From Anaerolineales bacterium (GTDB taxonomy: Bacteria; Chloroflexota; Anaerolineae; Anaerolineales; Villigracilaceae): a stretch of 64,000 nucleotides of DNA. Below the pieces are notes generated by a model. It saw only the letters and a program-made list of their open reading frames with translations, made no database searches and was not told the origin of the DNA. The position numbers and the translations under genes were made by a program. Shown piece after piece: positions 1 to 64,000 of the stretch (position 1 is its first letter; each line of letters starts with the position of its first letter). The stretch is taken from the NCBI GenBank assembly GCA_034411635.1, contig DAOUML010000134.1, positions 14,649 to 78,648 on the forward strand. The letters are read 5' to 3'.

Positions 1-258
1 AGCCAATATATTTGTAATGGGATGGCCCATTCGTTCGGTTTTCTGTAGCGTAACCTGCCAGCCGTTGCGCTCGAAGTCCTGTTGGGCGTACACGATGAAT
101 TCGGCGTGCGCGGCGCTGCCGGGCGCGCGCGGGCCGAGGGCGTCTTGAGCCAGGACGTGCTGGTAGGCGCGTTCGCCGTCGAAGGTAGGGGGCGGCGGGG
201 CGGCGGGGGCGCAGGCCGGCAGGAGGGTGATGAAGAGAAGCAGATTAATCCATCGCAT
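1..258 (-). CDS. M28-family peptidase-like secreted protein or lipoprotein; only the N-terminal 86 codons are present (gene runs off the left edge)
   Basis: It is absent from the ORF track because it has no stop in the window. The reverse complement of 1-258 reads MRWINLLLFITLLPACAPAAPPPPTFDGERAYQHVLAQDALGPRAPGSAAHAEFIVYAQQDFERNGWQVTLQKTERMGHPITNILA. This gives a signal peptide with an LPAC cysteine, then an FDGERA..LGPR.PGS.AH..GW..NI(I/L)A pattern I associate with M28 peptidase N-termini. The ATG at 258 lies 11 nt after the stop of the 270-1151 gene. Confidence 0.5.
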   Translation of the reverse strand, partial: MRWINLLLFITLLPACAPAAPPPPTFDGERAYQHVLAQDALGPRAPGSAAHAEFIVYAQQDFERNGWQVTLQKTERMGHPITNILA

Positions 259-269
259 GGGGTTGTCTT

Positions 270-1151
270 TTATCTGGTTTGGCTGTGGCGAATTTTTGCG
301 CGGATTTCTTCTGCTTCTTGTTGAAGTGTTTCGGCGCGTTGTTCGACCCTCTTTGCCATTTTTACGAATTCGTGGGCGATTGAGCCGATTTCGTTGTTCT
401 GGTTGAGCAGGTGTGAAATGGTTTTGGGGTTAAATTGGCGTTGTTGCAGGTCTTGCGCGGCCTGGGTGAGTTGTTCAAATGGCAGGTTGATTTGGGTGTA
501 GATGATGATTGCCACCAACAGGCCTAACACTGCAAAGGTTGGGATGGTTAGAATTCCCAGAATCAGGACGAGTAAACTGAAGGCTTCGGCAAAAAGGGTG
601 AGTGTGTCGAATTCGTCTTGCGTGCTGGTGCGTATCATTTCAAGAGTTGCATAAAGGTTGTCGAAGTCGTTGTTGGCTTTCAGGCCGAGGCTGGCTGTTT
701 CTGTCCAATCTTGTTGGAAGTATTCGAGGGCGTCTTGCTTATCTACTGCTGCGATGATTTCGGCGGCCAGGGTTTGAATGGCTGTATTTTGGCGGGCGAG
801 GGTTTCAAGATTGGCGGGGTCTGTTATTGTTTGCTGTTCTTGCAGGTTTTGGAGCGATTCGTCAATGCGGCGTTCCAGCACACTTAGGCGCTCTGCTGAG
901 ATTGGTGATGAACTTATGGTGTAGTTTTTGAGCATCAGGTGATATTGCCTGAGCATGTGTTCCAGTTGATAAATATGCTGGTTTTCCTGATAGCGGGTTT
1001 GAATCTGGTTATTGAATGAAATCAGTTGTAAGATGCTAAAAAGAAAAACACTGAGCGCCAGCACGCAAAACACAAACATTACGCTGAAGGTTTGCGCGAG
1101 GCGCGCGTATAAATTTTTATTTTTTTTCACTGTGGAGGCTGGGTTTTTCAT
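270..1151 (-). CDS. Membrane sensor-like protein (TM, helical ectodomain, TM, HAMP) with no output domain; paralog A
   Basis: 293 aa. It has two hydrophobic spans (FSVMFVFCVLALSVFLFSILQLI and LLVLILGILTIPTFAVLGLLVAIIIY) flanking a roughly 165-aa Gln/Leu/Glu-rich segment. A HAMP-like NNEIGSIAHEFVKMAKRV follows, then a short coiled tail RAETLQQEAEEIRAKI. The layout matches 1158-2066 and the N-terminal half of the cyclase at 2087-3748. Confidence 0.6.
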   Translation of the reverse strand: MKNPASTVKKNKNLYARLAQTFSVMFVFCVLALSVFLFSILQLISFNNQIQTRYQENQHIYQLEHMLRQYHLMLKNYTISSSPISAERLSVLERRIDESLQNLQEQQTITDPANLETLARQNTAIQTLAAEIIAAVDKQDALEYFQQDWTETASLGLKANNDFDNLYATLEMIRTSTQDEFDTLTLFAEAFSLLVLILGILTIPTFAVLGLLVAIIIYTQINLPFEQLTQAAQDLQQRQFNPKTISHLLNQNNEIGSIAHEFVKMAKRVEQRAETLQQEAEEIRAKIRHSQTR

Positions 1152-1157
1152 GTTTCT

Positions 1158-2066
1158 TTACTCCGCTTTTTTTTCTGGCTGGTGAATTTTCAAACGCCGA
1201 CGCCTCGATTCGTATAGTTGTTGGCGCAAAGTTTCTATTTCTTGTTTGCTATTTTGGTTGCGGATTTGTTCTGCCTCGGCTAATTCCTGGAGGGCATTGG
1301 CCAGGCTTGCAGAGGTTCCTTGCGGCGGGGTTGAGCCGGGGCGGTAAATATCTCCGGCGATGCTGGTGATGGTGTTGCGCAGGGTTCCCAGCGGTTGCAC
1401 GGTGCTTGCAATGATTTGGTAGCCGATGAGCGCGAAAATTAGGGTAAATGTCATGGCAATGACAATAATAAAAATGCTGGCATCGGCATCTTCGGGAAAG
1501 TCGGCCAGGGCGCTTTGGCGGTCTTGTTCAATGCCAATCATAATCTCGCGCATTTGCAGGTTGAGTATTTCCTGATTTTCTTCTAGATCAAGGAGCGCAT
1601 AGAATAATTCTGTGTCGTCTATTTGCTCTGATTCAATTTCCTGAATGATGAATTCAAAAAGTTGCCAATTTTCAGAAAGCATTGCTTCAAAGTCGTTTAC
1701 TTCAGTGGTCAGGTCGCTGATATAGAAATCTTCATCCCCATAGAGGCTTTCATCTTCTTGCAGTTCGTTCAGAGTTTGAAGGATACGTTGCCGGGCTTGT
1801 TGGGCCTGGTGGAAGGCGCCGCTGGATCCCATTCCGTATGCCAGGCTAAAAATCTCCTCGGCCTGGTTTGTTTGCATTTCTGCCAGGCTGAGAGATATTT
1901 CTGATTGCATGATTTGCAGAACATCTGTGCGCTCTATGGCGGCGTCGAAGGGCGTAGATTCCTGGCTGAAAGCGGCAAATAACATCACCAGCGCCATCAG
2001 CGCAATTACCATGCCCAGCCAGCCTAGTGAAAAAAAGGCGCGAATGTATGTGCGGATTGTTTTCAT
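1158..2066 (-). CDS. Membrane sensor-like protein (TM, helical ectodomain, TM, partial HAMP) with no output domain; paralog B
   Basis: 302 aa. TM1 is WLGMVIALMALVMLFAAF, followed by an acidic helical ectodomain and TM2 IFIIVIAMTFTLIFALIGYQII. After that come QPLGTLRNTITSIAGDIY and a coiled tail QEIETLRQQLYESRRR. It sits 6 nt upstream of paralog A and 20 nt downstream of the cyclase. Confidence 0.6.
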   Translation of the reverse strand: MKTIRTYIRAFFSLGWLGMVIALMALVMLFAAFSQESTPFDAAIERTDVLQIMQSEISLSLAEMQTNQAEEIFSLAYGMGSSGAFHQAQQARQRILQTLNELQEDESLYGDEDFYISDLTTEVNDFEAMLSENWQLFEFIIQEIESEQIDDTELFYALLDLEENQEILNLQMREIMIGIEQDRQSALADFPEDADASIFIIVIAMTFTLIFALIGYQIIASTVQPLGTLRNTITSIAGDIYRPGSTPPQGTSASLANALQELAEAEQIRNQNSKQEIETLRQQLYESRRRRLKIHQPEKKAE

Positions 2067-2086
2067 CGTTTCACTCCGTGATGGCT

Positions 2087-3748
2087 TTATTTGGCGTCCA
2101 TGGTGATGGTGCCATCCCAGCGGCTGGGCATGGGCTTGTTGAGATACTCTGAACAGGCAGAAAGATAAAGTTGGACGGCTCTATCGGCGGGGTCGAGTTC
2201 CAGTATTTGATTGAAAATTTTTTCGGCTTCGGCGAATCTGGCTTGCTGGTACAGGTCGATGCCTTGCTCAAAGGTGGGTCGGGTGGTTTCGCGCAGGGTA
2301 ATGATTTCGGGGGTAAGTCCCTGATAGATTTCATAGAGGCCCAGGGCATTGACCCGTCCTTTTACGATCACTTTTCCTAAATAACGCTTTTTGAAATTTG
2401 CTGTTGGCGGTATTTGCGCCAGCACATCTTCGCTAATGATCATTGAAGAGCCGTAGAACTTGTTTAAGCCTTCGAGACGCGCGGTCAGGTTTACGTTATC
2501 TGAAAAGGCATCGCCTTGCATTCGCAGTTCTTCGCCAATCATGCCGACCATCATTGGGCCTGTGTGTATGCCAATGCCAACGGCGATGGGGGGAAATCCG
2601 CGGGCTTTGAGTGTTTCGTTGAAGGCTTGTACGGCCTCGGTTTTATCGATGCCGGCTTTTACGGCGTCCTGAGCCCCATACGGGAAAATTGCCATCATGC
2701 CATCGCCCAAAAATTTGACAATGAACCCCTCATGTTCCTGAATGATTGGGCTAACCAGTTGCAGGTATTCGTTTACGAAGTTGAAATTTTCCTGGGCAGT
2801 CATTTTTTCTGAGAGTGTGGTGAATCCGCGAATATCCGAAAACATGACGGCCATTTCCGCGCTAACATGGTCGCCCAACTGAACTTTGATAATGCTATCT
2901 TTTTCCAGAAATTCAAGGTATTGGGATGGGATGAAGCGTTGCGCGGCACTAAGGAATTGTTCTTTTATACGGTTCGATTCTGTAATCGATTCTGCCATTG
3001 CGTTTACTGCCCTGCTGAGTTCTCCCATTTCATCGGGGCGGGCTGAATCTTCGGCCAGCAAATCGGGCTGATAGGTTTTGTTCTCGAAGGCGACGATTGC
3101 GCTGGTCAGGTTATCAAGCGGCCTGGAGATGTTTATCATTTCGTACACGCTCCAGATCAGCAGCGCGGCTAGCAGCACAAAGACCACCTGGCCGACAATA
3201 ATATTAAAGCCTGTGTTCTCCTGAATTTCTGCGATTTGAGCCTGAAGTATTTCTGCATCACGATTGTAAAATGCGCGGATATCGGAATCCAGTTCGGCAA
3301 TAATTGGGTCTATTTCATTGAGGCTTAAATCTGAAAGGATGCTCCACTCTGGTTCGTCTTTTTGCATTTCTGCGAACAATAACTCTGTTGTTGCGTTGAG
3401 GCGTCTCCATTTTTCGTCAATCATGCTCAGATCTTCCCCTTTCAGGGCCTGAGCGTAAATGAAGTTTTCGATTTGTTGTGCGTATTGCCAGTAATCGCCA
3501 TAATCTTGCGGACGATATTCTTCAGTGATAAACGTATTTTTGATGGCTGATTGCATTTTGAATAAATCGGCGCGCCTATCGGCATTTTGTTTTAATTCAT
3601 TTGAGATTTGTTGTATCTCTGATAACTGTTGCTGGAATGCCGCAGCATTGCTGATAACCAGCATGGCGGTAAACGCCGCAACCAGAGTCAGGCATCCGGT
3701 GAATAAGGCCAGCCTGCCTCGAATGGAGTTTGGAAACATCGTCCGCAT
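2087..3748 (-). CDS. Class III adenylate/guanylate cyclase with a TM / helical-ectodomain / TM / HAMP sensor and a C-terminal TPR-like tail
   Basis: 553 aa. Cyclase motifs are MFSDIRGFTTLSEKM, KFLGDGMMAIF, GIHTGPMMVGMIGEE and DAFSDNVNLTARLE. A HAMP segment (RPLDNLTSAIVAF..DEMGELSRAVNAMAESI) lies upstream, and a TPR-like segment (YQQARFAEAEKIFNQILELDPAD) lies at the C-terminus. Confidence 0.85.
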   Translation of the reverse strand: MRTMFPNSIRGRLALFTGCLTLVAAFTAMLVISNAAAFQQQLSEIQQISNELKQNADRRADLFKMQSAIKNTFITEEYRPQDYGDYWQYAQQIENFIYAQALKGEDLSMIDEKWRRLNATTELLFAEMQKDEPEWSILSDLSLNEIDPIIAELDSDIRAFYNRDAEILQAQIAEIQENTGFNIIVGQVVFVLLAALLIWSVYEMINISRPLDNLTSAIVAFENKTYQPDLLAEDSARPDEMGELSRAVNAMAESITESNRIKEQFLSAAQRFIPSQYLEFLEKDSIIKVQLGDHVSAEMAVMFSDIRGFTTLSEKMTAQENFNFVNEYLQLVSPIIQEHEGFIVKFLGDGMMAIFPYGAQDAVKAGIDKTEAVQAFNETLKARGFPPIAVGIGIHTGPMMVGMIGEELRMQGDAFSDNVNLTARLEGLNKFYGSSMIISEDVLAQIPPTANFKKRYLGKVIVKGRVNALGLYEIYQGLTPEIITLRETTRPTFEQGIDLYQQARFAEAEKIFNQILELDPADRAVQLYLSACSEYLNKPMPSRWDGTITMDAK

Positions 3749-3871
3749 AGATTACATCTCCTGAATCTGACCGAAAATTATTATTCGCTTCATGTTAGCA
3801 TATTTTGACTTCATTATCATTAAAAAATGGTTATGCTAATTAGAGTGAATTTGTTTAATTTTCTAAAAAAA

Positions 3872-3880
3872 TGGTAAAAT
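3872..3880 (+). promoter_or_regulatory. Candidate extended -10 promoter element (TGgTAAAAT) for the MinD-like gene
   Basis: TGGTAAAAT sits in an AT-rich divergent intergenic region, about 60 nt upstream of the ATG at 3942. That ATG has a GAGGAGAGG Shine-Dalgarno sequence. Confidence 0.3.
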
Positions 3881-3941
3881 TGGCTATTCCATACTGTATT
3901 CATTTTTGGATTCGTAAGAATACGCATCGAGGAGAGGCTTC

Positions 3942-4697
3942 ATGTCTAAAATTATTTCCGTGCATTCATTTCGTGGTGGTACAGGAAAATCCAACACCAG
4001 CGCGAATTTGTCTTACCAGAGCGCGTTGCGTGGACTGCGGGTGGGTGTTGTTGATACTGATATTCAATCCCCTGGGATTCATGTTTTATTTGGCCTGGAT
4101 GAGCAGGACATGGGGCGTTCCTTAAACGATTACTTGTGGGGCAAGTGTGATATTGAAGAGACTGCCCATGATGTGACCGAATCACTTGGGCCAGATGTGA
4201 AAGGCAAGTTATTTCTTATTCCATCCAGCATTAAGGCCGGCGAAATTGCCCGCGTTTTGCGCGAAGGGTACGATGTTGGTTTGCTGAACGATGGCTTTCA
4301 TAATCTGATTCAAAAACTCAAATTAGACCTTTTGGTGATTGATACCCACCCCGGTCTGAATGAGGAAACCCTGCTTTCAATCGCAATTTCGGATGCTTTG
4401 TTGCTCATTCTGCGTCCTGATTCGCAAGATTATCAAGGCACAAGCGTAACGGTGGAAGTGGCCCGCAAACTTGGCGTGCCGAAAATGTTTTTAATGGTCA
4501 ATAAAGTGCCTGAAAAATTCGATGTCGCCGATGTCAGGCGGCGGGTTGAGCAGACTTATAACTGCGAAGTTGCGGCAGTTATCCCACATTCCGACGATTT
4601 GATGACCCTGGCCAGTTCAGGCGTTTTCTCGATGAAATATCCTGAACATCCGCTTGCGGACCTTTACCGTGGGCTGGCAGACCGTGTTTTAGCCTGA
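3942..4697 (+). CDS. MinD/ParA-superfamily P-loop ATPase (paralog 1)
   Basis: 251 aa. The deviant Walker A is SFRGGTGKSN, with Arg where MinD/ParA carry the signature Lys. VVDTDIQSPG and a Walker B-like DLLVIDTHPG are also present. It is a clear paralog of 9774-10553 and appears monocistronic, since a terminator follows. Confidence 0.75.
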   Translation: MSKIISVHSFRGGTGKSNTSANLSYQSALRGLRVGVVDTDIQSPGIHVLFGLDEQDMGRSLNDYLWGKCDIEETAHDVTESLGPDVKGKLFLIPSSIKAGEIARVLREGYDVGLLNDGFHNLIQKLKLDLLVIDTHPGLNEETLLSIAISDALLLILRPDSQDYQGTSVTVEVARKLGVPKMFLMVNKVPEKFDVADVRRRVEQTYNCEVAAVIPHSDDLMTLASSGVFSMKYPEHPLADLYRGLADRVLA

Positions 4698-4720
4698 GAT
4701 TGATTTGATCTGATGGTTTT

Positions 4721-4760
4721 AAGCCACCCGTTCCATAGTTTGTAGCGGGAGGCTTTTTAT
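4721..4760 (+). terminator. Rho-independent terminator-like hairpin after the MinD-like gene
   Basis: aagccacccg pairs with cgggaggctt (10-bp stem, one mismatch), followed by tttttatattttt. Confidence 0.5.
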
Positions 4761-4841
4761 ATTTTTCTGGAAAACGAGCAGTTTCGCCCCTTTAGACAAG
4801 AACTGCTCTCTCTGTTCTACGCATCATTTATTGGAAAATTT

Positions 4842-6191
4842 ATGGACTCGCGAATCCCCTTTTTGAACATTAAGCCAGAAGAGCGCGCGCAAGTTCTCTC
4901 GCTCATGCTCATTTTAGCCCTGGCAACCCTTGTCTTGGAATTAACCGACGTGATCGCAACAGGTGGATTTGTTAGCAAAGTCGGCCCGGATAATATTGTT
5001 CTGCTTTGGATAGCAGATATGGTCATCATTATTTTCACGGCCGGCATTTATTCGATGGCCGTAGACCGCATGAATCGCGTGAAATTGCTCAAATGGCTTT
5101 CGCTTGGTTTTGCAATCGTTTTTCTTGGGATGCGATTCTTGTTTTTGGGCAATATCCCTGATTGGGTAACCTATCCTTTGCTATATATTCTCACCGACCA
5201 GTTTTACGCTATCTTTCCTCTGGCTTTTTGGGCGATGGTAAACGATTTTTACACATCCTCTGAAACCAGACGTTTGTTTCCCATTATCATCATGGGCGCT
5301 ACGCTGGGAAGCATCTCTGGCAATGGCCTGGCGGCTTTCTCTGGCTGGTTTTTACAGCGGACGGGCGGCAGCCCGCATTCCTTGTTGATTGTTGGCGCAA
5401 TTTTATTGTTTATTACGCTTTTGCTGCTTCAATTTGGGCTGCCTAAACGCACCGTTAATGTGCGTCAATCACGCGATACCGGCCTGGATGTTGCCCAGAC
5501 GGTTAAAGTTGGCTGGGACTATATCAAAAATGTGCCTATTTTTACCTTCCTTGCGGTTGCGATGGTCCTTTCAGGCTTAGCCTTTACCATCATCGAGTAT
5601 CATTTCATTTTTGCAGTTGACCGGGCCGCCGCTCAAAATCCGCTCCAATTTCAGGCGGTTTATGGCACCTTTAAGATTGTCTTGATTATCAGCATACTTG
5701 GCGCGCAGGCTTTTATTTCAGGGCGTTTGTTGGAAAGAATCGGCCTCAAAAATTCCTTTATCTTTCAGCCGATTGCGCTGGTCTTGGGCGGCCTTATGGC
5801 GGCAGGCGTTCCGGGGTTATTGGGGGCTTCGGCCGCCAAATACCTTACGCGCCTGACCCAACAGGCCTGGGATGAGCCGGCGCGTAAAGCCTTGCAAAAC
5901 CTTGTTCCCGATGAGCGGCGCGGACGCGTTGCTGTAATGATTGACCGCTATTTTTACGATTTTTCGACCATTTTTGGTTCAGTCATTCTTGGCTTGCTGC
6001 TCATTTTGCGCCACTTTTCTATTATTTCTCCGGCGCAAATTATCAATATTTATCTTGGCTTGGCAATTTCGGCATCTCTCGTTGCTGTTATGGCTGCTTT
6101 AAGATTACGCGCTACTTATGAGAAAAGCCTGCTCGATTGGCGGCTTTCTCGTTCGCGCCGAAAAAGTGCTTTGGATGGAATTGAATTTTGA
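4842..6191 (+). CDS. TLC/Npt-like (ATP:ADP antiporter family-like) MFS-type permease
   Basis: 449 aa with about 11-12 hydrophobic spans. FWAMVNDFYTSSETRRLFPIIIMGATLGSISG resembles the FW.fan....eakR.yp...g..lG...g signature of nucleotide-transporter (TLC) family proteins. The substrate cannot be inferred. Confidence 0.55.
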   Translation: MDSRIPFLNIKPEERAQVLSLMLILALATLVLELTDVIATGGFVSKVGPDNIVLLWIADMVIIIFTAGIYSMAVDRMNRVKLLKWLSLGFAIVFLGMRFLFLGNIPDWVTYPLLYILTDQFYAIFPLAFWAMVNDFYTSSETRRLFPIIIMGATLGSISGNGLAAFSGWFLQRTGGSPHSLLIVGAILLFITLLLLQFGLPKRTVNVRQSRDTGLDVAQTVKVGWDYIKNVPIFTFLAVAMVLSGLAFTIIEYHFIFAVDRAAAQNPLQFQAVYGTFKIVLIISILGAQAFISGRLLERIGLKNSFIFQPIALVLGGLMAAGVPGLLGASAAKYLTRLTQQAWDEPARKALQNLVPDERRGRVAVMIDRYFYDFSTIFGSVILGLLLILRHFSIISPAQIINIYLGLAISASLVAVMAALRLRATYEKSLLDWRLSRSRRKSALDGIEF

Positions 6192-6220
6192 CATGTGAGA
6201 ATAAGTGGGTTAAAGACGCT

Positions 6221-6823
6221 ATGGAAAAAGATAAAATATTGAATGAAATTAAGGCGGAATGGTTCGCGCGATTTGACCAAATCCTGAAAGATCGGGCGAT
6301 ACCTGCCACGAATTTGAAGTGTCTTGAAATTTGCGAGGCGCGCTGTTGTCCCAGGGTCGGAATGCGCGCTATGGATCCCCAGGATATCGGCAGTCCAATT
6401 GTGGTGTTATTGCCTTTTGAAATGGAATACATCATTAAGAAGACTGGCGCAAAGCGAGAATCGTTTCGTGTTTGGCCGATCGATCTGGCTCCTGACCTAA
6501 ACCTGGAGATAGGCTGCCTCGACCTCGGCAAACCTTGCCCCTTTTTGCAGTCCGATTTTCGCTGCGGGATTCATCAAAACTTGCCGCTAGATTGTCGCAC
6601 TTTTCCATTATTGCCATCCCTTGATCCTGCTGGAGACTTGGCTTGGGAATTGGGCGAAAACTGTCCATCGCTCTCTTATTTGAATCCGCAATTTTCGGAT
6701 TACATGAAGAAAATCTGGACTGAACTGGCGACTGCCCTGCCCCGCGCCTGGTGGGACCTGTATGCCTTTGCCGACCACTGGACAGGTTATCCCAAACCGG
6801 TGGAGTTACCCGATGGCGATTGA
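6221..6823 (+). CDS. YkgJ-type cysteine-cluster (putative Zn/Fe-chelating) protein
   Basis: It carries CLEICEARCC near the N-terminus and CPFLQSDFRCGIHQNLPLDCRTFP later, the pattern of the CxxCxxCC (UPF0153/YkgJ) family. The ORF track starts it at a TTG at 6188, overlapping the permease stop. I prefer the ATG at 6221, but the start is uncertain. Confidence 0.6.
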   Translation: MEKDKILNEIKAEWFARFDQILKDRAIPATNLKCLEICEARCCPRVGMRAMDPQDIGSPIVVLLPFEMEYIIKKTGAKRESFRVWPIDLAPDLNLEIGCLDLGKPCPFLQSDFRCGIHQNLPLDCRTFPLLPSLDPAGDLAWELGENCPSLSYLNPQFSDYMKKIWTELATALPRAWWDLYAFADHWTGYPKPVELPDGD

Positions 6824-7538
6824 TTTAAGCGGGCCGAGCGGGGCCAGCCTGCATGTTGTCAATGGTACTTCATCAGGGATGCTTCGGTCTGCCTGCGAGG
6901 TTTTCGAGCAGGTTTTTCCAGAAGACCGCCGTTACCTGCCCTATCTGCGTGCCTGTGCTCAGGGCAACCATCCCTCCCATCCTCATACCTACGACCACGT
7001 CTGGCTGGTGGCACTGAACGGCAAGTGGGTGGGGGTGCGTATTTTTAGTTATATCAAAACCCGCTCGTTTGGACACGGTGCCTACATTGGTTTTACCCCC
7101 GAAGCGCGTGGTTTGGGGTTGGGTACCTGGTTGGTGGAGCAAACCCTAAGTCAGTTGGACGAGGATGCTAAGCGGTTTGGCTGCAAACACTCGCTTGGCT
7201 ATCTGGTTGAAGTAGAGCGACCGATTGATGCTGAAACAGAAGTACAGCGCATAGAGGACGAAAAACGGTTACAATTCCATCGGCAATGCGGCGCGATTAT
7301 CCTGCCGGTCCCTTTTGTTGAGCCGGTCATGATCGAAGGAGTCGATTACATTTCCAAAGCGGAATTAAAGGATGAGCATCCCCGTCCGATGCACCTGGCC
7401 TTGATCCCCTCTGCCTATGGCAACACGTTGCCGAATCTGGATTTGGTTGACCTGGTTCACGGCTTATATTACGATGTTTACCGCCTCCCCAGGCAACATA
7501 ATTATGTAAGAAATGCGCTTGAGCATTTGTACAGATAG
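6813..7538 (+). CDS. GNAT-family N-acetyltransferase
   Basis: Motif A is present as EARGLGLGTWLVEQ (R-x-x-G-x-G). The ATG at 6813 (MAIDLSG) overlaps the YkgJ stop. The track start at 6762 would add an unsupported extension that overlaps YkgJ. Confidence 0.65.
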   Translation: MAIDLSGPSGASLHVVNGTSSGMLRSACEVFEQVFPEDRRYLPYLRACAQGNHPSHPHTYDHVWLVALNGKWVGVRIFSYIKTRSFGHGAYIGFTPEARGLGLGTWLVEQTLSQLDEDAKRFGCKHSLGYLVEVERPIDAETEVQRIEDEKRLQFHRQCGAIILPVPFVEPVMIEGVDYISKAELKDEHPRPMHLALIPSAYGNTLPNLDLVDLVHGLYYDVYRLPRQHNYVRNALEHLYR

Positions 7539-7549
7539 GAGATTGACCG

Positions 7550-8638
7550 ATGAGCGAAATAACCCAACCTGTTCCACCCAACGCGGGAGCAAAAACCTTG
7601 TTTATTAGTTTGCGATTTAAGTTGATTGCTGTGTTGGCGTTACTGTTCTTAATTGCTTTTGCCACAATTTTCTACTGGCTGGACGGCTTCGTGACCAACC
7701 TGGCCATGGAAAACCTGCGCCGTGATTTATTGGCGACGGCTGAGGCTGCCGCGGCAGGCATTGATGGCGACGCCCATCAGGCGCTATTCGAGAGCGGCGA
7801 GATTGATGATGAAACTTATACTGCAATTGCCGACTATTTGCGTATTGTCAAGCGCACAAATCCACAGGCTTCGGGTGTATACACTTACTTGCAATTACCT
7901 GAAAAGCCTGATCAAGTACAGCTGGTGGTCAGTGCAGCATTTCCTCCCGGCGTTGAAGTCGACCCTGCGCTAACTGCCGATAAAGCTGGTGAGTGTATTG
8001 TGCCCTCTTATGCGCGTCCTAGATTAGGAGAAGATTATACTTATATTTCTCCCACAATGGTTGCAGGTGTCAGAACTTCTGGTGTAGAGACTGAAATATT
8101 GCCGGATGATTTTGGCGTGTGGTTATCAGGTTATGCGCCTATCTATAATTCAGAAGGTGAGCCTGTTGGCGCAGTAGGTGTTGACATGTGTGCTCTTGAT
8201 GTTGTTCAGTTACAACAAAATATTCGTAACAATACGTCTGTTGCAATGGGTATAACTTTGCTGGTGCTTGTTGTGGTGGTCGGTATGGTGGCCACGGGCG
8301 TAACTCGTCCGGTGATGGAATTAACTCGGCTTGCTGATCTAATTGGCGCGGGAGATTACAAACAGGATTTTTCGCATTTGTATTCTGTGCGTTTGCAAGA
8401 CGAGGTCAATAAGTTGGCTGGGGTCTTTGAGTTGATGGCGGGTAAAGTTTATGCTCGCGAACAAACCCTGCGGGCGCGTGTTGAGCAACTGGAAATCATG
8501 ATTGATGAGAACAAACGCGATAAGCAGGTTAGCGAAATAGTTGATAGCGAGTTCTTTGGTGATTTGCAGAAAAAAGTTCGTGATATGCGGGCGCGCTTCA
8601 AATCACAAGATTCGCAAGATGATTCTTCAGCCTCCTAG
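7550..8638 (+). CDS. Membrane sensor (TM, Cache/PDC-like ectodomain, TM, HAMP) with a conserved C-terminal coiled module and no enzymatic output
   Basis: 362 aa. The ectodomain has FGVWLSGYAPIYNSEGEPVGAVGVDM, typical of Cache-like sensors. TM2 is ITLLVLVVVVGMVATGV, and the HAMP reads RPVMELTRLADLIGAGDY..DEVNKLAGVFELMAGKV. The tail REQTLRARVEQLEIMIDENKRDKQVSEIVDSEFFGDLQKKVRDMR is shared with 19763-20479. Confidence 0.7.
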   Translation: MSEITQPVPPNAGAKTLFISLRFKLIAVLALLFLIAFATIFYWLDGFVTNLAMENLRRDLLATAEAAAAGIDGDAHQALFESGEIDDETYTAIADYLRIVKRTNPQASGVYTYLQLPEKPDQVQLVVSAAFPPGVEVDPALTADKAGECIVPSYARPRLGEDYTYISPTMVAGVRTSGVETEILPDDFGVWLSGYAPIYNSEGEPVGAVGVDMCALDVVQLQQNIRNNTSVAMGITLLVLVVVVGMVATGVTRPVMELTRLADLIGAGDYKQDFSHLYSVRLQDEVNKLAGVFELMAGKVYAREQTLRARVEQLEIMIDENKRDKQVSEIVDSEFFGDLQKKVRDMRARFKSQDSQDDSSAS

Positions 8639-8644
8639 ATTGCC

Positions 8645-9022
8645 ATGTTGACTGTACGCACCAGCTTGCGCCCCAGCATAATTCATGGGATTGGGTGTTT
8701 TGCCGAGGAACCTATCAAAAAAGGACAGGTTATATGGATATTCAATTCCTATATGGATATTCGCCTACCGGTTGATGATGTTCAAAAATTTCCAGATGCT
8801 ATTCGTGAATTTTGGCAAATTTATGCCTACGAAGAAATGCATGATGGTATACGTACTGCCACGTTATCCTGCGATTTTTCCCGGCACATGAATCACTCAA
8901 CCAGCCCCAATATTCACAAGGGTACAACTGCACTCTGCGACATAGATGTGGGTGAAGAACTAACCTGCGATTATTACACTTTTGCTCTGGATGCTGACCG
9001 CTTACTTTCAAACAAAAAATAG
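8645..9022 (+). CDS. Minimal SET-domain protein (putative protein lysine methyltransferase)
   Basis: 125 aa. It has IHGIGCFAEEPIKKGQVIW, MNHSTSPN (the NHSxxPN motif) and EELTCDYY (the ELTxDY motif). It starts 6 nt after the sensor gene. Confidence 0.7.
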   Translation: MLTVRTSLRPSIIHGIGCFAEEPIKKGQVIWIFNSYMDIRLPVDDVQKFPDAIREFWQIYAYEEMHDGIRTATLSCDFSRHMNHSTSPNIHKGTTALCDIDVGEELTCDYYTFALDADRLLSNKK

Positions 9023-9064
9023 GCTGGATATCCAGAGAGACACAGTAGCTGGATACCTAAAATA

Positions 9065-9110
9065 CAGAACTCCTGCGGCATATTTATTACAATTGCAGGA
9101 GCTCTGTTTG
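9065..9110 (+). terminator. Terminator-like hairpin between convergent genes
   Basis: cagaactcctgc pairs with gcaggagctctg (12 bp, one mismatch, 18-nt loop), followed by tttgtt. Confidence 0.35.
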
Positions 9111-9129
9111 TTATATATAGGGGTGTTAG

Positions 9130-9519
9130 TTATTCAGTTATAGGTGGCTCTTCATTTTTTGCTTTCGCCGTCGCGATTCTATTGTTCAGCGCGCCCCATA
9201 CACCCTGGGCCAATTTGCTGCCCGCTTTGCGGCGCAGGTTGGCCTGGTAGCGCACTCGTTCGCCATCACCGCGGCGAATGAGCCAGAATTGGCGCGTCAG
9301 TTCATCGAGGCTGGGGTTAAGTTCGGCGCGTTCGGTTTGTGATAGGTTTTCTTCGGCCCATTCCAGAATTTCAGCATAGGTCAATTCGTATTCGCGCAAC
9401 AGGTAGCGCATAATTTTTCGCAACAATGGCGATAGTTCAGCCAGGTGCAGCGGGCTAATGCCGCCTTCCTGAGCATCTACCTCCAACCGTTTTTGTAGTC
9501 TTTCGAATACTCCGCTCAT
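9130..9519 (-). CDS. Hypothetical cytosolic protein, last gene of the PrsW / MinD-like operon
   Basis: The ATG at 9519 (MSGVFERLQ) is preceded by GAGAGGA. The track's TTG at 9537 is less likely. The protein is helical with a basic C-terminus (ANLRRKAGSKL). I recognise no family. Confidence 0.5.
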   Translation of the reverse strand: MSGVFERLQKRLEVDAQEGGISPLHLAELSPLLRKIMRYLLREYELTYAEILEWAEENLSQTERAELNPSLDELTRQFWLIRRGDGERVRYQANLRRKAGSKLAQGVWGALNNRIATAKAKNEEPPITE

Positions 9520-9533
9520 GATTCCTCTCACGG

Positions 9534-9746
9534 TCAATACAATTCCGGCATCGGAATCGGTTCAGGTTGGGGTTGGCACTCGCCGCACCAGATGACATCT
9601 GCCACTGCCAGTCCTTTGGGGGTTTGGTTGCCGCCTAAGAACATGGTGATAAAGCCCGACATTTTGCTGGCATGGTCGCGGCATACGCCACGTCCGCAGA
9701 AGGAGCAGACGGCGCGGGCATCTTCTTCACAGAACCAACATTTCAT
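9534..9746 (-). CDS. Small Cys-rich zinc-ribbon protein (DUF2180-like)
   Basis: 70 aa. CWFC...CSFCGRGVCRDH at the N-terminus and CGEC at the C-terminus give two CxxC pairs plus an extra Cys/His. A GGAGA Shine-Dalgarno sequence lies upstream. Confidence 0.55.
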   Translation of the reverse strand: MKCWFCEEDARAVCSFCGRGVCRDHASKMSGFITMFLGGNQTPKGLAVADVIWCGECQPQPEPIPMPELY

Positions 9747-9773
9747 GGTTATTCTCCGTTGAACAGATAAAGG

Positions 9774-10553
9774 TTAGCCAAGCCCAAGGATGGTCTGAGC
9801 GGCGCGGATGAGTTCCTTCGACCAGGGATGGGTGGGGAAGCGCAACGAGAAAAGGTCGGCGCTGCCCATGTCTACCATATCTTCACTGAGTGGCAAAACA
9901 CCCAACACCGGGGCTTCAAAGGTTTGTTCACTGTGGGCTTTAATTTGAGCGGGATCGTATTTGGTAAGCGCTTTGTTGACAAACAAGCGAATATTTGGCA
10001 CATCAAGACTGCGGGCCACATCCAGCGTTACGGCGGTTCCTTGAAAATCCTGTTGATCGGGGCGTAGTATGATAATCATTTCGTCAGAAATGCCAATCGA
10101 GAGCAGGGTTTCCTCGTTCAAGCCGGGGTGGGTATCGATGAACAGATAATCCAGTTGCAGTTCTTTGCGCAGGGTTTTTAGTCCTTTGTTGAGAATGTTG
10201 ACATCGTACCCATCGCGCAACACCCGGCTGATTTCCCCGGTTTTGATGCTGGATGGCACCAGCCAGAGATTTTTATCGGCCAATTGACGTACGCCCGGTT
10301 GGGCATCTGCTTCACGCCCGACCAGATGCGCGGCTTCGGTAATCGAGCAATCGCCATGCAGGTAATCGTTGAGAGTTTTTTGAATGCTATGTTCGTTTAG
10401 CCCAAACAAGACGTGAATGCCGGGCGATTGAATATCGGTGTCGATCATCGCGACCCGTTTCCCGGCCAGGGCGGCTTGCGCGGCCAGGTTGGCGGTTACG
10501 TTGGATTTTCCCGTGCCGCCGCGAAAAGAGTGAATCGAAATAATTTTGCTCAT
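9774..10553 (-). CDS. MinD/ParA-superfamily P-loop ATPase (paralog 2)
   Basis: The start is taken at MSKIISIHSFRGGTGKSN (ATG 10553), which forms an ATGA overlap with the PrsW stop. It shares the Arg-substituted deviant Walker A, IDTDIQSPG and YLFIDTHPG with paralog 1. The 44-codon Arg-rich extension in the track is rejected. Confidence 0.75.
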   Translation of the reverse strand: MSKIISIHSFRGGTGKSNVTANLAAQAALAGKRVAMIDTDIQSPGIHVLFGLNEHSIQKTLNDYLHGDCSITEAAHLVGREADAQPGVRQLADKNLWLVPSSIKTGEISRVLRDGYDVNILNKGLKTLRKELQLDYLFIDTHPGLNEETLLSIGISDEMIIILRPDQQDFQGTAVTLDVARSLDVPNIRLFVNKALTKYDPAQIKAHSEQTFEAPVLGVLPLSEDMVDMGSADLFSLRFPTHPWSKELIRAAQTILGLG

Positions 10554-11740
10554 TCGTGGTTCTCCTGTTTGGGGTGATTTTTTTGTTCTTCCTGACGTGT
10601 TTTGAGATTGGCCCATAAATTCATGCCACCGCTTGCGGGGCGCGCGGCGGCTCGTTCTTGGATGAGCGTTTCGAGCCGACCCCATAGCGGGCTGGAATCT
10701 TCAGGGAAAGTATGGCGCAGGAAGAGCATGGCATAACTGCCCACTTTGCGTCGGGCCTGGTCTACCTGGGCGCGCAGTTTGACAATTTCTTCCTCGGTAG
10801 CGCGTTTCATGCGTTCATCGCTTAGGCGTTCGACAGATTTACGCATAAACCCCAAACGGGCTTGTTTGGTTAAAAAGTCTTTGATTTCAGCGGCTTTTTT
10901 CTCCCCAAATCGCTCTGCCAGCGGTTTGAGAATATCGTCCACACTTTCCATGCGGGTTACAACTGCCGCTTCGCCGCTGGTGACACGGTCGGTCATGCCC
11001 AGGCTTTCTTCCAACCAGATTTTGCCACTTTTCAGGCCGCGTTTGATGATGTAGGCAATCAGTCCTGCGGAGGCAATTCCGGTCACGGCAGCGTATAGCA
11101 ATAACAATCCACTGCCAACCCGGGTTACAAGATTGTTAAAACCAACATGCAAGAGCATGGCAATTGCCAGGCCTAGCAGACCAACCAAAATGCGCTTCGG
11201 CCAGTCACGCTCAAACCGGGCCTGACCAAGAAAAATCCCCAGAATACTGGTGGCTGCGGCGTGCATCAGGTTCGTAGAAATAACGCGGCTGAGGGCCAAT
11301 ACCAACCCACTTGCCTGGGCGTTTTGAATGTATTGAAAATTTTCAAAGATGGCAAAGCCAATTCCGGCGGCGAACCCGTAAACCGCGCCTTCTACAAAAT
11401 AGGTGAAGCGCGGGCGGCTGATCAGATACCAAAGGATTAATCCTTTCAGGATTTCTTCGATGATTGGCGCGGAATAGCGGATGACATCCAGCCGAGTTAG
11501 CCAGCCCTGGCTGATGGTAAGGCCGTTGGCTTCGCTTGCCATAAAGAAGGCGACGATGCCTGCTAAAAACGATAAGCCAATAATTCGGCCTTCGCCGGTT
11601 TTGTAAAAGTCCAGTTTGTAGATTGCAAAAAGCGACAAAGCCGGGATGAGGCTTGCAACCAGATAAGCGGGAAGCAGAATCAACATAGCACTAATATACA
11701 CTCTTTTTGGTAAATTAAGAAGTTCTCCGGCAGAAATCAT
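10550..11740 (-). CDS. PrsW-family intramembrane protease with a roughly 170-aa cytosolic C-terminal extension
   Basis: It is polytopic, with the PrsW signatures APIIEEILKGLILWY (EExxK) and HAAATSILG / HVGFNN (His motifs). The start is ambiguous: the ATG at 11740 sits in a hairpin loop, and the next Met is 18 codons downstream. Confidence 0.65.
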   Translation of the reverse strand: MISAGELLNLPKRVYISAMLILLPAYLVASLIPALSLFAIYKLDFYKTGEGRIIGLSFLAGIVAFFMASEANGLTISQGWLTRLDVIRYSAPIIEEILKGLILWYLISRPRFTYFVEGAVYGFAAGIGFAIFENFQYIQNAQASGLVLALSRVISTNLMHAAATSILGIFLGQARFERDWPKRILVGLLGLAIAMLLHVGFNNLVTRVGSGLLLLYAAVTGIASAGLIAYIIKRGLKSGKIWLEESLGMTDRVTSGEAAVVTRMESVDDILKPLAERFGEKKAAEIKDFLTKQARLGFMRKSVERLSDERMKRATEEEIVKLRAQVDQARRKVGSYAMLFLRHTFPEDSSPLWGRLETLIQERAAARPASGGMNLWANLKTRQEEQKNHPKQENHE

Positions 11741-11773
11741 CCTGCCGGAGAACTTGATTACAGATTGGTAGGC

Positions 11774-14700
11774 TTAGTATCCTGTGCTGGAAACATCACT
11801 GGAAGGCCGCCACTGTGACCACTTGTCACTTGCAGGGTCAATGGTCATGTTGCTGGCGAAGCCGCCCTGCCAGAAGACCTGGAAGATGTTGGCATCGCCA
11901 TCGCGCATGGAGGTGAAGGCCAGATTGGTGCCGCCACAGTCCCAGGTTGGGCCGGAGTCGACGCCCTCGTAGTCGGTGACGCGGTATTCAGTGTCATCGC
12001 GCAGGTCGTAGGAGTACAGGTCGAGGTTGCCGTCGCGTTCCGACTGGTAGGCGATACGGTCCCCTTCGGGTGACCAGACTGCGTTGATGGTCTTGCCATC
12101 GGTGGTGATGCGCTTCAGATTCTGGCCGTCGATATCGACAATGAACAGGTCGGTGCCGCCGTCTACATCAGATATGAAGGCGATTTGCTTGCCATTGGGT
12201 GACCAGGCCGGGAAGGTTTCATTGGCCGGTGAGTCGGTCAGCTGGATTTCATTACCGGTTTCGGTGTCGAGGATGAAGACGTCCCAGTTGCCGTTGCGGT
12301 TGCTCTGGAAGACCAGCCAGCGCAATTCGGGCGAATAGAAGCCATTGATGTCATCTGCCGGGTTGCTGGTGATCTGACGTTCTTCGCGCGTGACCTGGTC
12401 GATGGTGAAGAGGTCGAAGTTACCGTTTCGGTCACTCTGGAAGACGATGGTGCGTTCGTCTGGGCCGTACATCGGGGTGGTGTTATTCGCCTGGGTGTTG
12501 GTAAGGCGAACAGGTTCACCGGCTCCATCAAGGCCTGTGTAGTAAATTTCCACGTTGCCATCGCGGTTGCTGTTGAAGGCGACCCAGATATCGTTGGGAG
12601 AGCGGCTTGGGCGGCTATCGGCGGCGGTGCTGCGCGAAAGGTTGTACAGGACATGATCTGGGTCAGTTTCGACACCATCCAGGCGGTAGATTTCCAGATA
12701 ACCATCGCGGAAGGTATGGAAGACCAGGGTTTGAATACAGATGTTCTCGCCAGTTTGGATAGCCGAGACTGGAGGCAGAGGGGTGGGCGTTGGGGCATCC
12801 GGCGTGTCGCAGACCACCTTGAACGAGGAGGAACTGTTGTTGCCCAGATAAGTGACCGTAACGGTGTACTCGCCATTGGTCTGTTTGCCGATGTTTTCTG
12901 TCAGCGGCAGTTGAGTGTCAGCGGGGTATTCCCGGTTGAAGATCTGGTTGCCCTGAGCGGTGGTGACGATGACGCGGATTTTATCGCTCAGTGGCCCGCC
13001 GCTGTTATCGACGGTGAAGGAAATTTCTCCTTGCGGGGTGCATAGTCCGTTGGCCTGGATGCTGGGCGGGATGACCGTTGGCGTGGGCGTTGGGGTTGGG
13101 GCCAGGCACTCTACTTCAGTGGACGACGAAGTTTCTTGCAGCATGTAGGAGACAACGATTTCATATTCGCCGGGGGTTTGCTGCCCAATATCAACGGTGA
13201 GCGGCAGGGAGGTGTTCTGGTCGTAATCTTCATTGAAGACTTCGTTACCCTGACTGTTGTAGACCGTTACGCTGAAATCGCCTTGCAACGGGCCGCCATT
13301 ATTGCTGACGGTGAAGATGACCGTATTCTTGCCAACCGGACACTGCCCGGCAACGCTCAAATCAGGCGGAACGGGGGTGTTGGTCGGGGTTGGGGTTGGG
13401 GCCAGGCACTCCACTTCAAAGGAAGATGAAGTTTCCATCGGCATGTAGAAGACCTCGATTTCATATTCGCCGGGGGCTTGCTGTCCAATATCAACGGTGA
13501 GCGGCAGGGAGGTGTTCTGGTCGTAATCTTCACTGAAGACTTCATTGCCCTGGTTGTTGTAAACCGTTACACGGAAGTCACCTTGCAACGGGCCGCCGTT
13601 ATTGCTGACGGTGAAGATGACCGTATTCTTGCCAACCGGACATTGCCCGCCAACGCTCAAATCAGGCGGAACGGGGGTATTGGTCGGGGTGTTGGTTGGC
13701 GTGAAAGTAGGTGTAAAGGTGGGGGTGAAAGTTGGGGTGAAAGTTGGTGTATTGGTCGGCGTGTTGGTTGAGGTGCTGGTTGGGGTAGCCGTTGGCAGGT
13801 TGCAGGTTACATCGTCGCGGATGGGGCCTTGTGCACTGGCAGGGTGTCCGGCTGGCCGATCAACTTCCATCATTACTTTCTGGCCGGGGTAGGGGCCGAA
13901 TTCAAAGGTCTGGCTTTGCTTTCCGGCGAGTTGCAGGGAGCCGCTTTCGGTCAGGACGCCATCGACGTACATGCGCCACTCGACCGAGTTACGCATATCG
14001 CCTTCGCCCGCGTCGCCGGTGTTGGTGACGGTGAAGGATGCTTTGCCCAGTGCAAGGCATTGTCCATTGATATCCAGGCTTGATCGGTCCCAAACGTCAG
14101 TGGCGGTTGGGGTAATGGTCGGTGTGTTGGTGGGGGTATGAGTTGGCGTAAAGGTAGGAGTATTGGTAGGCGTACTGGTTGGGCGCTGGGAGCAGAATCC
14201 GGTTACGCTCAGGTTGACCGATGACAGGAAACTGGTTCGGTAGGTTACGTTCATGGTTGCATAGCCTGCGCCATTAACGCGTAACTCTTCTCCCGGTCCC
14301 AGATTGGCGCTGCCAGACTTGGCGGGGTCTGAAAGACTGTATGACCCATCGCTCACCGTGCCTGAGACATTGGTGATGACGAAGGTGGCCGAAAGGTCAT
14401 TGTTGCAGAATACTTGCAGGTCAAGTTGGCCATCCAGAACGGTTTCTGTGGGGGTCAATGTGGGCGTATGGGTTGGTGTATTGGTTGCCGAAGGCGTAAA
14501 GGTAGAAGTTGGGGTAAAGGTGGCGGTGTGGGTTGGCGTGATGGTCGGCGTCATCGACGGGGTAAATGTTTGCGATGGCGTAAAGGTTAGCGAAGGCGTG
14601 AAGGTTAATGTCTTTGTCGGAGTTTGGGTGCGGGTAAATGTTTGCGTGCGCGTTGGGGTTTGGGTGCGTGTATTTGTTGGCGTGCGCGTAGCCGTTGGCG

Positions 14701-16027
14701 GTTTGGGGGTGCGCGTGTTTGTAGGCGTGCGCGTCATGGTTGGGGTGCGTGTATTTGTAGGGGTATTCGTGATCGTAGGCGTGTTTGTAATGGTGGGTGT
14801 ATTCGTGATGGTCGGTGTGTTCGTAATGGTAGGCGTGTTGGAAGGTGTGAAAGTAAGAGAGGCGGTCGGCGTATTGGATGGGGTGAATGTGTTTGAAGGG
14901 GTGAAGGTTGGGGTGCGTGTTTTGGTTGGGGTACGGGTATTGGTTGGGGTGCGGGTGTTGGTTGGGGTGCGGGTAGCCGTGTGAGTTGCCGTTGGAACAG
15001 GCGTATTGGTGAATGTGGCTGTAGGCAGGGGCAAGCAAGTTCCCGTTGCGCCCAAATTGACATTGTCTAATTGCGATGTTGCATACACAACTGTTATGGA
15101 AGCATTACCAGCCACATTGAAAGAAATCCGCTCGCCAGGTCCGAGTCTGAATGTGCCGCTCTGATCTGGTTTTCCGGGTTCGCTGATGGTGTATTCGCCG
15201 TCTTCGAGCATGGGGCCGCCCGCGTTAGTAATGCGGAAGGTGGCTGAAAGATCGTTATTACAGAGTACGCTTAAGCCGAGATAAGGATCATTGACCGGCG
15301 TTGCGGTTTCAGTAGCAGTTGGCGGGATTGGGGTGTTGGTGGGCGTGAAAGTAGGGGTGAAAGTAGGGGTAGTTGTTTGCGTAAATGTTGGGGTAATGGT
15401 GGCGGTGTTTACGGGTGTGTTGGTAGGCGGAGGCGGGGTGTTGGTGGGCGGGTCGCCTAATTTAAACTCAACATGTGAAATTTCTTTACAAGTGCTTCCG
15501 CTGCCGACGCGGTCAACCCCGGCTCTATTGGTACCGATACCTGAGACAGAATAACAACCGTCATTAACGTTTCCGTCATAGTAAAAATGAGATGTGCCGG
15601 ACTTAATAATAACAGCAAGAATAATTTTTCCGGAAGGCGCATCATAATTGTAAGATTCGGCTCCATAGTCAAGTTTATCATCGCCATCAGGATGATTTCC
15701 TCCCAGCCCAGTAATAACCGTAGCAGCCGGGACGGGGGTCTCTGTGGGGGTGGCGGTAGGAACCGGCGTTTGCGTGGGTTCTTCGGTTGCTTCGGGGGTG
15801 GATGTTGGCTCTTCCGTCGCTTCGGCAGTTGGCTCTTCCGTTGCTTCGGCGGTTGGCTCTTCCGTTGCTTCGGCGGTTGGCTCTTCGGTCGGCTCTTCCG
15901 TCGCTTCTATAGCCGCGCCTCCCAGTCCTCCATCAGGAAGCGGACCACATGCAGAAAAGAGCATTGCAAAGATAACAAAGATTGAAAAAATATTGAAAAG
16001 GTGTTTTGTTGGGTTTTGGGTACTCAT
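11774..16027 (-). CDS. Giant modular surface protein or lipoprotein: E/P/T repeats, Cys-bracketed beta-sandwich-like modules joined by Thr/Pro linkers, and a C-terminal TolB-like (PD40) beta-propeller
   Basis: 1417 aa. The signal peptide ends in FSAC. EATEEPT repeats follow, then a unique roughly 85-aa module. Seven modules each begin and end with Cys: two CNNDLSATF-type, one INGQC-type, and four of a QCPVGKNTVIFTVSNNGGPLQGD type. Long PTxT linkers join them. The C-terminus has repeated PD40-like units (SPxxxxIAFxSxRDGNxEIY). Confidence 0.8.
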   Translation of the reverse strand: MSTQNPTKHLFNIFSIFVIFAMLFSACGPLPDGGLGGAAIEATEEPTEEPTAEATEEPTAEATEEPTAEATEEPTSTPEATEEPTQTPVPTATPTETPVPAATVITGLGGNHPDGDDKLDYGAESYNYDAPSGKIILAVIIKSGTSHFYYDGNVNDGCYSVSGIGTNRAGVDRVGSGSTCKEISHVEFKLGDPPTNTPPPPTNTPVNTATITPTFTQTTTPTFTPTFTPTNTPIPPTATETATPVNDPYLGLSVLCNNDLSATFRITNAGGPMLEDGEYTISEPGKPDQSGTFRLGPGERISFNVAGNASITVVYATSQLDNVNLGATGTCLPLPTATFTNTPVPTATHTATRTPTNTRTPTNTRTPTKTRTPTFTPSNTFTPSNTPTASLTFTPSNTPTITNTPTITNTPTITNTPTITNTPTNTRTPTMTRTPTNTRTPKPPTATRTPTNTRTQTPTRTQTFTRTQTPTKTLTFTPSLTFTPSQTFTPSMTPTITPTHTATFTPTSTFTPSATNTPTHTPTLTPTETVLDGQLDLQVFCNNDLSATFVITNVSGTVSDGSYSLSDPAKSGSANLGPGEELRVNGAGYATMNVTYRTSFLSSVNLSVTGFCSQRPTSTPTNTPTFTPTHTPTNTPTITPTATDVWDRSSLDINGQCLALGKASFTVTNTGDAGEGDMRNSVEWRMYVDGVLTESGSLQLAGKQSQTFEFGPYPGQKVMMEVDRPAGHPASAQGPIRDDVTCNLPTATPTSTSTNTPTNTPTFTPTFTPTFTPTFTPTNTPTNTPVPPDLSVGGQCPVGKNTVIFTVSNNGGPLQGDFRVTVYNNQGNEVFSEDYDQNTSLPLTVDIGQQAPGEYEIEVFYMPMETSSSFEVECLAPTPTPTNTPVPPDLSVAGQCPVGKNTVIFTVSNNGGPLQGDFSVTVYNSQGNEVFNEDYDQNTSLPLTVDIGQQTPGEYEIVVSYMLQETSSSTEVECLAPTPTPTPTVIPPSIQANGLCTPQGEISFTVDNSGGPLSDKIRVIVTTAQGNQIFNREYPADTQLPLTENIGKQTNGEYTVTVTYLGNNSSSSFKVVCDTPDAPTPTPLPPVSAIQTGENICIQTLVFHTFRDGYLEIYRLDGVETDPDHVLYNLSRSTAADSRPSRSPNDIWVAFNSNRDGNVEIYYTGLDGAGEPVRLTNTQANNTTPMYGPDERTIVFQSDRNGNFDLFTIDQVTREERQITSNPADDINGFYSPELRWLVFQSNRNGNWDVFILDTETGNEIQLTDSPANETFPAWSPNGKQIAFISDVDGGTDLFIVDIDGQNLKRITTDGKTINAVWSPEGDRIAYQSERDGNLDLYSYDLRDDTEYRVTDYEGVDSGPTWDCGGTNLAFTSMRDGDANIFQVFWQGGFASNMTIDPASDKWSQWRPSSDVSSTGY
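13099..13698. repeat. Tandem 2 x 300-bp near-identical repeat inside the giant gene
   Basis: ggccaggcact starts at both 13099 and 13399. The two copies align along their full length with scattered substitutions. They encode 100-aa modules that differ at about 10 residues. Confidence 0.9.
14444..15034. repeat. Low-complexity coding repeat (Thr/Pro linker, residues about 332-528 of the giant protein)
   Basis: The region encodes reiterated PTNTRT, PTITNT, TFTPS and RTQT units. The DNA is a mosaic of degenerate 9-18-nt repeats. Confidence 0.85.
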
Positions 16028-16047
16028 GTTGCTCTCTCCTCAACTTC

Positions 16048-16512
16048 TTATTTTTGGCGTTTAAGCCAGGCGATTAGGGCAATGAGAACGGCCCCTGTAA
16101 TGATAGCGAGCGGTAACCAGTCAGAATTTTCCTGAGCGCTGCCCGTAAGGGATGTCTTTATTTCTGGAAAAGGCGTCAGCAACAGGCCGATTAAAACAAG
16201 TAAAGCCAGGCCTCCAGCAACTGCAAGATTTGGAATTTTGCGGGCAATTGGCATATTATTTACGGTTAGTCTTTCTTTTCTGGCGGCGATTAATAGATTT
16301 TTGCGTATGCGCATGCGCGTACTTTCATCCGGTTGCGCGCTTTTCACAGCCGTTTTCAGGTCGATAATCGTTTTTTGTAGTCTGGCGAGTTCGTTGTCCT
16401 GAGTTGCCTGGTTCATGTCTAACTCTTTATTATTGTTGTCAAGCGCCTGATCAGCAAATTGGGCGAGTTCTTCATCTAAGCGGGATTCGTTATCTAAATT
16501 GTTGTCTTGCAT
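16048..16512 (-). CDS. Putative membrane-anchored anti-sigma factor (assigned by position)
   Basis: 154 aa, starting 3 nt after the ECF sigma gene. It has an acidic, helical cytoplasmic N-terminus and two TM spans (LAVAGGLALLVLIGLLL and LPLAIITGAVLIALIAWL) separated by a 17-aa loop. There is no zinc-binding anti-sigma (ZAS) motif. Confidence 0.4.
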   Translation of the reverse strand: MQDNNLDNESRLDEELAQFADQALDNNNKELDMNQATQDNELARLQKTIIDLKTAVKSAQPDESTRMRIRKNLLIAARKERLTVNNMPIARKIPNLAVAGGLALLVLIGLLLTPFPEIKTSLTGSAQENSDWLPLAIITGAVLIALIAWLKRQK

Positions 16513-16514
16513 TG

Positions 16515-17078
16515 CTATTCCTCCTCCTGGATTTTTTCAGAAAGCGCTGCAATAGCGCGCCGGAAGAGGGACTTGGTCGCTTCAAGCGATTGCCCATTCT
16601 GACGGGAAATCTCATTAAAGGGCATGTTGTCTACAAATCGCATGAGGAGAATATCTTGATAACTTTGCGGCAGTTTCGACAACCCGCGTTGCAGGCTTTC
16701 GAGATTATCTTGTTTTGCCTGCGTTTCTCTATGATTTTCATGAATCTCGCGGAAGACATATTCATAATCTTGTTGGTCTGTGCTGTCTGGCTGTTTTGAG
16801 CGATGATAATCAGCAATTTTTCGATTGGTGATTGTGCGAATCCAGGTCCTAAACTTGGCCTGACCGCGAAAATTGCCTAAAGATTTCAGGATCGCAATAA
16901 AAATTTCCTGGGTCACATCCTCCACGTCTGGTTCAGGAATTTTGAACCGAACTCTGGCATATACCGAGGGTAGTAATCGTTCGTAGAGCAAATCAAAGGC
17001 TTCTTGGCTTCCCATTTTTGTCAGTTGGGCTAATTCTTCGTCACTGGACGCGCTTAGACTCATATTTTGGTGTCTCAT
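16515..17078 (-). CDS. ECF-type sigma-70 family RNA polymerase sigma factor
   Basis: 187 aa. Region 2 reads DVEDVTQEIFIAILKSLGNFRGQAKFRTWIRTITNRKIADYHR. Region 4 reads LPQSYQDILLMRFVDNMPFNEISRQNGQSLEATKSLFRRAI. Confidence 0.85.
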   Translation of the reverse strand: MRHQNMSLSASSDEELAQLTKMGSQEAFDLLYERLLPSVYARVRFKIPEPDVEDVTQEIFIAILKSLGNFRGQAKFRTWIRTITNRKIADYHRSKQPDSTDQQDYEYVFREIHENHRETQAKQDNLESLQRGLSKLPQSYQDILLMRFVDNMPFNEISRQNGQSLEATKSLFRRAIAALSEKIQEEE

Positions 17079-17120
17079 AGTATTAGTCGTAGTTGGGGGC
17101 CAAAAAGGGTTGCAAATTGG

Positions 17121-17148
17121 ACAGCGTGGGGATTATTTTGCCAAGTTC
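17121..17148 (-). promoter_or_regulatory. Candidate ECF-type autoregulatory promoter (GAACTT-N16-CGCTGT)
   Basis: The minus strand reads GAACTT ggcaaaataatcccca CGCTGT, about 40 nt upstream of the sigma-factor ATG. It resembles the AAC / CGT-type ECF -35/-10 layout, but the match is weak. Confidence 0.25.
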
Positions 17149-17431
17149 GTTGAATAACCGCAAGAAGCAACAAGATTATGTTGCTTTCAGAGCGGAAATG
17201 CGCAAGATGAGATCGCGCGTTTTCGCTCTAAAAAAGCGCAATTTTTCACCAGGGCGGAAATATATACGATGAGAGATTACAAATTCAACATAAAAATTAT
17301 ATCTCCAATTCGGAAATAAAGATATAATTAGTCGAGTTTTTCTGATATGTTTACGCCATTTTAATCTTAAATTAATGTTTTGCGCGACTAAGTTATTGTC
17401 ATTTTGTTTTATTCAAACTGGAGGTAATACT

Positions 17432-18238
17432 ATGTTTCGAAAACTGTTTTCATTGACAGGGATTCTTGTTTTCTCTTTGTTCAGCGCGTTCTTGCTTGTC
17501 GCCTGTCAGCCGCCAACGCCAACGCCACCGGCTGAAGAACCGCCCCAACCGGCTCCGGCCACAAACACCCCGGCCCCTGTCGAGGAGCCCCAGCCGGAAG
17601 ATCCCAACGCCTTGCGTGGTGATATTTTGCTCGATCCTGCCCTGGCAACCGATGAAGATTCGCTCAAGGTTAATTCACTGCTCTATGTTGGGCTTGTGAC
17701 TCTGGATGAGAGCGGAAACGTGCAGCCAGCCATTGCCCAATCCTGGGTAATTTCAGATGACCAACTGACCTACACCTTCACGCTGCAAGAAGATGCCGCG
17801 TTTAGCGACGGTTCCGCGATTACCCCGGATGTTGTTGCCGACAATGTTACCCGCTGGCTTGACCCGGAAAGCCCTCTGCGCGGCACGGGCAATTATGAAA
17901 ACTGGCTGGCCTTTTTTGAGGGATTTTTGGGCGAAAAAGATAGTGATGACCGCCCGATTTCTCCGGTGGATGGCGTGAACAAAATTGATTTCAGCACCCT
18001 CGTCTTGCACCTCAATCGACCAGTTCCCGACCTGTTGGTTTATCTGGCCGACCCGGCTTTTGCCATTCTCAAGACCGAATCTTTGCAAGATGGCAGTTAT
18101 GGCAGCATCAATAGTCGCATTATCGCCAGCGGCCCTTATCAGGTCTCTTCGTGGACAAACGACAAACTGGTTCTTACCCCTAATCCGTTTTTCTGGGGGG
18201 CTGCAGCCCAGGTCGAACTGGAATTTAATCTGCGCTGA
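17432..18238 (+). CDS. Family-5 (peptide/nickel type) solute-binding-protein-like lipoprotein, about half normal length
   Basis: The start MFRKLF has a GGAGG Shine-Dalgarno sequence. The lipobox is LLVAC, followed by a Pro-rich linker. LYVGLVTLDESGNVQPAIAQSWVISDDQLTYTFTLQEDAAFSDGSAITPDVV matches the N-terminal lobe of SBP_bac_5 proteins. The ORF ends at 268 aa, immediately before a strong terminator. Confidence 0.55.
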   Translation: MFRKLFSLTGILVFSLFSAFLLVACQPPTPTPPAEEPPQPAPATNTPAPVEEPQPEDPNALRGDILLDPALATDEDSLKVNSLLYVGLVTLDESGNVQPAIAQSWVISDDQLTYTFTLQEDAAFSDGSAITPDVVADNVTRWLDPESPLRGTGNYENWLAFFEGFLGEKDSDDRPISPVDGVNKIDFSTLVLHLNRPVPDLLVYLADPAFAILKTESLQDGSYGSINSRIIASGPYQVSSWTNDKLVLTPNPFFWGAAAQVELEFNLR

Positions 18239-18251
18239 TTGAAATTCTTAT

Positions 18252-18297
18252 CAGAATCAAAACGGGCTGTCAGAGTAGACAGCCCGTTTTGATTCTG
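18252..18297. terminator. Bidirectional terminator hairpin
   Basis: A perfect 20-bp stem pairs cagaatcaaaacgggctgtc with gacagcccgttttgattctg around a 6-nt loop. It lies between convergent genes. Confidence 0.7.
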
Positions 18298-18307
18298 GAA
18301 GTATCGG

Positions 18308-19537
18308 TTACGGCACCCAAATCGGCTCAATCGCATTTTCACCGGGCTGGGAAATTTGCGCCACGATGTTTCCGGTCAAATCTGCGACATAGACGACGGA
18401 TTCATTGTTCGTATTTCGGCTCTGGAAGGTAATATACAGACCATCTGGCGACCAGGATGGGTACACGCCGGGCAAATCATTTGCCACCAGCGGGCGGGCT
18501 TCGCTGCCATCGGACTTTATCAGCATCAGAATTTCATTGCCGATTTTCCCTTTGGTGTAAACCAGATATTGTCCATCGGGCGACCAGACCGGGTAATCAT
18601 CCTGAGCGTTATTATTGGTCAGGCGGCGCGGGTCGCTGCCATCGGCGCGGGAGATATAAATCTCAGGGTTGCCATCACGCCGGGAAGAGAAGGCAATCGT
18701 TCCCCCGTCTGGTGACCATGAGGGGCTGGTGTTTACCGAATTGTTATCAGTGAGTTGGACAATGTTTTCGTTACCAATTTCAGCGCGGTAGATGTTGGCA
18801 TTGCTGCCTTCACCACGATTGGAGACAAAGAGCAGCGAGCGACCATCTGGGGACCAGGTTGGGCGGCTATCGCCGGCAGGGTGGGTGGTTAGCCGAATTT
18901 CGGTCAGGGTTTGAATATCGACGGCGTAGATTTCAAAGTTGCCATCACGGTATGATTCAAATGTCACCAGGCTACCATCGGTTGACCAACTGGGCCAACC
19001 ATCTTTGGCGGGAGAATTACTTAAGCGTGTAACCACTCTTGTGTTGATGTTGACCATATAGATATCAGAAACACCGTTGTTGACACCGGCATAGGCCACA
19101 TGTTGACCATCTGGTGAGAGTACCGGGGTATCTTTGAGTGTTCCGTCGTTGGTCAGGGCAATTGGTTGGCTGTTTCCGTTGGCATCGGCCAGCATGATTT
19201 CGCTTTTTCCGCCCTGATTTTTGCTGATGTAGATGATTTTTCCGCTTGGGCCGGTTTCTTGCGGGGTAACAATTTCAGGCTCGGCGGTAACGATGATTGC
19301 CGGCTCCTCGCTGACGGCGTTTTCTGGCTCAGGGGTGGTGCTTGGGTTCTGGGTGGAATCGCCTTCAGCCACGATGGTTTCTTGCGCGCCTGCGCCGCCC
19401 AGCAGATCTTCGCCTGTGATCCCCTCATCTGCCAACGCCGTGCCATTTGCGCAACCCGATGCCAGCAGTAAGATGGCAACCAGGGCAAACAGGAAGAAGG
19501 GTAAATTTTTCTTGGGGATGAATGAATTGGTTTTCAT
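18308..19537 (-). CDS. TolB-like PD40 beta-propeller lipoprotein
   Basis: The start is at MKTNSF (ATG 19537, GAGG Shine-Dalgarno). The lipobox is LLASGC. Repeated units of the form SPDGxxxAFxSxRDGNxEIY are present. It is a paralog of the C-terminus of the giant protein. Confidence 0.8.
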   Translation of the reverse strand: MKTNSFIPKKNLPFFLFALVAILLLASGCANGTALADEGITGEDLLGGAGAQETIVAEGDSTQNPSTTPEPENAVSEEPAIIVTAEPEIVTPQETGPSGKIIYISKNQGGKSEIMLADANGNSQPIALTNDGTLKDTPVLSPDGQHVAYAGVNNGVSDIYMVNINTRVVTRLSNSPAKDGWPSWSTDGSLVTFESYRDGNFEIYAVDIQTLTEIRLTTHPAGDSRPTWSPDGRSLLFVSNRGEGSNANIYRAEIGNENIVQLTDNNSVNTSPSWSPDGGTIAFSSRRDGNPEIYISRADGSDPRRLTNNNAQDDYPVWSPDGQYLVYTKGKIGNEILMLIKSDGSEARPLVANDLPGVYPSWSPDGLYITFQSRNTNNESVVYVADLTGNIVAQISQPGENAIEPIWVP

Positions 19538-19691
19538 AATGCCTCGCAATGCTTTTATATTATTCTATACCGTTAGTCGAGCGAGAGATTATGAAAGGGT
19601 TATTCCTAACAGCACTGTAAACCAGGGGGTATTTTAAGGTTCTGTTTGGGCCGTCACCTTTCATTTTTGAAAGGTGACGGCGATTATTGAC

Positions 19692-19740
19692 CTAAAAAAA
19701 AACAGGCTGAAAACCTTTCTGCCGGTTTTTTCAGCCTGTC
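19692..19740 (-). terminator. Rho-independent terminator ending the cNMP / partner-switch operon
   Basis: The minus strand reads gacaggctgaaaaaaccggcagaaaggttttcagcctgt followed by a run of nine T. A second hairpin lies at 19651-19680. Confidence 0.7.
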
Positions 19741-19762
19741 ATGCGAAGGTATTTTTGATCCA

Positions 19763-20479
19763 TCAATCGTCTTCTTCGCGCATGGCGCGTAATTGGGCTT
19801 TCAGGTCTTTGAAATACTCGCTTTGGGTGATTTCGCTGGCTTTTTCGCGGCGTTGTTTTTCATCAATCTGAATGCGCAGTTCGGCGACTTCTTGTTTCAG
19901 TTTTTCTTCGCGTTCGCGCACTTGCCCGGCCATGCGCACGAATTCGGCAGCCAGGGCTGAAAGGGAGGTATCTTCAACATCGCCAGGGGTTTTTATCGCT
20001 TCGTAGTTTCCTTCGCTCAGGCGTTGCACCCACTGCCTGATTTCGCCGATGAAATCGGTGGTGTAGCGGATACGCCCACTCAGGCCGCTCATAACGCTGG
20101 TGGCGACTTCTGGTTGGCTGGCGAGCAAGGCGCGGAAGTTTTCCAGGCTTAGGGCGGCAATCAGGCTGTCGCTTTCAGCGCGGGCGCTGGCCGAGCGCGG
20201 CAAGTGATCAATTAAGGCCATTTCGCCTAAAATATCGCCGGCTTTGAAGATGCGCAGGGCCTGGCCTGCTTCGGGGCGAGCCGGATCGGGCATGTAGATG
20301 GCAATTTGGCCTTCGCGCACCAGAATCATTTCTTCGCCGGGGTCGCCCAGGTTAAAAAGTATTTGGCCGGCGGGCAGGGAGCGGGTTTTGAACCGCCCGG
20401 CCAGGGTTTCGGCTTCGGCGGGGGGCAGGCTTTTGAATATTTGCGTTTTTTGTAAAATATCAGTCAGGTCGCTCATCAT
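19763..20479 (-). CDS. Cyclic-nucleotide-binding domain protein with a HAMP-like segment and conserved C-terminal coiled module
   Basis: 238 aa. The CAP_ED signature is GDILGEMALIDHLPRSASARA. Then come EGNYEAI..LSALAAEFVRMAGQV and REREEKLKQEVAELRIQIDEKQRREKASEITQSEYFKDLKAQLRAMR. It has a 4-nt overlap with the cyclase-STAND gene. Confidence 0.8.
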   Translation of the reverse strand: MMSDLTDILQKTQIFKSLPPAEAETLAGRFKTRSLPAGQILFNLGDPGEEMILVREGQIAIYMPDPARPEAGQALRIFKAGDILGEMALIDHLPRSASARAESDSLIAALSLENFRALLASQPEVATSVMSGLSGRIRYTTDFIGEIRQWVQRLSEGNYEAIKTPGDVEDTSLSALAAEFVRMAGQVREREEKLKQEVAELRIQIDEKQRREKASEITQSEYFKDLKAQLRAMREEDD

Positions 20480-23400
20480 TCTGTCCAGTTAAAGATTGGA
20501 AGTAGCAATTCAATGTAGGCGAGGTCTTCAAAGGGTTCCCAGTGCCAGGCTTCCCAGGGGCCTGATTGACCTTTTTTGATGCGCGCCAGAGCATTTTGGA
20601 CGAGGGCGCGCGGGCCGGTTTGCAGTGCCGGGGCCGACTTTGCGAGTTGGTCGAGCGATTCTTCGAGCAGAGTCAGGCTGGCGTGGGTGTCTGCGTTTGC
20701 AAGCCAGGTCAGTTCGGCGTGGCGGTAGGCGCACAGGGCCAGGCCGGGGGCGGTTGGGGCGTTTTTCCAGATGGTTTTGGCTTGTTGGTATTGTTCGTTT
20801 GCCGATTGGAAGTTTCCGGTTTGCAGATGGCTGTCTCCCAGGCGGATGAGGGCCAGGGAGACGCAATCGGTGAGGCTGAGGACCTGGTACAAGGGGATGG
20901 CCGCCGTCCACTGCGCCGACAGGTCATCGAGCAGGGCGCGGGCGCGGACCTGTGAGTCGTTTACCGTGTTGGGCAGCGATGCGCGGGCTGTGGCAGCCAG
21001 GTCGGCGGGGTTTTCTCCGGCGCGCCAGGCGAGCCAGGCTTGCAGGGTGCGGCATTGCCAGGCGTTTGCGTTTTGGGCATGTTTTTCGAGGAAGGTGGTT
21101 AGTTGTTGGCTGGCTTTGGCGGTTTTGCCCTGCGAGGGCCAGGCCAGGGCGAGGGTTGCGGTGAGCCGGGCGGCGAGGTTGGGGGGCAGGGTTTCTAGCG
21201 GGGCGACGGAAAGGGCCGCTTCGCAGGCTGCTGCGGCGGCGGGTAAATCGCCGGTTTGCAGCGCCAGGGTTGCCAGGCCGGTATGGGCCAGGGCTTTTTG
21301 TAAGCCGATTTGCGGGTTGAGGTCGGCCTGGGGGGGAATTCGTTCGAGAATCGCGAGTGAGCGGCTGAGGAGCGGTTCGCGTCCACCTTGTTCGGGTGGA
21401 ATTAGCCCGGCGGCAGTGTTCAGTTGTTGCGCGGCCTCAAGCCATTGTTCCGACATTTCATAATGATGGGCCAGCCTTTCGGCGGTGCTGCGCTGGGGTT
21501 TTATGTCGCTTGAAGCATCGAGGAAGGCGCCGATTTTATCGCGCAGTTGACGCCGGGCCGAGCGGTTTTTGATGTGTTCGGCCATGAGGGCGTGCAGTTC
21601 GCGGCGGCGTTTGAAGGGCAGGCTGGCGTAGAGGATATCGCGGAAGATGGTTTGTTCGAAGGTGTAGCGTGGGTCTATGCCGGCTTCGTTGAGTTCTATC
21701 AGTCGCGATTGTGACAGGCTGCGCAGGTAGCCGGTGAGGGAGATGGGGTCGAGCGCGTCTTGCAGCAGGGATTCTACGTCGCTGCGCCGAAATTCGACGC
21801 CGACCACCGAGGCCAGGCGGGCGATTTCGCGCTGGGCTTCGGGCAGGCTTTCGAGGCTGCTTAGCACCAGTTTTTGGAGGATGTCGGAGGCTTGCAGGAT
21901 GTTTTTGAGGCTGGTTTGGTCGATGCCCTGGGTGCGTTTAATCCAGCGGCTGATTTCTTCGACGAAGAGCGGGCTGCCGTTGCTTTGTTCGTGGATGATG
22001 TCGGTGAGGCCTTCGGTGAGGATGGCGGCGGCCATGGCGCTGGTTTCTGCGCGGCTGAAGGGGGCCAGTTCGATGGTGGGGATGTCTTGGGGCAGGCCTT
22101 CGCGTGGACGCCCGGCCAGCATGAAGATGACGGGCTGGTTGGCGAGTGATTGGCTGAGGGCGAGCAGGGTTTGGCGCGAGGTTTCGTCCATCCAGTGAAC
22201 GTCTTCAAAGAAAATCAGCAGGGGAGCCGATTTTGAGAGCATTTTCAGCGCGGTTGCCAGGGCAGATTGCTGGCGGGCGCTCTGGCGGTTGGGCAGGGGG
22301 GTGGTTTCGCTGGCGGCGCTGGCTTTGAAATCGTCCAGTTGTTCGAGAATATCGAGGTTGGTGGATTGGCGGCTGGCGCGGCCTCGTTTGATTATTCTGA
22401 GCAGATCGTCGCCGCCCGTCAGGGTTTTATCTCGTTTTTCGAGTTGGGCCTGGCGCAGGTCGAGCAGGTCGGTTAGGAGGGCGTGGTCTTCTGGGGGCAG
22501 GTTGAGGGCTGTGGTGAGGCGTTCCAGTTTTTCGGCTTGAATGAGCGGGTGGTCGAGTGGGGTGATGCCGGCCAGGGCGCGCGCCAGCCCGATCCAACAG
22601 GCGTTGGGTTGTTCGCTTTGGTAGGAATGGCATTGGTAGGATTGCACTTGCCAGCCGGTGGCGAGGGCCTGGCGGGCGAGGGTATCGGCCAGGTGGCTTT
22701 TGCCAATGCCGGGGGCGCCGGTGAGGTAGAGCAGGCTGCCCTGATTGTGGTGGGCGCGGGCGAAGATTTCGGTGGCTTTGGTTAGTTCGGCGGCGCGTCC
22801 TATCAGGGGCGGGCGGGCATGAATGCGGCTGAGAAGGGTGTCTTCGCGTGGGCCGTCAATCTGAAAGATGGGAATTGGGTTTTTCTTGCCCTTGACGCGC
22901 ACCGGCGGCAGGTTGCGGCTGACGTAATAGGTATTGACGCGCTCCAGAACTCTTTCGCTGACCAGAATTTGCCCCGGTTCGGCGACGCTCATCAGGCGCG
23001 CGGCCAGGTTGACTTCATCACCCATGACGGTGTACTCGCGGCGGGTGGAAGAACCAGCCTGCCCGGCGAAGGTTTCGCCGAGGGTGATGCCGATTCGGTG
23101 CTGGATGAGCGGTTCAGAGAATTCGGCCGGCAGGTGGCGGGTCAGTTTTTGGGTCCAGCGGCGGTTGAGGTCTTGCAGGGCGGTGTTCATTGCCAGGGCG
23201 GCGCTGATGGCGCGTTGGGGGTCGTCTTCGTGGGCGGTGGGCGCGCCGAACAGGGCGAGTAGTTTTGTGCCTTTGCTGTAAGGGTCGATGCGGCTGACGA
23301 TGCCGCCAAAGCGGCTGATGGCTTCGTTCATCTCGCTAAAGTAGGCGCTTAACAGGCCGGTGACGCGTTGCGCGCCTTCTGCCCCCCACATTTTGAGCAA

Positions 23401-24567
23401 AGTTTCTGGCCCAAGGAAGTTGCAAAACATGACCACCGTTGGGCGATATTCGCTGCTGACCTGGCGCTGGGAGGCGTGTGAGATGATGCGGTCGAGCAAT
23501 TCGCTGGCGAGGTAGGGGGCCAGGGCTTGAATTTTGGTGAGGCTGGCGTGGATTTCGGCGCTCAGGTCTTCTATGCTGGCATCCCAGGGGATGGCGATTC
23601 GGGCGCGGCGTTTTTCGGGGCGAATCTCGAAGGTGTCGAGGTCTACTTCGGGGCCGGGAGTCAGGCGGAAGAAGCCGGGTTTGACTTCGAGCAGGCTGTA
23701 TTCGGCGCGCAGGATTTCGGCGGCTTGCTGATTCATGACCAGCAGCCCCGAAGCGGAGTTGCCTTCGGCTTGCATGGTTTGGGCGACGGTTTCGCCAATG
23801 AGGGCGTATTCCATGCGTTTGGGCGCGCCGATGCTGGCGGCCAGGAAGTGGCCCGCCGCCATGCCGAGTTTCATGGAGAGTGAAACCGGCCCCAGTGGGG
23901 TGGCGATGTTTTTGAAATCGCTCATGGCGCGCAACATGCGCAGCCCGGCGCGGGCGGCCCAGCGGGCGTGGTCGCCGTTTTCTTGTTCGGGGAAGTAAAT
24001 GAGGGTGGCGTCGCCGGCGAATTTGAGCAAAATGCCATTCGACCAGGCGATGATGTCGATCATGGCTGTGAAGTAGCGGTTGATGAAGCCGGTTAAGTGC
24101 TCGGCGCCTTCAGGGCCGAGCGCGGCCAGCCGTTCTGAAAGGGCGGTGAATCCGCTGACATCTGAGAAGAGCAGGCAGCCGCGCAACATTACGCCATCGA
24201 CCAGGCCGGGTATGGGGCGGGCCATTTTTTCTTGCGCGAGGTTGGCGGGCAGGTAGGTGGCGATGGTGTAGAGCAGGGAATTGAGCCGCTCGAGGGTGTT
24301 GAGGTAAATGCCGCTGCGCGGCGAATCTTCGCTTAATTTGCGCCACAGGTCGGGGGGCAGGTAGGTTTGCAGTTCGGCGGAAAGGCGTGGTTTGCTTTCG
24401 GCGTGGGTGGGGATTGCGGCGGCGAGAGGGCGGAGGTTTTCAAGGGGGCTGGTTTCGGCGCCGGCCAGGGCGCGCAAAGAGTCAACTTTCTTTTCTTCGA
24501 GAGAATCGAAGAGGGCCGAAAGGTTGGGACGCTGGCGCGGGGTGTTGGGTTGGGGTGCTTCGGGCAT
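20476..24567 (-). CDS. Tandem class III cyclase domains + P-loop STAND/AAA ATPase + TPR-like repeats
   Basis: 1363 aa. CHD1 has LLFSDVSGFTALSERL and KFAGDATLIYF. CHD2 has VVMFCNFLGPETL, LLALFGAPTAHEDD and YTVMGDEVNLAARL. Walker A is LTGAPGIGKSHLA and Walker B is LLIFFEDVHWMDETS. A long Ala/Leu-rich helical-repeat C-terminus follows. Confidence 0.85.
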   Translation of the reverse strand: MPEAPQPNTPRQRPNLSALFDSLEEKKVDSLRALAGAETSPLENLRPLAAAIPTHAESKPRLSAELQTYLPPDLWRKLSEDSPRSGIYLNTLERLNSLLYTIATYLPANLAQEKMARPIPGLVDGVMLRGCLLFSDVSGFTALSERLAALGPEGAEHLTGFINRYFTAMIDIIAWSNGILLKFAGDATLIYFPEQENGDHARWAARAGLRMLRAMSDFKNIATPLGPVSLSMKLGMAAGHFLAASIGAPKRMEYALIGETVAQTMQAEGNSASGLLVMNQQAAEILRAEYSLLEVKPGFFRLTPGPEVDLDTFEIRPEKRRARIAIPWDASIEDLSAEIHASLTKIQALAPYLASELLDRIISHASQRQVSSEYRPTVVMFCNFLGPETLLKMWGAEGAQRVTGLLSAYFSEMNEAISRFGGIVSRIDPYSKGTKLLALFGAPTAHEDDPQRAISAALAMNTALQDLNRRWTQKLTRHLPAEFSEPLIQHRIGITLGETFAGQAGSSTRREYTVMGDEVNLAARLMSVAEPGQILVSERVLERVNTYYVSRNLPPVRVKGKKNPIPIFQIDGPREDTLLSRIHARPPLIGRAAELTKATEIFARAHHNQGSLLYLTGAPGIGKSHLADTLARQALATGWQVQSYQCHSYQSEQPNACWIGLARALAGITPLDHPLIQAEKLERLTTALNLPPEDHALLTDLLDLRQAQLEKRDKTLTGGDDLLRIIKRGRASRQSTNLDILEQLDDFKASAASETTPLPNRQSARQQSALATALKMLSKSAPLLIFFEDVHWMDETSRQTLLALSQSLANQPVIFMLAGRPREGLPQDIPTIELAPFSRAETSAMAAAILTEGLTDIIHEQSNGSPLFVEEISRWIKRTQGIDQTSLKNILQASDILQKLVLSSLESLPEAQREIARLASVVGVEFRRSDVESLLQDALDPISLTGYLRSLSQSRLIELNEAGIDPRYTFEQTIFRDILYASLPFKRRRELHALMAEHIKNRSARRQLRDKIGAFLDASSDIKPQRSTAERLAHHYEMSEQWLEAAQQLNTAAGLIPPEQGGREPLLSRSLAILERIPPQADLNPQIGLQKALAHTGLATLALQTGDLPAAAAACEAALSVAPLETLPPNLAARLTATLALAWPSQGKTAKASQQLTTFLEKHAQNANAWQCRTLQAWLAWRAGENPADLAATARASLPNTVNDSQVRARALLDDLSAQWTAAIPLYQVLSLTDCVSLALIRLGDSHLQTGNFQSANEQYQQAKTIWKNAPTAPGLALCAYRHAELTWLANADTHASLTLLEESLDQLAKSAPALQTGPRALVQNALARIKKGQSGPWEAWHWEPFEDLAYIELLLPIFNWTE

Positions 24568-24570
24568 GGG

Positions 24571-25611
24571 TTAGTTTTCGGCTGAATAAAGCACAACCCG
24601 GTTGCGCCCGTTGCGTTTGGCCTGGTAGAGGGCTTTATCGGCGTGTTGGATGACTTGTTCCAGGTTGTTGGCGTGCTGCGGAAAACTGGCTGCACCGAGC
24701 GAAATGGTCGCCTGCAAGGTTTGGCCTTTGTGTTCGAGTTTGTGTTTTTCAAAGCGCGCGCGAATTTTTTTAGCGATGCGTTCGATGATGTTTAACGATG
24801 CGCCTGGCAGGATGATGACGAACTCCTCGCCGCCATAGCGACAAACGCTATCGGCAGCGCGGACGCTTTCTTTCAAGATGTTTGCGGCGGCTTGCAGCAT
24901 CAGATCGCCGGCGTGGTGCCCGTAGGTGTCGTTGATATTTTTGAAATGGTCGATATCGGCCATGATGATGCCGATGACGCTTTTGCTTTGGATGGCGCGC
25001 AAGGCTTCCACGCGCAGGGTTTCGTCCATTTGACGGCGATTGTACAGGCCGGTTAATGGATCGTAGGCGGCCAGCCGGCTCAGGTCTTCGAGGACGACTT
25101 CCTTCTGGCGTTCGCGGATGGTGCCGCTCAGCCTTTCCTCGTCGGATTCGCGGATGCGTCCACTCAGGATGCTCAGCAGGGTCAGGCTGAGGGCGGGGTT
25201 TTCAGTCAGGAATTGGTGGAAGGTGTCGCGTTCCATTTTCCAGAGGGAAACCGGCTCAAGGGCAATGACGGTTGCCGAGCGTGGGCGGTTTTCGAGCAGG
25301 GCCATTTCGCCGATGGTATCGCCGGTTGAGCGGAAGCCAATGACGGTAGGGGTTTCGATTTCGCCTTTGATGACAATGGCCAATCCGCTGCGCATGACAT
25401 AAAACATGTCTCCCGCTTCGCCCTCATGAATGATGACTTCGCCCTGCTGACATTTGCGTTCGAGCAGGGTTTGCCCGTTTTGTTTTTTATCCATCCAGGC
25501 CAGTAGTTCTTTGAAGGGAGGTTGGTCGGGCGAGTGGCTGGCTTGTTGTTGCAAGGCATAGATCGCGAGAAATTTATCCAGTTCTGGGCGGGGGATGATT
25601 GGATGAGTCAT
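24571..25611 (-). CDS. cNMP-binding domain + GGDEF diguanylate cyclase
   Basis: 346 aa. It has GDTIGEMALLENRPRSATVIA, then DPLTGLYNRR, DIDHFKNINDTYGH, RYGGEEFVIIL and ADKALYQAKRNGRNR. Confidence 0.9.
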   Translation of the reverse strand: MTHPIIPRPELDKFLAIYALQQQASHSPDQPPFKELLAWMDKKQNGQTLLERKCQQGEVIIHEGEAGDMFYVMRSGLAIVIKGEIETPTVIGFRSTGDTIGEMALLENRPRSATVIALEPVSLWKMERDTFHQFLTENPALSLTLLSILSGRIRESDEERLSGTIRERQKEVVLEDLSRLAAYDPLTGLYNRRQMDETLRVEALRAIQSKSVIGIIMADIDHFKNINDTYGHHAGDLMLQAAANILKESVRAADSVCRYGGEEFVIILPGASLNIIERIAKKIRARFEKHKLEHKGQTLQATISLGAASFPQHANNLEQVIQHADKALYQAKRNGRNRVVLYSAEN

Positions 25612-25693
25612 GGGTTGTTTTTACCATAAAAATATCAATCGTTTTCAGGTTTGCTGATGTTTGCCGTAAATTTTTGGCGCGCGTAACAGCCTA

Positions 25694-26941
25694 TTACGCC
25701 TTACGCACGGCCAATAGAGTCACATCGTCAAATTGGGGCGTGTCTTGCTGGAAATCGACCAGCGATTCGAAAATTTTTTGGCAAATCGTCTGGGCTGAGT
25801 CATCGCTGGTGAAGGTTTGCAGCAGTTGGCGCAGTTTTATTTCGCCAAAGTGCTGCTGTTGCGGGTCATTGCAATCGGTTACGCCATCGGAATAGAGTAG
25901 CAACAGGCCGCCAGGCGGGATGACCAGATGATTCTCGGCCAGTATTGGATCGTCTATAATGCCGAGCGGCAGGCCGCCCGCAGATTGGATCAGTTGGGCG
26001 TTTCCATCTGGGAAAACCAGAATGGGGTATTCGTGGCCGGCGCGGACGTAGTGAAAGTCGCCGGTTTGCCGGGTCAGGACCCCATAGATCAGGGTAGCGA
26101 ACAGGCCGCGGGCATTCATGCCGCAGAGCAGGCTGTTGGCGCGTTGCAAAATTTGGGAAGGCGAATCGGTCGGGTTGCTGGATGCGCGCAGCAGGGCGTA
26201 GGTTTGGGCCATGAACAGGGCCGCCGGAACGCCTTTGTCGGTTACATCGCCCAAGAGTAGCACCATGCGGTTTTCATCGAGCGGGAAGATGCCGTAGAAA
26301 TCGCCGCCAACCGCCCGCGCCGGAACCATCAGGGCGCCAAAGTCGTACCCGGGCAGGGTAGGCAGGCTTTCGGGCAAAATGCTGAACTGGATTTCACGCG
26401 CCAGTTGCAGTTCGCGCTCCAGTTTCTCTTTCTCGATGATCTGGGCCTGGGCGGCCTTGAGTTCATCGTAGGCTTTTTGCAGGGCGATATTTTTTTGGCG
26501 CAGGCTGCGAATGGTCTGGTTTTGGCCGCTGGTCATGCGCTCGCTAAGGACGCGGGCCAGTTCATAGGCCAGGGCCGGATGGCGCGCCAGCAGGCTGTTG
26601 ATTTCAGCGTAGGGGACGACCAGTAAACGGGATTTGCTGACAGCCCGGGCGGAAGCGGTGCGGGTGCTATTTTGGTTGAGCAGGCCCATTTCACCGATAA
26701 AGTCTCCGGCGCGGCGCAGTCCAAGTCTCGATTCTTCGGGGCTGCCCGCCGCTTTGACGATTTCGACCTTGCCTTGCAGGATGACGAAGAAATGGTCGCC
26801 AGGCTGACCCTCTTCGATGACCCATTCTCCGACGGGCGCGTTGTGGACGGGCAGATTCGATTGCAGGCGATCCAGTTCTTCTGCGGGCAGGGTTTTGAAG
26901 AGTGGAATATCAGCAAGGGAGAGGGCGGCGCGCATTTTCAT
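25694..26941 (-). CDS. cNMP-binding domain + PP2C/SpoIIE-type phosphatase (RsbU/RsbP-like)
   Basis: 415 aa. It has GDFIGEMGLLNQNSTRTASARA, a coiled linker, then ARAVGGDFYG, LGDVTDKGVPAALFM, LYSDGVTD and DDVTLLAVR. Confidence 0.9.
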   Translation of the reverse strand: MKMRAALSLADIPLFKTLPAEELDRLQSNLPVHNAPVGEWVIEEGQPGDHFFVILQGKVEIVKAAGSPEESRLGLRRAGDFIGEMGLLNQNSTRTASARAVSKSRLLVVPYAEINSLLARHPALAYELARVLSERMTSGQNQTIRSLRQKNIALQKAYDELKAAQAQIIEKEKLERELQLAREIQFSILPESLPTLPGYDFGALMVPARAVGGDFYGIFPLDENRMVLLLGDVTDKGVPAALFMAQTYALLRASSNPTDSPSQILQRANSLLCGMNARGLFATLIYGVLTRQTGDFHYVRAGHEYPILVFPDGNAQLIQSAGGLPLGIIDDPILAENHLVIPPGGLLLLYSDGVTDCNDPQQQHFGEIKLRQLLQTFTSDDSAQTICQKIFESLVDFQQDTPQFDDVTLLAVRKA

Positions 26942-26947
26942 CAGAAA

Positions 26948-27790
26948 TCAGCCCTGTTCAAGCAACCGCAGAATGCGCGGAACCAGTTCGCGGGTGGCCT
27001 GTTCGCCGCGTTCGATGACGTGCGGGACTTTATCCACATCGAACATTGAGATTGCCCCCTCGAATTCGGGCAGGATGGTGAAAATTTCGGCGTGGTGGGC
27101 CAGGTTGTAGAAGGCATAGGTGGCGTTGAGAATGTTGTTCATGTAAATGCTGTTGAGTTGTTCCTGCACGGCGGTCATCGAGCGGAAACGGGTGCGGTAA
27201 CTGAGTGGGAAGCCCATTGCAATGATGACATCGTTCCCATCTTGAATGGCGATATCGATGGGCAGGGGGTTGGAGGCCGCGCCGTCGATCAGCAGGCGGC
27301 CCTCTACTTCCCAGGGTGGGAAGATGATCGGGATGGCCGAACTGGCCCGAACAGCGTCAAAAATTGTGCCATGCGAAAGCACCACTTTGTCGCCGGTTAG
27401 CATGTCGGTGGCGGCAATTTTGAGCGGAGTTTTCAGGCTGTCAAATGTCAAATCGCCGAAAACGGTTTGCAGGGTATTGTTTAGCGCCGAATCGTTTACC
27501 AGGCCGCTGTGTTCGTTGAATTTGAGCGAGCCGTCCTGGCTGGCTTTCAGGTTGGTGATATAGCCTTGCATCAGGTCGCTCGTCCACAGTTGGTACGAGC
27601 GCTCTTCCATCTCCTTCACGTCGGTATGATTGGCAATCAGCGCGCCATACAGGCTGCCGCCGCTGCACCCGACAACACTGTTGACGTGAATGTCGTTTTC
27701 TTGCAGCACTTTCCACAGGCCAATCGCGGCGGCGCACTTGATTCCGCCTGATCCAATCACAATTGTAACGCTTTTGTTTTTTGGAGGCAT
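26948..27790 (-). CDS. Patatin-like phospholipase (copy 2)
   Basis: 280 aa. The Gly-rich loop is IGSGGIKCAA, the nucleophile elbow is GCSGG (GxSxG) and the catalytic Asp motif is IDGAASNPLP. It lies 5 nt after copy 1. Confidence 0.85.
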   Translation of the reverse strand: MPPKNKSVTIVIGSGGIKCAAAIGLWKVLQENDIHVNSVVGCSGGSLYGALIANHTDVKEMEERSYQLWTSDLMQGYITNLKASQDGSLKFNEHSGLVNDSALNNTLQTVFGDLTFDSLKTPLKIAATDMLTGDKVVLSHGTIFDAVRASSAIPIIFPPWEVEGRLLIDGAASNPLPIDIAIQDGNDVIIAMGFPLSYRTRFRSMTAVQEQLNSIYMNNILNATYAFYNLAHHAEIFTILPEFEGAISMFDVDKVPHVIERGEQATRELVPRILRLLEQG

Positions 27791-27795
27791 CTGAT

Positions 27796-28635
27796 TTACC
27801 CGTTGAGCAATTTTTTGATGTAAGGCAGTTGCGCTTCGGCGGCGCGTTCGCCTTCTTCGATAACATAGGGTAGTTTATCGGTGTCGAAAAGTTTGATGCG
27901 GTATTTGAATTCAGGCAAAATGGGGATAATTTCGGCGTGATGCGCCAGGTTGTGAAAAGCGTAGTTGGTTTTTAGCAGGTTGTTGGATGTGACGCTGCTG
28001 ACCTGGAAGTTGTAGCGCATGAGCGATGTAATTTTTTCCTGGTAGGGGCTTTCAAAGCCCATGGCGATAATCAGGTCGGCGCCTTCTTTGATGGCAACGC
28101 CAATGGGCAGCGGGTCGCTCTGGAATCCGTCTACGAGATAACGTCCATTTAATTTGTGCGGGGGGAAAATGTATGGGATGGAAATGCTGGCGCGGATGGA
28201 AGCGGCAAGATCGCCCTCAGACAGGACGACCTGTTCGCCGTTATACAGGTCGGTGGCGGTGATGTAGAGCGGGATTTTCGCGTTGGAGAAGGTAGCGCCC
28301 TGGTAGCCTTCCTGCAATCGACGGTTAATCAGCCGGTCATCAATCAGGCCGAAGGTTTCATCGAACTTGAACAGGCCCGGCAGGGTAAGTTGCAGCAGGG
28401 CGCGCCGGTTTTTCTTGGCTGTGATGTCGCTGGTCCACATGCGCAGGGTGGTTTCGACTGTTTTTTCTGCTGACCAGCCCAGCGCAATGGCGGCGGCATA
28501 CAGCGCCCCCCCCGAACAGCCGACGACCATATTGACAGCGATGTTTTCGCGTTCGAGCACTTTCATCAGCCCGAGAGCGGCGGCGCATTTAACGCTGCCA
28601 GAGCCGATGACCAGGGCGATGCGGTTGGTTGTCAT
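27796..28635 (-). CDS. Patatin-like phospholipase (copy 1)
   Basis: 279 aa with IGSGSVKCAA, GCSGG and VDGFQSDPLP. It is a paralog of copy 2. Confidence 0.85.
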   Translation of the reverse strand: MTTNRIALVIGSGSVKCAAALGLMKVLERENIAVNMVVGCSGGALYAAAIALGWSAEKTVETTLRMWTSDITAKKNRRALLQLTLPGLFKFDETFGLIDDRLINRRLQEGYQGATFSNAKIPLYITATDLYNGEQVVLSEGDLAASIRASISIPYIFPPHKLNGRYLVDGFQSDPLPIGVAIKEGADLIIAMGFESPYQEKITSLMRYNFQVSSVTSNNLLKTNYAFHNLAHHAEIIPILPEFKYRIKLFDTDKLPYVIEEGERAAEAQLPYIKKLLNG

Positions 28636-28649
28636 GATTTGCCCCGGTT

Positions 28650-28985
28650 TTATTCAAAACTGGCAACGGCTTCATCGACATTCTCAAACAATTTGAGAAT
28701 GTTGGTGAAGCCGCTGATTTTCAAAACTTTCATTACATCTGGCTGGACGGCAGCCAGGCGCAGGTCGCCGCCTCTGGCGCGGGCGTCTTTGACGGCATTG
28801 AGCAACAGTCGCAGCCCGGCGCTGCTGGTGAAATCAACGCCGCTCAAATCGACCACCAGCCGAACCTGCCCCGATGAAATCAAACTCCCCAGGTGTTCGG
28901 TGATTGCCGGGGCGGTCAGGGCGTCGATACTCCCTGAAAGTTGCACAACACTGATGCCATTTTTTTGCATATCCTGGATGTTCAC
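28650..28985 (-). CDS. STAS-domain anti-sigma-factor antagonist (RsbV/SpoIIAA-like)
   Basis: 111 aa. VVDLSGVDFTSSAGLRLLL contains the conserved phosphorylatable Ser context (DF.sSaGL). Confidence 0.85.
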   Translation of the reverse strand: MNIQDMQKNGISVVQLSGSIDALTAPAITEHLGSLISSGQVRLVVDLSGVDFTSSAGLRLLLNAVKDARARGGDLRLAAVQPDVMKVLKISGFTNILKLFENVDEAVASFE

Positions 28986-29007
28986 TTTGCGTTCCTCCTT
29001 GCAGATT

Positions 29008-29427
29008 TCAGGCTTGGTAAAACTTGGTAAAGGTAAGGGTATTGCCCTCTTGCGAGGCCTGGTAATCGATGTTGTCCATGGTTTGGTAAATCAGGAAGAG
29101 GCCCATGCCACCCGGCTCGCGGTCTTCTATGGCGGCATCCAGGTCGGGCGCGGGAGCGGAAACAGGCTCGAAGGCATGACCAAAATCGGTTATCTGAACC
29201 AGGATGCGGTCGGGTTCGATCCAAAAGGCGAGGATAATCGAGCCGGGATCCATGTCCTTATATCCGTGTTGGATGATGTTGGTGCAGGCCTCGTCCACGG
29301 CCAATTTCAGGTTGAAAACAATTTCACCGGGGATGTTATGCGGAGCACAGCACTCGGCAATAAAATTGCGAAAAACTGGCAAGGATTCAAGTTCGGCGGC
29401 GCGGGTAATTTGGAAGCGTTGCAACAT
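29008..29427 (-). CDS. RsbW/SpoIIAB-like anti-sigma Ser kinase (HATPase_c)
   Basis: 139 aa. The N-box is DEACTNIIQHG and the G-box is EPGGMGLFLI. Confidence 0.8.
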   Translation of the reverse strand: MLQRFQITRAAELESLPVFRNFIAECCAPHNIPGEIVFNLKLAVDEACTNIIQHGYKDMDPGSIILAFWIEPDRILVQITDFGHAFEPVSAPAPDLDAAIEDREPGGMGLFLIYQTMDNIDYQASQEGNTLTFTKFYQA

Positions 29428-29435
29428 CGCGACTC

Positions 29436-30320
29436 CTAATAGGGGGTGCCGGGGCAGGTGTTGACCCCGGCCTGATAACCGATCCGTTTAATCATCTTCA
29501 GGTTGTCCCACTTTCGGTCGATGGCTTCGAGGATGCCATCGTGAATTGCCCAGGCGCGCCCGCGCACGCTGTTCCACTGGTGGGGCTGGCGGAAGGGGCT
29601 GCTGCCGTCGAGGGCTTTGTGCAATGCGCCGCCAGGCTGGAATTCGCGCTGGATGGTATCCATCAACTGGTGGCCGCGGGCGTAAGCAAAACCACGGCGC
29701 TCGAAAATCCAGGCGGAGGCGTAGGTCATCGGTTCGAGGGTCAGGGCGTGGTGGCCGAGCAGGGTCAGGAAGGTTTCGATGTGGGTGAAGACGATTTGCG
29801 AACAGCGCAGGCCTTCGCGCACCTGTCCGGGGGCCAGGCTGGCTTGCATGGCGCGTTCTTCTTCCACCAGGTTACGGTGAACAGTGCCAAACAGGGTTTC
29901 GCGGCCTTGTTCGTCGAAATCGGTGTTAAATTTTGGGCTGTTCGGGTCGCTGGCGACCAGGAAATTCAGGTCAATTCCCCCATAAGGATTGTCTGCCAAT
30001 TCAAGATAGAAAAATTCGTTTTCGGGATTTTGACCAAACCAGGCCGAGAGTTTGACTTTTTCGCTGCATTCGTCTGCTTGCAGCCTGACTTGAATTTGTT
30101 TTTCAGGGTTTTGCCAGGTGCGCGGGTTGATGTCGAAAGCGGCCAAGACCTGAAGCGGCAGCAGGGTGCGGTACAGGCGCAGTTTCGGGTTTGGGGGTAG
30201 GCTGTTGAGGGCTTTGAGCGCCACAGGCAGGCTGGCATCCCCAACCAGTTGGGTGATGGGGATGTTTGCCAACGGGTCGTGCCGGGGTGGTTCAGGACGA
30301 AGGCGCAGGTGTTTGAACAT
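29436..30320 (-). CDS. Hypothetical protein, first gene of the operon
   Basis: 294 aa with no TM span and no motif I can assign. It lies 8 nt upstream of the RsbW-like gene. Confidence 0.5.
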   Translation of the reverse strand: MFKHLRLRPEPPRHDPLANIPITQLVGDASLPVALKALNSLPPNPKLRLYRTLLPLQVLAAFDINPRTWQNPEKQIQVRLQADECSEKVKLSAWFGQNPENEFFYLELADNPYGGIDLNFLVASDPNSPKFNTDFDEQGRETLFGTVHRNLVEEERAMQASLAPGQVREGLRCSQIVFTHIETFLTLLGHHALTLEPMTYASAWIFERRGFAYARGHQLMDTIQREFQPGGALHKALDGSSPFRQPHQWNSVRGRAWAIHDGILEAIDRKWDNLKMIKRIGYQAGVNTCPGTPY

Positions 30321-30338
30321 AAGAAGTTATTCAGAGTA

Positions 30339-30347
30339 TTTATATCA
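30339..30347 (-). promoter_or_regulatory. Candidate extended -10 element (TGaTATAAA) for the operon
   Basis: The minus strand reads atatgatataaatactctgaataacttcttatATG. The hexamer ends 18 nt before the ATG, which implies a very short leader with no Shine-Dalgarno sequence. Confidence 0.3.
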
Positions 30348-30557
30348 TATATTGTGAGTAGGACGTTACGTTTTTTCCGTGTTGTGCGCACGAAAAGGTT
30401 GATCCTGTTGGCGAATAACCATTGCCAGCCTCTATCCCCTGCCTGTGCCCAAATTCTGATTGGAGAATGTGCGCATTTCGGGAAACAGGCTGGTTATTCT
30501 ATGCAAAGGATCGGTACTTTTGGTCCGTTTGCTGTTGATCCAGAAGACAGACAATAC

Positions 30558-32120
30558 TTATTCTTTTTGGCGCGATAGTCTCTCGGTGAGGCGTCCCTCG
30601 GCCAGCAGGCGGCGGGCGGTTTCGATGTGCGGGTACATGACGACATCTTGCGCGATGAAAGGAATGTGCTGGCGGATGATTTCGTAGGCTGGGGCGGTTC
30701 CCTGGCCCAGCCTGGCATCTGGCCCCAGGGCTTTACGGCGAAAGTCTATGCCCTGCGCGGCAGACATCAGTTCGAGGGCCAAAATTGTTTCCACATTGCC
30801 TGCGATTTCACGCGCCTGGCGGGCCGCCGCCGGCCCCATGCTGACGTGGTCTTCAATGTTGGCCGAGGTTGAAAGCGTGTCTACGCTGGCGGGGTGGGCC
30901 AGCACTTTGTTTTCGGAGGCTAGCGCGGCGGCGGGGTATTGAATGAGCATAAACCCGGAATTGACCCCGCCATGTTCCACCAGAAAGGCTGGCAGCACGT
31001 TTTTGTTGCTGGCGGCATCCACCAGGCGGGCAATGCGGCGCTCGGAGATGTTTCCCAACTCGGTGAGGGCCAGGGCCAGGTAGTCCATTGCAATTGCCAG
31101 CGGCTCCCCGTGAAAGTTGCCGCCGGAGATGACTTCGGCGTTATCGTTTTCATCGAAGAAAATCAGTGGGTTATCGGTAACGGCATTGAGTTCAATTTCC
31201 ATCACCCAGCGGGCGTAGGCAATGGCATCGCGCACCGCGCCGTGTACCTGCGGAATACAGCGCAGGGTGTAGGCATCTTGCACATTGAGCGGGTCATCGG
31301 GGCGGGTAAAGGTTGAGCCGGCGATGAGTTCGCGCATAAAGGCGGCGCATTCAATCTGGCGCGGGTGCGGCCTGGCGGCGTGAATGCGGGCGTCGAAAGC
31401 GCGCGGCGTGCCGTGCATGGCCTCCAGGCTGAGCGCCCCGGCCAGGTCGGCAGCCTGGGCCAACATTTCGGCTTTCTCTGTCACCAGTACGCCAATGGCG
31501 TTCATCAGGGTTGTGCCGTTGGTGAGGGCCAGGCCCTCTTTGGCGGTTAATGTTACCGGCGCAAGTCCGGCTTTTTCGAGGGCCGCCGCGCCGCTCATAC
31601 GTTGGCCTGCATACATGGCTTCGCCCTCGCCAATCAGCGGCAGGGCCATGTGAGCCAACGGGGCCAGGTCTCCGCTCGCGCCGAGCGAGCCTTGCTCTGG
31701 AATGAGCGGGTAGATGCCGCGATTGAGCATTGCCAGCAGCAGGCGCAAAGTCTGCTCGCGAATGCCCGAATGTCCTTTGGCCAGGGTGTTGGCGCGAATT
31801 AACATCATGGCGCGGGTGGTGGGCTGGTTGAGCAGGTTGCCCACGCCAACCGCGTGGCTGATGAGGATATTGCGCTGTAACTGCGCCACCAGTTCAGGCG
31901 AGATGATTTTGTCTTTGAACGCGCCAAAACCGGTGGTAATGCCATACACAATCTGACCGCGAGCCACAAAATCTTGCACGGCCTCGGCTGCGCGCCGCAC
32001 GCGCGCCCAGGCCTCTTCACTGAGCGAAACTTGAATTTCGGGCTGATTGGCAACCGCGACCACGTCGGCAATGGTCAGCGATTCGCCGTTGAGCAGGAGA
32101 TGGGAATTTTGAATGGGCAT
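30558..32120 (-). CDS. hutH: Histidine ammonia-lyase
   Basis: The MIO motif is GSLGASGDLAPLAH, and LISHAVGVG (Ser-His) is typical of HAL rather than PAL/TAL. The start is at MPIQNSH (ATG 32120); the same start is preserved in the duplicated fragment at 33921. Confidence 0.85.
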   Translation of the reverse strand: MPIQNSHLLLNGESLTIADVVAVANQPEIQVSLSEEAWARVRRAAEAVQDFVARGQIVYGITTGFGAFKDKIISPELVAQLQRNILISHAVGVGNLLNQPTTRAMMLIRANTLAKGHSGIREQTLRLLLAMLNRGIYPLIPEQGSLGASGDLAPLAHMALPLIGEGEAMYAGQRMSGAAALEKAGLAPVTLTAKEGLALTNGTTLMNAIGVLVTEKAEMLAQAADLAGALSLEAMHGTPRAFDARIHAARPHPRQIECAAFMRELIAGSTFTRPDDPLNVQDAYTLRCIPQVHGAVRDAIAYARWVMEIELNAVTDNPLIFFDENDNAEVISGGNFHGEPLAIAMDYLALALTELGNISERRIARLVDAASNKNVLPAFLVEHGGVNSGFMLIQYPAAALASENKVLAHPASVDTLSTSANIEDHVSMGPAAARQAREIAGNVETILALELMSAAQGIDFRRKALGPDARLGQGTAPAYEIIRQHIPFIAQDVVMYPHIETARRLLAEGRLTERLSRQKE

Positions 32121-32132
32121 GGGCTTCTCTTT
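31981..32132. repeat. Direct repeat copy 1 (5' end of hutH plus its ribosome-binding region)
   Basis: It matches 33793-33933 apart from 4 substitutions and an 11-nt indel (gcacgcgcgcc). Confidence 0.9.
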
Positions 32133-32209
32133 TCTTGAAGAGTGTGCCGCCATTTTCAGGCGGTCTTTGAAAGGCGGTACATGTTTTTGTATTTTTTAAT
32201 GGCGTGGCT

Positions 32210-33760
32210 TTACGGCCCAATCCGATAAATCGAGCCATTTTCTCCGCTGAAAATCAGCCTGATTTCGGCCAGCGGGGCCAGTTGTTCCGGCCTCAGGACG
32301 TGTTCTTTGAAGTTCAATTCGGGCAGGTCAAACCAGATGATGTAACCGGGCGCGGGCGGCCAGTCTTGGTATTCGTTTAGGATGGCGGGTAGGTTAAAGT
32401 TGTCTTTTTCGTTGCGTGGGCCTTGGGGCATGTTAAGCGTGTTGCGGCGGGTAAAGAACCAGACCGCGCCCTCGTGGTTCGAGTAAAGCGCGGCATTTTC
32501 TAATAACGGATTGACTTGTAAGTGCTTGACGATGTCGGATTCGTTCAGGGCGCGGGTGTTGTATAAGTTTCCGGCGAGTTCACCGTTTGAGATGGATGCG
32601 CGCACATATTTGACGTTATTATTGATCGGATATGCCAGCCAGACCAATACTGCCAGGCTGACAATCAGAACTTTTGACGGGCCGTTTTTAGGTCGCCAGC
32701 GGATTTCTCCCTGCTCGAACAGGCTGAGTAGTAACAGCAGAACTGGAATGAACAAGAGTATATGCAACCGGTCAACCCGGTAATCCTTATGCTCGGCATA
32801 ACTGACCAGGAACAGCATCATCCCAAAGTAGACCACAAAAAACAGGCTGGTCGGCAGGAAGGCGGGCGCGCTTATTTTTGCGAGCAGTTTTTTCCATGTT
32901 TCCGGTTTGAAGCACAGCGCGGCCAGCAAAACCAGGCCGGCCAGCAACAAAAACGGCCCGGTGCGTCCGACAATGCTATACGGGATGAACCAGTAAAGCA
33001 GTTTTTCGAGTGTGATGGTCAGATTTTCGAAGGGGTGTCCGCCGCCGCGTTCCCCGAAAAACGATCCGTATTTCAGGAAGTTGTGCAATATGACCCAGGC
33101 AGCCAGCGGTAAACTGGATAATATTGCAAAAAAAATGCTGAAGAAAATGGCGCGAACTGTGTCTACCTGCCAATAGCGCAGGAAGAGCAAAATCCCGCCT
33201 ATCAGGGCCAATGCCAGACCGGGGTATTTGACCATCCCGGCGGTTGCGGCCAGGAGATGTAATGCGACTGCCGCGTAGCCAATCTTTGACCTGATGGTTG
33301 TTTGCCAGTTGGCCATCAGCAGAAGAAAGGTTAGGATCAACATCAGGAAAAGCGGATCGGGGCCAATGCTGGTGTGCAATCGCAAAATGGATGGTGAAGC
33401 CAACGTTACCAGAGAAACCAGAGCCGCAGCGGGGGCAAAACCCGGGAACAGGGTCGCTGCCAATCTGCCCGCGAGGTAGATGTTGATGCCGTAAAGGAAC
33501 AGGCTGAATACCCAGCCAAACAGGAAAACATCTGACCCCAGGGCCAGAATAAGAGGGTAGAGCGGTGGCCAGGCCAGCAGTGGGGTTAGCGAGTAATCCA
33601 CCACGCCCAACCCGGCGCGCAGATTTTGGGCTGTGGAAAGATAACGTAATCCATCACCAGTGACGCCAGGCCCGTAGGTAGAGGTGGCAAGGTAGGCTTG
33701 GAAGGGGGCCAGCAAGGCCAGAAGCGGCCAAGCACGCAACGCAAATTGCAATATTTGCAT
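32210..33760 (-). CDS. GT-C fold (ArnT/PMT-like) polytopic membrane glycosyltransferase
   Basis: About 516 aa with 10 or more TM spans. The first loop, GVTGDGLRYLSTAQNLRAG, resembles the Asp-containing loop of family 39/83-like glycosyltransferases, and there is a C-terminal soluble domain. The ATG at 33760 is preceded by GAGGA. The track uses a TTG at 33772. Confidence 0.5.
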   Translation of the reverse strand: MQILQFALRAWPLLALLAPFQAYLATSTYGPGVTGDGLRYLSTAQNLRAGLGVVDYSLTPLLAWPPLYPLILALGSDVFLFGWVFSLFLYGINIYLAGRLAATLFPGFAPAAALVSLVTLASPSILRLHTSIGPDPLFLMLILTFLLLMANWQTTIRSKIGYAAVALHLLAATAGMVKYPGLALALIGGILLFLRYWQVDTVRAIFFSIFFAILSSLPLAAWVILHNFLKYGSFFGERGGGHPFENLTITLEKLLYWFIPYSIVGRTGPFLLLAGLVLLAALCFKPETWKKLLAKISAPAFLPTSLFFVVYFGMMLFLVSYAEHKDYRVDRLHILLFIPVLLLLLSLFEQGEIRWRPKNGPSKVLIVSLAVLVWLAYPINNNVKYVRASISNGELAGNLYNTRALNESDIVKHLQVNPLLENAALYSNHEGAVWFFTRRNTLNMPQGPRNEKDNFNLPAILNEYQDWPPAPGYIIWFDLPELNFKEHVLRPEQLAPLAEIRLIFSGENGSIYRIGP

Positions 33761-33768
33761 CAGTATCC

Positions 33769-33921
33769 TCAACTTATTGTTGCGTTCTTTGCGCCTCGGC
33801 TGCGCGCCCAGGCCTCTTCACTGAGCGAAACTTGAATTTCGGGCTGATTGGCAACCGCGACCACATTGGCAATGGTCAGCGATTCACCGTCGAGCAGGAG
33901 ATGGGAATTTTGAATGGGCAT
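33769..33921 (-). pseudogene. hutH 5' fragment: 40 intact codons, then a frameshift and a stop
   Basis: It reads MPIQNSHLLLDGESLTIANVVAVANQPEIQVSLSEEAWAR and then diverges because of the 11-nt deletion. Its stop (TGA at 33769-33771) lies 8 nt upstream of the glycosyltransferase ATG and overlaps that gene's GAGGA. Confidence 0.8.
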
Positions 33922-33999
33922 GGGCTTCTCTTTTTGGGTGGGAAGGGAATGTGTAGCGAAATTGTACCCGCTTGGCGCGCAATCTGGTACACTTTTGGC

Positions 34000-35214
<1,215 letters not shown>

Positions 35215-35220
35215 AAAAAA

Positions 35221-36033
35221 ATGACAGAAATCATCACCAGCCCGGCCAACCCACTCATCAAACAGGCGCGCGCATTGCGCCAGAAAAAGACCCGCGAAGA
35301 AAGCGGCTTATTTTTGGTGGAAGGCCTGGCGCATGTTGGCAGCGCGCTGGAAGCCGGTTGGCAGGCGCAGACGGTTTTGTATGCGCCAGAGCGTTTGCGC
35401 AGCGAGTTTGGGCTGCAACTGGTTGAAAAATTGCAAAAAAGCGGCGTTCGTTGCCAGGCGGTAACGGCGGCGGTCTTTGAGTCCTTTGCTGAAAAAGACA
35501 ACCCCCAAGGGCTGGCGGCTTTGGTGTACCAAAGGCAAACTCGCCTGGCGGATGTGCTGGCCGCCAGGCGGGGCGCGCATCTGCCGCTTTTTGCCGCGCT
35601 GGTAGCGCCCCAGGACCCTGGCAATATCGGAACCATTTTGCGGACGCTCGATGCCGTTGGCGGGGCCGGACTCTTCCTGCTGGATGGCGGGGCTGACCCT
35701 TTCCAGCCAGCCTGCGTGCGCGCCAGCATGGGGACGTTGTTCAGCGTTCCGTTTGCGCAGGCGGGTTTTGATGAGTTTGCGGCCTGGGCGCGGCAAAGCG
35801 GTTTGTATTTGGTTGGCACCTCGGCCCGGGCGCAGTTCGATTATCGTCAGGTCAGGTTGGGGGCGCGTCCAACTGTCATCTTGCTTGGTTCAGAACAAAA
35901 GGGGCTGACGGCGGAGCAACTGTCGGTTTGCGAGATGCAGGTGTCGCTGCCGATGCGCGGCAGGGTCAGTTCGCTTAATTTGGCGGTGGCGGCAGGGGTG
36001 CTGCTCTACGCTTTCGCCGATTCTGGCGGGTAA
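35221..36033 (+). CDS. TrmH/SpoU-family RNA 2'-O-methyltransferase
   Basis: It has VAPQDPGNIGTILRTLDAVG, LLGSEQKGL and SLPMRGRVSSLNLAVAAGVLLY. Confidence 0.85.
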   Translation: MTEIITSPANPLIKQARALRQKKTREESGLFLVEGLAHVGSALEAGWQAQTVLYAPERLRSEFGLQLVEKLQKSGVRCQAVTAAVFESFAEKDNPQGLAALVYQRQTRLADVLAARRGAHLPLFAALVAPQDPGNIGTILRTLDAVGGAGLFLLDGGADPFQPACVRASMGTLFSVPFAQAGFDEFAAWARQSGLYLVGTSARAQFDYRQVRLGARPTVILLGSEQKGLTAEQLSVCEMQVSLPMRGRVSSLNLAVAAGVLLYAFADSGG

Positions 36034-36051
36034 TCTGCCCCCAAAAAGCAA

Positions 36052-36076
36052 AATCCCCGCGCAGGTGGCGGGGATT
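36052..36076. terminator. Hairpin between convergent genes
   Basis: aatccccgc pairs with gcggggatt (9 bp, 7-nt loop), with A/T runs on both sides. Confidence 0.45.
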
Positions 36077-36130
36077 GGTTCGGGTTGTGGGGAATGTGTT
36101 GATTGCGTGGAATACAGGCGCGGGCGTCGG

Positions 36131-36355
36131 CTAGAACTCGTCTTCCTCGTCGTCGGCCCACAGGTCTTCATCATCGCTTTCTTCTTCCCATTCTTCCAAT
36201 TCTTCTTCATCTTCCCAGTCTTCTTCATTGTTGGGGCCATCGACCGGGGTGTAGGTGGCGCAGCCGGTATCGGGGTCAATTTCGACAGCGGCTGCTGAGC
36301 AGTATCCATCGTCGATGAAGACACAATCAGTGTAATGACAGCGAATTCGGGGCAT
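36131..36355 (-). CDS. Small Cys-containing protein with a poly-acidic tail (DUF1540-like N-terminus)
   Basis: 74 aa. The N-terminus reads RCHYTDCVFIDDGYCSAAAVEIDPDTGCATY, and the last 35 residues are almost entirely D/E/W. Confidence 0.35.
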   Translation of the reverse strand: MPRIRCHYTDCVFIDDGYCSAAAVEIDPDTGCATYTPVDGPNNEEDWEDEEELEEWEEESDDEDLWADDEEDEF

Positions 36356-36363
36356 TTTTCCTC

Positions 36364-36789
36364 CTAGTTTTCAGCGCGTATAAACCGAGTGAAAGTGAGA
36401 ATAAAACAGAGTGTCATGGCAACTGCCGAAGCCACGCAGAAGGGGCAGGTGGCCTGGATGATGACGTTGGAAACGTACATCAGATACATGCTGAAGATAA
36501 AGCCGGCAAAAGACATGCCCATTGCCAGCAGGTTGCCATATTCTTTGGCGAGCGGGTGACGTTTTTCCATCCACAACACGAAAAGGATGCTCCCGTAGCC
36601 GATTGCGCCGATAACGCCCAGCGGAATGCCATACAGTTCGGAGTATGAACTGGCGTTCACGCTGGCGCAACCACCGCTACCGAGGCACATGTCGTTATTA
36701 TCGGTGATTTTGTAAATTGCCATGTAAATTGAAACAAACAGGCCGGCAATACTGGCCGCGATAGCAAGCAGGTGAAGTTTTTTATCCAT
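36364..36789 (-). CDS. Vitamin K epoxide reductase (VKOR)-family membrane protein
   Basis: 141 aa with four TM spans. The loop cysteines are in MCLGSGGCASV, and CPFC lies in the last TM. Confidence 0.6.
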   Translation of the reverse strand: MDKKLHLLAIAASIAGLFVSIYMAIYKITDNNDMCLGSGGCASVNASSYSELYGIPLGVIGAIGYGSILFVLWMEKRHPLAKEYGNLLAMGMSFAGFIFSMYLMYVSNVIIQATCPFCVASAVAMTLCFILTFTRFIRAEN

Positions 36790-36872
36790 AATAAATTTTC
36801 TCCGGTCTTTCCTTGTGCCGGGCGCGTGACATTTTACCCCATAGGCCCTATTCAGTAAAGCATTTTTTACTT

Positions 36873-39098
36873 TTACCCGGCTTTAATGCGTTGGGCTTCA
36901 AAGACGTTGCTCAGGTTTTCCATGCGGTTGAGGACGCGTGAGAGTTGAATCAGGTCGCGCACCTCAACCACCAGCCGGATGCTGGCAATATCGGCCCGCA
37001 GCGAGTCGTGTTCAACGTTTACGCTTACATCGGTAATGTTTACCCCTTCGGCGGTAAGCAGGTTTGAGATGTCGTTCATCAGGCCCTGGCGGTCGAAGGC
37101 TGTAATGCGGATGGGCGTTGGGTAGGTTTTGGTGGTATCGCCCCAACTGACGCGCACCAGCCGCTCTTTTTCGCTGGTAGAGCAGCGCAGAATGTTGGGG
37201 CAATCTTCGCGGTGGATGGTTGCGCCGCGTCCGCGTGTGATGTAGCCGACGATTGGGTCGCCGGGGGCAGGGTTGCAGCATCTTGCCATTTGGGTAAGCA
37301 ACCCGCGCAACCCACGCACAGCGACGGCATCACTGGAGGTGGTTTCGCTCTTGGGCGCGGCGGTTTCAATAACGTCTTCGGTTGGTTTTTCGTCTGAAAT
37401 CAGGGTGACAATGCGGTTGAGCGACAGGTCGCCGCAGCCGAGGGCCACGAACATTTCTTCGGGTTGGCGGTATTCGAGTTTGCGGGCCAGGTTTTCAAAG
37501 TTGATTTCTTCCAACCCCAGGCGGCGGAATTCGCGTTCGAGAATTTGGCGTCCCTGGCCCAGGTTTTGGTCGCGGGCTTGTTTTTTGAGCCAGGCGCGAA
37601 TTTTTGCCCGCGCGCGCTGGGTTTTTACCAGCCCAACGCTTGGGTTGAGCCAATCGCGGCTGGGGCCGCCTTGTTTGGTGGTGAGAATGACCACCCTGTC
37701 GCCGGTTTTCAGGATGTAGTTGAGCGGTTCGAGTTTGCCGTTGATTTTTGCGCCCCGGCAGCGATGGCCGACGTCGGTGTGGACGTGGTAGGCAAAGTCG
37801 ATAGGGGTGGAGCCTTTGGGCAGGTCGATAATGTCGCCTTTGGGGGTGAAGACGTAGACATGTTCATCGAAGACATCGTTTTTCATGGTTTCGACAAATT
37901 CGTCGGCGTTCATGTCTTCGTTTTTGGTATCAATCTGGCTGCGCAGGGCGGTCAGGAAGGTTTCGTATTGTTCGTCGCGCTTTTTGCTGGCTTCTTTGTA
38001 TCGCCAGTGGGCGGCAATACCGCGCTCGGCGTTTTGGTGCATTTCCTGGGTGCGAATTTGCACTTCGAGCGGTTTGTTGTCTTCGTACATGACTGCGGTA
38101 TGCAGCGATTGGTACATGTTTTCTTTGGGGGCGGCAATGTAATCGTCGAATTCGCCGGGGATGGGCCGCCAATGGCTGTGGATGATGCCCAGCGAAGCGT
38201 AACAATCGCCGGGGTTTTCTACCAACAGTCGCACGCCGCGCACATCCATAATCTGGTCGAAGGTTTTTTCTTTGTTAACCATCTTTTTGTAGATGGAGTA
38301 GATGTGTTTGGGCCGGCCGCTTACTTCGGCTTTAATGCCGTTTTCGGCCAGAATCTGCTCAATGCGCTTTTTGATTTTTTCAACCTGTAAATTGCGGGTT
38401 GCGCGGCGCTCGTTCAGGCCGGAGGCGATTTCTTTGTATTTTTCTGGCTCAAGGTAATACAGGGATAGATCTTCCAGTTCCCACTTAATTTCGGCAATGC
38501 CCAGCCGGTTTGCAATTGGGGCGTAGATTTCGAGGGTTTCGCGGGCGATGCGGCGTTGTTTGTCGGGCCGGGTATAGGCAAGGGTGCGCATGTTGTGCAG
38601 GCGGTCAGCCAGTTTGATGAGGATGACGCGCACATCTTTGTTCATGGCCAGCATGGTTTTGCGCAATGTTTCTTTGGCGAGTAGTTTTTTGCGTTTTGAA
38701 ATTTGTTCTTCGGTTAATTGGATTTCGTCTTCTTGATGGGTTTCATGTTCGCTGCGAGAGACGCGCGGCAGGGCTTTGAGTTTTGTAACCCCATCGACCA
38801 GCGAAGCGGTGCTGGTGCTGAATTTTTCTCGAATTTCTTGCAGGCTAATGCTGGTGTCTTCAACGACATCGTGCAAAAGGCCGGCGGCTATGGCATCGGG
38901 GTGCATTTGCAGGTCTGAAAGGATGGCGGCAACGGCGATACAGTGATTGATGTATGGCTCGCCTGATGCGCGTCTTTGCGGTTCGTGGGCTTTGGCTGCC
39001 AATTGGTAGGCGCGTTGAACAAACTCACGATCTTCATCTGAGAAGTGTTTGGGCAGTGACGCCATTAATTCTTCGATGCCAATGGCTTCTTGTTTCAT
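36873..39098 (-). CDS. relA/spoT: Bifunctional (p)ppGpp synthetase/hydrolase, RelA/SpoT family
   Basis: 741 aa. The HD hydrolase motif is GLLHDVVEDT. The synthetase motifs are RPKHIYSIYKKM, DVRGVRLLV and YQSLHTAV. TGS and C-terminal ACT-like regions are present. Confidence 0.9.
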   Translation of the reverse strand: MKQEAIGIEELMASLPKHFSDEDREFVQRAYQLAAKAHEPQRRASGEPYINHCIAVAAILSDLQMHPDAIAAGLLHDVVEDTSISLQEIREKFSTSTASLVDGVTKLKALPRVSRSEHETHQEDEIQLTEEQISKRKKLLAKETLRKTMLAMNKDVRVILIKLADRLHNMRTLAYTRPDKQRRIARETLEIYAPIANRLGIAEIKWELEDLSLYYLEPEKYKEIASGLNERRATRNLQVEKIKKRIEQILAENGIKAEVSGRPKHIYSIYKKMVNKEKTFDQIMDVRGVRLLVENPGDCYASLGIIHSHWRPIPGEFDDYIAAPKENMYQSLHTAVMYEDNKPLEVQIRTQEMHQNAERGIAAHWRYKEASKKRDEQYETFLTALRSQIDTKNEDMNADEFVETMKNDVFDEHVYVFTPKGDIIDLPKGSTPIDFAYHVHTDVGHRCRGAKINGKLEPLNYILKTGDRVVILTTKQGGPSRDWLNPSVGLVKTQRARAKIRAWLKKQARDQNLGQGRQILEREFRRLGLEEINFENLARKLEYRQPEEMFVALGCGDLSLNRIVTLISDEKPTEDVIETAAPKSETTSSDAVAVRGLRGLLTQMARCCNPAPGDPIVGYITRGRGATIHREDCPNILRCSTSEKERLVRVSWGDTTKTYPTPIRITAFDRQGLMNDISNLLTAEGVNITDVSVNVEHDSLRADIASIRLVVEVRDLIQLSRVLNRMENLSNVFEAQRIKAG

Positions 39099-39107
39099 GG
39101 TCGTCTT

Positions 39108-39135
39108 ATTGTAGTCAATTAGTCTGAAATGTCAA
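39108..39135 (-). promoter_or_regulatory. Near-consensus sigma70-type promoter (TTGACA-N16-TACAAT) for relA/spoT; predicts a leaderless mRNA
   Basis: The minus strand reads cTTGACAtttcagactaattgacTACAATaagacgaccATG. Only 9 nt separate the -10 hexamer from the ATG. Confidence 0.5.
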
Positions 39136-39156
39136 AGGCGAATAAGCGCGGGCAGG

Positions 39157-40341
39157 TTATGCGCGTTGTTCTTGCTGCCTGGTTACATCGCTGGGCAGGT
39201 GCATCAGGTCAATGGTTGGGTCATCGCAGAAGAGCATGGCGCGTTCGATGGCATTGCGCAATTCGCGCACGTTGCCGGGCCAATGATAAGCACGCAGGGC
39301 TTCTACGGCGCGCGGGGTGATGTCGGTGATGTTGAGACCCATGCGGGCGTTGTTCTGGCGCACAAACAGGCCGGCCAGTTCGAGGATATCGCCTTTGCGC
39401 AAACGCAGCGGCGGAATGTGCAAATCGACCACTTTCAGGCGGTAATACAAATCTTCGCGGAAGAAACCTTCTTCGATCATTCGCGCCAGCGGACGGTTGG
39501 AGGCCGCCAACACCTGCACATCGACCTTGATCAGGTTGGTGCCGCCCACCCGTCGAAAGGCGCGTTCCTCCAGCACGCGCAACAGTTTGGCCTGGGTATC
39601 GATGGGCATGGAGGCGATTTCATCCAGAAAGAGAATGCCGTTATCGGCCACTTCGAGCAGGCCGGGTTTGCGCTTATCGGCTCCGGTAAAGGCCCCGGCT
39701 TCGTACCCGAACAATTCTGATTCAATCATCGTTGGTTGGATGGCGGCGCAGTTAATGGCGATGAAGGGCTTGTCGGCGCGTGAGCCGTTATCGTGGATGT
39801 AATGCGCCAGAACTTCTTTGCCGCTGCCGGTTTCACCCGTCACCAGCACCGAAACGCCTGTTCCGGCGGCCCGGCGGGCCTGGGCCAGCAAGGTTTGCAT
39901 TTCGGGGCTGGAGCCGACCACAATATCTTGTCCGTGTCGCTGGGCGCGGCGTAAATGCGCCAGTTCGCGCCGCATGGCGACCACTTCGACAGCCCGTTTG
40001 AGCGACTCTTCCAGCCGGGCCAGTTGAATTGGCTTTTGCAGAAAATCATGCGCGCCGTTTTTCATGGCATCGACGGCCATGTCGATATCGCCGTAGGCCG
40101 TAATTAGCAAAATTGGCGGCGGCGGCGAAAGGCGGGCGGTTTCTTCGAGCAGGCTGGGGCCGTAGCCATCCGGCAGTTGCACATCCAACAAGATGACTTC
40201 GGCCACCCCGCGCCCAACGTGTTCGCGCGCTTCGGCCAGGGTGGATGCGCCAATGACCTCGTACCCGCGCGAGGTGAGAAACTGTGAGAGAATCAGGCGG
40301 GCATTTTCTTCGTCGTCTACGACCAGTACGGTTGCGCTCAT
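39157..40341 (-). CDS. Sigma54-dependent response regulator (REC + AAA+) lacking a C-terminal DNA-binding domain
   Basis: 394 aa. The REC domain has VLVVDDEEN..LLDVQLPDG, Walker A is GETGSGKE and the GAFTGA loop is YEAGAFTGA. LFLDEI and WPGNVRELRN are present. The protein ends about 30 residues after that motif, with no Fis-type HTH. Confidence 0.85.
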   Translation of the reverse strand: MSATVLVVDDEENARLILSQFLTSRGYEVIGASTLAEAREHVGRGVAEVILLDVQLPDGYGPSLLEETARLSPPPPILLITAYGDIDMAVDAMKNGAHDFLQKPIQLARLEESLKRAVEVVAMRRELAHLRRAQRHGQDIVVGSSPEMQTLLAQARRAAGTGVSVLVTGETGSGKEVLAHYIHDNGSRADKPFIAINCAAIQPTMIESELFGYEAGAFTGADKRKPGLLEVADNGILFLDEIASMPIDTQAKLLRVLEERAFRRVGGTNLIKVDVQVLAASNRPLARMIEEGFFREDLYYRLKVVDLHIPPLRLRKGDILELAGLFVRQNNARMGLNITDITPRAVEALRAYHWPGNVRELRNAIERAMLFCDDPTIDLMHLPSDVTRQQEQRA

Positions 40342-40344
40342 GGG

Positions 40345-42312
40345 TTACTCCTCTTCTTTGTTTGCGCCCGGAAGCCGCACCGTGAAAATGGTGCCGCCAG
40401 GGAAACTTTCAACATCAATTTTGCCCTTATGGGCCAGGATAATGCGTTTGCTGATGGACAGCCCCAGCCCCGTGCCTTGCGGGCTGGTGGTAAAGAACGG
40501 CTCGAACACTTTTTCGCGCACTTCGGGCGGAATTCCTGGCCCGGTATCCGAAATTGAGATATGAACCCAGGGTTTGCCCCCTGCTTCGCCTGTCGCTTCA
40601 ATGCGGACCGCCAGCGTGCCGCCTGGCTGGTCTTTCATGGCGTTGATGGCGTTGCTTAATAAGTTGGTAAACACCTGATCAAGGGCGCGTCCGTCGGCCA
40701 GGGCCGGCGGAATGTTCTCTTCCACGTTATAAACCAGATTGATTCCCAGGCGCGTCATGCGCGGGTGCCAGCGCTCCAGCAATTGCTTCAGCAGGCGGTT
40801 CAGGCTGAGGGGCGCGATTTTGTATTCCATCGGTTTGGCAAAGGCCAGCACCGATTCCATTAAATGGGTCAGGCGGTTGCAATCGCCTTGCAAGCGGGCC
40901 ACCAACTCGCGGTTGGTGTCGTTTTCGGGCAGGTTCATCTCCATGAGTTGCAGGCCGGTTGAAATGTTGTTTACCGGGTTGCGCACTTCATGGGCAAAAA
41001 TGGCGGTAATTTCACCCAGCAGGGCGCGCTGCTCCAGTTGCTGGGTGCGGGCCCGAATTTGCTCGCTTTCGCTCATATCGCGAATGAGCAAGACGATGTT
41101 GCTCAACTCTTCACCCGTTCGCACGGGGAAAACCTGCAAATGAGCCGGAAAAACCTGCCCTGAGCGGCGATGTAATTTGCCATGCCCCAAGTTGGGCGAG
41201 GTTAGGCCATTGATGGCCATGCGCAGGGCAGCGGGCAGGTTTTCCATGCCAATCAGAATATTCTCGATGCGTTCGCCATGCACTTCCCGGCCGGCGTAGC
41301 CGAGCATCATTTCGGCAGCGGGGTTCATGTCTAAGACGCGCATGGCCGGGCTGAGCAGGATGATTCCATCCAGAATATTCTCGGTGATTGCATCTCGAAT
41401 GGCGATGGCGCGCATGGCTTCGAGGCTGGCGCGGTGTCGGTTGCTGCGGTTGGCATAGTAACTGAGGGCAACGGTAATATGCGCGGCCAGGTTTTCAAGC
41501 ATATCGACCAGCAGGCGGCTATCGCGTAGGGGCAGGTTGAAGGCAACCAGCAGCCCCTGGCGCTCGCTTTCCATTTTGATTGGCACTGAAACCAGCGATT
41601 CCAAATCCAGGCTGCGGGCCGATTGTTGAATTTGGGTGATGGCGCGCTGGCCGGTTGTCCACATGGAGGGGGTATAAGTCAGTTGCGATTCGCCAAATTC
41701 GAGCGATTCGGGCAGGGCCTGGGCATCTTTGCCCTGGCAGGTTACGCGCGCCAATTGCCGGTTTTTGGAATCGAGGCGGTAAATGCACAATCCTTGCGCG
41801 CCAAGCAAGGATTGTCCTAATTCAAGGGCCAGGCGCAGGGCCTCCTCCAGTGTGTTTTTTTGGGTGAGTTGGGCCAGTTGCTCGCTGATGTGAATCATTT
41901 CGCGGACCTGGGCGTTTTGCTGTTCTCTCCAGCGTTTAACTTCGCTTGGAATTAGCCGTACCACCAGCCATTGCCCGGCCCGATCAAGCCAGGTCACTTT
42001 GGCCCACATCGATAGCGCGCGCTTGTTTGGAATGTGAACATCAACTTCTAACTCTTCGCCCGAAGACCAGCCCTCGCCAAAGGCTGGCAGCAGGGTGGCG
42101 ATTTGCATCGGCGCAGGGTCGAGCGGGAAGAGGCCGGTGAGTTGGTAAAAACCTTTGTTGGCGAAGGCGACCAATCCATTGGGGCGATCCAGCACAATGG
42201 TGGCATCGTCGATGTTGTTGAGCAGGGTGGCAATTTCGTTCGCGCCGGGTAATTCGCCGCGCCAAATGGGTTGGGCGTTGAGGTTTTGGGTGGTAAATGG
42301 GCCTGTGCTCAT
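40345..42312 (-). CDS. Cytoplasmic PAS / GAF / PAS sensor histidine kinase
   Basis: 655 aa with no TM span. The H-box is FAHEVRNPVNNI, the N-box is LLSNAINAM, and the G-boxes are ISDTGPGI and GTGLGLSI. Confidence 0.85.
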   Translation of the reverse strand: MSTGPFTTQNLNAQPIWRGELPGANEIATLLNNIDDATIVLDRPNGLVAFANKGFYQLTGLFPLDPAPMQIATLLPAFGEGWSSGEELEVDVHIPNKRALSMWAKVTWLDRAGQWLVVRLIPSEVKRWREQQNAQVREMIHISEQLAQLTQKNTLEEALRLALELGQSLLGAQGLCIYRLDSKNRQLARVTCQGKDAQALPESLEFGESQLTYTPSMWTTGQRAITQIQQSARSLDLESLVSVPIKMESERQGLLVAFNLPLRDSRLLVDMLENLAAHITVALSYYANRSNRHRASLEAMRAIAIRDAITENILDGIILLSPAMRVLDMNPAAEMMLGYAGREVHGERIENILIGMENLPAALRMAINGLTSPNLGHGKLHRRSGQVFPAHLQVFPVRTGEELSNIVLLIRDMSESEQIRARTQQLEQRALLGEITAIFAHEVRNPVNNISTGLQLMEMNLPENDTNRELVARLQGDCNRLTHLMESVLAFAKPMEYKIAPLSLNRLLKQLLERWHPRMTRLGINLVYNVEENIPPALADGRALDQVFTNLLSNAINAMKDQPGGTLAVRIEATGEAGGKPWVHISISDTGPGIPPEVREKVFEPFFTTSPQGTGLGLSISKRIILAHKGKIDVESFPGGTIFTVRLPGANKEEE

Positions 42313-43715
42313 GGCTGCCTCTGGGCGCGCTGCTGGGCGCGTTCTTGTGAGTTGGGAATGCCTTCCATCAGACGGTATTTGGTGACCGCCCGGCGCGAGA
42401 GTTCAAATCCTTGCTGGTTGAGTTGTTCGGTGAGGGCCTGGTCGCTGAGCGGCGTGGGTTCTGCGGCGATCAGGGTTTTTAGCGCGGCGCGGGCGCTCAG
42501 GTTGCGCTCGAAAAAACGTGAGAGCGGCACAATGTGTCCATCAGGCAATTGTACCTGTTTGCCAGAAACTGCCCGCGAAATGGTCGATTCATGGAAGCCC
42601 AGGTCTTCGGCCAGTTTGGCGCGGGTGATGGGCTGCAATTGTTGGCTGCCTTGTTTGATGAATTCGCGTTGCAGACCGGCCAGGCGCGCCATGAGCATTT
42701 CGAGCGCGGTTTGGCGCTGACGCAAACTTTTGATGAGCAGGCGCCCGCGCGCGATGGCTTCGCTAAAGCCGCCGCTTTCATCTTCGGCGCGGGCTTGTTT
42801 GAAGAACGGGTTCAGGCGCAGCCTTCCGGCAAAGGGCAGGGCCAGTTCGACAATGAGCGTGGCCTGGGCTGAATCGTGCCAGCGCAGGAGAATATCGGGG
42901 GTACGGTAGACAGGTATCGGGTCGCTTGTTCCGGCCTGGTTGCCCCACCAGGCGCGGGCCGGGTAGGGGTTCAGGTTCGCGCCAATAAAACGGGACGATG
43001 TCTCAATTTGTTCCACCGTAAATCCGCTTTTTTGGGCGATTTGGGAAAGATTGCGGTGGGCGAGCAGGTCAAAATGTTCGAGGCAGGCGCGCGCGGCGGG
43101 CGGAACTTCTTCGGTTTGTTGGAGAATGTCGAGTTGGGCGGATAGGGCCTCACGCGCCGAGGTGGATGCGCACCCCAGCGGGTCGCCGTGCTGGATGAGT
43201 TGGCGGACGCGCTCGACCCGCTGCCTGGGGATGTGAAAATAGGCCGCTACCTCCGCCGGGTCGATGGTCAGCAGGCCGTCGTCGTCGAGGGCGGTGAGCA
43301 AGTGGGCGGCGATGGGGCGCTCGTCTGGTTCGAGTTCGGGGGCAATTTGACGCAGCAGGTGGGCGGCCAGGCTGAGATTTTCTGCGGCTTCGGGGGCTTC
43401 GGGGTTTTCGTAGGTTTCGCGCCTTCGGCTGGGGCTGGCGGGCGTGAAATCGGCCCCGGGGCTGGTGAAGACGATGGTTTGGGCGTTGGGGCGCGCGGCG
43501 CATAGTGGGCAGGGGCCGGGTTGAATGGTTTTTTTGCCACAGGCCGGGCAGCGTGGGGCGCGGGCCAGTTCGAGGGCGGGGTTTTCAGAGAGTTCGCGCT
43601 CGATGGTCTGGCGCAGTTCGTCGCTCGTCAGGTGTAGCAGGTTCATGGTCTGCGTCAGGCTGGCGGTGGTTTGCGGGTGTTGGGTGCTGATTGGGCGTTG
43701 AATTTGCTGAAACAT
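42309..43715 (-). CDS. rpoN: RNA polymerase sigma-54 factor with a CxxC-N12-CxxC insert after region I
   Basis: 468 aa. Region I reads LTQTMNLLHLTSDELRQTIERELSENPALE. The C-terminal HTH is KLAEDLGFHESTISRAV and the RpoN box is SRRAVTKYR. It has an ATGA overlap with the kinase gene. Confidence 0.85.
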   Translation of the reverse strand: MFQQIQRPISTQHPQTTASLTQTMNLLHLTSDELRQTIERELSENPALELARAPRCPACGKKTIQPGPCPLCAARPNAQTIVFTSPGADFTPASPSRRRETYENPEAPEAAENLSLAAHLLRQIAPELEPDERPIAAHLLTALDDDGLLTIDPAEVAAYFHIPRQRVERVRQLIQHGDPLGCASTSAREALSAQLDILQQTEEVPPAARACLEHFDLLAHRNLSQIAQKSGFTVEQIETSSRFIGANLNPYPARAWWGNQAGTSDPIPVYRTPDILLRWHDSAQATLIVELALPFAGRLRLNPFFKQARAEDESGGFSEAIARGRLLIKSLRQRQTALEMLMARLAGLQREFIKQGSQQLQPITRAKLAEDLGFHESTISRAVSGKQVQLPDGHIVPLSRFFERNLSARAALKTLIAAEPTPLSDQALTEQLNQQGFELSRRAVTKYRLMEGIPNSQERAQQRAQRQP

Positions 43716-43758
43716 CGTGTAGTCAATCCTTTTTTATTGTATCACTTTGTGGTAAGGA

Positions 43759-43776
43759 TTGCAAGTTTTGTGCCAA
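43759..43776 (-). promoter_or_regulatory. Sigma54 -24/-12 promoter (TTGGCAC-N5-TTGCAA) upstream of rpoN
   Basis: The minus strand reads TTGGCACAAAACTTGCAA, an exact match to TGGCAC-N5-TTGC(A/T). The GC of the -12 element is at 43762-43761 and the rpoN ATG is at 43715, so the leader is about 34 nt and contains AAGGA. Confidence 0.6.
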
Positions 43777-43781
43777 TATGT

Positions 43782-43887
43782 CAGCAATTCTCAATATGGA
43801 AGTGAGCCAGACTGTTTTGAATGCGTAGCGCCGCCTTTGCGCAGCACTTCGCAGGCGGCGCTACATGGGGCGTATTGAGAATTGCTG
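43782..43887. repeat. Nested two-tier palindrome (106 nt)
   Basis: The outer arms are a perfect 15 bp: cagcaattctcaata (43782-43796) and tattgagaattgctg (43873-43887). The inner arms are a perfect 12 bp: gtagcgccgcct (43825-43836) and aggcggcgctac (43853-43864). Confidence 0.8.
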
Positions 43888-43940
43888 CCAATGTGTTTAG
43901 CGTTTAAGGTTGAATGTTTAAGGGTTGGGGGATTAAGCGC

Positions 43941-43979
43941 AAAAAGGGCTATCCAGGCTGCTGCCGGATAGCCCTTTTT
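43941..43979. terminator. Bidirectional terminator
   Basis: aaaaagggctatcc pairs with ggatagcccttttt (14-bp arms including the A and T runs). It lies just downstream of the CoA-transferase gene. Confidence 0.65.
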
Positions 43980-43989
43980 GCGGACTTTG

Positions 43990-44892
43990 CTAATATTTGC
44001 CGTAGTTGATGGCTTCGCTCATCAGGGCTGGCACGGCCAGTTGTTGGTGTTTTTCTGGGCCGAGTTTTTGCCAGTATTCTTCGCGGTTCACTACGCCAAA
44101 AACCCATTCATCGAGATAGGCCTGGGTAAGGGCCGGGTCAGCGGAGATTTTGTCCCATTCGAGGTAGAACTCGTTGTCGCGATCATAGTAACCCTGGGCA
44201 TAACTGGGATGGGCGGCATACGGAACGTGGCAAACCGCGCTGACGATGAAGCCGGGAATCATCGTCCGGTTCGGGTCGGAGCGGATGACGCTTTCGGCGA
44301 CGATTTCTTCGGCGGTTAGAATGACTTTCTTCGCGGCGAAGGCCACTTCCTTTTGTTCGCCGACGATGCCCCACAGGTGGGCGTTGCCATTTTCATCGGC
44401 GCGCTGAACGTGAACGATGGCGACATCTGGGTTTAGGGCTGGCACGGTGATGACTTCGCGTCCGCTGTAGGGGTCGGTGACGCGTTTGATGTTGGGGTTG
44501 GCGGCTTCGAGCGAGGTTGCGCCGGTCTGGTTCATGGGCAGGAAGGGCAATCCGCTGGCCCCGGCTTGTAGACGGGTGATCATGCCGAAGTGGGAGTATT
44601 CTTCCCATTCGAGTTGGCCTTGCTCGATGGCTTTGCGCACAATGCGCAGCGAGCCGACTCCGGGGTTGCCCATATAAGAGAAGATGACTTTTTTGGCGCA
44701 TCCGGCGGCGACCAGTTGGTCATAAATCAGATCGGGGGTGGCGCGGGCCAGGGTCAGGTCGCGTTTGCCCTGGCGGATGATTTCGTGCCCGGCGGCGAAG
44801 GGAATCAGGTGGGTGAATCCGGCGGCGTACAGGCTGTCGCCATCCTGAACGTGGGTGGCGATGGCTTCTTGCAGGGAGGTGAGTTTGCTCAT
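43990..44892 (-). CDS. CoA-transferase subunit A (glutaconate / 3-oxoacid CoA-transferase family)
   Basis: The start is at MSKLTSLQEAI (ATG 44892). It has DGDSLYAAGF and the SYMGNPGVGS-type glycine loop. No subunit B gene is adjacent. The track's 63-codon extension is rejected. Confidence 0.7.
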   Translation of the reverse strand: MSKLTSLQEAIATHVQDGDSLYAAGFTHLIPFAAGHEIIRQGKRDLTLARATPDLIYDQLVAAGCAKKVIFSYMGNPGVGSLRIVRKAIEQGQLEWEEYSHFGMITRLQAGASGLPFLPMNQTGATSLEAANPNIKRVTDPYSGREVITVPALNPDVAIVHVQRADENGNAHLWGIVGEQKEVAFAAKKVILTAEEIVAESVIRSDPNRTMIPGFIVSAVCHVPYAAHPSYAQGYYDRDNEFYLEWDKISADPALTQAYLDEWVFGVVNREEYWQKLGPEKHQQLAVPALMSEAINYGKY

Positions 44893-44906
44893 TGGGGAGT
44901 CCTTGC

Positions 44907-45155
44907 CTATTTTTTCTTCAATTTTCCGAGTAGTTTGCGTAGCGAGCCAAATCGCCCGGCATCTTTGGGGGCTGAGGCGGTGCTGCGCTTGAATCGCCAG
45001 GCGAGTACCAGGCTGGCGACGCTGACAATGAAAAGGGTGAAGTCGGTTTCGCTGCTCATGTCGGAGATGATGAACAGCCACAGGGTAGTAATGCCAATTA
45101 GAAGCAAGAATGTGCCAATGCGGGAGATGAATTCTTTGCGTTCGCCTTCTTCCAT
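44907..45155 (-). CDS. Small two-TM membrane protein, hypothetical
   Basis: 82 aa with two hydrophobic spans and a basic tail (LRKLLGKLKKK). Confidence 0.4.
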   Translation of the reverse strand: MEEGERKEFISRIGTFLLLIGITTLWLFIISDMSSETDFTLFIVSVASLVLAWRFKRSTASAPKDAGRFGSLRKLLGKLKKK

Positions 45156-45300
45156 CGCGTGCCTGCCTTTTCTGGTTGGGTTTACTCTATTCTAAACGAA
45201 ATTGGCGGTTTGGGGTTATGGACGTGTTTGGTCTTAAATATTGGTGTGCTATTACGCGATAATAACTGATATATGTCATCTAAACCTGCGCGCCTGGCCT

Positions 45301-45309
45301 TGTTATAAT
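45301..45309 (+). promoter_or_regulatory. Candidate extended -10 element (TGtTATAAT)
   Basis: TGTTATAAT lies 38 nt upstream of the permease ATG, and an AAGGA Shine-Dalgarno sequence is at 45336-45340. Confidence 0.4.
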
Positions 45310-45346
45310 CGACCAGCACTTTCAGAAAGTTGACCAAGGAGCATAT

Positions 45347-47218
45347 ATGACCGTTGAAATGTGGATTGCTATTGGGATTTTGGCATTCGCAATCGTTTTT
45401 TTTGTTACTGAATGGCTACGAGTGGATGTCGTAGCCTTAATTGTTGTCATTGCATTAATGGTGTCAGGGTTGCTGACGCCCGCCCAGGCGATTTCCGGTT
45501 TCTCGAATACGCTTGTGCTGACCATCGCGGCCTTGTTCATTATTGGCGGCGCCATTTTGCAAACCGGGTTGGCGGGTATTATCGGCAATTCGGTTTTGAA
45601 AATTGCCGGAACCAACCCAACCCGTTTGCTGATTGTGGTCATGGTGGCGGTGGCGCTCATGTCGGCTTTTATGAGCAGCACCGGCACTGTGGCGGTTTTG
45701 CTTCCGGCGGTGGTCAGTTTGGCGGCCAGTTTGCGCATTAGCCCCTCGAAATTGTTGATTCCGCTGGCGTATGCTTCTTTGCTGGGCGGGGCCTTAACCC
45801 TGATTGGCACGCCGCCCAACCTGGTGGTAAGTGATATTCTGCGCGATAATGGCTACCGTCCGTTCCAATTTTTTGATTTTACAATTATCGGCGCGCTTTT
45901 ATTGCTGACGGGTGTGGCGTTCATGGCCTTGCTGGGCAAACGCCTGCTGCCAGACCGCGCCCCGGTACGGGAGTTTACCAAACTGCCAACCCCCAGAGAG
46001 ATTGTTAGCCGCTATGCCCTGGCTGACAATCTTTTTCGTTTGCGGGTGCGTTCGGCCTCTTTGCTGATAGGAAAGACCGTTGCCGAAGCCGAATTTGGTA
46101 AAAATTTCAATGTCACTATTCTGGAATTGCGCCGAAAATCGCCAGATCGCACGATGGTTCAGGTGGGCGAGGCCCGTCTGGTGTGGCATGAGGACAAGGA
46201 TCAGCGCAAAAAGCCCAGCGTTGATACCGCTTTTGAAACAGGTGATTTGCTCATCGTGCAGGGACACGCCGATGATGTCGCTTTGCTGGCCGCCTCGTGG
46301 AATTTGGGCGTGCAACCTGCCCAGGCCGAAGACGACCAATCGCTGATGAATCAAGAAGTGGGCATGGCTGAAATTCTCTTGCCTGAAGATTCTTCGCTGG
46401 TTGGTAAAAATCTTGTCGATTTGCAGTTTGGCGTGCGTTATCGCCTGAGTGTGATGGGCATTCGTCGGCCTGGCGGTGAAGAAGCGCTAAACCTGAAAAC
46501 AACCCCGTTGCGTTTTGGCGATACGCTTCTGGTGCAGGGATCGTGGGAAAATATCCTCAATTTGCGTAAAAACCAGCGCGATTTTGTGGTGATGGGGCAG
46601 CCCGAAGCCATGCTGGGCCCGGTTAATCAGCGCAAGGCCCCGATTGCGGCGGTGATTTTGGTGGGTATGTTGGTGGTGATGATTGGCGACTTTATGCCGC
46701 TTACCACAACGGCCATGCTGGCTGGTGTATTAATGATTTTGACCGGCTGCCTGACCATTGACGAAGCCTATGATTTTATTGATTGGAAGAGCATCGTTTT
46801 GATTGCGGGCATGTTGCCGATGAGCATTGCGCTGGAGCAAGTTGGCTTGGTAAAACTTGTGGCCGAAGGCATGGTGAGCACTTTGGGCGCGCAGGGGCCG
46901 CTTTGGATGCTGGCCGGCCTTTTCATTGGCACGGCGGTTTTTACCCAGTTGCTCTCGAACACGGCCACAACCGTTCTGCTTGCGCCGCTGGCTTTTGCAA
47001 CCGCGATTGGCATGGGGGTTCAGCCCCACGCCTTTTTAATGGCGGTGGCTATTGCGGCCTCGATGGCTTTTGCCACCCCGGTGGCAACGCCGGTTAATAC
47101 GCTGGTGATGGGCGCGGGCAATTATCGTTTTAGCGATTACGCAAAAGCAGGTATTCCGATGCTTTTGCTTGCCACCCTGGTTGCTTTGCTGGTGCTGCCG
47201 CTTCTGTGGCCGTTTTAG
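45347..47218 (+). CDS. SLC13/DASS-type anion permease with two central TrkA-C (RCK_C) domains
   Basis: 623 aa. Hydrophobic N- and C-terminal halves flank two soluble repeats (RVRSASLLIGKTVAEAEFGKNFNVTILELRR and LLPEDSSLVGKNLVDLQFGVRYRLSVMGIRR). Confidence 0.75.
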   Translation: MTVEMWIAIGILAFAIVFFVTEWLRVDVVALIVVIALMVSGLLTPAQAISGFSNTLVLTIAALFIIGGAILQTGLAGIIGNSVLKIAGTNPTRLLIVVMVAVALMSAFMSSTGTVAVLLPAVVSLAASLRISPSKLLIPLAYASLLGGALTLIGTPPNLVVSDILRDNGYRPFQFFDFTIIGALLLLTGVAFMALLGKRLLPDRAPVREFTKLPTPREIVSRYALADNLFRLRVRSASLLIGKTVAEAEFGKNFNVTILELRRKSPDRTMVQVGEARLVWHEDKDQRKKPSVDTAFETGDLLIVQGHADDVALLAASWNLGVQPAQAEDDQSLMNQEVGMAEILLPEDSSLVGKNLVDLQFGVRYRLSVMGIRRPGGEEALNLKTTPLRFGDTLLVQGSWENILNLRKNQRDFVVMGQPEAMLGPVNQRKAPIAAVILVGMLVVMIGDFMPLTTTAMLAGVLMILTGCLTIDEAYDFIDWKSIVLIAGMLPMSIALEQVGLVKLVAEGMVSTLGAQGPLWMLAGLFIGTAVFTQLLSNTATTVLLAPLAFATAIGMGVQPHAFLMAVAIAASMAFATPVATPVNTLVMGAGNYRFSDYAKAGIPMLLLATLVALLVLPLLWPF

Positions 47219-47257
47219 TGAGAAAAAACTTGTCTCTTTGGCAATCTTTATGGTATG

Positions 47258-47395
47258 CCTACCCACCCTCACCCCCGGCCCCTCTCCCGGTGGGAGAGGG
47301 GAGAAAACAGGGACGCTTCTGTCACTTTCAGAAAAAAATTCGTTTTATATGTCCGATTCCCTCTCCCTTAGGGAGAGGGCTAGGGTGAGGGTAGG
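47258..47395. repeat. Pair of inverted GC-rich palindromic units (REP/MITE-like)
   Basis: The left unit reads ccctcaccc..cccctctcccggtgggagagggg. The right unit reads ccctctcccttagggagaggg..gggtgaggg. Each has its own 9-10-bp hairpin, and the two units are inverted about 57 nt apart. Confidence 0.75.
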
Positions 47396-47614
47396 TAGTT
47401 ACAATTTCCGACTCTTCTCGGCAAGTGGCATGTGCCGCGCCATAACAAATAGACAGTCAGGGCGCCCAATGGTTTATTGCCGATTTTGTCTACAATACAA
47501 AATCAATTATTACGCCAGAAAATATATTCGCAATTTTTCTATAAGATTAGCAAATATATGACAAATATCACCTTGATAAGGATACAAGCGTAACATCCGC
47601 TTCAAGAGTGCTTA

Positions 47615-47623
47615 TGATAAAAT
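47615..47623 (+). promoter_or_regulatory. Candidate extended -10 element (TGaTAAAAT) for nuoA
   Basis: It lies about 49 nt upstream of the nuoA ATG, and a GAGGAGG Shine-Dalgarno sequence is at 47661-47667. Confidence 0.35.
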
Positions 47624-47671
47624 CTGGCAGTCCGTTTGTGACGAAAAACCCAATCTACGCGAGGAGGCAAA

Positions 47672-48028
47672 ATGGAAAATCCCTGGGTATATCTTGGTCT
47701 TTTCCTAATCGTGTCGGCTATCATCCCTATCGCAGCCATTGTGATGGCGATGATACTGGCACCCAGAAAGCCCAACCCGATCAAACTAAGCACTTATGAG
47801 TGCGGTCTTGAAACGGTGGGCGATAGCTGGGTGCAATTCAAAGCACAATATTACGTTTTTGCGCTGGCCTTTCTAATTTTTGATGTGGAAACGGTCTTTT
47901 TGTTTCCCTGGGCGATGACCCTGAACATCATGCCAATTTTTGTGGTAGTAGAAGGCATTATCTTTATTCTCATCCTCATGGCCGGGCTGTATTACATCTG
48001 GCGCAAAGGGATGCTGGATTGGGTTTAA
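47672..48028 (+). CDS. nuoA: NADH-quinone oxidoreductase subunit A
   Basis: 118 aa with YECGLE and FLIFDVETVFLFPWA. Confidence 0.9.
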   Translation: MENPWVYLGLFLIVSAIIPIAAIVMAMILAPRKPNPIKLSTYECGLETVGDSWVQFKAQYYVFALAFLIFDVETVFLFPWAMTLNIMPIFVVVEGIIFILILMAGLYYIWRKGMLDWV

Positions 48029-48042
48029 TATCCATTTGAAAA

Positions 48043-48078
48043 GAAAAGGCTGATAAGGTTCCCCATATCAGCCTTTTC
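48043..48078 (+). other. 13-bp stem hairpin between nuoA and nuoH (attenuator or terminator-like)
   Basis: gaaaaggctgata pairs with tatcagccttttc around a 10-nt loop, followed by attgttt. Confidence 0.5.
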
Positions 48079-48098
48079 ATTGTTTGGAGGAGCAATCC

Positions 48099-49286
48099 AT
48101 GGAATTTCTTACAGACCCTATCAAGGTGGTCTATGAATGGTTGATGGGAATCCTTCTCGGCTGGGGCTGGGCCGACTGGGTTTCTGAACTGGTCATCAAC
48201 TTTCTTGCCATCGTCGTATTTATCATGGCGATCATGGTCATTGACATCCTGCTGGTTTGGGTGGAGCGCAAGGTCGTTGCCCGCTTTCAGGATCGCCTTG
48301 GCCCCAACCGGGTTGGCCCTTTTGGCTTGTTCCAGCCTTTTCCGGATATCATCAAACTGATACTCAAGGAAGACATCACCCCTCAGGGTGCCGACCGGGT
48401 CGTCTTCAACCTGGCGCCCATTCTGTCGATGGCCTCGGTGCTGATTATCTGGGCTGTCTTTCCGCTTGGCTCGCGCATCTATGGCGTTGATCTAAACGTC
48501 GGCCTGCTTTACTTGATTGCGGCTGGCGCGCTCGGCACGCTTTCCATCATTATGGCGGGCTGGGCCTCGAACAACAAATATGCCCTGGTCGGCGCGTATC
48601 GCATGGTCGCCAACATGATTTCGTATGAAATTCCGATGGTGGTTTCCCTGCTCATCCCGGCGGTCATTGTTGGCTCAATGAGTTTTGCTGCCATCACCGA
48701 AGCGCAGTCGGTTTTCTGGTTTGTGCTGGTCTCGCCGCTGGGCGCGCTCATCTTCCTGATTGCTTCAATTGCTGAACTGGGGCGCGCGCCCTTCGATTTG
48801 GACGAAGGCGAATCGGAAATCGTTTCCGGTTTCCACATTGAGTATTCGGGCATGAAGTTTGGCCTGTTCTACGCTGGCGAACTCCTGCATGCCTACACTT
48901 TCGGCGGTTTCCTGGCGGTTTTGTTCTTTGGCGGCTGGCAGGGCCCCTGGGCCGAGCAGTATCCGCTCTTGGGCGCGTTTTACCTTCTGGTTAAGGCCAT
49001 GATTGGCTACTGGGTCATCATGTGGGTCAAATATACCGTTCCGCGCATTCGCATCGACCACATGCTGGCCTTCAACTGGAAATTCCTGACGCCGCTGTCG
49101 TTTGTCCTGTTGATGGTGACTGCCCTGGTGCATCGCCTGTTGCTCGATGCGCCCACCTGGCTGTATGTTTCGGGGCTGTTTTTGTCGAACGTCGTCCTGG
49201 CCTGGGTTGTGATTGAGTTCTTGCGCTCACATTCGCGTCAAAAGCGCGAGGCAAAAGCCGCGGCGCAATCTGGCGCGGCTGATTAG
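48099..49286 (+). CDS. nuoH: NADH-quinone oxidoreductase subunit H
   Basis: The ATG at 48099 follows GGAGGA. It has ERKVVARFQDRLGPNRVGPFGLFQPFPD and FDLDEGESEIVSGFHIEYSG. Confidence 0.9.
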   Translation: MEFLTDPIKVVYEWLMGILLGWGWADWVSELVINFLAIVVFIMAIMVIDILLVWVERKVVARFQDRLGPNRVGPFGLFQPFPDIIKLILKEDITPQGADRVVFNLAPILSMASVLIIWAVFPLGSRIYGVDLNVGLLYLIAAGALGTLSIIMAGWASNNKYALVGAYRMVANMISYEIPMVVSLLIPAVIVGSMSFAAITEAQSVFWFVLVSPLGALIFLIASIAELGRAPFDLDEGESEIVSGFHIEYSGMKFGLFYAGELLHAYTFGGFLAVLFFGGWQGPWAEQYPLLGAFYLLVKAMIGYWVIMWVKYTVPRIRIDHMLAFNWKFLTPLSFVLLMVTALVHRLLLDAPTWLYVSGLFLSNVVLAWVVIEFLRSHSRQKREAKAAAQSGAAD

Positions 49287-49306
49287 GGCGGGGAGGATTG
49301 GAGATT

Positions 49307-49807
49307 ATGACTGCTGAACAAATCATCTTTTTCCTGACTGCGGCGTTCATTCTGATTTCGGCGCTGATGGTCGTGACCACCCGTAATCTGGTTCACGCGG
49401 CCCTGTGGTTAATTGCTGTCCTTTTCGGGGCGGCGGTGCTGTTTGCCAGCCTTGATGCCGCTTTCCTGGCTGTGGTGCAGATTGTGGTCTACATCGGCGC
49501 AATAGCGATTATGTTCATCTTCGCCGTGATGTTTACCCGCCGCAACCTGCTCAGCGATTCTCCGCAGACCAACGCGGGCTGGCCCTGGGCGGCTCTGATA
49601 TCGATTGCCACTTTTGCCGGGCTGGTTTTCCTTTCCGGCCAGATGAACAACGCAAACGCCCAAAAAGCGGATGTGGTTGGCGACCCGCTGATGGGGCTTT
49701 CGCTGGCTCTGGTTACACCAGATGCCTATGTGCTGGCTTTTGAAGTGGCATCCATTATGCTCGTGGCGGCGCTGGTTGGCGCGGTCTACATTGCAAACCG
49801 CAAATAG
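49307..49807 (+). CDS. nuoJ: NADH-quinone oxidoreductase subunit J
   Basis: The ATG at 49307 follows GGGAGGA. It has VVTTRNLVHAALWL and VQIVVYIGAIAIMFIF. nuoH ends only 11-20 nt upstream, which leaves no room for nuoI. Confidence 0.85.
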   Translation: MTAEQIIFFLTAAFILISALMVVTTRNLVHAALWLIAVLFGAAVLFASLDAAFLAVVQIVVYIGAIAIMFIFAVMFTRRNLLSDSPQTNAGWPWAALISIATFAGLVFLSGQMNNANAQKADVVGDPLMGLSLALVTPDAYVLAFEVASIMLVAALVGAVYIANRK

Positions 49808-49821
49808 GAGGCGCGCAGAAT

Positions 49822-50130
49822 ATGGTTCCTTTGTCCTGGTATCTTTTTCTTGCGGCGGCGCTTTTTAGCATCGGTCTGTATGCGGTGCTGGCGCGCAAAA
49901 ATGTGATTGCAATTTTGCTCGGCATCGAACTGATGCTCAACGCCGCCAATATCAACCTGGTCTCGTTCTGGCGCTATGGCGACACAGCCTTTATGGGCGG
50001 ACAGGTTTTTGCAATTATTGTCTTCGCCGTCGCCGCCGCGGAAGTCGCGGTTGGCCTGGCGCTGGTTATCGCTGTCTACCGCACTCGAAAGACGGTGGTG
50101 GCCGATGAACTCGACCTCATGAAGTGGTAG
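49822..50130 (+). CDS. nuoK: NADH-quinone oxidoreductase subunit K
   Basis: 102 aa with GIELMLNAANINLV and AAAEVAVGLALV. Confidence 0.9.
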   Translation: MVPLSWYLFLAAALFSIGLYAVLARKNVIAILLGIELMLNAANINLVSFWRYGDTAFMGGQVFAIIVFAVAAAEVAVGLALVIAVYRTRKTVVADELDLMKW

Positions 50131-50139
50131 GAGCGAACG

Positions 50140-52320
50140 ATGACGACTGAAACACTTATCTGGCTTCTCCCCCTGCCGCCACTGCTGGCGTTCTTCCTGA
50201 TTGTGCTGTTTACCAACAAGAGCAAAGCCCTCAGTCATAGCATTGCGGTTGGCGCGGCCCTGCTCTCGTTTGCTGGCAGTATGGTGGTTTTCTTCCGCGC
50301 AGTGGGCATGGAAAATTTCGGCAAAAAAGTTTTCGAGCATTCGATTAACTGGCTGCCGACAGGTGACACCTTCCTGAAAGTCGGCGTTTTGATTGACCCG
50401 CTTTCAGCCATTGTGCTTTTCTTCGTCGCCTGGACGATCTTGATGATCTTCATCTACAGCGTCGGCTACCATAACTTCGGCCAACCGGATGGCGACCATG
50501 ACCACAAGGGCCTGCCGCCGCACGGCGCAACCGTCACCGATGCGCACGGACACAAGCACACCGTCCTCTCGGTCGAACCAATGTACAGCCGCTTCTTTGC
50601 CTTCATTGGCCTGTTCGCCTTCGGCATGTATACCCTGGTCGTCTCCGACAACCTGCTGACCATGTTCGTCGGTTGGGAGATTATGGGCCTGTGCTCGTAC
50701 CTGCTAATCGGTTTCTGGTTCGCCAAACCTTCGGCGCGCGCGGCGGGCATCAAGGCTTTTATGACCACCCGCGTTGGCGATGTCTTCATGCTGCTCGGTA
50801 TTGCCTTCCTGTACTCGGCCACCGGCACGCTTTCGTTCCGCGAAATCTTCACCCCGGATGTGCTGGATGCCCTGGCCCATACCATCACCCCGGTCTTCGG
50901 CCTGTCTGCCGCCGGGCTGATCGCCATCCTGCTCTTCATCGGGACAATCGGCAAATCGGCGCAGTGGCCGCTACACATCTGGCTACCCGACGCGATGGAA
51001 GGCCCGACCCCCGTCAGCGCGATGATCCATGCCGCCACGATGGTTTCGGCGGGTGTTTACGCCGTCCTGCGCATGTTCCCGCTGCTCTCCTGGGGTTGGG
51101 ATCCGCATCACGGACTGCTGCCAGCCATGACCGTTGTCGCCCTGATCGGCGCCTTCACCGCCATCTTTGCCGCAACCATCGCCCTGGCGCAGAACGACAT
51201 CAAGAAAGTTCTGGCCTACTCAACCATCTCGCAACTTGGCTTCATGATCGCCGCCATCGGCATCGGCGCCTATGTGGCCGCCGCCTTCCACCTGGTGACG
51301 CACGCCTTCTTCAAGGCCCTGCTCTTCCTCGGTTCCGGCTCGGTCATTCACGGCATGGAGCACGGCGTGCTGCACACCGGCAACCACAAGGTCGACCCGC
51401 AGGATATGCTCAACATGGGCGGCCTGCGCAAGAAAATGCCCATCACCTTCTGGACCTTCCTCATCGGCGGTTTTGCCCTGGCGGGCTTCCCGCTCGTGAC
51501 GGCAGGTTTTTGGTCGAAGGACGAAATCCTGGCCGATGCCTTTTTCCATGGGCAATGGGCGGTGCTGATTACCCTGTCCATCGCCGCGCTGATGACGGCC
51601 TTCTACACCATGCGCCAGATTACGCTGACCTTTTTCGGCGAACCGCGCACGAAGGAAGCCGAACATGCCCACGAAACGCCCTGGACGATGACCCTGCCGC
51701 TCGTTATCCTGTCGGTTTTTGCCATCGCTTATGGTTGGGTCGGCATTCCCAAGAACTTCCCGGTGTTGGGTGAGTTTTCCTCGCACTGGTTCAAGTATTT
51801 CATCATCGGTTCCTTGCTCGAAAAGCCCGAAACCCCCGAATTCAGTTGGATCCCGCTACTGATTTCCCTGGGCGTTGCCCTGGGCGGCCTGGCGCTCGGA
51901 TGGCTGGTCTATAAGGACTACAAAGCCGGACAGCCTGACCCGCTCCAGAAGCCGCTCGGCCCGGTCTACACCCTGCTCCAGAACAAATGGTATTTTGACG
52001 AGTTCTACAATTTCTTCGTCGTCAAGCCGGTCATCTGGATTTCGGAAGTCTTCACTTACCGTTGGATGGACAAGGGCCTCATCGATGGCATCTTGCACTT
52101 TATCGCCAAATTGCCCATCTGGATTGGCGATTTCTTGCGCAACAAATTCGACAAGCCGTTCATCAATGAGTTGATTGGTGATGGCACGGCGGCGGTCTTC
52201 CAAAAGGCCGGACACGAATTGCGCTATACCCAAACCGGGCGTATCCAGACTTATCTCATCGCCTCGGCATCCTTCCTCATCGTCCTGGTGGCGGTGCTGG
52301 CTTATCTTTTCCTTGCCTAA
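50140..52320 (+). CDS. nuoL: NADH-quinone oxidoreductase subunit L, long form (726 aa)
   Basis: It has GWEIMGLCSYLLIGFW and WLPDAMEGPTPVSAMIHAATMV. Extra segments are a His-rich loop at residues 111-147 and a lengthened lateral-helix region near the C-terminus. Confidence 0.9.
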   Translation: MTTETLIWLLPLPPLLAFFLIVLFTNKSKALSHSIAVGAALLSFAGSMVVFFRAVGMENFGKKVFEHSINWLPTGDTFLKVGVLIDPLSAIVLFFVAWTILMIFIYSVGYHNFGQPDGDHDHKGLPPHGATVTDAHGHKHTVLSVEPMYSRFFAFIGLFAFGMYTLVVSDNLLTMFVGWEIMGLCSYLLIGFWFAKPSARAAGIKAFMTTRVGDVFMLLGIAFLYSATGTLSFREIFTPDVLDALAHTITPVFGLSAAGLIAILLFIGTIGKSAQWPLHIWLPDAMEGPTPVSAMIHAATMVSAGVYAVLRMFPLLSWGWDPHHGLLPAMTVVALIGAFTAIFAATIALAQNDIKKVLAYSTISQLGFMIAAIGIGAYVAAAFHLVTHAFFKALLFLGSGSVIHGMEHGVLHTGNHKVDPQDMLNMGGLRKKMPITFWTFLIGGFALAGFPLVTAGFWSKDEILADAFFHGQWAVLITLSIAALMTAFYTMRQITLTFFGEPRTKEAEHAHETPWTMTLPLVILSVFAIAYGWVGIPKNFPVLGEFSSHWFKYFIIGSLLEKPETPEFSWIPLLISLGVALGGLALGWLVYKDYKAGQPDPLQKPLGPVYTLLQNKWYFDEFYNFFVVKPVIWISEVFTYRWMDKGLIDGILHFIAKLPIWIGDFLRNKFDKPFINELIGDGTAAVFQKAGHELRYTQTGRIQTYLIASASFLIVLVAVLAYLFLA

Positions 52321-52332
52321 AGGGAGTGGACA

Positions 52333-53853
52333 ATGGACTTCATTAGCACTCACCTGTTGACAACCATCCTGTTTTTCCCCGTCCTGGCGGCGCTGGTCAT
52401 TTTGTTCATCCCCAATGACCAGATCAAAGCCATTCGCTGGACGGCTTTCCTCGCCAGTCTGGTTCCGCTCGGTCTGTCCATCTGGCTGTGGACGATTTTC
52501 AACCCGAACATGGCCGGCTTCCAGTTTGAAGAGCAATATGCCTGGTATGAGGTCGTCAACTCGACCTTCCACCTCGGCGTGGACGGTCTTTCGCTTTCGA
52601 TGGTTTTGTTGACTACCATTCTGACCCCGCTGGCCCTCTTGGCCTCCTTCAGCATCAGCGACAAAGTCAAGGCCTACATGATTTTGTTCCTGCTGCTCGA
52701 AACCGGTATGCTGGGCGTCTTCATGGCCCTCGACCTGTTGATTTTCTTCGTTTTCTGGGAAATCGGCCTGGTTCCGATGTATTTTCTCATCAACCAGTGG
52801 GGTTCGGCCAATCGTAACTACGCCTCGCTCAAGTTCTTCATCTACACGATGGCCGGTTCGCTTGGCTTGTTCCTTGCCATTCAGATGCTTGGCGTCATGT
52901 TCCAAACCTACGACATCGTCACCCTGGCCGAACGCTGGAGCAGCCTCGAAAACGGGACCATGCTCGGCCTGCCGGTCAGCACGGTCAAGACGGTGGCCTT
53001 CTGGGCTTTTGTGGTCGCTTTTGCCATCAAAGTCCCGGTCTGGCCTTTCCACACCTGGCTGCCCGATGCCCACACCGAAGCCCCTACTGCTGGTTCAATG
53101 ATTTTGGCGGGTGTTTTACTGAAACTGGGCGCGTATGGTTTCCTGCGGCTGGTGCTGCCCTTCTACCCGGCTGAATCGGCTCAATTTGCCGGGGTGCTGG
53201 CTTTCCTGGCGGTCATGGCGATTATCTTTGGCGCGTTCGGCTCCTATGGTCAGACCGACTTCAAACGCCTGGTGGCCTACTCGTCGATCAATCACATGGG
53301 TTTTGTGCTGCTCGGCATTGCCGCCGCTGCCAAAGCAGCAGGTACGCTGGATGGCACCATTGCCCTGAGTGGCGCGGTGTTGCAAATGTTCAACCACGGT
53401 CTTTCGGCGGCAGGGATGTTCTTTCTGGTGGGCGTCATTTATGAGCGCACCCACACCCGCGATCTGACGAAGTTGGGCGGCTTGTTTCCGCTTGTGCCGA
53501 TGTATGGAACCATTCTGATTTTTACCAGCATGGCTTCGCTCGGTTTGCCAGGGCTGAATGGCTTTGTCTCCGAATTTATGATTGTGCGCGGTTCGTGGGC
53601 CATTCTGCCGGGCTATACCGCCCTGGCGATGCTCGGCCTGTTGATGACCGGCGCATACATCCTGCGCGGAATCAAACAGGTGTTGCATGGCCCGCTCAAC
53701 CAGCATTGGGCGCACGGCGAACACCGCCTGACCGAAATCAATTTCCGCGAAATTCTCGTCATGGCCCCGCTGATGATTCTCATCCTGATCATCGGCGTCT
53801 GGCCGATGTGGATTTTGGACGTCATCAATAAAGCGATGACGATGCTGTTCTAG
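52333..53853 (+). CDS. nuoM: NADH-quinone oxidoreductase subunit M (copy 1)
   Basis: 506 aa with FFVFWEIGLVPMYFLI and HTWLPDAHTEAPTAGSMILAGVLLKLG. Confidence 0.9.
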   Translation: MDFISTHLLTTILFFPVLAALVILFIPNDQIKAIRWTAFLASLVPLGLSIWLWTIFNPNMAGFQFEEQYAWYEVVNSTFHLGVDGLSLSMVLLTTILTPLALLASFSISDKVKAYMILFLLLETGMLGVFMALDLLIFFVFWEIGLVPMYFLINQWGSANRNYASLKFFIYTMAGSLGLFLAIQMLGVMFQTYDIVTLAERWSSLENGTMLGLPVSTVKTVAFWAFVVAFAIKVPVWPFHTWLPDAHTEAPTAGSMILAGVLLKLGAYGFLRLVLPFYPAESAQFAGVLAFLAVMAIIFGAFGSYGQTDFKRLVAYSSINHMGFVLLGIAAAAKAAGTLDGTIALSGAVLQMFNHGLSAAGMFFLVGVIYERTHTRDLTKLGGLFPLVPMYGTILIFTSMASLGLPGLNGFVSEFMIVRGSWAILPGYTALAMLGLLMTGAYILRGIKQVLHGPLNQHWAHGEHRLTEINFREILVMAPLMILILIIGVWPMWILDVINKAMTMLF

Positions 53854-53865
53854 TCGAGGTGCGCG

Positions 53866-55380
53866 ATGCAATTTCCAATTCTTAGTGTCATCATTTTCAC
53901 CCCGCTGGTCGCCGCGCTGGTCATCTTCCTGATGAAAGGCGAGCGCAAGACAGAAATCCGCGTGACGGCCCTGGCCGCCTCGGTCTTTGCGCTCATCCTG
54001 TCTGTTTGGGCCTATTTCTCGTATGACCAGAGTCTGGCGGGCTATCAGTTCATCGAAAAGTATGATTGGCTTCCCGTTTTGGGCATTTCCTACCACGTCG
54101 GCATCGACGGGATGAGCGCCCCGCTCGTCCTGCTCACCGGTTTGGTTATGTTCACCGGCGTCTTGATTTCGTGGGGCATCGACGACCGCCCGCGCGAATT
54201 CTTCGCTTTCCTGTTCCTGTTGGCGGGCGGCGTGTTCGGCGTCTTCGTGGCCCTCGATCTGTTCATGCTCTTCTTCTTCTACGAAATTGCCGTCTTCCCG
54301 ATGTACCTGCTGATTGCCATCTGGGGCTGGAAGCAGACTCGCGAATACGCGGCCATGAAACTGACCATCTACCTGTTCCTCGGCTCGGTTTTTGCCCTGG
54401 TCGGCGGGTTGGCGATGTACTGGCAGGTTGGCATGAACACCGGCGTCTACACTTTCGACATGCTTCAGATGGAGCAGGCTGGCGCGATGGCGGGCATGGT
54501 TGAAATCTTCGGCCTGTCGATTCCCTTCCAGGTTTTCTGGTTCTTGCCGGTCTTTCTCGGATTCGCCATTTTGGGCGGTATCTTCCCCTTCCATAACTGG
54601 TCCCCCGATGGTCACGTCGCCGCTCCCACGGCAGTCTCGATGTTCCACGCTGGCGTGCTGATGAAACTGGGCGCGTTCGCGGCCCTGCGCGTCGGCATTA
54701 TGCTCCTGCCCGAAGGCGCAATTTTCTGGAAGTATCTCATCCTCGGCCTGGCGCTGGTCAACGTGGTCTATGGCGCATTTATCGCCATGATTCAGACCGA
54801 CTTCAAATACATCATCGGTTTCTCCTCGGTTTCGCACATGGGGCTGGTGGTGCTTGGTTTTGCCACGCTGAACCGCGAAGGCATGGTCGGCGCGGGATTG
54901 CAGATGTTCTCGCACGGTGTCATGACGGCGCTCTTCTTTGCCGCTGTCGGCATGGTCTATGACCGCGCCCACACCCGCCAGTTGCCCGAATTGGGAGGCA
55001 TGGCCAAAGCCCTGCCCTGGGTGGCGATTTCCTTCATTGTTGGCGGTCTGGTTTCGATGGGCATGCCGGGCTTATCCGGTTTCGTGGCTGAGTTCCCCAT
55101 CTTCATGGGTGTCTGGAAAGAACAATGGTTGGTTGCGGTTATCGCCTCAATCTCGATTGTGATTACCGCGGGCTACGTCTTGCTAGCCATTCGGCGCGTC
55201 TTCTTTGGCGATATGCCGGCCCAATTTGAAGGTCACATTGGCCCGATTTCCGTTCTTGATAAAGTTGCCCTGGCTACGCTGGTAATCGTCATGTTTGCCC
55301 TGGGCATGTTCCCCGGCCTGATGGCGCCGCTGGTCGACCTGGGCGTCGATAACGTGCTGCGGCTTTTGGGAGGTGCATAA
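53866..55380 (+). CDS. nuoM: NADH-quinone oxidoreductase subunit M-like (copy 2)
   Basis: 504 aa with FFFYEIAVFPMYLLI and HNWSPDGHVAAPTAVSMFHAGVLMKLG. It is a diverged paralog of copy 1. Confidence 0.85.
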   Translation: MQFPILSVIIFTPLVAALVIFLMKGERKTEIRVTALAASVFALILSVWAYFSYDQSLAGYQFIEKYDWLPVLGISYHVGIDGMSAPLVLLTGLVMFTGVLISWGIDDRPREFFAFLFLLAGGVFGVFVALDLFMLFFFYEIAVFPMYLLIAIWGWKQTREYAAMKLTIYLFLGSVFALVGGLAMYWQVGMNTGVYTFDMLQMEQAGAMAGMVEIFGLSIPFQVFWFLPVFLGFAILGGIFPFHNWSPDGHVAAPTAVSMFHAGVLMKLGAFAALRVGIMLLPEGAIFWKYLILGLALVNVVYGAFIAMIQTDFKYIIGFSSVSHMGLVVLGFATLNREGMVGAGLQMFSHGVMTALFFAAVGMVYDRAHTRQLPELGGMAKALPWVAISFIVGGLVSMGMPGLSGFVAEFPIFMGVWKEQWLVAVIASISIVITAGYVLLAIRRVFFGDMPAQFEGHIGPISVLDKVALATLVIVMFALGMFPGLMAPLVDLGVDNVLRLLGGA

Positions 55381-56832
55381 ATGAGCGTTGATATCCTGGC
55401 AATCTTGCCTGAAATCCTGATGCTGGCGTTGGGCATTCTTATTCTGGTGCTCGACCCGCTCTGGAAAGACGAAAAACGCCGCCTGAACCTGGGTTGGATC
55501 ACTGCTGGCGGCTTGTTCGCTGTCATGGCTGTCAGCCTGCTGCTCGGGCGTCCTGGCGCGGATGGTGAACTGGTTTGGGGCGGCATGTTGCGCTTCGACA
55601 TGCTGGCCTATGCCTTCAAACTGTTCTTCATTTTCGCCGCCGCCATCACTGCCCTCTTCATGATGGATGTGGAAGGCACCTCGCGCCGCGCCGAAGCCTT
55701 TGTCCTCTTGCTGGTTTCGACGATTGGCATGAGCCTGATGGCCGCCTCCGCCGACATCGTCATGCTTTACCTGGCGATTGAAACCACCTCCATTCCGCTC
55801 TACGTTTTGGCCGGTTTCCTGCTCGACGACAAAAAATCCATCGAAGCCGGGTTCAAATACCTGCTTTTCGGCGCGATGACCTCCGCCGTCCTGCTCTATG
55901 GCCTGACCCTGTTACTCGGACAGGCTGGCGCGACCAGTTTCGAGGCCCTGGCGACCACATTCGCCGCTCCCACCCCCTTCACCATCGGTATCCTGATTTT
56001 GCTGGTGGTCGGACTCGGCTTCAAACTCTCGCTAGCCCCCTTCCACTTCTGGGCCCCCGATACTTATGAAGGCTCGCCCAGCCCGGTGGCAGGTTTTCTT
56101 TCCACGGCTTCCAAGGCCGCTGGTTTTGCCGTTCTCGCTCGCCTGTTTATGACCTCCTTTGGCGCGACGGCTGAACAATGGCAAATCCTACTCGCCATTC
56201 TGGCGGCAGCGACCATGATTCTCGGCAACCTGGTTGCCCTCGCGCAGAAAAATCTTAAGCGTCTGCTGGCCTATTCCTCGATTGCCCATGCTGGATACGC
56301 CCTGTTGGGTGTTATTGCCGCCACCTCGCTGGGGATTACCTCGGCTGTTTTCTACATGCTGGCCTACGTGCTGACAAACCTGGCCGCCTTTGGCGTCATC
56401 TCCATTGTCGGGCGCGTCACCGGCTCCGACGACATCCGCGCTTACGATGGCATGAGCCGCCGCTCGCCCTACCTGGCCCTGGCGATGCTGGTCGCGTTCC
56501 TCTCGCTTTCGGGTATGCCGCCCTTTGGCGGGTTCATCGCCAAGGTGCTGGTCTTCTTTGCCGCCGTCGAAGCCGGGTGGACCTGGCTGGTTGTCATCGG
56601 CATTATCACGTCCGTTGTCAGTGTGTATTATTACCTGACCGTGATGAAATACGTCTACCTGTATCGTATGGAAGGCGAAGACGAAGAAGCCAACCCCATC
56701 CTGGTTACTCGTCCGCACATGATCGCTCTCAGCCTGTTGACCATCGGCATTGTTTTGGTTGGCACGATTTTCGCCCCCTGGTACGCCCTGTCTGCTGACG
56801 CAGCGACCAGCCTGCTGAGTTTCATGCCTTAA
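55381..56832 (+). CDS. nuoN: NADH-quinone oxidoreductase subunit N
   Basis: 483 aa with MLYLAIETTSIPLYVLAGF and FHFWAPDTYEGSPSPVAGFL. Confidence 0.9.
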   Translation: MSVDILAILPEILMLALGILILVLDPLWKDEKRRLNLGWITAGGLFAVMAVSLLLGRPGADGELVWGGMLRFDMLAYAFKLFFIFAAAITALFMMDVEGTSRRAEAFVLLLVSTIGMSLMAASADIVMLYLAIETTSIPLYVLAGFLLDDKKSIEAGFKYLLFGAMTSAVLLYGLTLLLGQAGATSFEALATTFAAPTPFTIGILILLVVGLGFKLSLAPFHFWAPDTYEGSPSPVAGFLSTASKAAGFAVLARLFMTSFGATAEQWQILLAILAAATMILGNLVALAQKNLKRLLAYSSIAHAGYALLGVIAATSLGITSAVFYMLAYVLTNLAAFGVISIVGRVTGSDDIRAYDGMSRRSPYLALAMLVAFLSLSGMPPFGGFIAKVLVFFAAVEAGWTWLVVIGIITSVVSVYYYLTVMKYVYLYRMEGEDEEANPILVTRPHMIALSLLTIGIVLVGTIFAPWYALSADAATSLLSFMP

Positions 56833-56839
56833 TAAAAAT

Positions 56840-56891
56840 ACCCAAAACTGCATATCAGGACGGCTTATGCCGTCCTGATATGCAGTTTTGG
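56840..56891. terminator. Perfect 24-bp stem hairpin after nuoN
   Basis: cccaaaactgcatatcaggacggc pairs with gccgtcctgatatgcagttttggg around the loop ttat. The T-run is better placed for the minus strand, so termination on the plus strand is not certain. Confidence 0.5.
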
Positions 56892-56964
56892 GCTTACCTC
56901 CCACCCTGAAGGGTGATAAAATAATCGCCCTTTTTCGCTCAATTTTGTCACTTCCATACTGGAC

Positions 56965-56989
56965 TTGACAAAAGTCCCTGTGATATAAT
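56965..56989 (+). promoter_or_regulatory. Candidate promoter for the F0 operon (TTGACA plus extended -10 TGaTATAAT)
   Basis: TTGACA is at 56965-56970 and TGATATAAT at 56981-56989. The 13-nt spacer is short, so the extended -10 probably dominates. Only 9 nt separate the -10 hexamer from the ATG at 56999. Confidence 0.4.
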
Positions 56990-56998
56990 CCCAACCGC

Positions 56999-57289
56999 AT
57001 GAGCCAGCCGACCAATCAGAAAAATACGACCTTTAATATGGCCCTGGCAACTGTTGTTGGTCAGGTTGGATGTCTGACACCAGTTATTCTTATTGGTGCG
57101 TTGTTTGCGGGGTTGTGGTTGGACTCATTTTTTGAAACCAGACCATTGTTTACAATTATTTTTATTGTTGTAAGTGCCCCAATTGCGGTTATCGCGCTGG
57201 TTTTCATCGTGCGTAAAGCAACCAATCAATTAAAGCCTGTTACCGAAAATAAAGCCAAATCTGTTGAGGAGGAAGTGAATCGTGAGTGA
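56999..57289 (+). CDS. AtpZ/AtpI-like small membrane protein of the F0 operon
   Basis: 96 aa with two TM spans (VGCLTPVILIGALFAGLWL and FTIIFIVVSAPIAVIALVFIV). It sits immediately upstream of atpB. The start may instead be the internal Met at 57038. Confidence 0.5.
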   Translation: MSQPTNQKNTTFNMALATVVGQVGCLTPVILIGALFAGLWLDSFFETRPLFTIIFIVVSAPIAVIALVFIVRKATNQLKPVTENKAKSVEEEVNRE

Positions 57290-58310
57290 AAAACCCAAGA
57301 AACGAGTGTGGGCGCGCTGGGTCGTGCTTGCGGCGATAATTTTGGGCCTGTTTCTATTTACCGGTTTCTTTGGAATCGGTTTGGGAATTCAACCCATCAT
57401 GCCGCATGTTTATCTGCCTGGTGAAAAACTGAGCGAAACGCCATTTTTGGGCATTGCCGGTTTTTACCCGACCAATACCCTGGTTGGAATGCTTGTCGCG
57501 GACTTGATTGTGATTTTGCTGGCTGTTGGCGTCTCTGGCGGCGTTCGCAGCGGTAAAATGATACTGACAGGCATTAGCGGCGCGGTTGAGGCCTTGCTTG
57601 AAATGCTCTACAACATTACCGAAGGCACGGCTGGCAAGTGGGCCAAACAAATCTTCCCCTGGTTTGCCACAATTACATTGCTTGTGCTGGCGGCCAACTG
57701 GTCGGGGCTTGTGCCTGGGAATGAAACGATTGGCCTGGTACATGAATATTACGCCGATAAAGGTCATCCAATTATCGAGTTGGCTGGCGAGGGCTTTGTG
57801 ACCATCTGGCAGGGTGGCGCTGGCATTCCGGAATTTGACCGCGCTTCTAATACCGAAACCGTCTACGCGATTGTGCCTTTCCTGCGCCCGGTTTCTACCG
57901 ATCTGAACTTTACCTTTGCCCTGGCTGTTGTGGCGGTGGTGATGATTCAGGTTTTTGGCTTCAGATCGCAAGGCATGGCTTACCTGACCAAATTCTGGAA
58001 CACAAAAACGCTCTTCAGCAAGCCAATTTTTGGCGTGATTGATTTTGGCGTCGGTATTCTCGAACTGATTTCCGAATTCTCAAAAATACTCTCCTTTGCT
58101 TTTCGTCTTTTTGGAAATATGTTCGCCGGCGCGGTTTTGCTCTTTGTTATTGGCTCGCTGGTTCCTGTTTTTGCCCAGGCAATGTTCTACCTGCTTGAAT
58201 TTTTCGTCGGTCTCATTCAGGCGATTGTCTTTGGTATGTTGACGATGGTCTTCATGGCCCAGGCCACCCAGGGACACGGCGAACACCACGAAGAAGAAGC
58301 GCACGCGTAA
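57282..58310 (+). CDS. atpB: F0F1 ATP synthase subunit a
   Basis: The GTG start follows GAGGAGGA. It has LSFAFRLFGNMFAG, which contains the essential Arg. Confidence 0.85.
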   Translation: MSEKPKKRVWARWVVLAAIILGLFLFTGFFGIGLGIQPIMPHVYLPGEKLSETPFLGIAGFYPTNTLVGMLVADLIVILLAVGVSGGVRSGKMILTGISGAVEALLEMLYNITEGTAGKWAKQIFPWFATITLLVLAANWSGLVPGNETIGLVHEYYADKGHPIIELAGEGFVTIWQGGAGIPEFDRASNTETVYAIVPFLRPVSTDLNFTFALAVVAVVMIQVFGFRSQGMAYLTKFWNTKTLFSKPIFGVIDFGVGILELISEFSKILSFAFRLFGNMFAGAVLLFVIGSLVPVFAQAMFYLLEFFVGLIQAIVFGMLTMVFMAQATQGHGEHHEEEAHA

Positions 58311-58411
58311 GTTTCGGGCGATTTTCGCCCGTGTAAACCATTTCACAGTGGCGCGGTTTGCAAGCGCAAACTGTACCGCCCGAAAACGATAAATACGGAG
58401 GATTATCTACT

Positions 58412-58639
58412 ATGGAAGTTGCAGCCGCAAAATTGATTGGCGCAGGCCTGGCGATGATTGGCGCGATTGGCGCTGGCGCCGGGGTTGGTATTGTTGTTGG
58501 TGGTGCTGTTCAGGCGATGGGACGTAACCCCGATGCCACCGGCACCATTCAGACCAACATGATTTTAGGGATTGCTTTCGCTGAGGCCATTGCGATTTAC
58601 TGTCTGGTCGTTGCGCTCCTGATTTTGTTCGTTTTCTAA
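58412..58639 (+). CDS. atpE: F0F1 ATP synthase subunit c
   Basis: The start is at MEVAAAKLIGAG, following GGAGGA. It has GRNPD and ILGIAFAEAIAIY, which contains the carboxylate. Confidence 0.9.
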   Translation: MEVAAAKLIGAGLAMIGAIGAGAGVGIVVGGAVQAMGRNPDATGTIQTNMILGIAFAEAIAIYCLVVALLILFVF

Positions 58640-58655
58640 AAGACAGGAGGATACT

Positions 58656-59390
58656 TTGGAAGCCCTAGGTATTAACCTACCCTTTTTTCTGGTTCAAGTG
58701 GTCAACCTGATTATCATGTACGTTGTGGTAACCAAGTGGATTGTTGGCCCTATTTCCGGGTTGCTCGAAAAACGCCGCGCAACCATTAACCAGGGCCTCG
58801 AAGATGCCCGCGAGGCTGCCGAAGCCCGCGCCAATGCCGAAAAACAAGCCGAGAAAATTTTGGCCGAAGCCCAGGCGAAAGCCGCACAGGTCGTGCGCGA
58901 TGCTACTGAGCGCGCCGAAGCCGCCGGGCGCGATGTCAAAGCCGCCGCCGAAGCCGATGCCTCCAAAGCCCGCGAAAAAGCCATCTCTGAAGTTCAGGAA
59001 GAACGCAACCGCATCTTGAGCGATTTGCGTGGGCAGGTCGCCGCTCTCTCGATTGCCGCCACCCAAAAACTGGTCGGCGAAGCCCTCGATGAAAAACGTC
59101 AGCATGTCCTGATTGAAGAATTCTTCTCTGGCGTCAAGTCTGGCAAGGTGCTCGTCATGGAGGGCCAATCCATTTCCGGTCAGTCTGCCGACGTGACCAG
59201 CGCTCTGCCGCTGACCAACGCCGAACAGGAAGCCGTCAAAAAGGACGTGCTTGCCAAATCTGGCGCTGAGTCCGTCGCTTTCCATGTTGACCCGTCCATC
59301 CTGGGCGGTCTCGTCATCCGCCTTGGTGATAAAGTGTTGGATGGCTCGGTTGCAGGAAAACTCGAAGGCCTGCGCGCCAGCCTGCGCTAA
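58656..59390 (+). CDS. atpF: ATP synthase subunit b fused to the C-terminal domain of subunit delta (OSCP)
   Basis: The TTG start follows AGGAGG. The N-terminal TM and the Ala/Glu/Lys-rich stalk are typical of subunit b. The last roughly 70 residues, VTSALPLTNAEQEAVKKDVLAKSG..VDPSILGGLVIRLGDKVLDGSVAGKLEGLRASL, match the conserved C-terminus of delta. Confidence 0.75.
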   Translation: MEALGINLPFFLVQVVNLIIMYVVVTKWIVGPISGLLEKRRATINQGLEDAREAAEARANAEKQAEKILAEAQAKAAQVVRDATERAEAAGRDVKAAAEADASKAREKAISEVQEERNRILSDLRGQVAALSIAATQKLVGEALDEKRQHVLIEEFFSGVKSGKVLVMEGQSISGQSADVTSALPLTNAEQEAVKKDVLAKSGAESVAFHVDPSILGGLVIRLGDKVLDGSVAGKLEGLRASLR

Positions 59391-59402
59391 TTAAAGAATC
59401 CG

Positions 59403-59451
59403 AAAAAATGGCTGTTTGGGCGGCTTTATGCCGCCCAAACAGCCATTTTTT
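59403..59451 (+). terminator. Rho-independent terminator after the F0 operon
   Basis: aaaaaatggctgtttgggcggc pairs with gccgcccaaacagccatttttt around a 5-nt loop. Confidence 0.75.
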
Positions 59452-59477
59452 CGTTAGTCTATGGTAAAACATCCTCT

Positions 59478-61088
59478 ATGACCACGCAAAAACTTCTTTC
59501 AGACCTTTTCGCAGAATTTCCCTTCCCTCATAGCGGCGACTTCGGCAGCAACCCGCCCATCGCCAACATCGTGATTGACTCGCGCAAAGTTCAGCCGGGC
59601 GACCTGTTTATTGCCATGCCCGGCGGCAGCGCCGACGGGCACAAATTTATCCCGTCTGCCATCGACAAAGGCGCGGCGGCAATCGTCAGCGAGCAGGACA
59701 TTCCTGGCTTGCCTGTGCCTTACCTGCGCGTCGAAAACGCCCGCCGGGCTGTCACCTACCTGGCTTCGGCTTTCTACGATTACCCCGGCAGGAAATTGAC
59801 TGTCATTGGCATCACTGGCACCGACGGCAAGACCACAACCAGCAACTTGCTTTACAAAATCTTGATAGCCGCTGGCATACGCGCCGGCATGATTTCAACC
59901 GTCAACGCCGTTATTGGAGACGAAGAACTGGACACCGGCTTCCACGTCACCACCCCCGACGCGCCAGACGTGCAACTGTATCTCGCCAAAATGGTCGCCG
60001 CCGGGCTGACGCATGTTGTCCTTGAAACCACTTCGCATGGTCTCGCCCAATTTCGCGCCGACGCCGCGCTGTATGACATTGGCATCATCACCAATATCAC
60101 CCATGAACACCTTAACGACCACGGCTCGCTGGATGCCTATCGCGCCGCCAAAGCGCGCCTCTTCCAACTGCTGGCCGAAACTTCGCCCAAGAGCGGCAAA
60201 CTCTATCGCCTGGCCATCCTTAATCGGGACGATTGGTCGCACGAATATCTCTCAAGTATTATTCGCGTAGTCAACTCAGAATTAGCATCAACCAGCCCAT
60301 CGGCCCAAATCTCCCAACGCATCTACGGCATCGGCGGCCAGGCCGACATCCGTGCTGAAAACGTGCGCTTCCTGCCCTCCGGCCTGACCTTCGATGCGGT
60401 GGGCGAGAATTTCTCTATCCCGATTCACAGCCCGCTGGTGGGCGATTTCAATATATCGAACATTCTTGCCGCCCTGACGGCTGCCATCCTTGGCTTGGGC
60501 ATTCATCCGCAGGACGCCGCGCGCGGGGTTGCCAACCTGACCGGTATTCCGGGTCGCATGGAGCGCATCGACTACGGCCAGTCCTTCACCGCAATTGTCG
60601 ATTTCGCCCATACCCCCAACGCGCTCAAGAACGCCATCGAAACCGCCCGCCGCCTGACCGATAAACGCGTGATTGTCGCTTTTGGTTCCGCTGGCCTGCG
60701 CGACAAACTCAAACGCCGCATGATGGCCGAAATCTCCGCCGATCTGGCCGATATCACCATTCTGACCGCCGAAGATCCGCGCACCGAGCCGTTGGATGGT
60801 ATTCTCGAAGAAATGGCCGCTGGCGCGCGCGAAAAAGGCGGTCTGGAAGGCCAAACCTTCTGGCGCGTGCCTGACCGGGGCGAAGCCATCCGTTTCATGC
60901 TCAAACTGGCCCAACCTGGCGATATCGTCATGGCCTGCGGCAAGGGACACGAACAATCAATGTGTTTCGAGACCACCGAGTACCCCTGGGACGACCGTAC
61001 CGCCATGCGCGCCGCCCTGACTGAGTTTATGGGCGTTGAGGGGCCGGATATGCCGTACCTGCCGACGCAGGAAACGAATACCCGATAA
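59478..61088 (+). CDS. murE: UDP-N-acetylmuramoyl-L-alanyl-D-glutamate--2,6-diaminopimelate ligase
   Basis: 536 aa with GITGTDGKTTT. An EDPR motif sits where DAP-adding enzymes carry DNPR. Confidence 0.85.
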   Translation: MTTQKLLSDLFAEFPFPHSGDFGSNPPIANIVIDSRKVQPGDLFIAMPGGSADGHKFIPSAIDKGAAAIVSEQDIPGLPVPYLRVENARRAVTYLASAFYDYPGRKLTVIGITGTDGKTTTSNLLYKILIAAGIRAGMISTVNAVIGDEELDTGFHVTTPDAPDVQLYLAKMVAAGLTHVVLETTSHGLAQFRADAALYDIGIITNITHEHLNDHGSLDAYRAAKARLFQLLAETSPKSGKLYRLAILNRDDWSHEYLSSIIRVVNSELASTSPSAQISQRIYGIGGQADIRAENVRFLPSGLTFDAVGENFSIPIHSPLVGDFNISNILAALTAAILGLGIHPQDAARGVANLTGIPGRMERIDYGQSFTAIVDFAHTPNALKNAIETARRLTDKRVIVAFGSAGLRDKLKRRMMAEISADLADITILTAEDPRTEPLDGILEEMAAGAREKGGLEGQTFWRVPDRGEAIRFMLKLAQPGDIVMACGKGHEQSMCFETTEYPWDDRTAMRAALTEFMGVEGPDMPYLPTQETNTR

Positions 61089-61275
61089 ACAAAAAATGCT
61101 TGTGCTGAGTGTTGCGCTTGGCCCGGGGTCAATGCTCAGTGAAAACTCATCACAGTCGTTTGGTTCTCGTTTAATTGTAGTCAGTTGAAAATCTGCCTTT
61201 GTCGGTGACAACTTTTAGATGCTTGTTTCGCTTCGCCAGGCCTTTGCCCCCAGTTTGGGATCTGTGGTTTCCGCG

Positions 61276-62517
61276 CTAATCCGTTTGATGGCGTCTGTCG
61301 TTGCCCTTCATTGCGTTTAACAAAGAATCCAACTTCTCGGCCATCGCTTCGCGGCTGAAATGCGCTTCAAGATAGGCTCGCCCGGCCAACCCCATTTGCA
61401 AAGATAGGCTGGGATCAGCGGCCAGTTTTCGCGCCGCCTCGGCCAGCGCCGCCGGGTCGCCGGGTTGCGCAAACAAGCCGCAGCCCGCTGCCTCAACCAC
61501 CTCGCGGATGACACCGTCAATTGCCAGCAGCACGGGGCGGCCAGCGGCCATATAATCAAAAACCTTGTTCGGGTAAGTGGTTTTGTATTCATCAAGCGGC
61601 TTCAGAATCGCGAGGCAGGCATCGGCTCCGGCCAGGGCGGCAGCCATCTCATTTTTTGGCACGGGCGGCAGAAATATTACATTTTTTATGCTCATTCTTT
61701 TCGCGTAGTCAATAAGATTGTCCTTCTCTTTGCCATCTCCCAGCAAGACAAATTGAATCTTCTGATTTGCTTCCAGCAGTCTGGCGGTTTGCAGAACCAC
61801 TGTCAGGTCATTTGAGATGCCGTGCGCGCCGGCGTATAGCACCACAAATTTATTTTTGAGCGCATGTTTTTGGCGAAACACCTGCCCGTTGTCAAGCGGG
61901 GTGAACATTTCGGGGTCTGCGCCGTTGGGAATTAGTTCAACCCGCCGCGCTCCGCGTTTGCCAACGTGGTCGACGTATGCAGGGCTATTAACCATCATCT
62001 GGTCGGCGCGCCGGTAGAGGAATTTTTCGAGCCAGTATGAGAGTTTAATCAGGATTGGGTTTTTCAATACCCCAACCGCGATGGCGAAATCGGGCCATAA
62101 ATCGCGCACCTCAAACAGGAATCTTGCGCCTTTTAGCCGCGCTAACAACCAGGCTGTTACCCCCTGAAAAATTGGCGGCGAAGTTCCCCAGACCACATCC
62201 ACATTTTTTACGCCCAGACCGATAAAAAAAGAAGAGACCATGAACGAGAAAAAAGCCAGGACACGATGCGCAAACGATTTGTGCAAAGCCTGGTAGGTGT
62301 AGGCGCGCCGGATGCTGATGCCTTCAGCCCCCATCTGGCTTCCCCCATCTTCTACGGAGATAGGGGAAGCGTTTTTACCCGTTAAGTAACTAACCGGCGA
62401 GGCAATCACCGTCACTTTATGGCCTTTGGAAACCAGAAAACGCGCCAGTTCGTGGTGGCGCGTTCCGCCGGGTTCGTTGAGGGCCGCGAAAGCCTGGTGA
62501 ATAAGTAGAATGTGCAT
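61276..62517 (-). CDS. GT4-family (GT-B fold) glycosyltransferase
   Basis: 413 aa. It has MHILLIHQAFAALNEPGGTRH, and a C-terminal lobe with LLGDGKEK and YPNKVFDYMAAGRPVL. It starts 9 nt after topA. Confidence 0.7.
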   Translation of the reverse strand: MHILLIHQAFAALNEPGGTRHHELARFLVSKGHKVTVIASPVSYLTGKNASPISVEDGGSQMGAEGISIRRAYTYQALHKSFAHRVLAFFSFMVSSFFIGLGVKNVDVVWGTSPPIFQGVTAWLLARLKGARFLFEVRDLWPDFAIAVGVLKNPILIKLSYWLEKFLYRRADQMMVNSPAYVDHVGKRGARRVELIPNGADPEMFTPLDNGQVFRQKHALKNKFVVLYAGAHGISNDLTVVLQTARLLEANQKIQFVLLGDGKEKDNLIDYAKRMSIKNVIFLPPVPKNEMAAALAGADACLAILKPLDEYKTTYPNKVFDYMAAGRPVLLAIDGVIREVVEAAGCGLFAQPGDPAALAEAARKLAADPSLSLQMGLAGRAYLEAHFSREAMAEKLDSLLNAMKGNDRRHQTD

Positions 62518-62526
62518 GAGAGCGAG

Positions 62527-64000
62527 TTACTCGCTTACAACCGTATCCAACAGCATACTTTCCTGGCAATCCATGCACTGGGCTTCGCGTTTATTGGCGA
62601 TTACCAGCGTTCCTCCGCAAGCCGGGCAGGGTTGCGCCAGCGGACGTTTCCAGGATGTGAAATCACATTCCGGGTAGGTGTTGCAGCCATAAAAAGTGCG
62701 CCCTTTGCGGGTTTTTCGCTCAACCAATTGACCATTGGCGCATTTTGGACAGGCCACGCCAATTGGTTCCAGCCAGGGTTCGGTGTAGCGGCAATCCGGG
62801 AAACCGGAGCAAGAGATGAATTTTCCAAACCGCCCATAGCGGATGACCAATTCCTTGCCGCAGGTTGGACAATCGCGCCCAATGGGCTCGGGCCCGCTCT
62901 TGGTTTGCGGCATTTCGGCCTGGGCCTTTTTTACCGATTCTGCAAATGGCCCGTAGAACTCGCCCATGACTTTTACCCAATCGGCGTGGCCTTCGGCAAT
63001 TTTATCCAGATCTTCTTCCATGCGGGCGGTGAAGTCGGTGTTGACGATATCGGGGAAGTATTGAGTCATCAGGTCGTTGACCAGCACCCCGGTTTGGGTT
63101 GGTTCGAGACGCTTGTCGATGCGGTTGACGTATCCGCGATCTTGAATGGTGGAAAGGGTGGGGGCGTAGGTTGAAGGGCGGCCAATGCCAAAAGATTCGA
63201 GTGTTTGCACCAGCGAGGCCTCGGAGTAGCGCGGCGGCGGCTGGGTAAAATGCTGTTCGGGCAGCAACCGGATCAGGGTCTGAGCCTGACCTTCGGCAAT
63301 ATCCGCCGGAATGCGCACGTTGTCGTCGTCTTCGTCCCGAATATCTTCGTTTTTGGCTTCTTCGTAGACCACCATAAAACCGGGGAACTTCACCGCCGAG
63401 CCGCCCGCCCGCAGCAAATAGCGGTGGGCGCTCGCGCCGTTTATTTCAACCGAGAGCGTATCATATAGCGCGGCTTCCATCTGCGAGGCCACAAAACGCT
63501 GCCAGATCAGGCGATATAGTTTGAACATGGCCGGGTCGAGATACTGCTTCATTTTCTCCGGGTCACGCATCACGGCACTTGGGCGGATGGCCTCGTGAGC
63601 CTCCTGCGCGCCCGCAGCGCGGGTTTTATATTGTGGCGCGCTTTCGGGCAGGAAGTTGCCGCCATAGCGATTTTCGATGTATGCCCGGGCTTCATTTTGG
63701 GCCACCTGTGAGACATTGGTCGAATCGGTGCGCATGTAGGTAATCAAGCCCGTGTTGCCGCCTTCGCCCACATCCTGGCCTTCATAAAGTCGTTGGGCCA
63801 GGGCCATGGTGCGTTTGGCGGTAAAGCCGAGTTTGCGCGAGGCTTCCTGTTGCAAGGTAGACGTGGTAAACGGCGCAGACGGCTTGCGGCGGCGCTCGCC
63901 GCGTTTGATTTTGCTGATTTCGTAGGCGGCCTTTTCCATATCTATCAGGATGGGGCGGACTTGTGACTCGTTGCCGAATTCGGCTTCTTTCTCGTCTATT
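62527..64000 (-). CDS. topA: DNA topoisomerase I, C-terminal part (5' end lies beyond the window)
   Basis: It has PFTTSTLQQEASRKLGF and ITYMRTDS, plus three C-terminal zinc ribbons (CPTCGKEL..CSGFPDC, CPKC..CNTYPEC, CPAC..CMDC). The reading frame is open through 64000. Confidence 0.9.
   Translation of the reverse strand, partial: IDEKEAEFGNESQVRPILIDMEKAAYEISKIKRGERRRKPSAPFTTSTLQQEASRKLGFTAKRTMALAQRLYEGQDVGEGGNTGLITYMRTDSTNVSQVAQNEARAYIENRYGGNFLPESAPQYKTRAAGAQEAHEAIRPSAVMRDPEKMKQYLDPAMFKLYRLIWQRFVASQMEAALYDTLSVEINGASAHRYLLRAGGSAVKFPGFMVVYEEAKNEDIRDEDDDNVRIPADIAEGQAQTLIRLLPEQHFTQPPPRYSEASLVQTLESFGIGRPSTYAPTLSTIQDRGYVNRIDKRLEPTQTGVLVNDLMTQYFPDIVNTDFTARMEEDLDKIAEGHADWVKVMGEFYGPFAESVKKAQAEMPQTKSGPEPIGRDCPTCGKELVIRYGRFGKFISCSGFPDCRYTEPWLEPIGVACPKCANGQLVERKTRKGRTFYGCNTYPECDFTSWKRPLAQPCPACGGTLVIANKREAQCMDCQESMLLDTVVSE

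Follow-up and report, generated by a model that had tools for sequence, protein, structure and literature searches.

Organization of the locus

The window, by which we mean the whole 64-kb stretch of DNA that was analysed, carries nine open reading frames of interest, all on the minus strand and located by an ORF check at exactly the positions given in the first-pass annotation (Table 1). In gene order they are separated by gaps of 8, 22, 14, 5, 6, 82 and 3 nt, and the last pair overlaps by 4 nt. These spacings, together with the domains, catalytic motifs and terminator described at first pass, were borne out by coordinates, Pfam, translations and folding. The locus is flanked in the window by housekeeping genes (a hutH-like lyase, serine dehydratase and relA/spoT), and the first 25 kb of the window are rich in signalling genes throughout.

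Table 1. Genes and other features of the locus (positions in the window; E-values as given by Pfam unless stated otherwise).
Feature	Position	Strand	Size and description
294-aa protein gene	30320-29436	-	294 aa; uncharacterised family, putative divergent GNAT-like fold; proposed switch target
RsbW-like kinase gene	29427-29008	-	139 aa; RsbW-type serine kinase/anti-factor (HATPase_c_2), 1.9e-30
STAS gene	28985-28650	-	111 aa, GTG start; single-domain STAS antagonist, STAS 5e-24; NCBIfam ant_ant_sig 1e-24 (above cutoff)
Patatin 1 gene	28635-27796	-	279 aa; RssA/PlpD-like acyl hydrolase, 9e-27
Patatin 2 gene	27790-26948	-	280 aa; paralogue, 47% identical to patatin 1, 4e-32
cNMP-binding PP2C gene	26941-25694	-	415 aa; SpoIIE-type, switch input module; cNMP_binding 4e-20, SpoIIE 1e-47
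cNMP-binding GGDEF gene	25611-24571	-	346 aa; diguanylate cyclase; GGDEF 1e-52, cNMP_binding 2e-20
Soluble-adenylyl-cyclase-like gene	24567-20476	-	1363 aa; two Guanylate_cyc stretches, AAA_16, TPR
cNMP-binding coil protein gene	20479-19763	-	238 aa; cNMP_binding 2e-19; ~60-aa C-terminal coiled 'output' motif
N-terminal tail of 294-aa protein	30320-30231	-	codons 1-30, MF[KR]xLR[VL][KR]..P..; proposed RsbW-docking or regulatory element
Module 1	30320-25694	-	cassette conserved across Anaerolineae
Module 2 (cAMP set)	25611-19763	-	soluble-adenylyl-cyclase-like enzyme and two further cNMP receptors, one a diguanylate cyclase
Candidate extended -10 element TGATATAAA	30347-30339	-	read from sequence
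Spacer	25693-25612	-	82 nt; boundary between the conserved six-gene cassette and the lineage-specific cAMP module
Intrinsic terminator	19738-19694	-	11-bp outer stem and inner stem, then U9

The extended -10 proposed for the head of the operon is present as the element TGATATAAA within the 237 nt that separate the first gene from its upstream neighbour, but a sigma-70 scan called no -35/-10 pair at this site, and on its resemblance to the consensus we treat it as a candidate promoter element only. At the tail, the hairpin at 19738-19703 with its run of nine U has a folding energy of -21.3 kcal/mol (z = -4.17), a stability that none of 200 shuffles reached. No significant fold was obtained for the 82-nt spacer (z = 0.38), and neither the site scan nor the folding revealed a terminator-like site within it.

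A conserved six-gene cassette with an exchangeable sensor

Comparison with 35 related Anaerolineae loci identified the conserved module as the first six genes, i.e. those for the 294-aa protein, the RsbW-like kinase, STAS, the two patatins and PP2C. The nine genes had been taken for one unit at first pass; as such they are not conserved, as in relatives with 294-aa proteins at 89%, 87% and 81% identity unrelated genes come after the six-gene cassette, and synteny with close relatives stops at the 82-nt spacer. The flanks of the cassette differ in every genome examined, with no Pfam family occurring more than six times among the 135 genes that flank 32 orthologous cassettes. In a few flanks, integrase, IS or PIN genes are present.

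The predicted switch is complete, and its phosphatase bears a cNMP-sensing domain, as first proposed. All boxes of the kinase are intact in the translation (N-box DEACTNIIQHG, G1 DFGHAF, G2 GGMGLF), the STAS protein, found at 34 of the 35 distinct cassette loci, has its phosphorylatable Ser in the context DFTSSAGL, and the PP2C carries GGDFY, GDVTDKG, SDGVTD and FDDVT. A GEM(A/G)L...R(S/T)A phosphate-binding cassette is found in all three cNMP domains of the locus. Across cassettes the PP2C sensor is variable (cNMP, PAS, REC, GAF, 7TM-PAS-GAF or none) while the output set is constant; such a combination of differing inputs with a fixed downstream set is characteristic of signalling modules. 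The cNMP-PP2C architecture occurs in eight cassette loci from several sub-lineages, being found also in L001, L007, L008, L028, L032, L038 and L087.

Both patatins carry GCSGG together with DGF or DGA, and GSGSVKC, GCSGG and DG[FYA] are conserved in their orthologues, whose gene order is constant with the Pat1-like gene before the Pat2-like one. The likeness to CapV of CBASS suggested at first pass was rejected: the best NCBIfam model for patatin 1 is RssA (1e-22, below cutoff), the nearest solved structure to patatin 2 is PlpD (5fqu, 1e-25), with the catalytic dyad conserved in orthologues, and patatin 2 reaches 19.9 bits with the CBASS lipase model, whose cutoff is 200. The co-conservation of the patatins and the 294-aa protein with the switch was upheld by locus comparison. 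Of 33 informative cassette loci, however, 8 lack the patatins, so that any role of theirs in the output would not be universal.

The 294-aa protein as probable target of the switch

No match to the 294-aa protein was found in Pfam, NCBIfam or PADLOC, and its 1438 homologues (231 clusters at 50% identity) are all named hypothetical; across the top 120 protein clusters, from Anaerolineales, identity is 70-93%. The AF2 model is confident (pLDDT 89.3, pTM 0.82). Among its named Foldseek matches in PDB and BFVD, GNAT acetyltransferases predominate, but the matches are weak (best E-value in PDB 0.013, TM not above 0.46), and at the sequence level nothing ties the protein to a solved structure. Some homologues possess an N-terminal GNAT fusion, and in eight Desulfuromonadales-type loci an HDAC-family gene overlaps a stand-alone homologue by 4 nt, a gene order resembling that of the acetyltransferase-deacetylase pair AcuA/AcuC (PMC8556138). 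Based on the confident model, the dominance of GNATs in two fold libraries, the fusions and the HDAC-family neighbour, we consider the protein to be putatively a divergent GNAT-like one, a weak assignment made at the level of fold.

Residues 1-28 are disordered in the model (pLDDT < 50), and the motif of this N-terminal tail is kept in 34 cassette orthologues. Tail-bearing homologues have an RsbW gene directly downstream in 38 of 38 loci, usually at a distance of 4-10 nt, while tail-less homologues never do (0/48). This adjacency persists where a 3-4 kb PP2C gene splits RsbW from STAS, and where PP2C is fused to HATPase_c_2, a stand-alone RsbW is retained beside the 294-aa gene. Even in L041, which has no STAS and whose RsbW is without the N-box Asn and the G2 box, the adjacency is kept, which fits binding as the conserved function. 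The first-pass annotation had named the patatin pair or the 294-aa protein as target. Since the tail always comes with an adjacent RsbW gene, and such a gene never occurs without it, the latter, as the invariant neighbour of RsbW, would be the likeliest target, rather than the patatins. The tail could also serve another purpose, e.g. localisation.

It is unlikely that the STAS protein is itself the output, with RsbW and PP2C only setting its phosphorylation, the unphosphorylated form activating the patatins and/or the 294-aa protein, and RsbW sequestering nothing. Non-canonical switches of this kind, with unphosphorylated STAS as the form that engages a target, are on record, as for SypA (PMC8256260), and SypA and SiaC provide the model of a STAS protein as output. 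In line with this, wherever a cassette has patatins, the STAS gene immediately precedes them, even with a large PP2C gene between RsbW and STAS, and the PP2C-HATPase_c_2 fusion cassettes resemble SypE/HsbR-type regulators. What such a scheme leaves without account is the constant attachment of a stand-alone RsbW to the 294-aa gene, the perfect co-occurrence of tail and RsbW, and the retention of a degenerate RsbW in L041.

The cAMP module and its possible connection to the switch

The large cyclase, called a "STAND-cyclase" at first pass and likened to Pycsar and pattern-recognition proteins, instead has the known architecture of a soluble-adenylyl-cyclase-type enzyme, a C1/C2-like tandem with P-loop and TPR, and is neither a Pycsar cyclase nor a STAND pattern-recognition sensor. 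Its domains 1 and 2 align to residues 40-183 and 285-465, respectively, of human ADCY10. The first (C1-like) keeps both metal Asp and is missing the Asn/Arg pair; the second (C2-like) is missing the Asp residues and keeps Asn/Arg and the class IIIb Thr. As judged from these residues, the enzyme is predicted to have one complete C1/C2-type active site with the class IIIb Thr, and its product is likely cAMP. The diguanylate cyclase shows GGEEF with a RAAD I-site (RxxD) five residues upstream, and a precedent for pairing a cyclase with a cNMP-GGDEF protein is XC_0250/XC_0249 (PMC3770947). The C-terminal motif of the cNMP-coil protein is common to the window ORF at 7550-8638, and orthologues of this protein in L016, L027 and L029 adjoin a ParA/MinD-like ATPase.

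The flow from cyclase through cNMP to PP2C proposed at first pass remains plausible in view of recurrent linkage: L013, L016, L026, L027, L028 and L029, from lineages only 50-57% identical, carry cyclase and/or cNMP-coil genes on the same strand as the cassette and 5-8 kb downstream of it, which is seen in none of the 48 tail-less loci. In the three closest relatives (89%, 87% and 81%), however, the cyclase module was not found downstream of the cassette, and hence the cAMP that feeds the switch may come from a cyclase encoded at another site, and the two modules may have come together here recently.

The same absence, the density of signalling genes in the first 25 kb of the window and the room for an internal promoter in the 82-nt spacer would agree with there being no circuit at all, the cAMP genes and the partner-switch cassette being independent and adjacent here by chance. 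We find this rather improbable, since the cassette phosphatase itself bears a canonical cNMP-binding domain and so needs a cyclase; in addition, the spacer is without a terminator and the linkage recurs in those distant lineages.

A quite improbable reading is that the locus is a classical anti-sigma system acting on a sigma factor from another part of the genome, with the 294-aa protein and patatins as co-transcribed cargo or regulon members. The kinase is indeed most similar to true anti-sigma kinases (nearest solved structures, RsbW 6m36 at 1e-12 and SpoIIAB), our view is limited to 64 kb of the genome, and 2.7 kb downstream of the locus there is an ECF sigma gene. That gene, however, has no homologue at other cassette loci and is directly followed by a small 154-aa gene, which from its position may encode its own anti-sigma partner; moreover, the targets of RsbW-type kinases are group-3 rather than ECF sigmas. 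As stated at first pass, no sigma factor is linked to the switch: none is conserved beside any of the 32 cassettes, and the 25 commonest Pfam families listed for their 135 flanking genes include no Sigma70 domain. The tail/RsbW dichotomy would also go unexplained.

Abortive-infection defence, in which a nucleotide alarm from a sensor cyclase would make the patatin lipases destroy the membrane as in CBASS/Pycsar, is barely credible and was already doubted at first pass: CBASS does combine patatin effectors with nucleotide second messengers, PADLOC cyclase and cNMP models give domain-level matches, and the cassette neighbourhood differs per genome, with a few mobile-element or PIN genes, but PADLOC matches no system protein beyond shared domains, the patatins are RssA/PlpD-like and far below the CBASS lipase cutoff, there is no CD-NTase, the cyclase is of the soluble type, the window flanks are housekeeping, and the 70-93% identity of the 294-aa protein fits vertical inheritance under strong purifying selection, whereas defence genes are sporadic and fast-evolving.

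A proposed partner switch with an enzyme output

Partner switches are on/off devices built from proteins, and their usual client is a transcription factor. Our best explanation, which we hold to be about evenly poised between right and wrong as a whole, is that the locus is a sigma-factor-less partner-switching system in which two modules have been joined in this genome. The observed basis of this model is gene content, intact motifs, co-conservation, variable input with constant output, and the correlation of tail and RsbW. In the most likely flow, the cyclase would make cAMP, which would bind the PP2C and alter its activity in one direction or the other; the PP2C would dephosphorylate STAS-P, and unphosphorylated STAS would capture RsbW, which would thereby let go of the GNAT-like protein otherwise held via its N-terminal tail. 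Once freed, this protein would carry out acyl or acetyl transfer alongside the two patatins, possibly in acyl-group or lipid turnover, while in a parallel branch cAMP would drive c-di-GMP synthesis and the coil protein. Cumulatively, these findings suggest that a group of uncultured Chloroflexota likely carries a sigma-less switch whose output genes would encode an acyltransferase-like protein and two lipases, and that the partner switch would here be one with an enzyme output.

Organisation of the locus

In the first-pass annotation, nine minus-strand genes were read as one operon, and we recovered their positions exactly, with gaps of 8, 22, 14, 5, 6, 82 and 3 nt followed by a 4-nt overlap. 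Its domain calls were confirmed by Pfam for every protein having one (HATPase_c_2; STAS; two patatins; cNMP_binding with SpoIIE; cNMP_binding with GGDEF; two cyclase domains with AAA_16 and TPR; cNMP_binding alone), and the catalytic motifs that it quoted were found in the translations. The terminator proposed at the tail is indeed a hairpin followed by U9 (fold −21.3 kcal/mol, z = −4.2), and the 82-nt spacer between the first six genes (the cassette) and the last three (the cAMP module) showed no significant structure by folding and no terminator-like site in the scan. As for the candidate extended −10, an TGATATAAA element does exist 5′ of the first gene, but it has consensus resemblance only, since the sigma-70 promoter scan, which returned fewer sites than in shuffled sequences, placed none at the operon head. 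No RNA family was found by Rfam anywhere in the window, and thus no riboswitch in the 237-nt leader.

Neighbouring genes in the window are ordinary chromosomal ones (a hutH-like lyase, serine dehydratase, relA/spoT, rpoN with an NtrC-type pair, nuo genes), and the closest relatives are Anaerolineales MAGs. Just downstream of the operon terminator a perfect 14-bp stem forms another hairpin, stronger than that of the terminator (−25.5 kcal/mol, z = −6.1) and without a U-run on the minus strand. Further on, a 287-aa ORF stands alone on the plus strand among minus-strand genes; it matches only the first 147 of 368 SBP_bac_5 profile positions and may be a truncated solute-binding-protein pseudogene.

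Coordinates of features in the window and in loci of relatives
Feature	Sequence	Positions	Strand
Cassette: 294-aa protein, RsbW-like kinase, STAS, patatins 1 and 2, PP2C phosphatase	window	30320-25694	-
Spacer	window	25612-25693	
cAMP module: cNMP-GGDEF protein, 1363-aa cyclase protein, cNMP-coil protein	window	25611-19763	-
Terminator hairpin	window	19738-19703	
Second hairpin	window	19650-19681	
SBP_bac_5-like ORF	window	17375-18238	+
ECF sigma factor	window	17078-16515	
1417-aa PD40/Ig protein	window	16027-11774	
Suggested larger neighbourhood	window	9774-16027	
PrsW-protease, longest ORF	window	10550-11740	
ParA/MinD-like ATPase, longest ORF	window	10685-9774	
Second cNMP/ParA-type cluster	window	2087-8638	
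Membrane HAMP-cyclase	window	3748-2087	-
ParA/MinD-like ATPase of that cluster	window	3942-4697	+
GNAT	window	6762-7538	+
362-aa TM-sensor	window	7550-8638	+
Degenerate RsbW	L041	10917-11459	
Split 294-aa homologue	L047	10001-10889	
Four patatin-like ORFs, two phosphatases	L008	15583-20342	
IS1 fragment	L004	1-201	
PIN domain, IS110 transposase	L006	17274-20458	

A conserved six-gene cassette with a variable input

We fetched 86 loci around homologues of the 294-aa protein (handles L001-L087) and annotated them by phmmer with the window's own domains as queries. These loci do not bear out the view of the nine genes as one unit: three relatives, L007, L087 and L001 (89%, 87% and 81% identical in the 294-aa protein), keep only the first six in the same order, followed by unrelated genes, namely a convergent 914-aa gene, an amino-acid permease or a convergent aminotransferase. 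The six-gene set was present in 35 distinct loci, with neighbours that differ in every genome, and each Pfam family is represented at most six times in the 135 genes beside 32 cassettes. Every one of the 38 loci with a tailed 294-aa homologue has RsbW as the next gene downstream, STAS is found in 34 of the 35 distinct cassette loci, and PP2C in about 25 of them. The proposed co-occurrence of patatins with the switch genes holds in 25 of 33 informative loci but not in the other 8.

The sensor carried by the PP2C varies: it is cNMP in the window, L001, L007, L008, L028, L032, L038 and L087, PAS in L019, L024 and L027, REC in L031 and L036, GAF in L015, and 7TM-PAS-GAF together with a C-terminal HATPase_c_2 in L006. 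A 7TM-PAS(-GAF) N-terminal region like that of L006 occurs in L003 and L004, large PP2C-HATPase_c_2 proteins are found in L003-L011, and the PP2C of L029 has no recognisable sensor. Varying inputs combined with constant downstream genes are the pattern of a signalling module.

Locus L008 holds four consecutive patatin-like ORFs, two of them without GxSxG in the ORF calls, and two phosphatases in one cassette, a 7TM-PAS-GAF-type PP2C-HATPase and a cNMP-PP2C, so that two inputs may converge on one switch. Cassette flanks contain an IS1 fragment in L004 and a PIN domain with an IS110 transposase in L006, and Phage_integrase accounts for 3 of the 135 flanking genes; mobile and toxin genes in only a few flanks are too few to suggest cassette mobility.

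Core of the partner switch

The kinase (HATPase_c_2, 1.9e-30; RsbW 6m36, 1e-12) has N, G1 and G2 boxes, and its nearest solved structures are RsbW and SpoIIAB. The STAS protein (Pfam 5e-24; TIGR00377 86.4 bits vs a cutoff of 53.45) has the phosphorylatable Ser context DFTSSAGL, and the PP2C (SpoIIE, 1.1e-47) has the metal-binding motifs GGDFY, GDVTDKG, SDGVTD and FDDVT. These are the same three core parts, with motifs intact, as in the B. subtilis switches RsbU/RsbV/RsbW-SigB and SpoIIE/SpoIIAA/SpoIIAB-SigF. However, the gene in the target position here encodes a GNAT-like protein, and the order is target-kinase-antagonist instead of antagonist-kinase-target.

Pseudomonas SiaABCD and HsbR/HsbA are non-sigma partner switches, and some cassette relatives carry REC-PP2C-HATPase_c_2 proteins, which have the HsbR-type architecture. 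SiaABCD, HsbR/HsbA, Vibrio fischeri SypE/SypA and Bordetella BtrU/V/W act on a diguanylate cyclase, on biofilm polysaccharide or on type III secretion, and none is known to involve a GNAT-like protein or patatins. That RsbW/STAS/PP2C logic serves outputs besides a dedicated alternative sigma factor has been reviewed (PMC8256260). Searching the literature for partner switching in combination with patatin or GNAT brought up no pertinent paper.

The 294-aa protein as candidate partner of RsbW

The 294-aa protein has 1438 homologues, every one unannotated, the best 120 of the 1438 being 70-93% identical to it. Its gene and RsbW are mostly separated by 4-10 nt, and they remain adjacent where a phosphatase gene of 3-4 kb has come between RsbW and STAS. 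In the AlphaFold2 model (overall pLDDT 89.3, pTM 0.82) the sole disordered part is the N-terminal tail (residues 1-28, pLDDT <50). This tail, MF(K/R)xLR(V/L)(K/R)..P, is accompanied by RsbW as the next gene in 38/38 loci in which the alignment to the window protein starts within its residues 1-6, while RsbW is adjacent in 0/48 loci in which the alignment starts at residue 10 or beyond; these 48 tail-less loci represent Ardenticatenaceae, other Anaerolineae, Desulfuromonadales, Deferrimicrobiaceae and Geothermincolales.

Locus L041 has no STAS and its RsbW is degenerate, without the N-box Asn and the G2 box, and adjoins an intact 294-aa homologue; likewise, where a kinase domain is fused to the phosphatase, a stand-alone RsbW still adjoins the 294-aa gene. 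The pairing kept in L041 and in the fusion loci suggests that binding, not phosphorylation, ties the two. Three observations of gene context, namely lasting adjacency, the dichotomy between tail and RsbW, and L041 with the fusion loci, thus point to the 294-aa protein as the probable partner of RsbW. Either the patatin pair or the 294-aa protein had been proposed as the switch target; gene context favours the latter, given its unbroken adjacency to RsbW, whereas the patatins accompany the switch in only 25/33 loci. The STAS protein might itself be the output, as with SypA or SiaC, which we consider unlikely in view of the RsbW pairing, retained by L041 even where STAS is missing. The L047 homologue of the 294-aa protein is broken into two ORFs that overlap, pointing to a frameshift or an error of assembly.

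Predicted fold of the 294-aa protein

Profile searches of this protein, a check proposed in the first-pass annotation, were run with Pfam, NCBIfam and PADLOC and returned zero matches, and a profile of the family against PDB sequences found nothing. Foldseek matches of the model were weak (PDB best E-value 0.013, TM ≤0.46), and the named ones in PDB and BFVD are mostly GNAT acetyltransferases: GCN5, PaiA, AAC(6′), TacT/GmvT and SpeG, with 1qst at a probability of 0.98 and weak E-values throughout. The succession of secondary-structure elements is compatible with a GNAT core that bears an insertion after beta4 and a helical extension at the C terminus. Conservation in the family is highest in GLAPGQVRxGL, which precedes helix 174-187, and in YxxAxxFExxGFxY, two motifs that fall at the places of GNAT motifs A and B; there is no profile match to GNAT motif A (Q/RxxGxG/A), only motif-A-like and motif-B-like stretches. 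In some homologues a further GNAT domain is present at the N terminus (P0148: Acetyltransf_1, 1e-6).

In 11 Desulfuromonadales-type loci (L054, L057, L060, L070, L072, L073, L074, L078, L080, L081 and L082; at about 8.7-10.9 kb in full-flank loci) one conserved gene family directly precedes the tail-less stand-alone homologue on the same strand, overlapping it by 4 nt in 8 of them. The representative scanned, from the Geobacter locus L082, belongs to the histone-deacetylase family (PF00850, 9e-86). A TPR protein is often next after the tail-less homologue in Desulfuromonadales/Geobacter-type MAGs. This writer/eraser gene arrangement resembles that of AcuA and AcuC, the acuABC locus of Bacillus pairing a GNAT with an HDAC-type deacetylase (PMC8556138). 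Control of a GNAT enzyme by cAMP is known for mycobacterial Pat (Rv0998/MSMEG_5458; PMC8556138), but here the cNMP domain is on the phosphatase, two protein-protein steps away, and GNAT sequence models do not recognise the 294-aa protein.

Based on the fold matches, element order, motif places, GNAT fusions and HDAC-family neighbour, we predict with moderate confidence that the 294-aa protein is a divergent GNAT-fold acyl/acetyl-transferase. We tentatively hypothesize, as something possible rather than probable, that the family is an unrecognised class of GNAT-fold transferase whose Anaerolineae tail would let an anti-sigma-type kinase hold it inactive, and that it works with two dedicated patatins and not through transcription.

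The patatin pair

Patatins 1 and 2 (Pfam patatin 9e-27 and 4e-32) are paralogues, 47% identical, and the Pat1-like gene always comes before the Pat2-like one. The idea that one of them is a pseudoenzyme was rejected, as no aligned sequence has lost the catalytic dyad; the oxyanion motif GSG(S/G)(V/I)KC, GCSGG and DG(F/Y/A) are kept in both paralogues and 15 orthologues. Their nearest solved structure is PlpD, and the best NCBIfam model for both is RssA, below its cutoff (80 vs 272 bits). The suggested likeness to CapV fails: with the CBASS_lipase model NF041079 (cutoff 200 bits) patatin 2 scored 19.9 bits, and patatin 1 was not matched at all.

RssB is a proteolytic adaptor for RpoS, and the function of RssA is, to our knowledge, not known. 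In E. coli rssA lies upstream of rssB and is co-transcribed with it from a common promoter, P1 (bioRxiv 10.1101/2023.11.09.566509). An RssA-type patatin gene travelling with the gene for a PP2C-derived regulator makes a loose precedent, but that locus has no RsbW or STAS.

The putative cAMP module and its possible link to the cassette

In the 1363-aa protein, cyclase domain 1 keeps both metal-binding Asp residues (FSDVSGFT, KFAGD) and lacks the transition-state Asn/Arg pair (VAQTMQ); domain 2 has lost the Asp residues (FCNFLG, KGT) and keeps Asn/Arg and the class IIIb Thr (EYTVMGDEVNLAARL). The protein thus presents one asymmetric active site from complementary domains, in which the Lys position is ambiguous owing to a 4-residue insertion; the Thr in EYTVMG suggests a class IIIb cyclase. 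The two domains are collinear with C1 and C2 of human ADCY10, aligning to ADCY10 residues 40-183 and 285-465, and Pfam finds AAA_16 (7e-19) and several TPR families in the C-terminal region. Full-length sAC has a C-terminal P-loop NTPase and TPR region, a likeness additional to the tandem class III domains with complementary residues and the class IIIb Thr. Bacterial relatives of sAC, including those of Chloroflexus, were already known (PMC11006738). In place of the STAND pattern-recognition or Pycsar cyclase first envisaged, the architecture is of the soluble-adenylyl-cyclase type, with no obvious pattern-recognition STAND.

All three cNMP domains have the canonical GE..L...R(S/T)A phosphate-binding cassette, and the cNMP-GGDEF protein has an RxxD I-site five residues before GGEEF. 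A cyclase adjoining a cNMP-GGDEF protein recalls Xanthomonas XC_0250/XC_0249, where a class III cyclase gene beside a cNMP-domain diguanylate cyclase couples cNMP to c-di-GMP (PMC3770947); that system differs in using cGMP and a single-domain cyclase and in having no partner switch.

The cAMP module is absent downstream of the cassette in the closest relatives, and cassette and module might be merely adjacent. However, six loci 50-57% identical (L013, L016, L026-L029) carry, on the same strand and 5-8 kb downstream, a cyclase-AAA-TPR gene and/or a cNMP-coil orthologue, in several cases after a giant Ig/cadherin/PKD surface protein and beside a ParA/MinD-like ATPase, and a cyclase within 10 kb was found in 0/48 tail-less loci. 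These recurrent downstream genes, and the cNMP domain on the phosphatase itself, make a link from cAMP to the PP2C plausible; mere adjacency we regard as quite unlikely.

The ParA/MinD-like ATPase of the window is orthologous (E 1e-81 to 1e-86) to the ParA-like gene directly after the cNMP-coil gene in L016, L027 and L029. Beside the latter is a giant Ig/cadherin/PKD protein, and the window has a 1417-aa PD40/Ig protein; the cNMP-coil protein, the ParA-like ATPase and a cell-surface protein may thus belong together in one larger conserved neighbourhood. The longest ParA-like and PrsW-protease ORFs overlap by 136 nt, and the true ParA-like start is probably further downstream than listed. In a second cNMP/ParA-type cluster a membrane HAMP-cyclase is divergent from a plus-strand run of a ParA/MinD-like ATPase, two unknown proteins (449 and 211 aa), a GNAT and a TM-sensor, the C-terminal ~60 residues of which are 45% identical to the coil of the cNMP-coil protein.

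Discussion

Taken as a whole, the observation made in the first-pass annotation was borne out and its interpretation partly supported. The reading that we favour, to which we give about an even chance, runs as follows. cAMP from the sAC-like enzyme would act on the PP2C, which would dephosphorylate STAS-P; STAS would then capture RsbW, and RsbW would let go of the GNAT-like protein held via its N-terminal tail. The output would be acyl transfer together with acyl hydrolysis by the patatins, and parallel cAMP branches would lead to c-di-GMP synthesis and to the coil protein.

Partner switching is textbook control of sigma factors, and a sigma factor encoded elsewhere could be the target. The operon had been described as lacking one, and indeed Pfam detects no such factor in any of the nine; in the 135 genes beside 32 cassettes no sigma family recurs, and sigma-70 domains are missing from the list of the top 25 Pfam families there. 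We judge this alternative distinctly improbable. The ECF sigma factor in the window was considered as the missing target and rejected, being not conserved at other cassette loci and of the wrong class for RsbW-type kinases; a small 154-aa gene directly after it is possibly its own anti-sigma partner.

The locus shares with CBASS and Pycsar domain types only (patatin, class III cyclase fold, cNMP-binding domain), and an abortive-infection defence system is highly improbable here, given PADLOC matches at domain level only, patatins unlike CapV, no CD-NTase among the nine proteins (PADLOC, Pfam), no TIR or TM effector, cNMP domains on a PP2C, a GGDEF protein and a coil protein, a C1/C2 sAC-like cyclase, and a chromosomal, slowly evolving family with strong vertical conservation. 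The earlier remark that context does not support defence holds, with housekeeping flanks around the genes.

Cumulatively, the system is a partner switch with a conserved candidate output that is an enzyme-like protein (with lipases) and not a sigma factor, and with swappable inputs; it is neither a nine-gene invention nor CBASS- or Pycsar-like. The non-sigma outputs of partner switches that we know of are few, with targets mostly undefined, and the cassette supplies a well-defined candidate target: a conserved 294-aa enzyme-like protein with a tail present exactly when RsbW adjoins. The cassette occurs widely in Anaerolineae, a large group of which most members are uncultured, and a family of >1400 unannotated homologues gains context, a plausible fold and a link to HDAC-type deacetylases in Desulfuromonadales. 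If the reading of the GNAT fold and tail is true, a partner switch would gate an enzyme directly, placing protein or lipid acylation under post-translational control by inputs such as cAMP, light/redox (PAS) and phosphorelay (REC). Should the patatins work together with the transferase, second messengers would lead to acyl-group or membrane-lipid remodelling without transcription.

Follow-up and report, generated by a model that had tools for sequence, protein, structure and literature searches.

Gene organization of the rpoN locus

The window analysed here is a stretch of 64 kb (64,000 nt) of DNA from an Anaerolineales bacterium. On its minus strand lie three adjacent genes: rpoN (42309-43715), coding for a sigma-54 factor of 468 aa, a sensor histidine kinase gene (40345-42312, 655 aa) and the gene for a sigma-54 activator or bEBP (39157-40341, 394 aa). 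The start of the kinase gene overlaps the rpoN stop codon by ATGA (junction CAGCCATGAGC) and the activator gene follows the kinase gene after a gap of 3 nt (TAAcccATG). This arrangement agrees with the compact rpoN-kinase-activator unit proposed in a previous note on this DNA, here called the original prediction.

Upstream of rpoN, a CoA-transferase gene ends in an intrinsic terminator (43938-43982, minus strand), a hairpin of -35.7 kcal/mol (z = -7.1) followed by a U run. The unit thus appears to be isolated from upstream transcription. GC-rich inverted repeats and T runs are seen by eye, in the unfolded sequences, at the same position in the related loci L001-L003. On the other side, the operon is bounded by a sigma-70-type promoter (39108-39135, minus strand; TTGACA-16-TACAAT, 11 of 12 consensus positions), which is located 9 nt 5' of the ATG of a relA/spoT gene (36873-39098). 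We considered relA/spoT as a fourth gene of the operon and rejected this: it has its own near-consensus promoter and adjoins the cassette only in L001-L003. Because of this separate promoter and its presence after the cassette in this close clade only, relA/spoT is regarded as a neighbour. An Rfam scan of positions 39000-44100 found no leader RNA family; its single sub-threshold match, to a snoRNA, was taken as chance.

RpoN consists of Region I, a core-binding domain and a DNA-binding domain with the RpoN box RRAVTKYR, and the Pfam matches to Sigma54_AID (6e-8), Sigma54_CBD (8e-29) and Sigma54_DBD (1e-30) place it within the sigma-54 family. It reaches 242 bits against the NCBIfam model TIGR02395, which is under the equivalog cutoff of 277, and therefore we regard it as a divergent member. 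Region II carries a zinc-ribbon-like Cys4 insertion, CxxC-x9-CxxC (residues 56-72, codons at 43500-43550, minus strand). Its cysteines C56, C59, C69 and C72 are invariant in an alignment of Anaerolineae RpoN sequences (26 of 26), and AlphaFold2 models residues ~41-90 with two beta elements at a pLDDT of 79-88.

The kinase has an N-terminal region followed by the Pfam domains GAF, PAS, HisKA and HATPase_c, with FAHEVRNP as H-box. No transmembrane segment was found (maximum 19-residue hydropathy 1.27) and the protein is predicted to be soluble and cytoplasmic. The activator is built from a receiver domain (REC; Response_reg, 9e-25), an AAA+ domain (Sigma54_activat, 2e-68) and a lid (AAA_lid_14) that ends at residue 393 of 394. 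Its translation contains the features of a bEBP, namely the phospho-acceptor Asp of the receiver (LLDVQLPDG), Walker A (GETGSGKE), the GAFTGA loop and Walker B (LFLDEI). A HTH_8/Fis-type domain was not detected by Pfam; the protein stops one residue past the AAA lid. The NtrC and AtoC profiles, 461-463 positions long, match only up to position ~390; therefore the C-terminal DNA-binding part is absent, as had originally been claimed. Orthologues in the relatives are 387-397 aa long, with an identical domain set and position and no HTH domain. By its domain content the activator fits the bEBP subtype that lacks a DNA-binding domain (type Ic: CtcC, FlgR). Over the 64 kb of the window, and over ~260 kb of related loci (L001-L016, L088-L091), only one AAA+ activator domain was detected.

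An assignment of the pair to NtrBC, AtoSC or ZraSR was rejected. The scores are far under the equivalog cutoffs, both for the kinase (AtoS 245 bits, cutoff 646; NtrB 119, cutoff 240) and for the activator (AtoC 375, cutoff 714; NtrC 374, cutoff 559), although the proteins are related to these families.

A -24/-12 element upstream of rpoN

Upstream of rpoN we find the -24/-12 element TTGGCACAAAACTTGCAA (43759-43776, minus strand), with the GG at 43774-43773, the GC at 43762-43761 and a predicted transcription start at ~43749. The core match TGGCACAAAACTTGCA occupies 43775-43760 on the minus strand; the distance to the rpoN ATG is 60 nt from its first T and 44 nt from its last A. Both dinucleotides in their canonical spacing, consensus flanks and co-orientation with the gene, as in a sigma-54-dependent promoter, are present. 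A scan of both strands of the 64-kb window for TGGCAC-N5-TTGCW returned this site as the single exact match, as the original prediction had it. One would expect 0.11 such matches per window, and one match somewhere was obtained in 11 of 100 shuffles; scaled to the 274-nt gap 5' of rpoN and to the correct strand, the expectation is by our own arithmetic roughly 2e-4. The relaxed motif (up to 2 mismatches) is not enriched over the whole window (81 observed, 94 expected), and those one-mismatch matches that were checked fall within ORFs.

Conservation of the cassette and its predicted promoter in Anaerolineae

The rpoN-kinase-activator cassette is kept across Anaerolineae down to ~40% RpoN identity. 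Both the window and each of the 14 relatives whose contig extends past rpoN (L001-L009, L011, L012, L015, L088, L090) carry it, with variable flanking genes, and the kinase gene directly follows rpoN wherever the contig of a relative reaches there. A search of genome contigs with a single protein query yielded three close loci. As controls served rpoN loci, mostly from other phyla, among the matches listed in a search of metagenome contigs. Neither kinase nor activator gene was found directly 3' of rpoN in ~70 loci of other lineages (L017-L087, among the matches listed), many of whose contigs end soon after rpoN.

The strict motif TGGCA[CT]-N5-TTGCA is located 48-111 nt 5' of the rpoN ATG in 15 of 17 loci of the clade, in most of them correctly oriented at 48-62 nt. 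Of 59 control loci, among the matches listed, none has it at up to 150 nt from the rpoN start (Fisher p = 5e-14 if the loci are counted as independent). As the loci are phylogenetically related, this p-value and the one given below overstate their independence. The two exceptions are L010, in which a sigma-54 motif is lacking and only TTGCCA-17-TATACT is seen, and L015, with TGGTAT and without a clear -10 box. Across 13 distinct promoter sequences, TGGCAY and TTGCAA are constant and the N5 spacer varies; by position, 1-3, 5 and 12-17 of the motif are invariant. In L001-L003 the element of the window is 100% conserved and its flanks have diverged; the remaining intergenic DNA of the clade loci is unalignable. 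Judged by its sequence, an evolutionarily conserved sigma-54-type promoter precedes the three-gene unit.

The same motif is found in the relatives upstream of two other genes, which often adjoin the rpoN cassette: a glycosidase-like gene, here called T1 (6 of 6 loci), and ftsZ (5 of 5 loci). In four loci the ftsZ-proximal motif lies within T1 codons, where the encoded residues vary (DGT/DGI/DGM, LA/FA/IA) and the DNA motif is kept. Since the same consensus precedes other genes in the relatives, the sigma-54 of this clade very probably recognises TGGCAY-N5-TTGCA. Homologues of T1 or ftsZ were not detected in the 64-kb window by tblastn. Sequence searches of Pfam, NCBIfam and PDB gave nothing for T1, and its fold matches GH-type TIM barrels weakly (TM about 0.45). 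Our literature searches found no paper tying Anaerolineae to sigma-54 or to ftsZ regulation.

A predicted sigma-A-type promoter on the same DNA

A consensus scan predicted a sigma-70/sigma-A-type promoter at 43736-43764 (minus strand), TTGCAA-17-TACAAT, with 9 of 12 consensus positions, an extended -10 TG at -15/-14 and a predicted start at ~43729. Its -35/-10 pair shares the DNA of the -24/-12 element, as in overlapping sigma-54/sigma-70 dual promoters: TTGCAA is at once the -35 box for sigma-A and the -12 box for sigma-54. This overlap at 43764-43736 was absent from the original prediction. The sigma-A start, ~7 nt past TACAAT, would land in the AGGA ribosome-binding site, and for this reason the predicted sigma-A transcript of the window might be translated poorly.

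Considering all loci, a TA[TC]AAT box stands 3' of the sigma-54 motif in 14 of 16 rpoN promoters, and the 12 motif sites elsewhere all lack it (Fisher p = 6e-6; background 1.5% of 35-nt windows). The -35 role is played by the -12 element in some loci and by the -24 element in others. In seven loci the box is 16-18 nt past TTGCAA, the canonical sigma-70 spacing; in other lineages it follows TTGCAA after 4-5 nt, with xTGGCA as -35 box. In L004 and L005 TATAAT lies 12 nt past TTGCAA and a good -35 box is lacking, in L006-L009 and L013 its place is about -5 to +1 relative to the sigma-54 start predicted there, and in L090 the only -10 box is a weak one (TAGACT). Thus, the register of the -10 box moves between lineages, whereas the bipartite sigma-54 motif is fixed.

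Interpretation as a proposed composite promoter

We propose that the three genes form an operon whose promoter is composite, with a consensus sigma-54 site and a sigma-A promoter superimposed on the same DNA; we give this reading a probability of roughly 0.6. From the promoter sequence, sigma-A holoenzyme would provide basal transcription, so that all three proteins would be present in some amount at any time. By the precedent of glmY (PMC3045617), a stable sigma-54 closed complex at its own promoter would then exclude sigma-A holoenzyme, since the sigma-54 site shares the -35 box, or both the -35 and -10 boxes, and expression would be capped as long as the activator is inactive. By the geometry of the overlap, the two holoenzymes should compete, and sigma-54 should repress its own gene while the activator is off. 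By analogy to FlgR and CtcC, the kinase may sense a cytoplasmic signal and phosphorylate the activator, which, lacking a DNA-binding domain, could act on every sigma-54 closed complex from solution, that of the operon included. The operon would then amplify itself and other sigma-54 promoters would fire, in the relatives including those of T1 and ftsZ. We infer positive feedback of the operon from these sequences; the true driver could also be a different activator or a further sigma-54 copy.

The cap might also be the whole story, with the -24/-12 site serving purely for negative autoregulation and a closed complex that is never productively activated. This would fit the restriction of the sigma-A overlap to rpoN promoters, the repression of an overlapping sigma-70 promoter by sigma-54 at glmY (PMC3045617) and the negative autoregulation of rpoN documented in R. 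leguminosarum, according to a study cited in PMC3538637. However, the rpoN site is as near to the consensus as the presumed target promoters of the clade, and in most loci it is correctly oriented at 48-62 nt from the ATG. Moreover, an activator without a DNA-binding domain has no known means to skip one particular closed complex, so that sparing the rpoN promoter would need an extra mechanism, and its co-transcription with rpoN makes activation here the simplest outcome. We therefore consider a mere operator unlikely.

Less probable still is the pure positive loop of the original prediction. Here only the sigma-54 promoter would work, TATAAT would be AT-rich DNA that aids melting, and read-through or a distant promoter would supply the basal expression. 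The position of TATAAT in L006-L009 and L013 could indeed ease melting. Against this, a TATAAT/TACAAT box is missing from all 12 other motif sites, and in seven loci the box, 16-18 nt past TTGCAA, is far 3' of the region melted by sigma-54. In the window a strong terminator lies directly upstream, and in L001-L003 terminator-like hairpins are recognised by eye. The sigma-54-type promoter of that proposal stands, whereas the pure loop conflicts with the overlapping sigma-A box in 14 of 16 rpoN promoters; of the two basal sources it had called for, a basal promoter is predicted in the form of the sigma-A promoter, and read-through is unlikely because of the terminator upstream of rpoN. That the 16-mer is no sigma-54 site at all and resembles -24/-12 by chance, being a sigma-A promoter with two -35-like boxes (TTGGCA and TTGCAA are each similar to TTGACA) or the site of another regulator, is highly improbable, as both halves keep their sequence and stand exactly 5 nt apart even though the -10 register moves, the same bipartite motif precedes T1 and ftsZ beside the cassette without a -10 box, and among the matches listed it occurs 5' of rpoN only in the cassette-bearing clade.

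Sigma-54 is usually seen as constitutively present, with the output set by many enhancer-bound activators. Under the composite-promoter reading, a whole bacterial class would have placed the sigma-54 gene under a dual-sigma promoter together with the genes of one sensor kinase and of a single activator independent of enhancers. The result would be a switch that caps itself when off and amplifies itself when on, a simple and testable design with ceiling and amplifier built in, and a natural case of a sigma factor competing with sigma-A at its own promoter. More tentatively, the cassette may be the single enhancer-independent sigma-54 circuit of Anaerolineae, a two-state switch mainly transcribing ftsZ and the glycosidase-like gene and thereby gating septation by GAF/PAS input. 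If so, septation in filamentous bacteria would be under a cytoplasmic GAF/PAS signal via sigma-54; the ftsZ link suggests a control of cell division in filamentous Chloroflexota, which are poorly studied and mostly uncultured. The lineage-specific Cys4 mini-domain in Region II of sigma-54 might add a further input, possibly redox or metal. As a compact unit of three genes and one promoter that would work free of enhancers, the cassette could also become a portable part for synthetic biology.

Comparison with known systems

The original prediction had regarded this control of rpoN as unusual. It is less so in view of published cases, predicted or demonstrated, of sigma-54 promoters upstream of rpoN (PMC12316311, PMC3538637) and of a co-operonic activator (PMC12271599). 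In a computational survey, sigma-54-type promoters 5' of rpoN (COG1508) were enriched in Bacilli, Clostridia, Planctomycetia, Verrucomicrobiia and Proteobacteria (PMC12316311); the same survey makes no mention of Chloroflexi or Anaerolineae and reports neither co-operonic kinase or activator genes nor overlapping sigma-70 promoters.

Like the operon of the window, rpoN2-vemR-fleQ of Xanthomonas joins rpoN with an activator gene: the sigma-54 gene is co-transcribed with a response regulator and the cognate activator, for the flagellar regulon (PMC12271599). Here rpoN2 is an additional rpoN copy; a sigma-54 autopromoter has not been reported for it, and the authors describe the expression pattern of the operon as unstudied (PMC12271599). 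Unlike the activator of the window, FleQ contains a DNA-binding domain; its operon partner VemR is a receiver on its own, and a kinase gene is missing from rpoN2-vemR-fleQ.

In R. capsulatus, rpoN of the nifU2-rpoN operon lies behind a sigma-54/activator-dependent promoter that depends on NifA. The prxS-rpoN2 operons of R. etli and M. loti likewise have a NifA-dependent sigma-54 promoter and need activator-independent basal expression (PMC3538637). In these alpha-proteobacterial operons NifA is encoded elsewhere and binds upstream enhancers, unlike the activator of the window, first transcription usually depends on another rpoN copy or on a weak internal promoter, and sigma-70 and sigma-54 promoters are not superimposed as they are here. 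Superimposed promoters are known from glmY, where sigma-54 binding partly represses the sigma-70 promoter and the activator turns on the sigma-54 promoter (PMC3045617). However, glmY encodes a small RNA and is therefore without sigma-factor feedback, and its activator GlrR binds upstream sites.

With its soluble kinase and a REC-AAA+ activator without DNA-binding domain, the window pair resembles CtcB/CtcC of Chlamydia and FlgS/FlgR of Helicobacter and Campylobacter. We know of no case in these bacteria in which rpoN shares an operon with the kinase/activator pair. CtcC and FlgR, likewise lacking a DNA-binding domain, activate the sigma-54 holoenzyme without enhancers (PMC3162934, PMC7482065); AtoC is the closest named relative of CtcC, as of the window activator, and in Chlamydia the amount of rpoN transcript stays roughly constant (PMC7482065). 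For the Ctc and Flg systems neither a sigma-54 promoter of rpoN nor an overlapping sigma-70 promoter has been described, whereas in the window both would be united in one composite promoter recognised by the product of its own first gene.

The cassette and its boundaries

Three tightly packed ORFs on the minus strand, as originally predicted, were borne out by ORF calls and domain content. The first, rpoN (42309–43715, 468 aa), has the domains Sigma54_AID, Sigma54_CBD and Sigma54_DBD and the RpoN box RRAVTKYR. The second codes for a histidine kinase (40345–42312, 655 aa; GAF, PAS, HisKA, HATPase_c) with the H-box FAHEVRNP, in which no membrane segment was found. The third codes for an activator (39157–40341, 394 aa; Response_reg, Sigma54_activat, AAA_lid_14), and its translation shows the receiver aspartate context, Walker A/B and GAFTGA. 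The junctions are likewise as claimed, an ATGA overlap between rpoN and the kinase gene and TAAcccATG between the kinase and activator genes. Nothing follows the lid of the activator, and because the NtrC and AtoC profiles align to it only up to about position 390 of 461–463, the DNA-binding domain is truly missing, again in agreement with the prediction. The scan of the window and of about 260 kb of related loci found only one activator domain.

Directly after its NPALE motif the sigma-54 protein carries a CxxC-x9-CxxC insertion (residues 56–72; 43500–43550, minus strand) at the normal place of Region II. All 26 Anaerolineae RpoN sequences compared share these four cysteines, which occur also in the more distant rpoN loci L016–L021 and L023–L025. 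AlphaFold2 modelled the segment with confidence (pLDDT 79–88). To our knowledge, a zinc-ribbon in sigma-54 has not been described.

The strong intrinsic terminator of the upstream CoA-transferase gene (43938–43982, -35.7 kcal/mol, z = -7) lies directly upstream, therefore the cassette operon needs a promoter of its own. Judged by eye, close relatives show terminator-like hairpins and T runs at the same position, few nt from the -24 box. The room for an upstream enhancer is likewise small, which fits an activator lacking a DNA-binding domain. Between terminator and rpoN promoter there is also a perfect 10-bp inverted repeat, TAGCGCCGCC-N18-GGCGGCGCTA (43826–43863, -29 kcal/mol), without T tract and found once in the window; the segment of about 130 nt holding it has no counterpart in the closest relatives L001–L003. 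Downstream of the cassette, relA/spoT has a near-consensus sigma-70 promoter, TTGACA-16-TACAAT (39108–39135, minus strand), 9 nt before its ATG; from this predicted position, its mRNA should have no leader or almost none. Since relA/spoT has its own promoter and, outside the closest relatives, does not adjoin the cassette, the unit consists of three genes.

Conservation of the cassette in Anaerolineae

The best RpoN matches came from metagenome-assembled genomes of Anaerolineales and Chloroflexota. Among the matches listed, kinase and activator genes follow rpoN in the same order in the window and in each of the 14 relatives with contig sequence beyond rpoN (L001–L009, L011, L012, L015, L088 and L090). 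Their activators are 387–397 aa long and without DNA-binding domain, the flanking genes vary, and RpoN identity among cassette carriers, where measured, goes from 77% down to about 40%. Among about 70 listed loci of other lineages, taken from the same metagenome scan and with many contigs ending soon after rpoN, none had a kinase or activator gene directly downstream of rpoN.

The sigma-54 motif at rpoN

A search of both strands of the window for exact -24/-12 matches (0.11 expected) gives only TGGCACAAAACTTGCA at 43775–43760; the uniqueness of this motif, originally stated for the intergenic regions, thus extends to the whole sequence. In 15 of 17 loci of the clade the strict form TGGCA[CT]-N5-TTGCA is located 48–111 nt before the rpoN start, the exceptions being L015 with TGGTAT and L010 without the motif. 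Of the 59 other-lineage loci among the matches listed whose upstream sequence is 228 nt or longer, none has the motif within 150 nt of rpoN. Over 13 distinct promoter sequences, motif positions T1, G2, G3 and A5 as well as TTGCAA are invariant and the five spacer positions vary. Between subclades, the intergenic DNA around the motif is unalignable. Judged from this sequence pattern, the sigma-54 site at rpoN is under selection.

Two loci show tandem motifs 17 nt apart before rpoN (L011, 4924 and 4941; L012, 621 and 638): TGGTAY-N5-TTGCA comes first, its -12 box touching the -24 box of the following TGGCAY-N5-TTGCA. In L024 and L025, from a GC-rich non-Anaerolineae lineage (rpoN about 28% identical), an rpoN with the cysteines is preceded by TGGCAY-N5-TTGCT at a distance of 207–245 nt. 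In L025 TAGAAT follows this motif immediately, and an activator gene is located upstream on the opposite strand. Self-recognised rpoN promoters may be spread more widely. Elsewhere in the window, the near-motif TGGCTCTTCCGT[CT]GC occurs three times with 24-nt spacing (15806–15868, plus strand) within a 1417-aa ORF (11774–16027, minus strand), a spacing which indicates a short tandem repeat in this gene.

A predicted overlapping sigma-70-type promoter

Absent from the original prediction was a predicted sigma-70-type promoter at rpoN, TTGCAA-17-(TG)-TACAAT (43764–43736). The sigma-54 -12 box therefore doubles as -35 box in the window. TA[TC]AAT is found within about 25 nt past the motif at 14 of 16 rpoN promoters of the clade and at none of its 12 other motif sites, the background rate being 1.5% of random 35-nt windows. 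It follows TTGCAA by 16–18 nt in the window, L001–L003, L011, L012 and L014, by 12 nt in L004 and L005, and by 4–5 nt in L006–L009 and L013, where xTGGCA stands at -35 spacing. The bipartite sigma-54 motif is fixed and the predicted sigma-A promoter is superimposed on it in lineage-specific registers. This arrangement is hard to explain unless both promoters are in use and their overlap is intended.

The same motif at T1 and ftsZ

Further sigma-54 motifs lie upstream of T1, a glycosidase-like gene, in six of six related loci, and upstream of ftsZ, the gene after T1, in five of five (L088, 5901 and 7299; L089, 5948 and 7350; L090, 5959 and 7083; L091, 5954 and 7329; L015, 9625 and 10881; L007, 12459). 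FtsZ scores 369 bits against TIGR00065 (cutoff 295 bits). T1 is an Anaerolineales-specific protein without family assignment, whose model (pLDDT 83) weakly resembles a glycoside-hydrolase-like TIM barrel (best match PslG, TM about 0.45). The T1–ftsZ cluster adjoins the rpoN cassette in L007, L015, L088 and L090; after ftsZ come ORFs of about 80 aa and then, in three of four loci examined, a TPR protein of 1500–1900 aa. In four loci the ftsZ-proximal motif lies inside the last T1 codons. The residues over it change (DGT/DGI/DGM, then LA/FA/IA) while the DNA motif is kept, and L015 retains it outside a shorter T1 gene, which points to selection on the DNA. A rival explanation, that the conserved site at rpoN is not a sigma-54 site, has to be set against these occurrences. 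They indicate that sigma-54 of this clade very probably recognises promoters of the canonical consensus. The T1 and ftsZ sites are a plausible output of the cassette and suggest sigma-54 control of cell division in Anaerolineae. One more motif (L012, 5228–5243) is located 16 nt past the activator stop codon, before a gene for a 111-aa predicted membrane protein without family match.

Proposed mechanism and known systems

All cassette components are members of known families. In the literature searched we found no description of this combination of features and no publications on sigma-54 in Anaerolineae. The placement of rpoN behind sigma-54 promoters (PMC3538637, PMC12316311) and an operon uniting rpoN with an activator (PMC12271599) have been described earlier.

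We propose a mechanism of three steps. Basal expression would come from sigma-A; with the activator off, the sigma-54 closed complex would keep the sigma-A holoenzyme off the promoter; and the phosphorylated, enhancer-independent activator would render the closed complex productive, leading to self-amplification. Its rivals are a pure positive loop and a role of the sigma-54 site as an operator only. For the proposed occlusion of the sigma-A holoenzyme by sigma-54 in the second step, glmY offers a direct precedent (PMC3045617), and the enhancer-independent activation of the third step leans on CtcC and FlgR (PMC3162934, PMC7482065).
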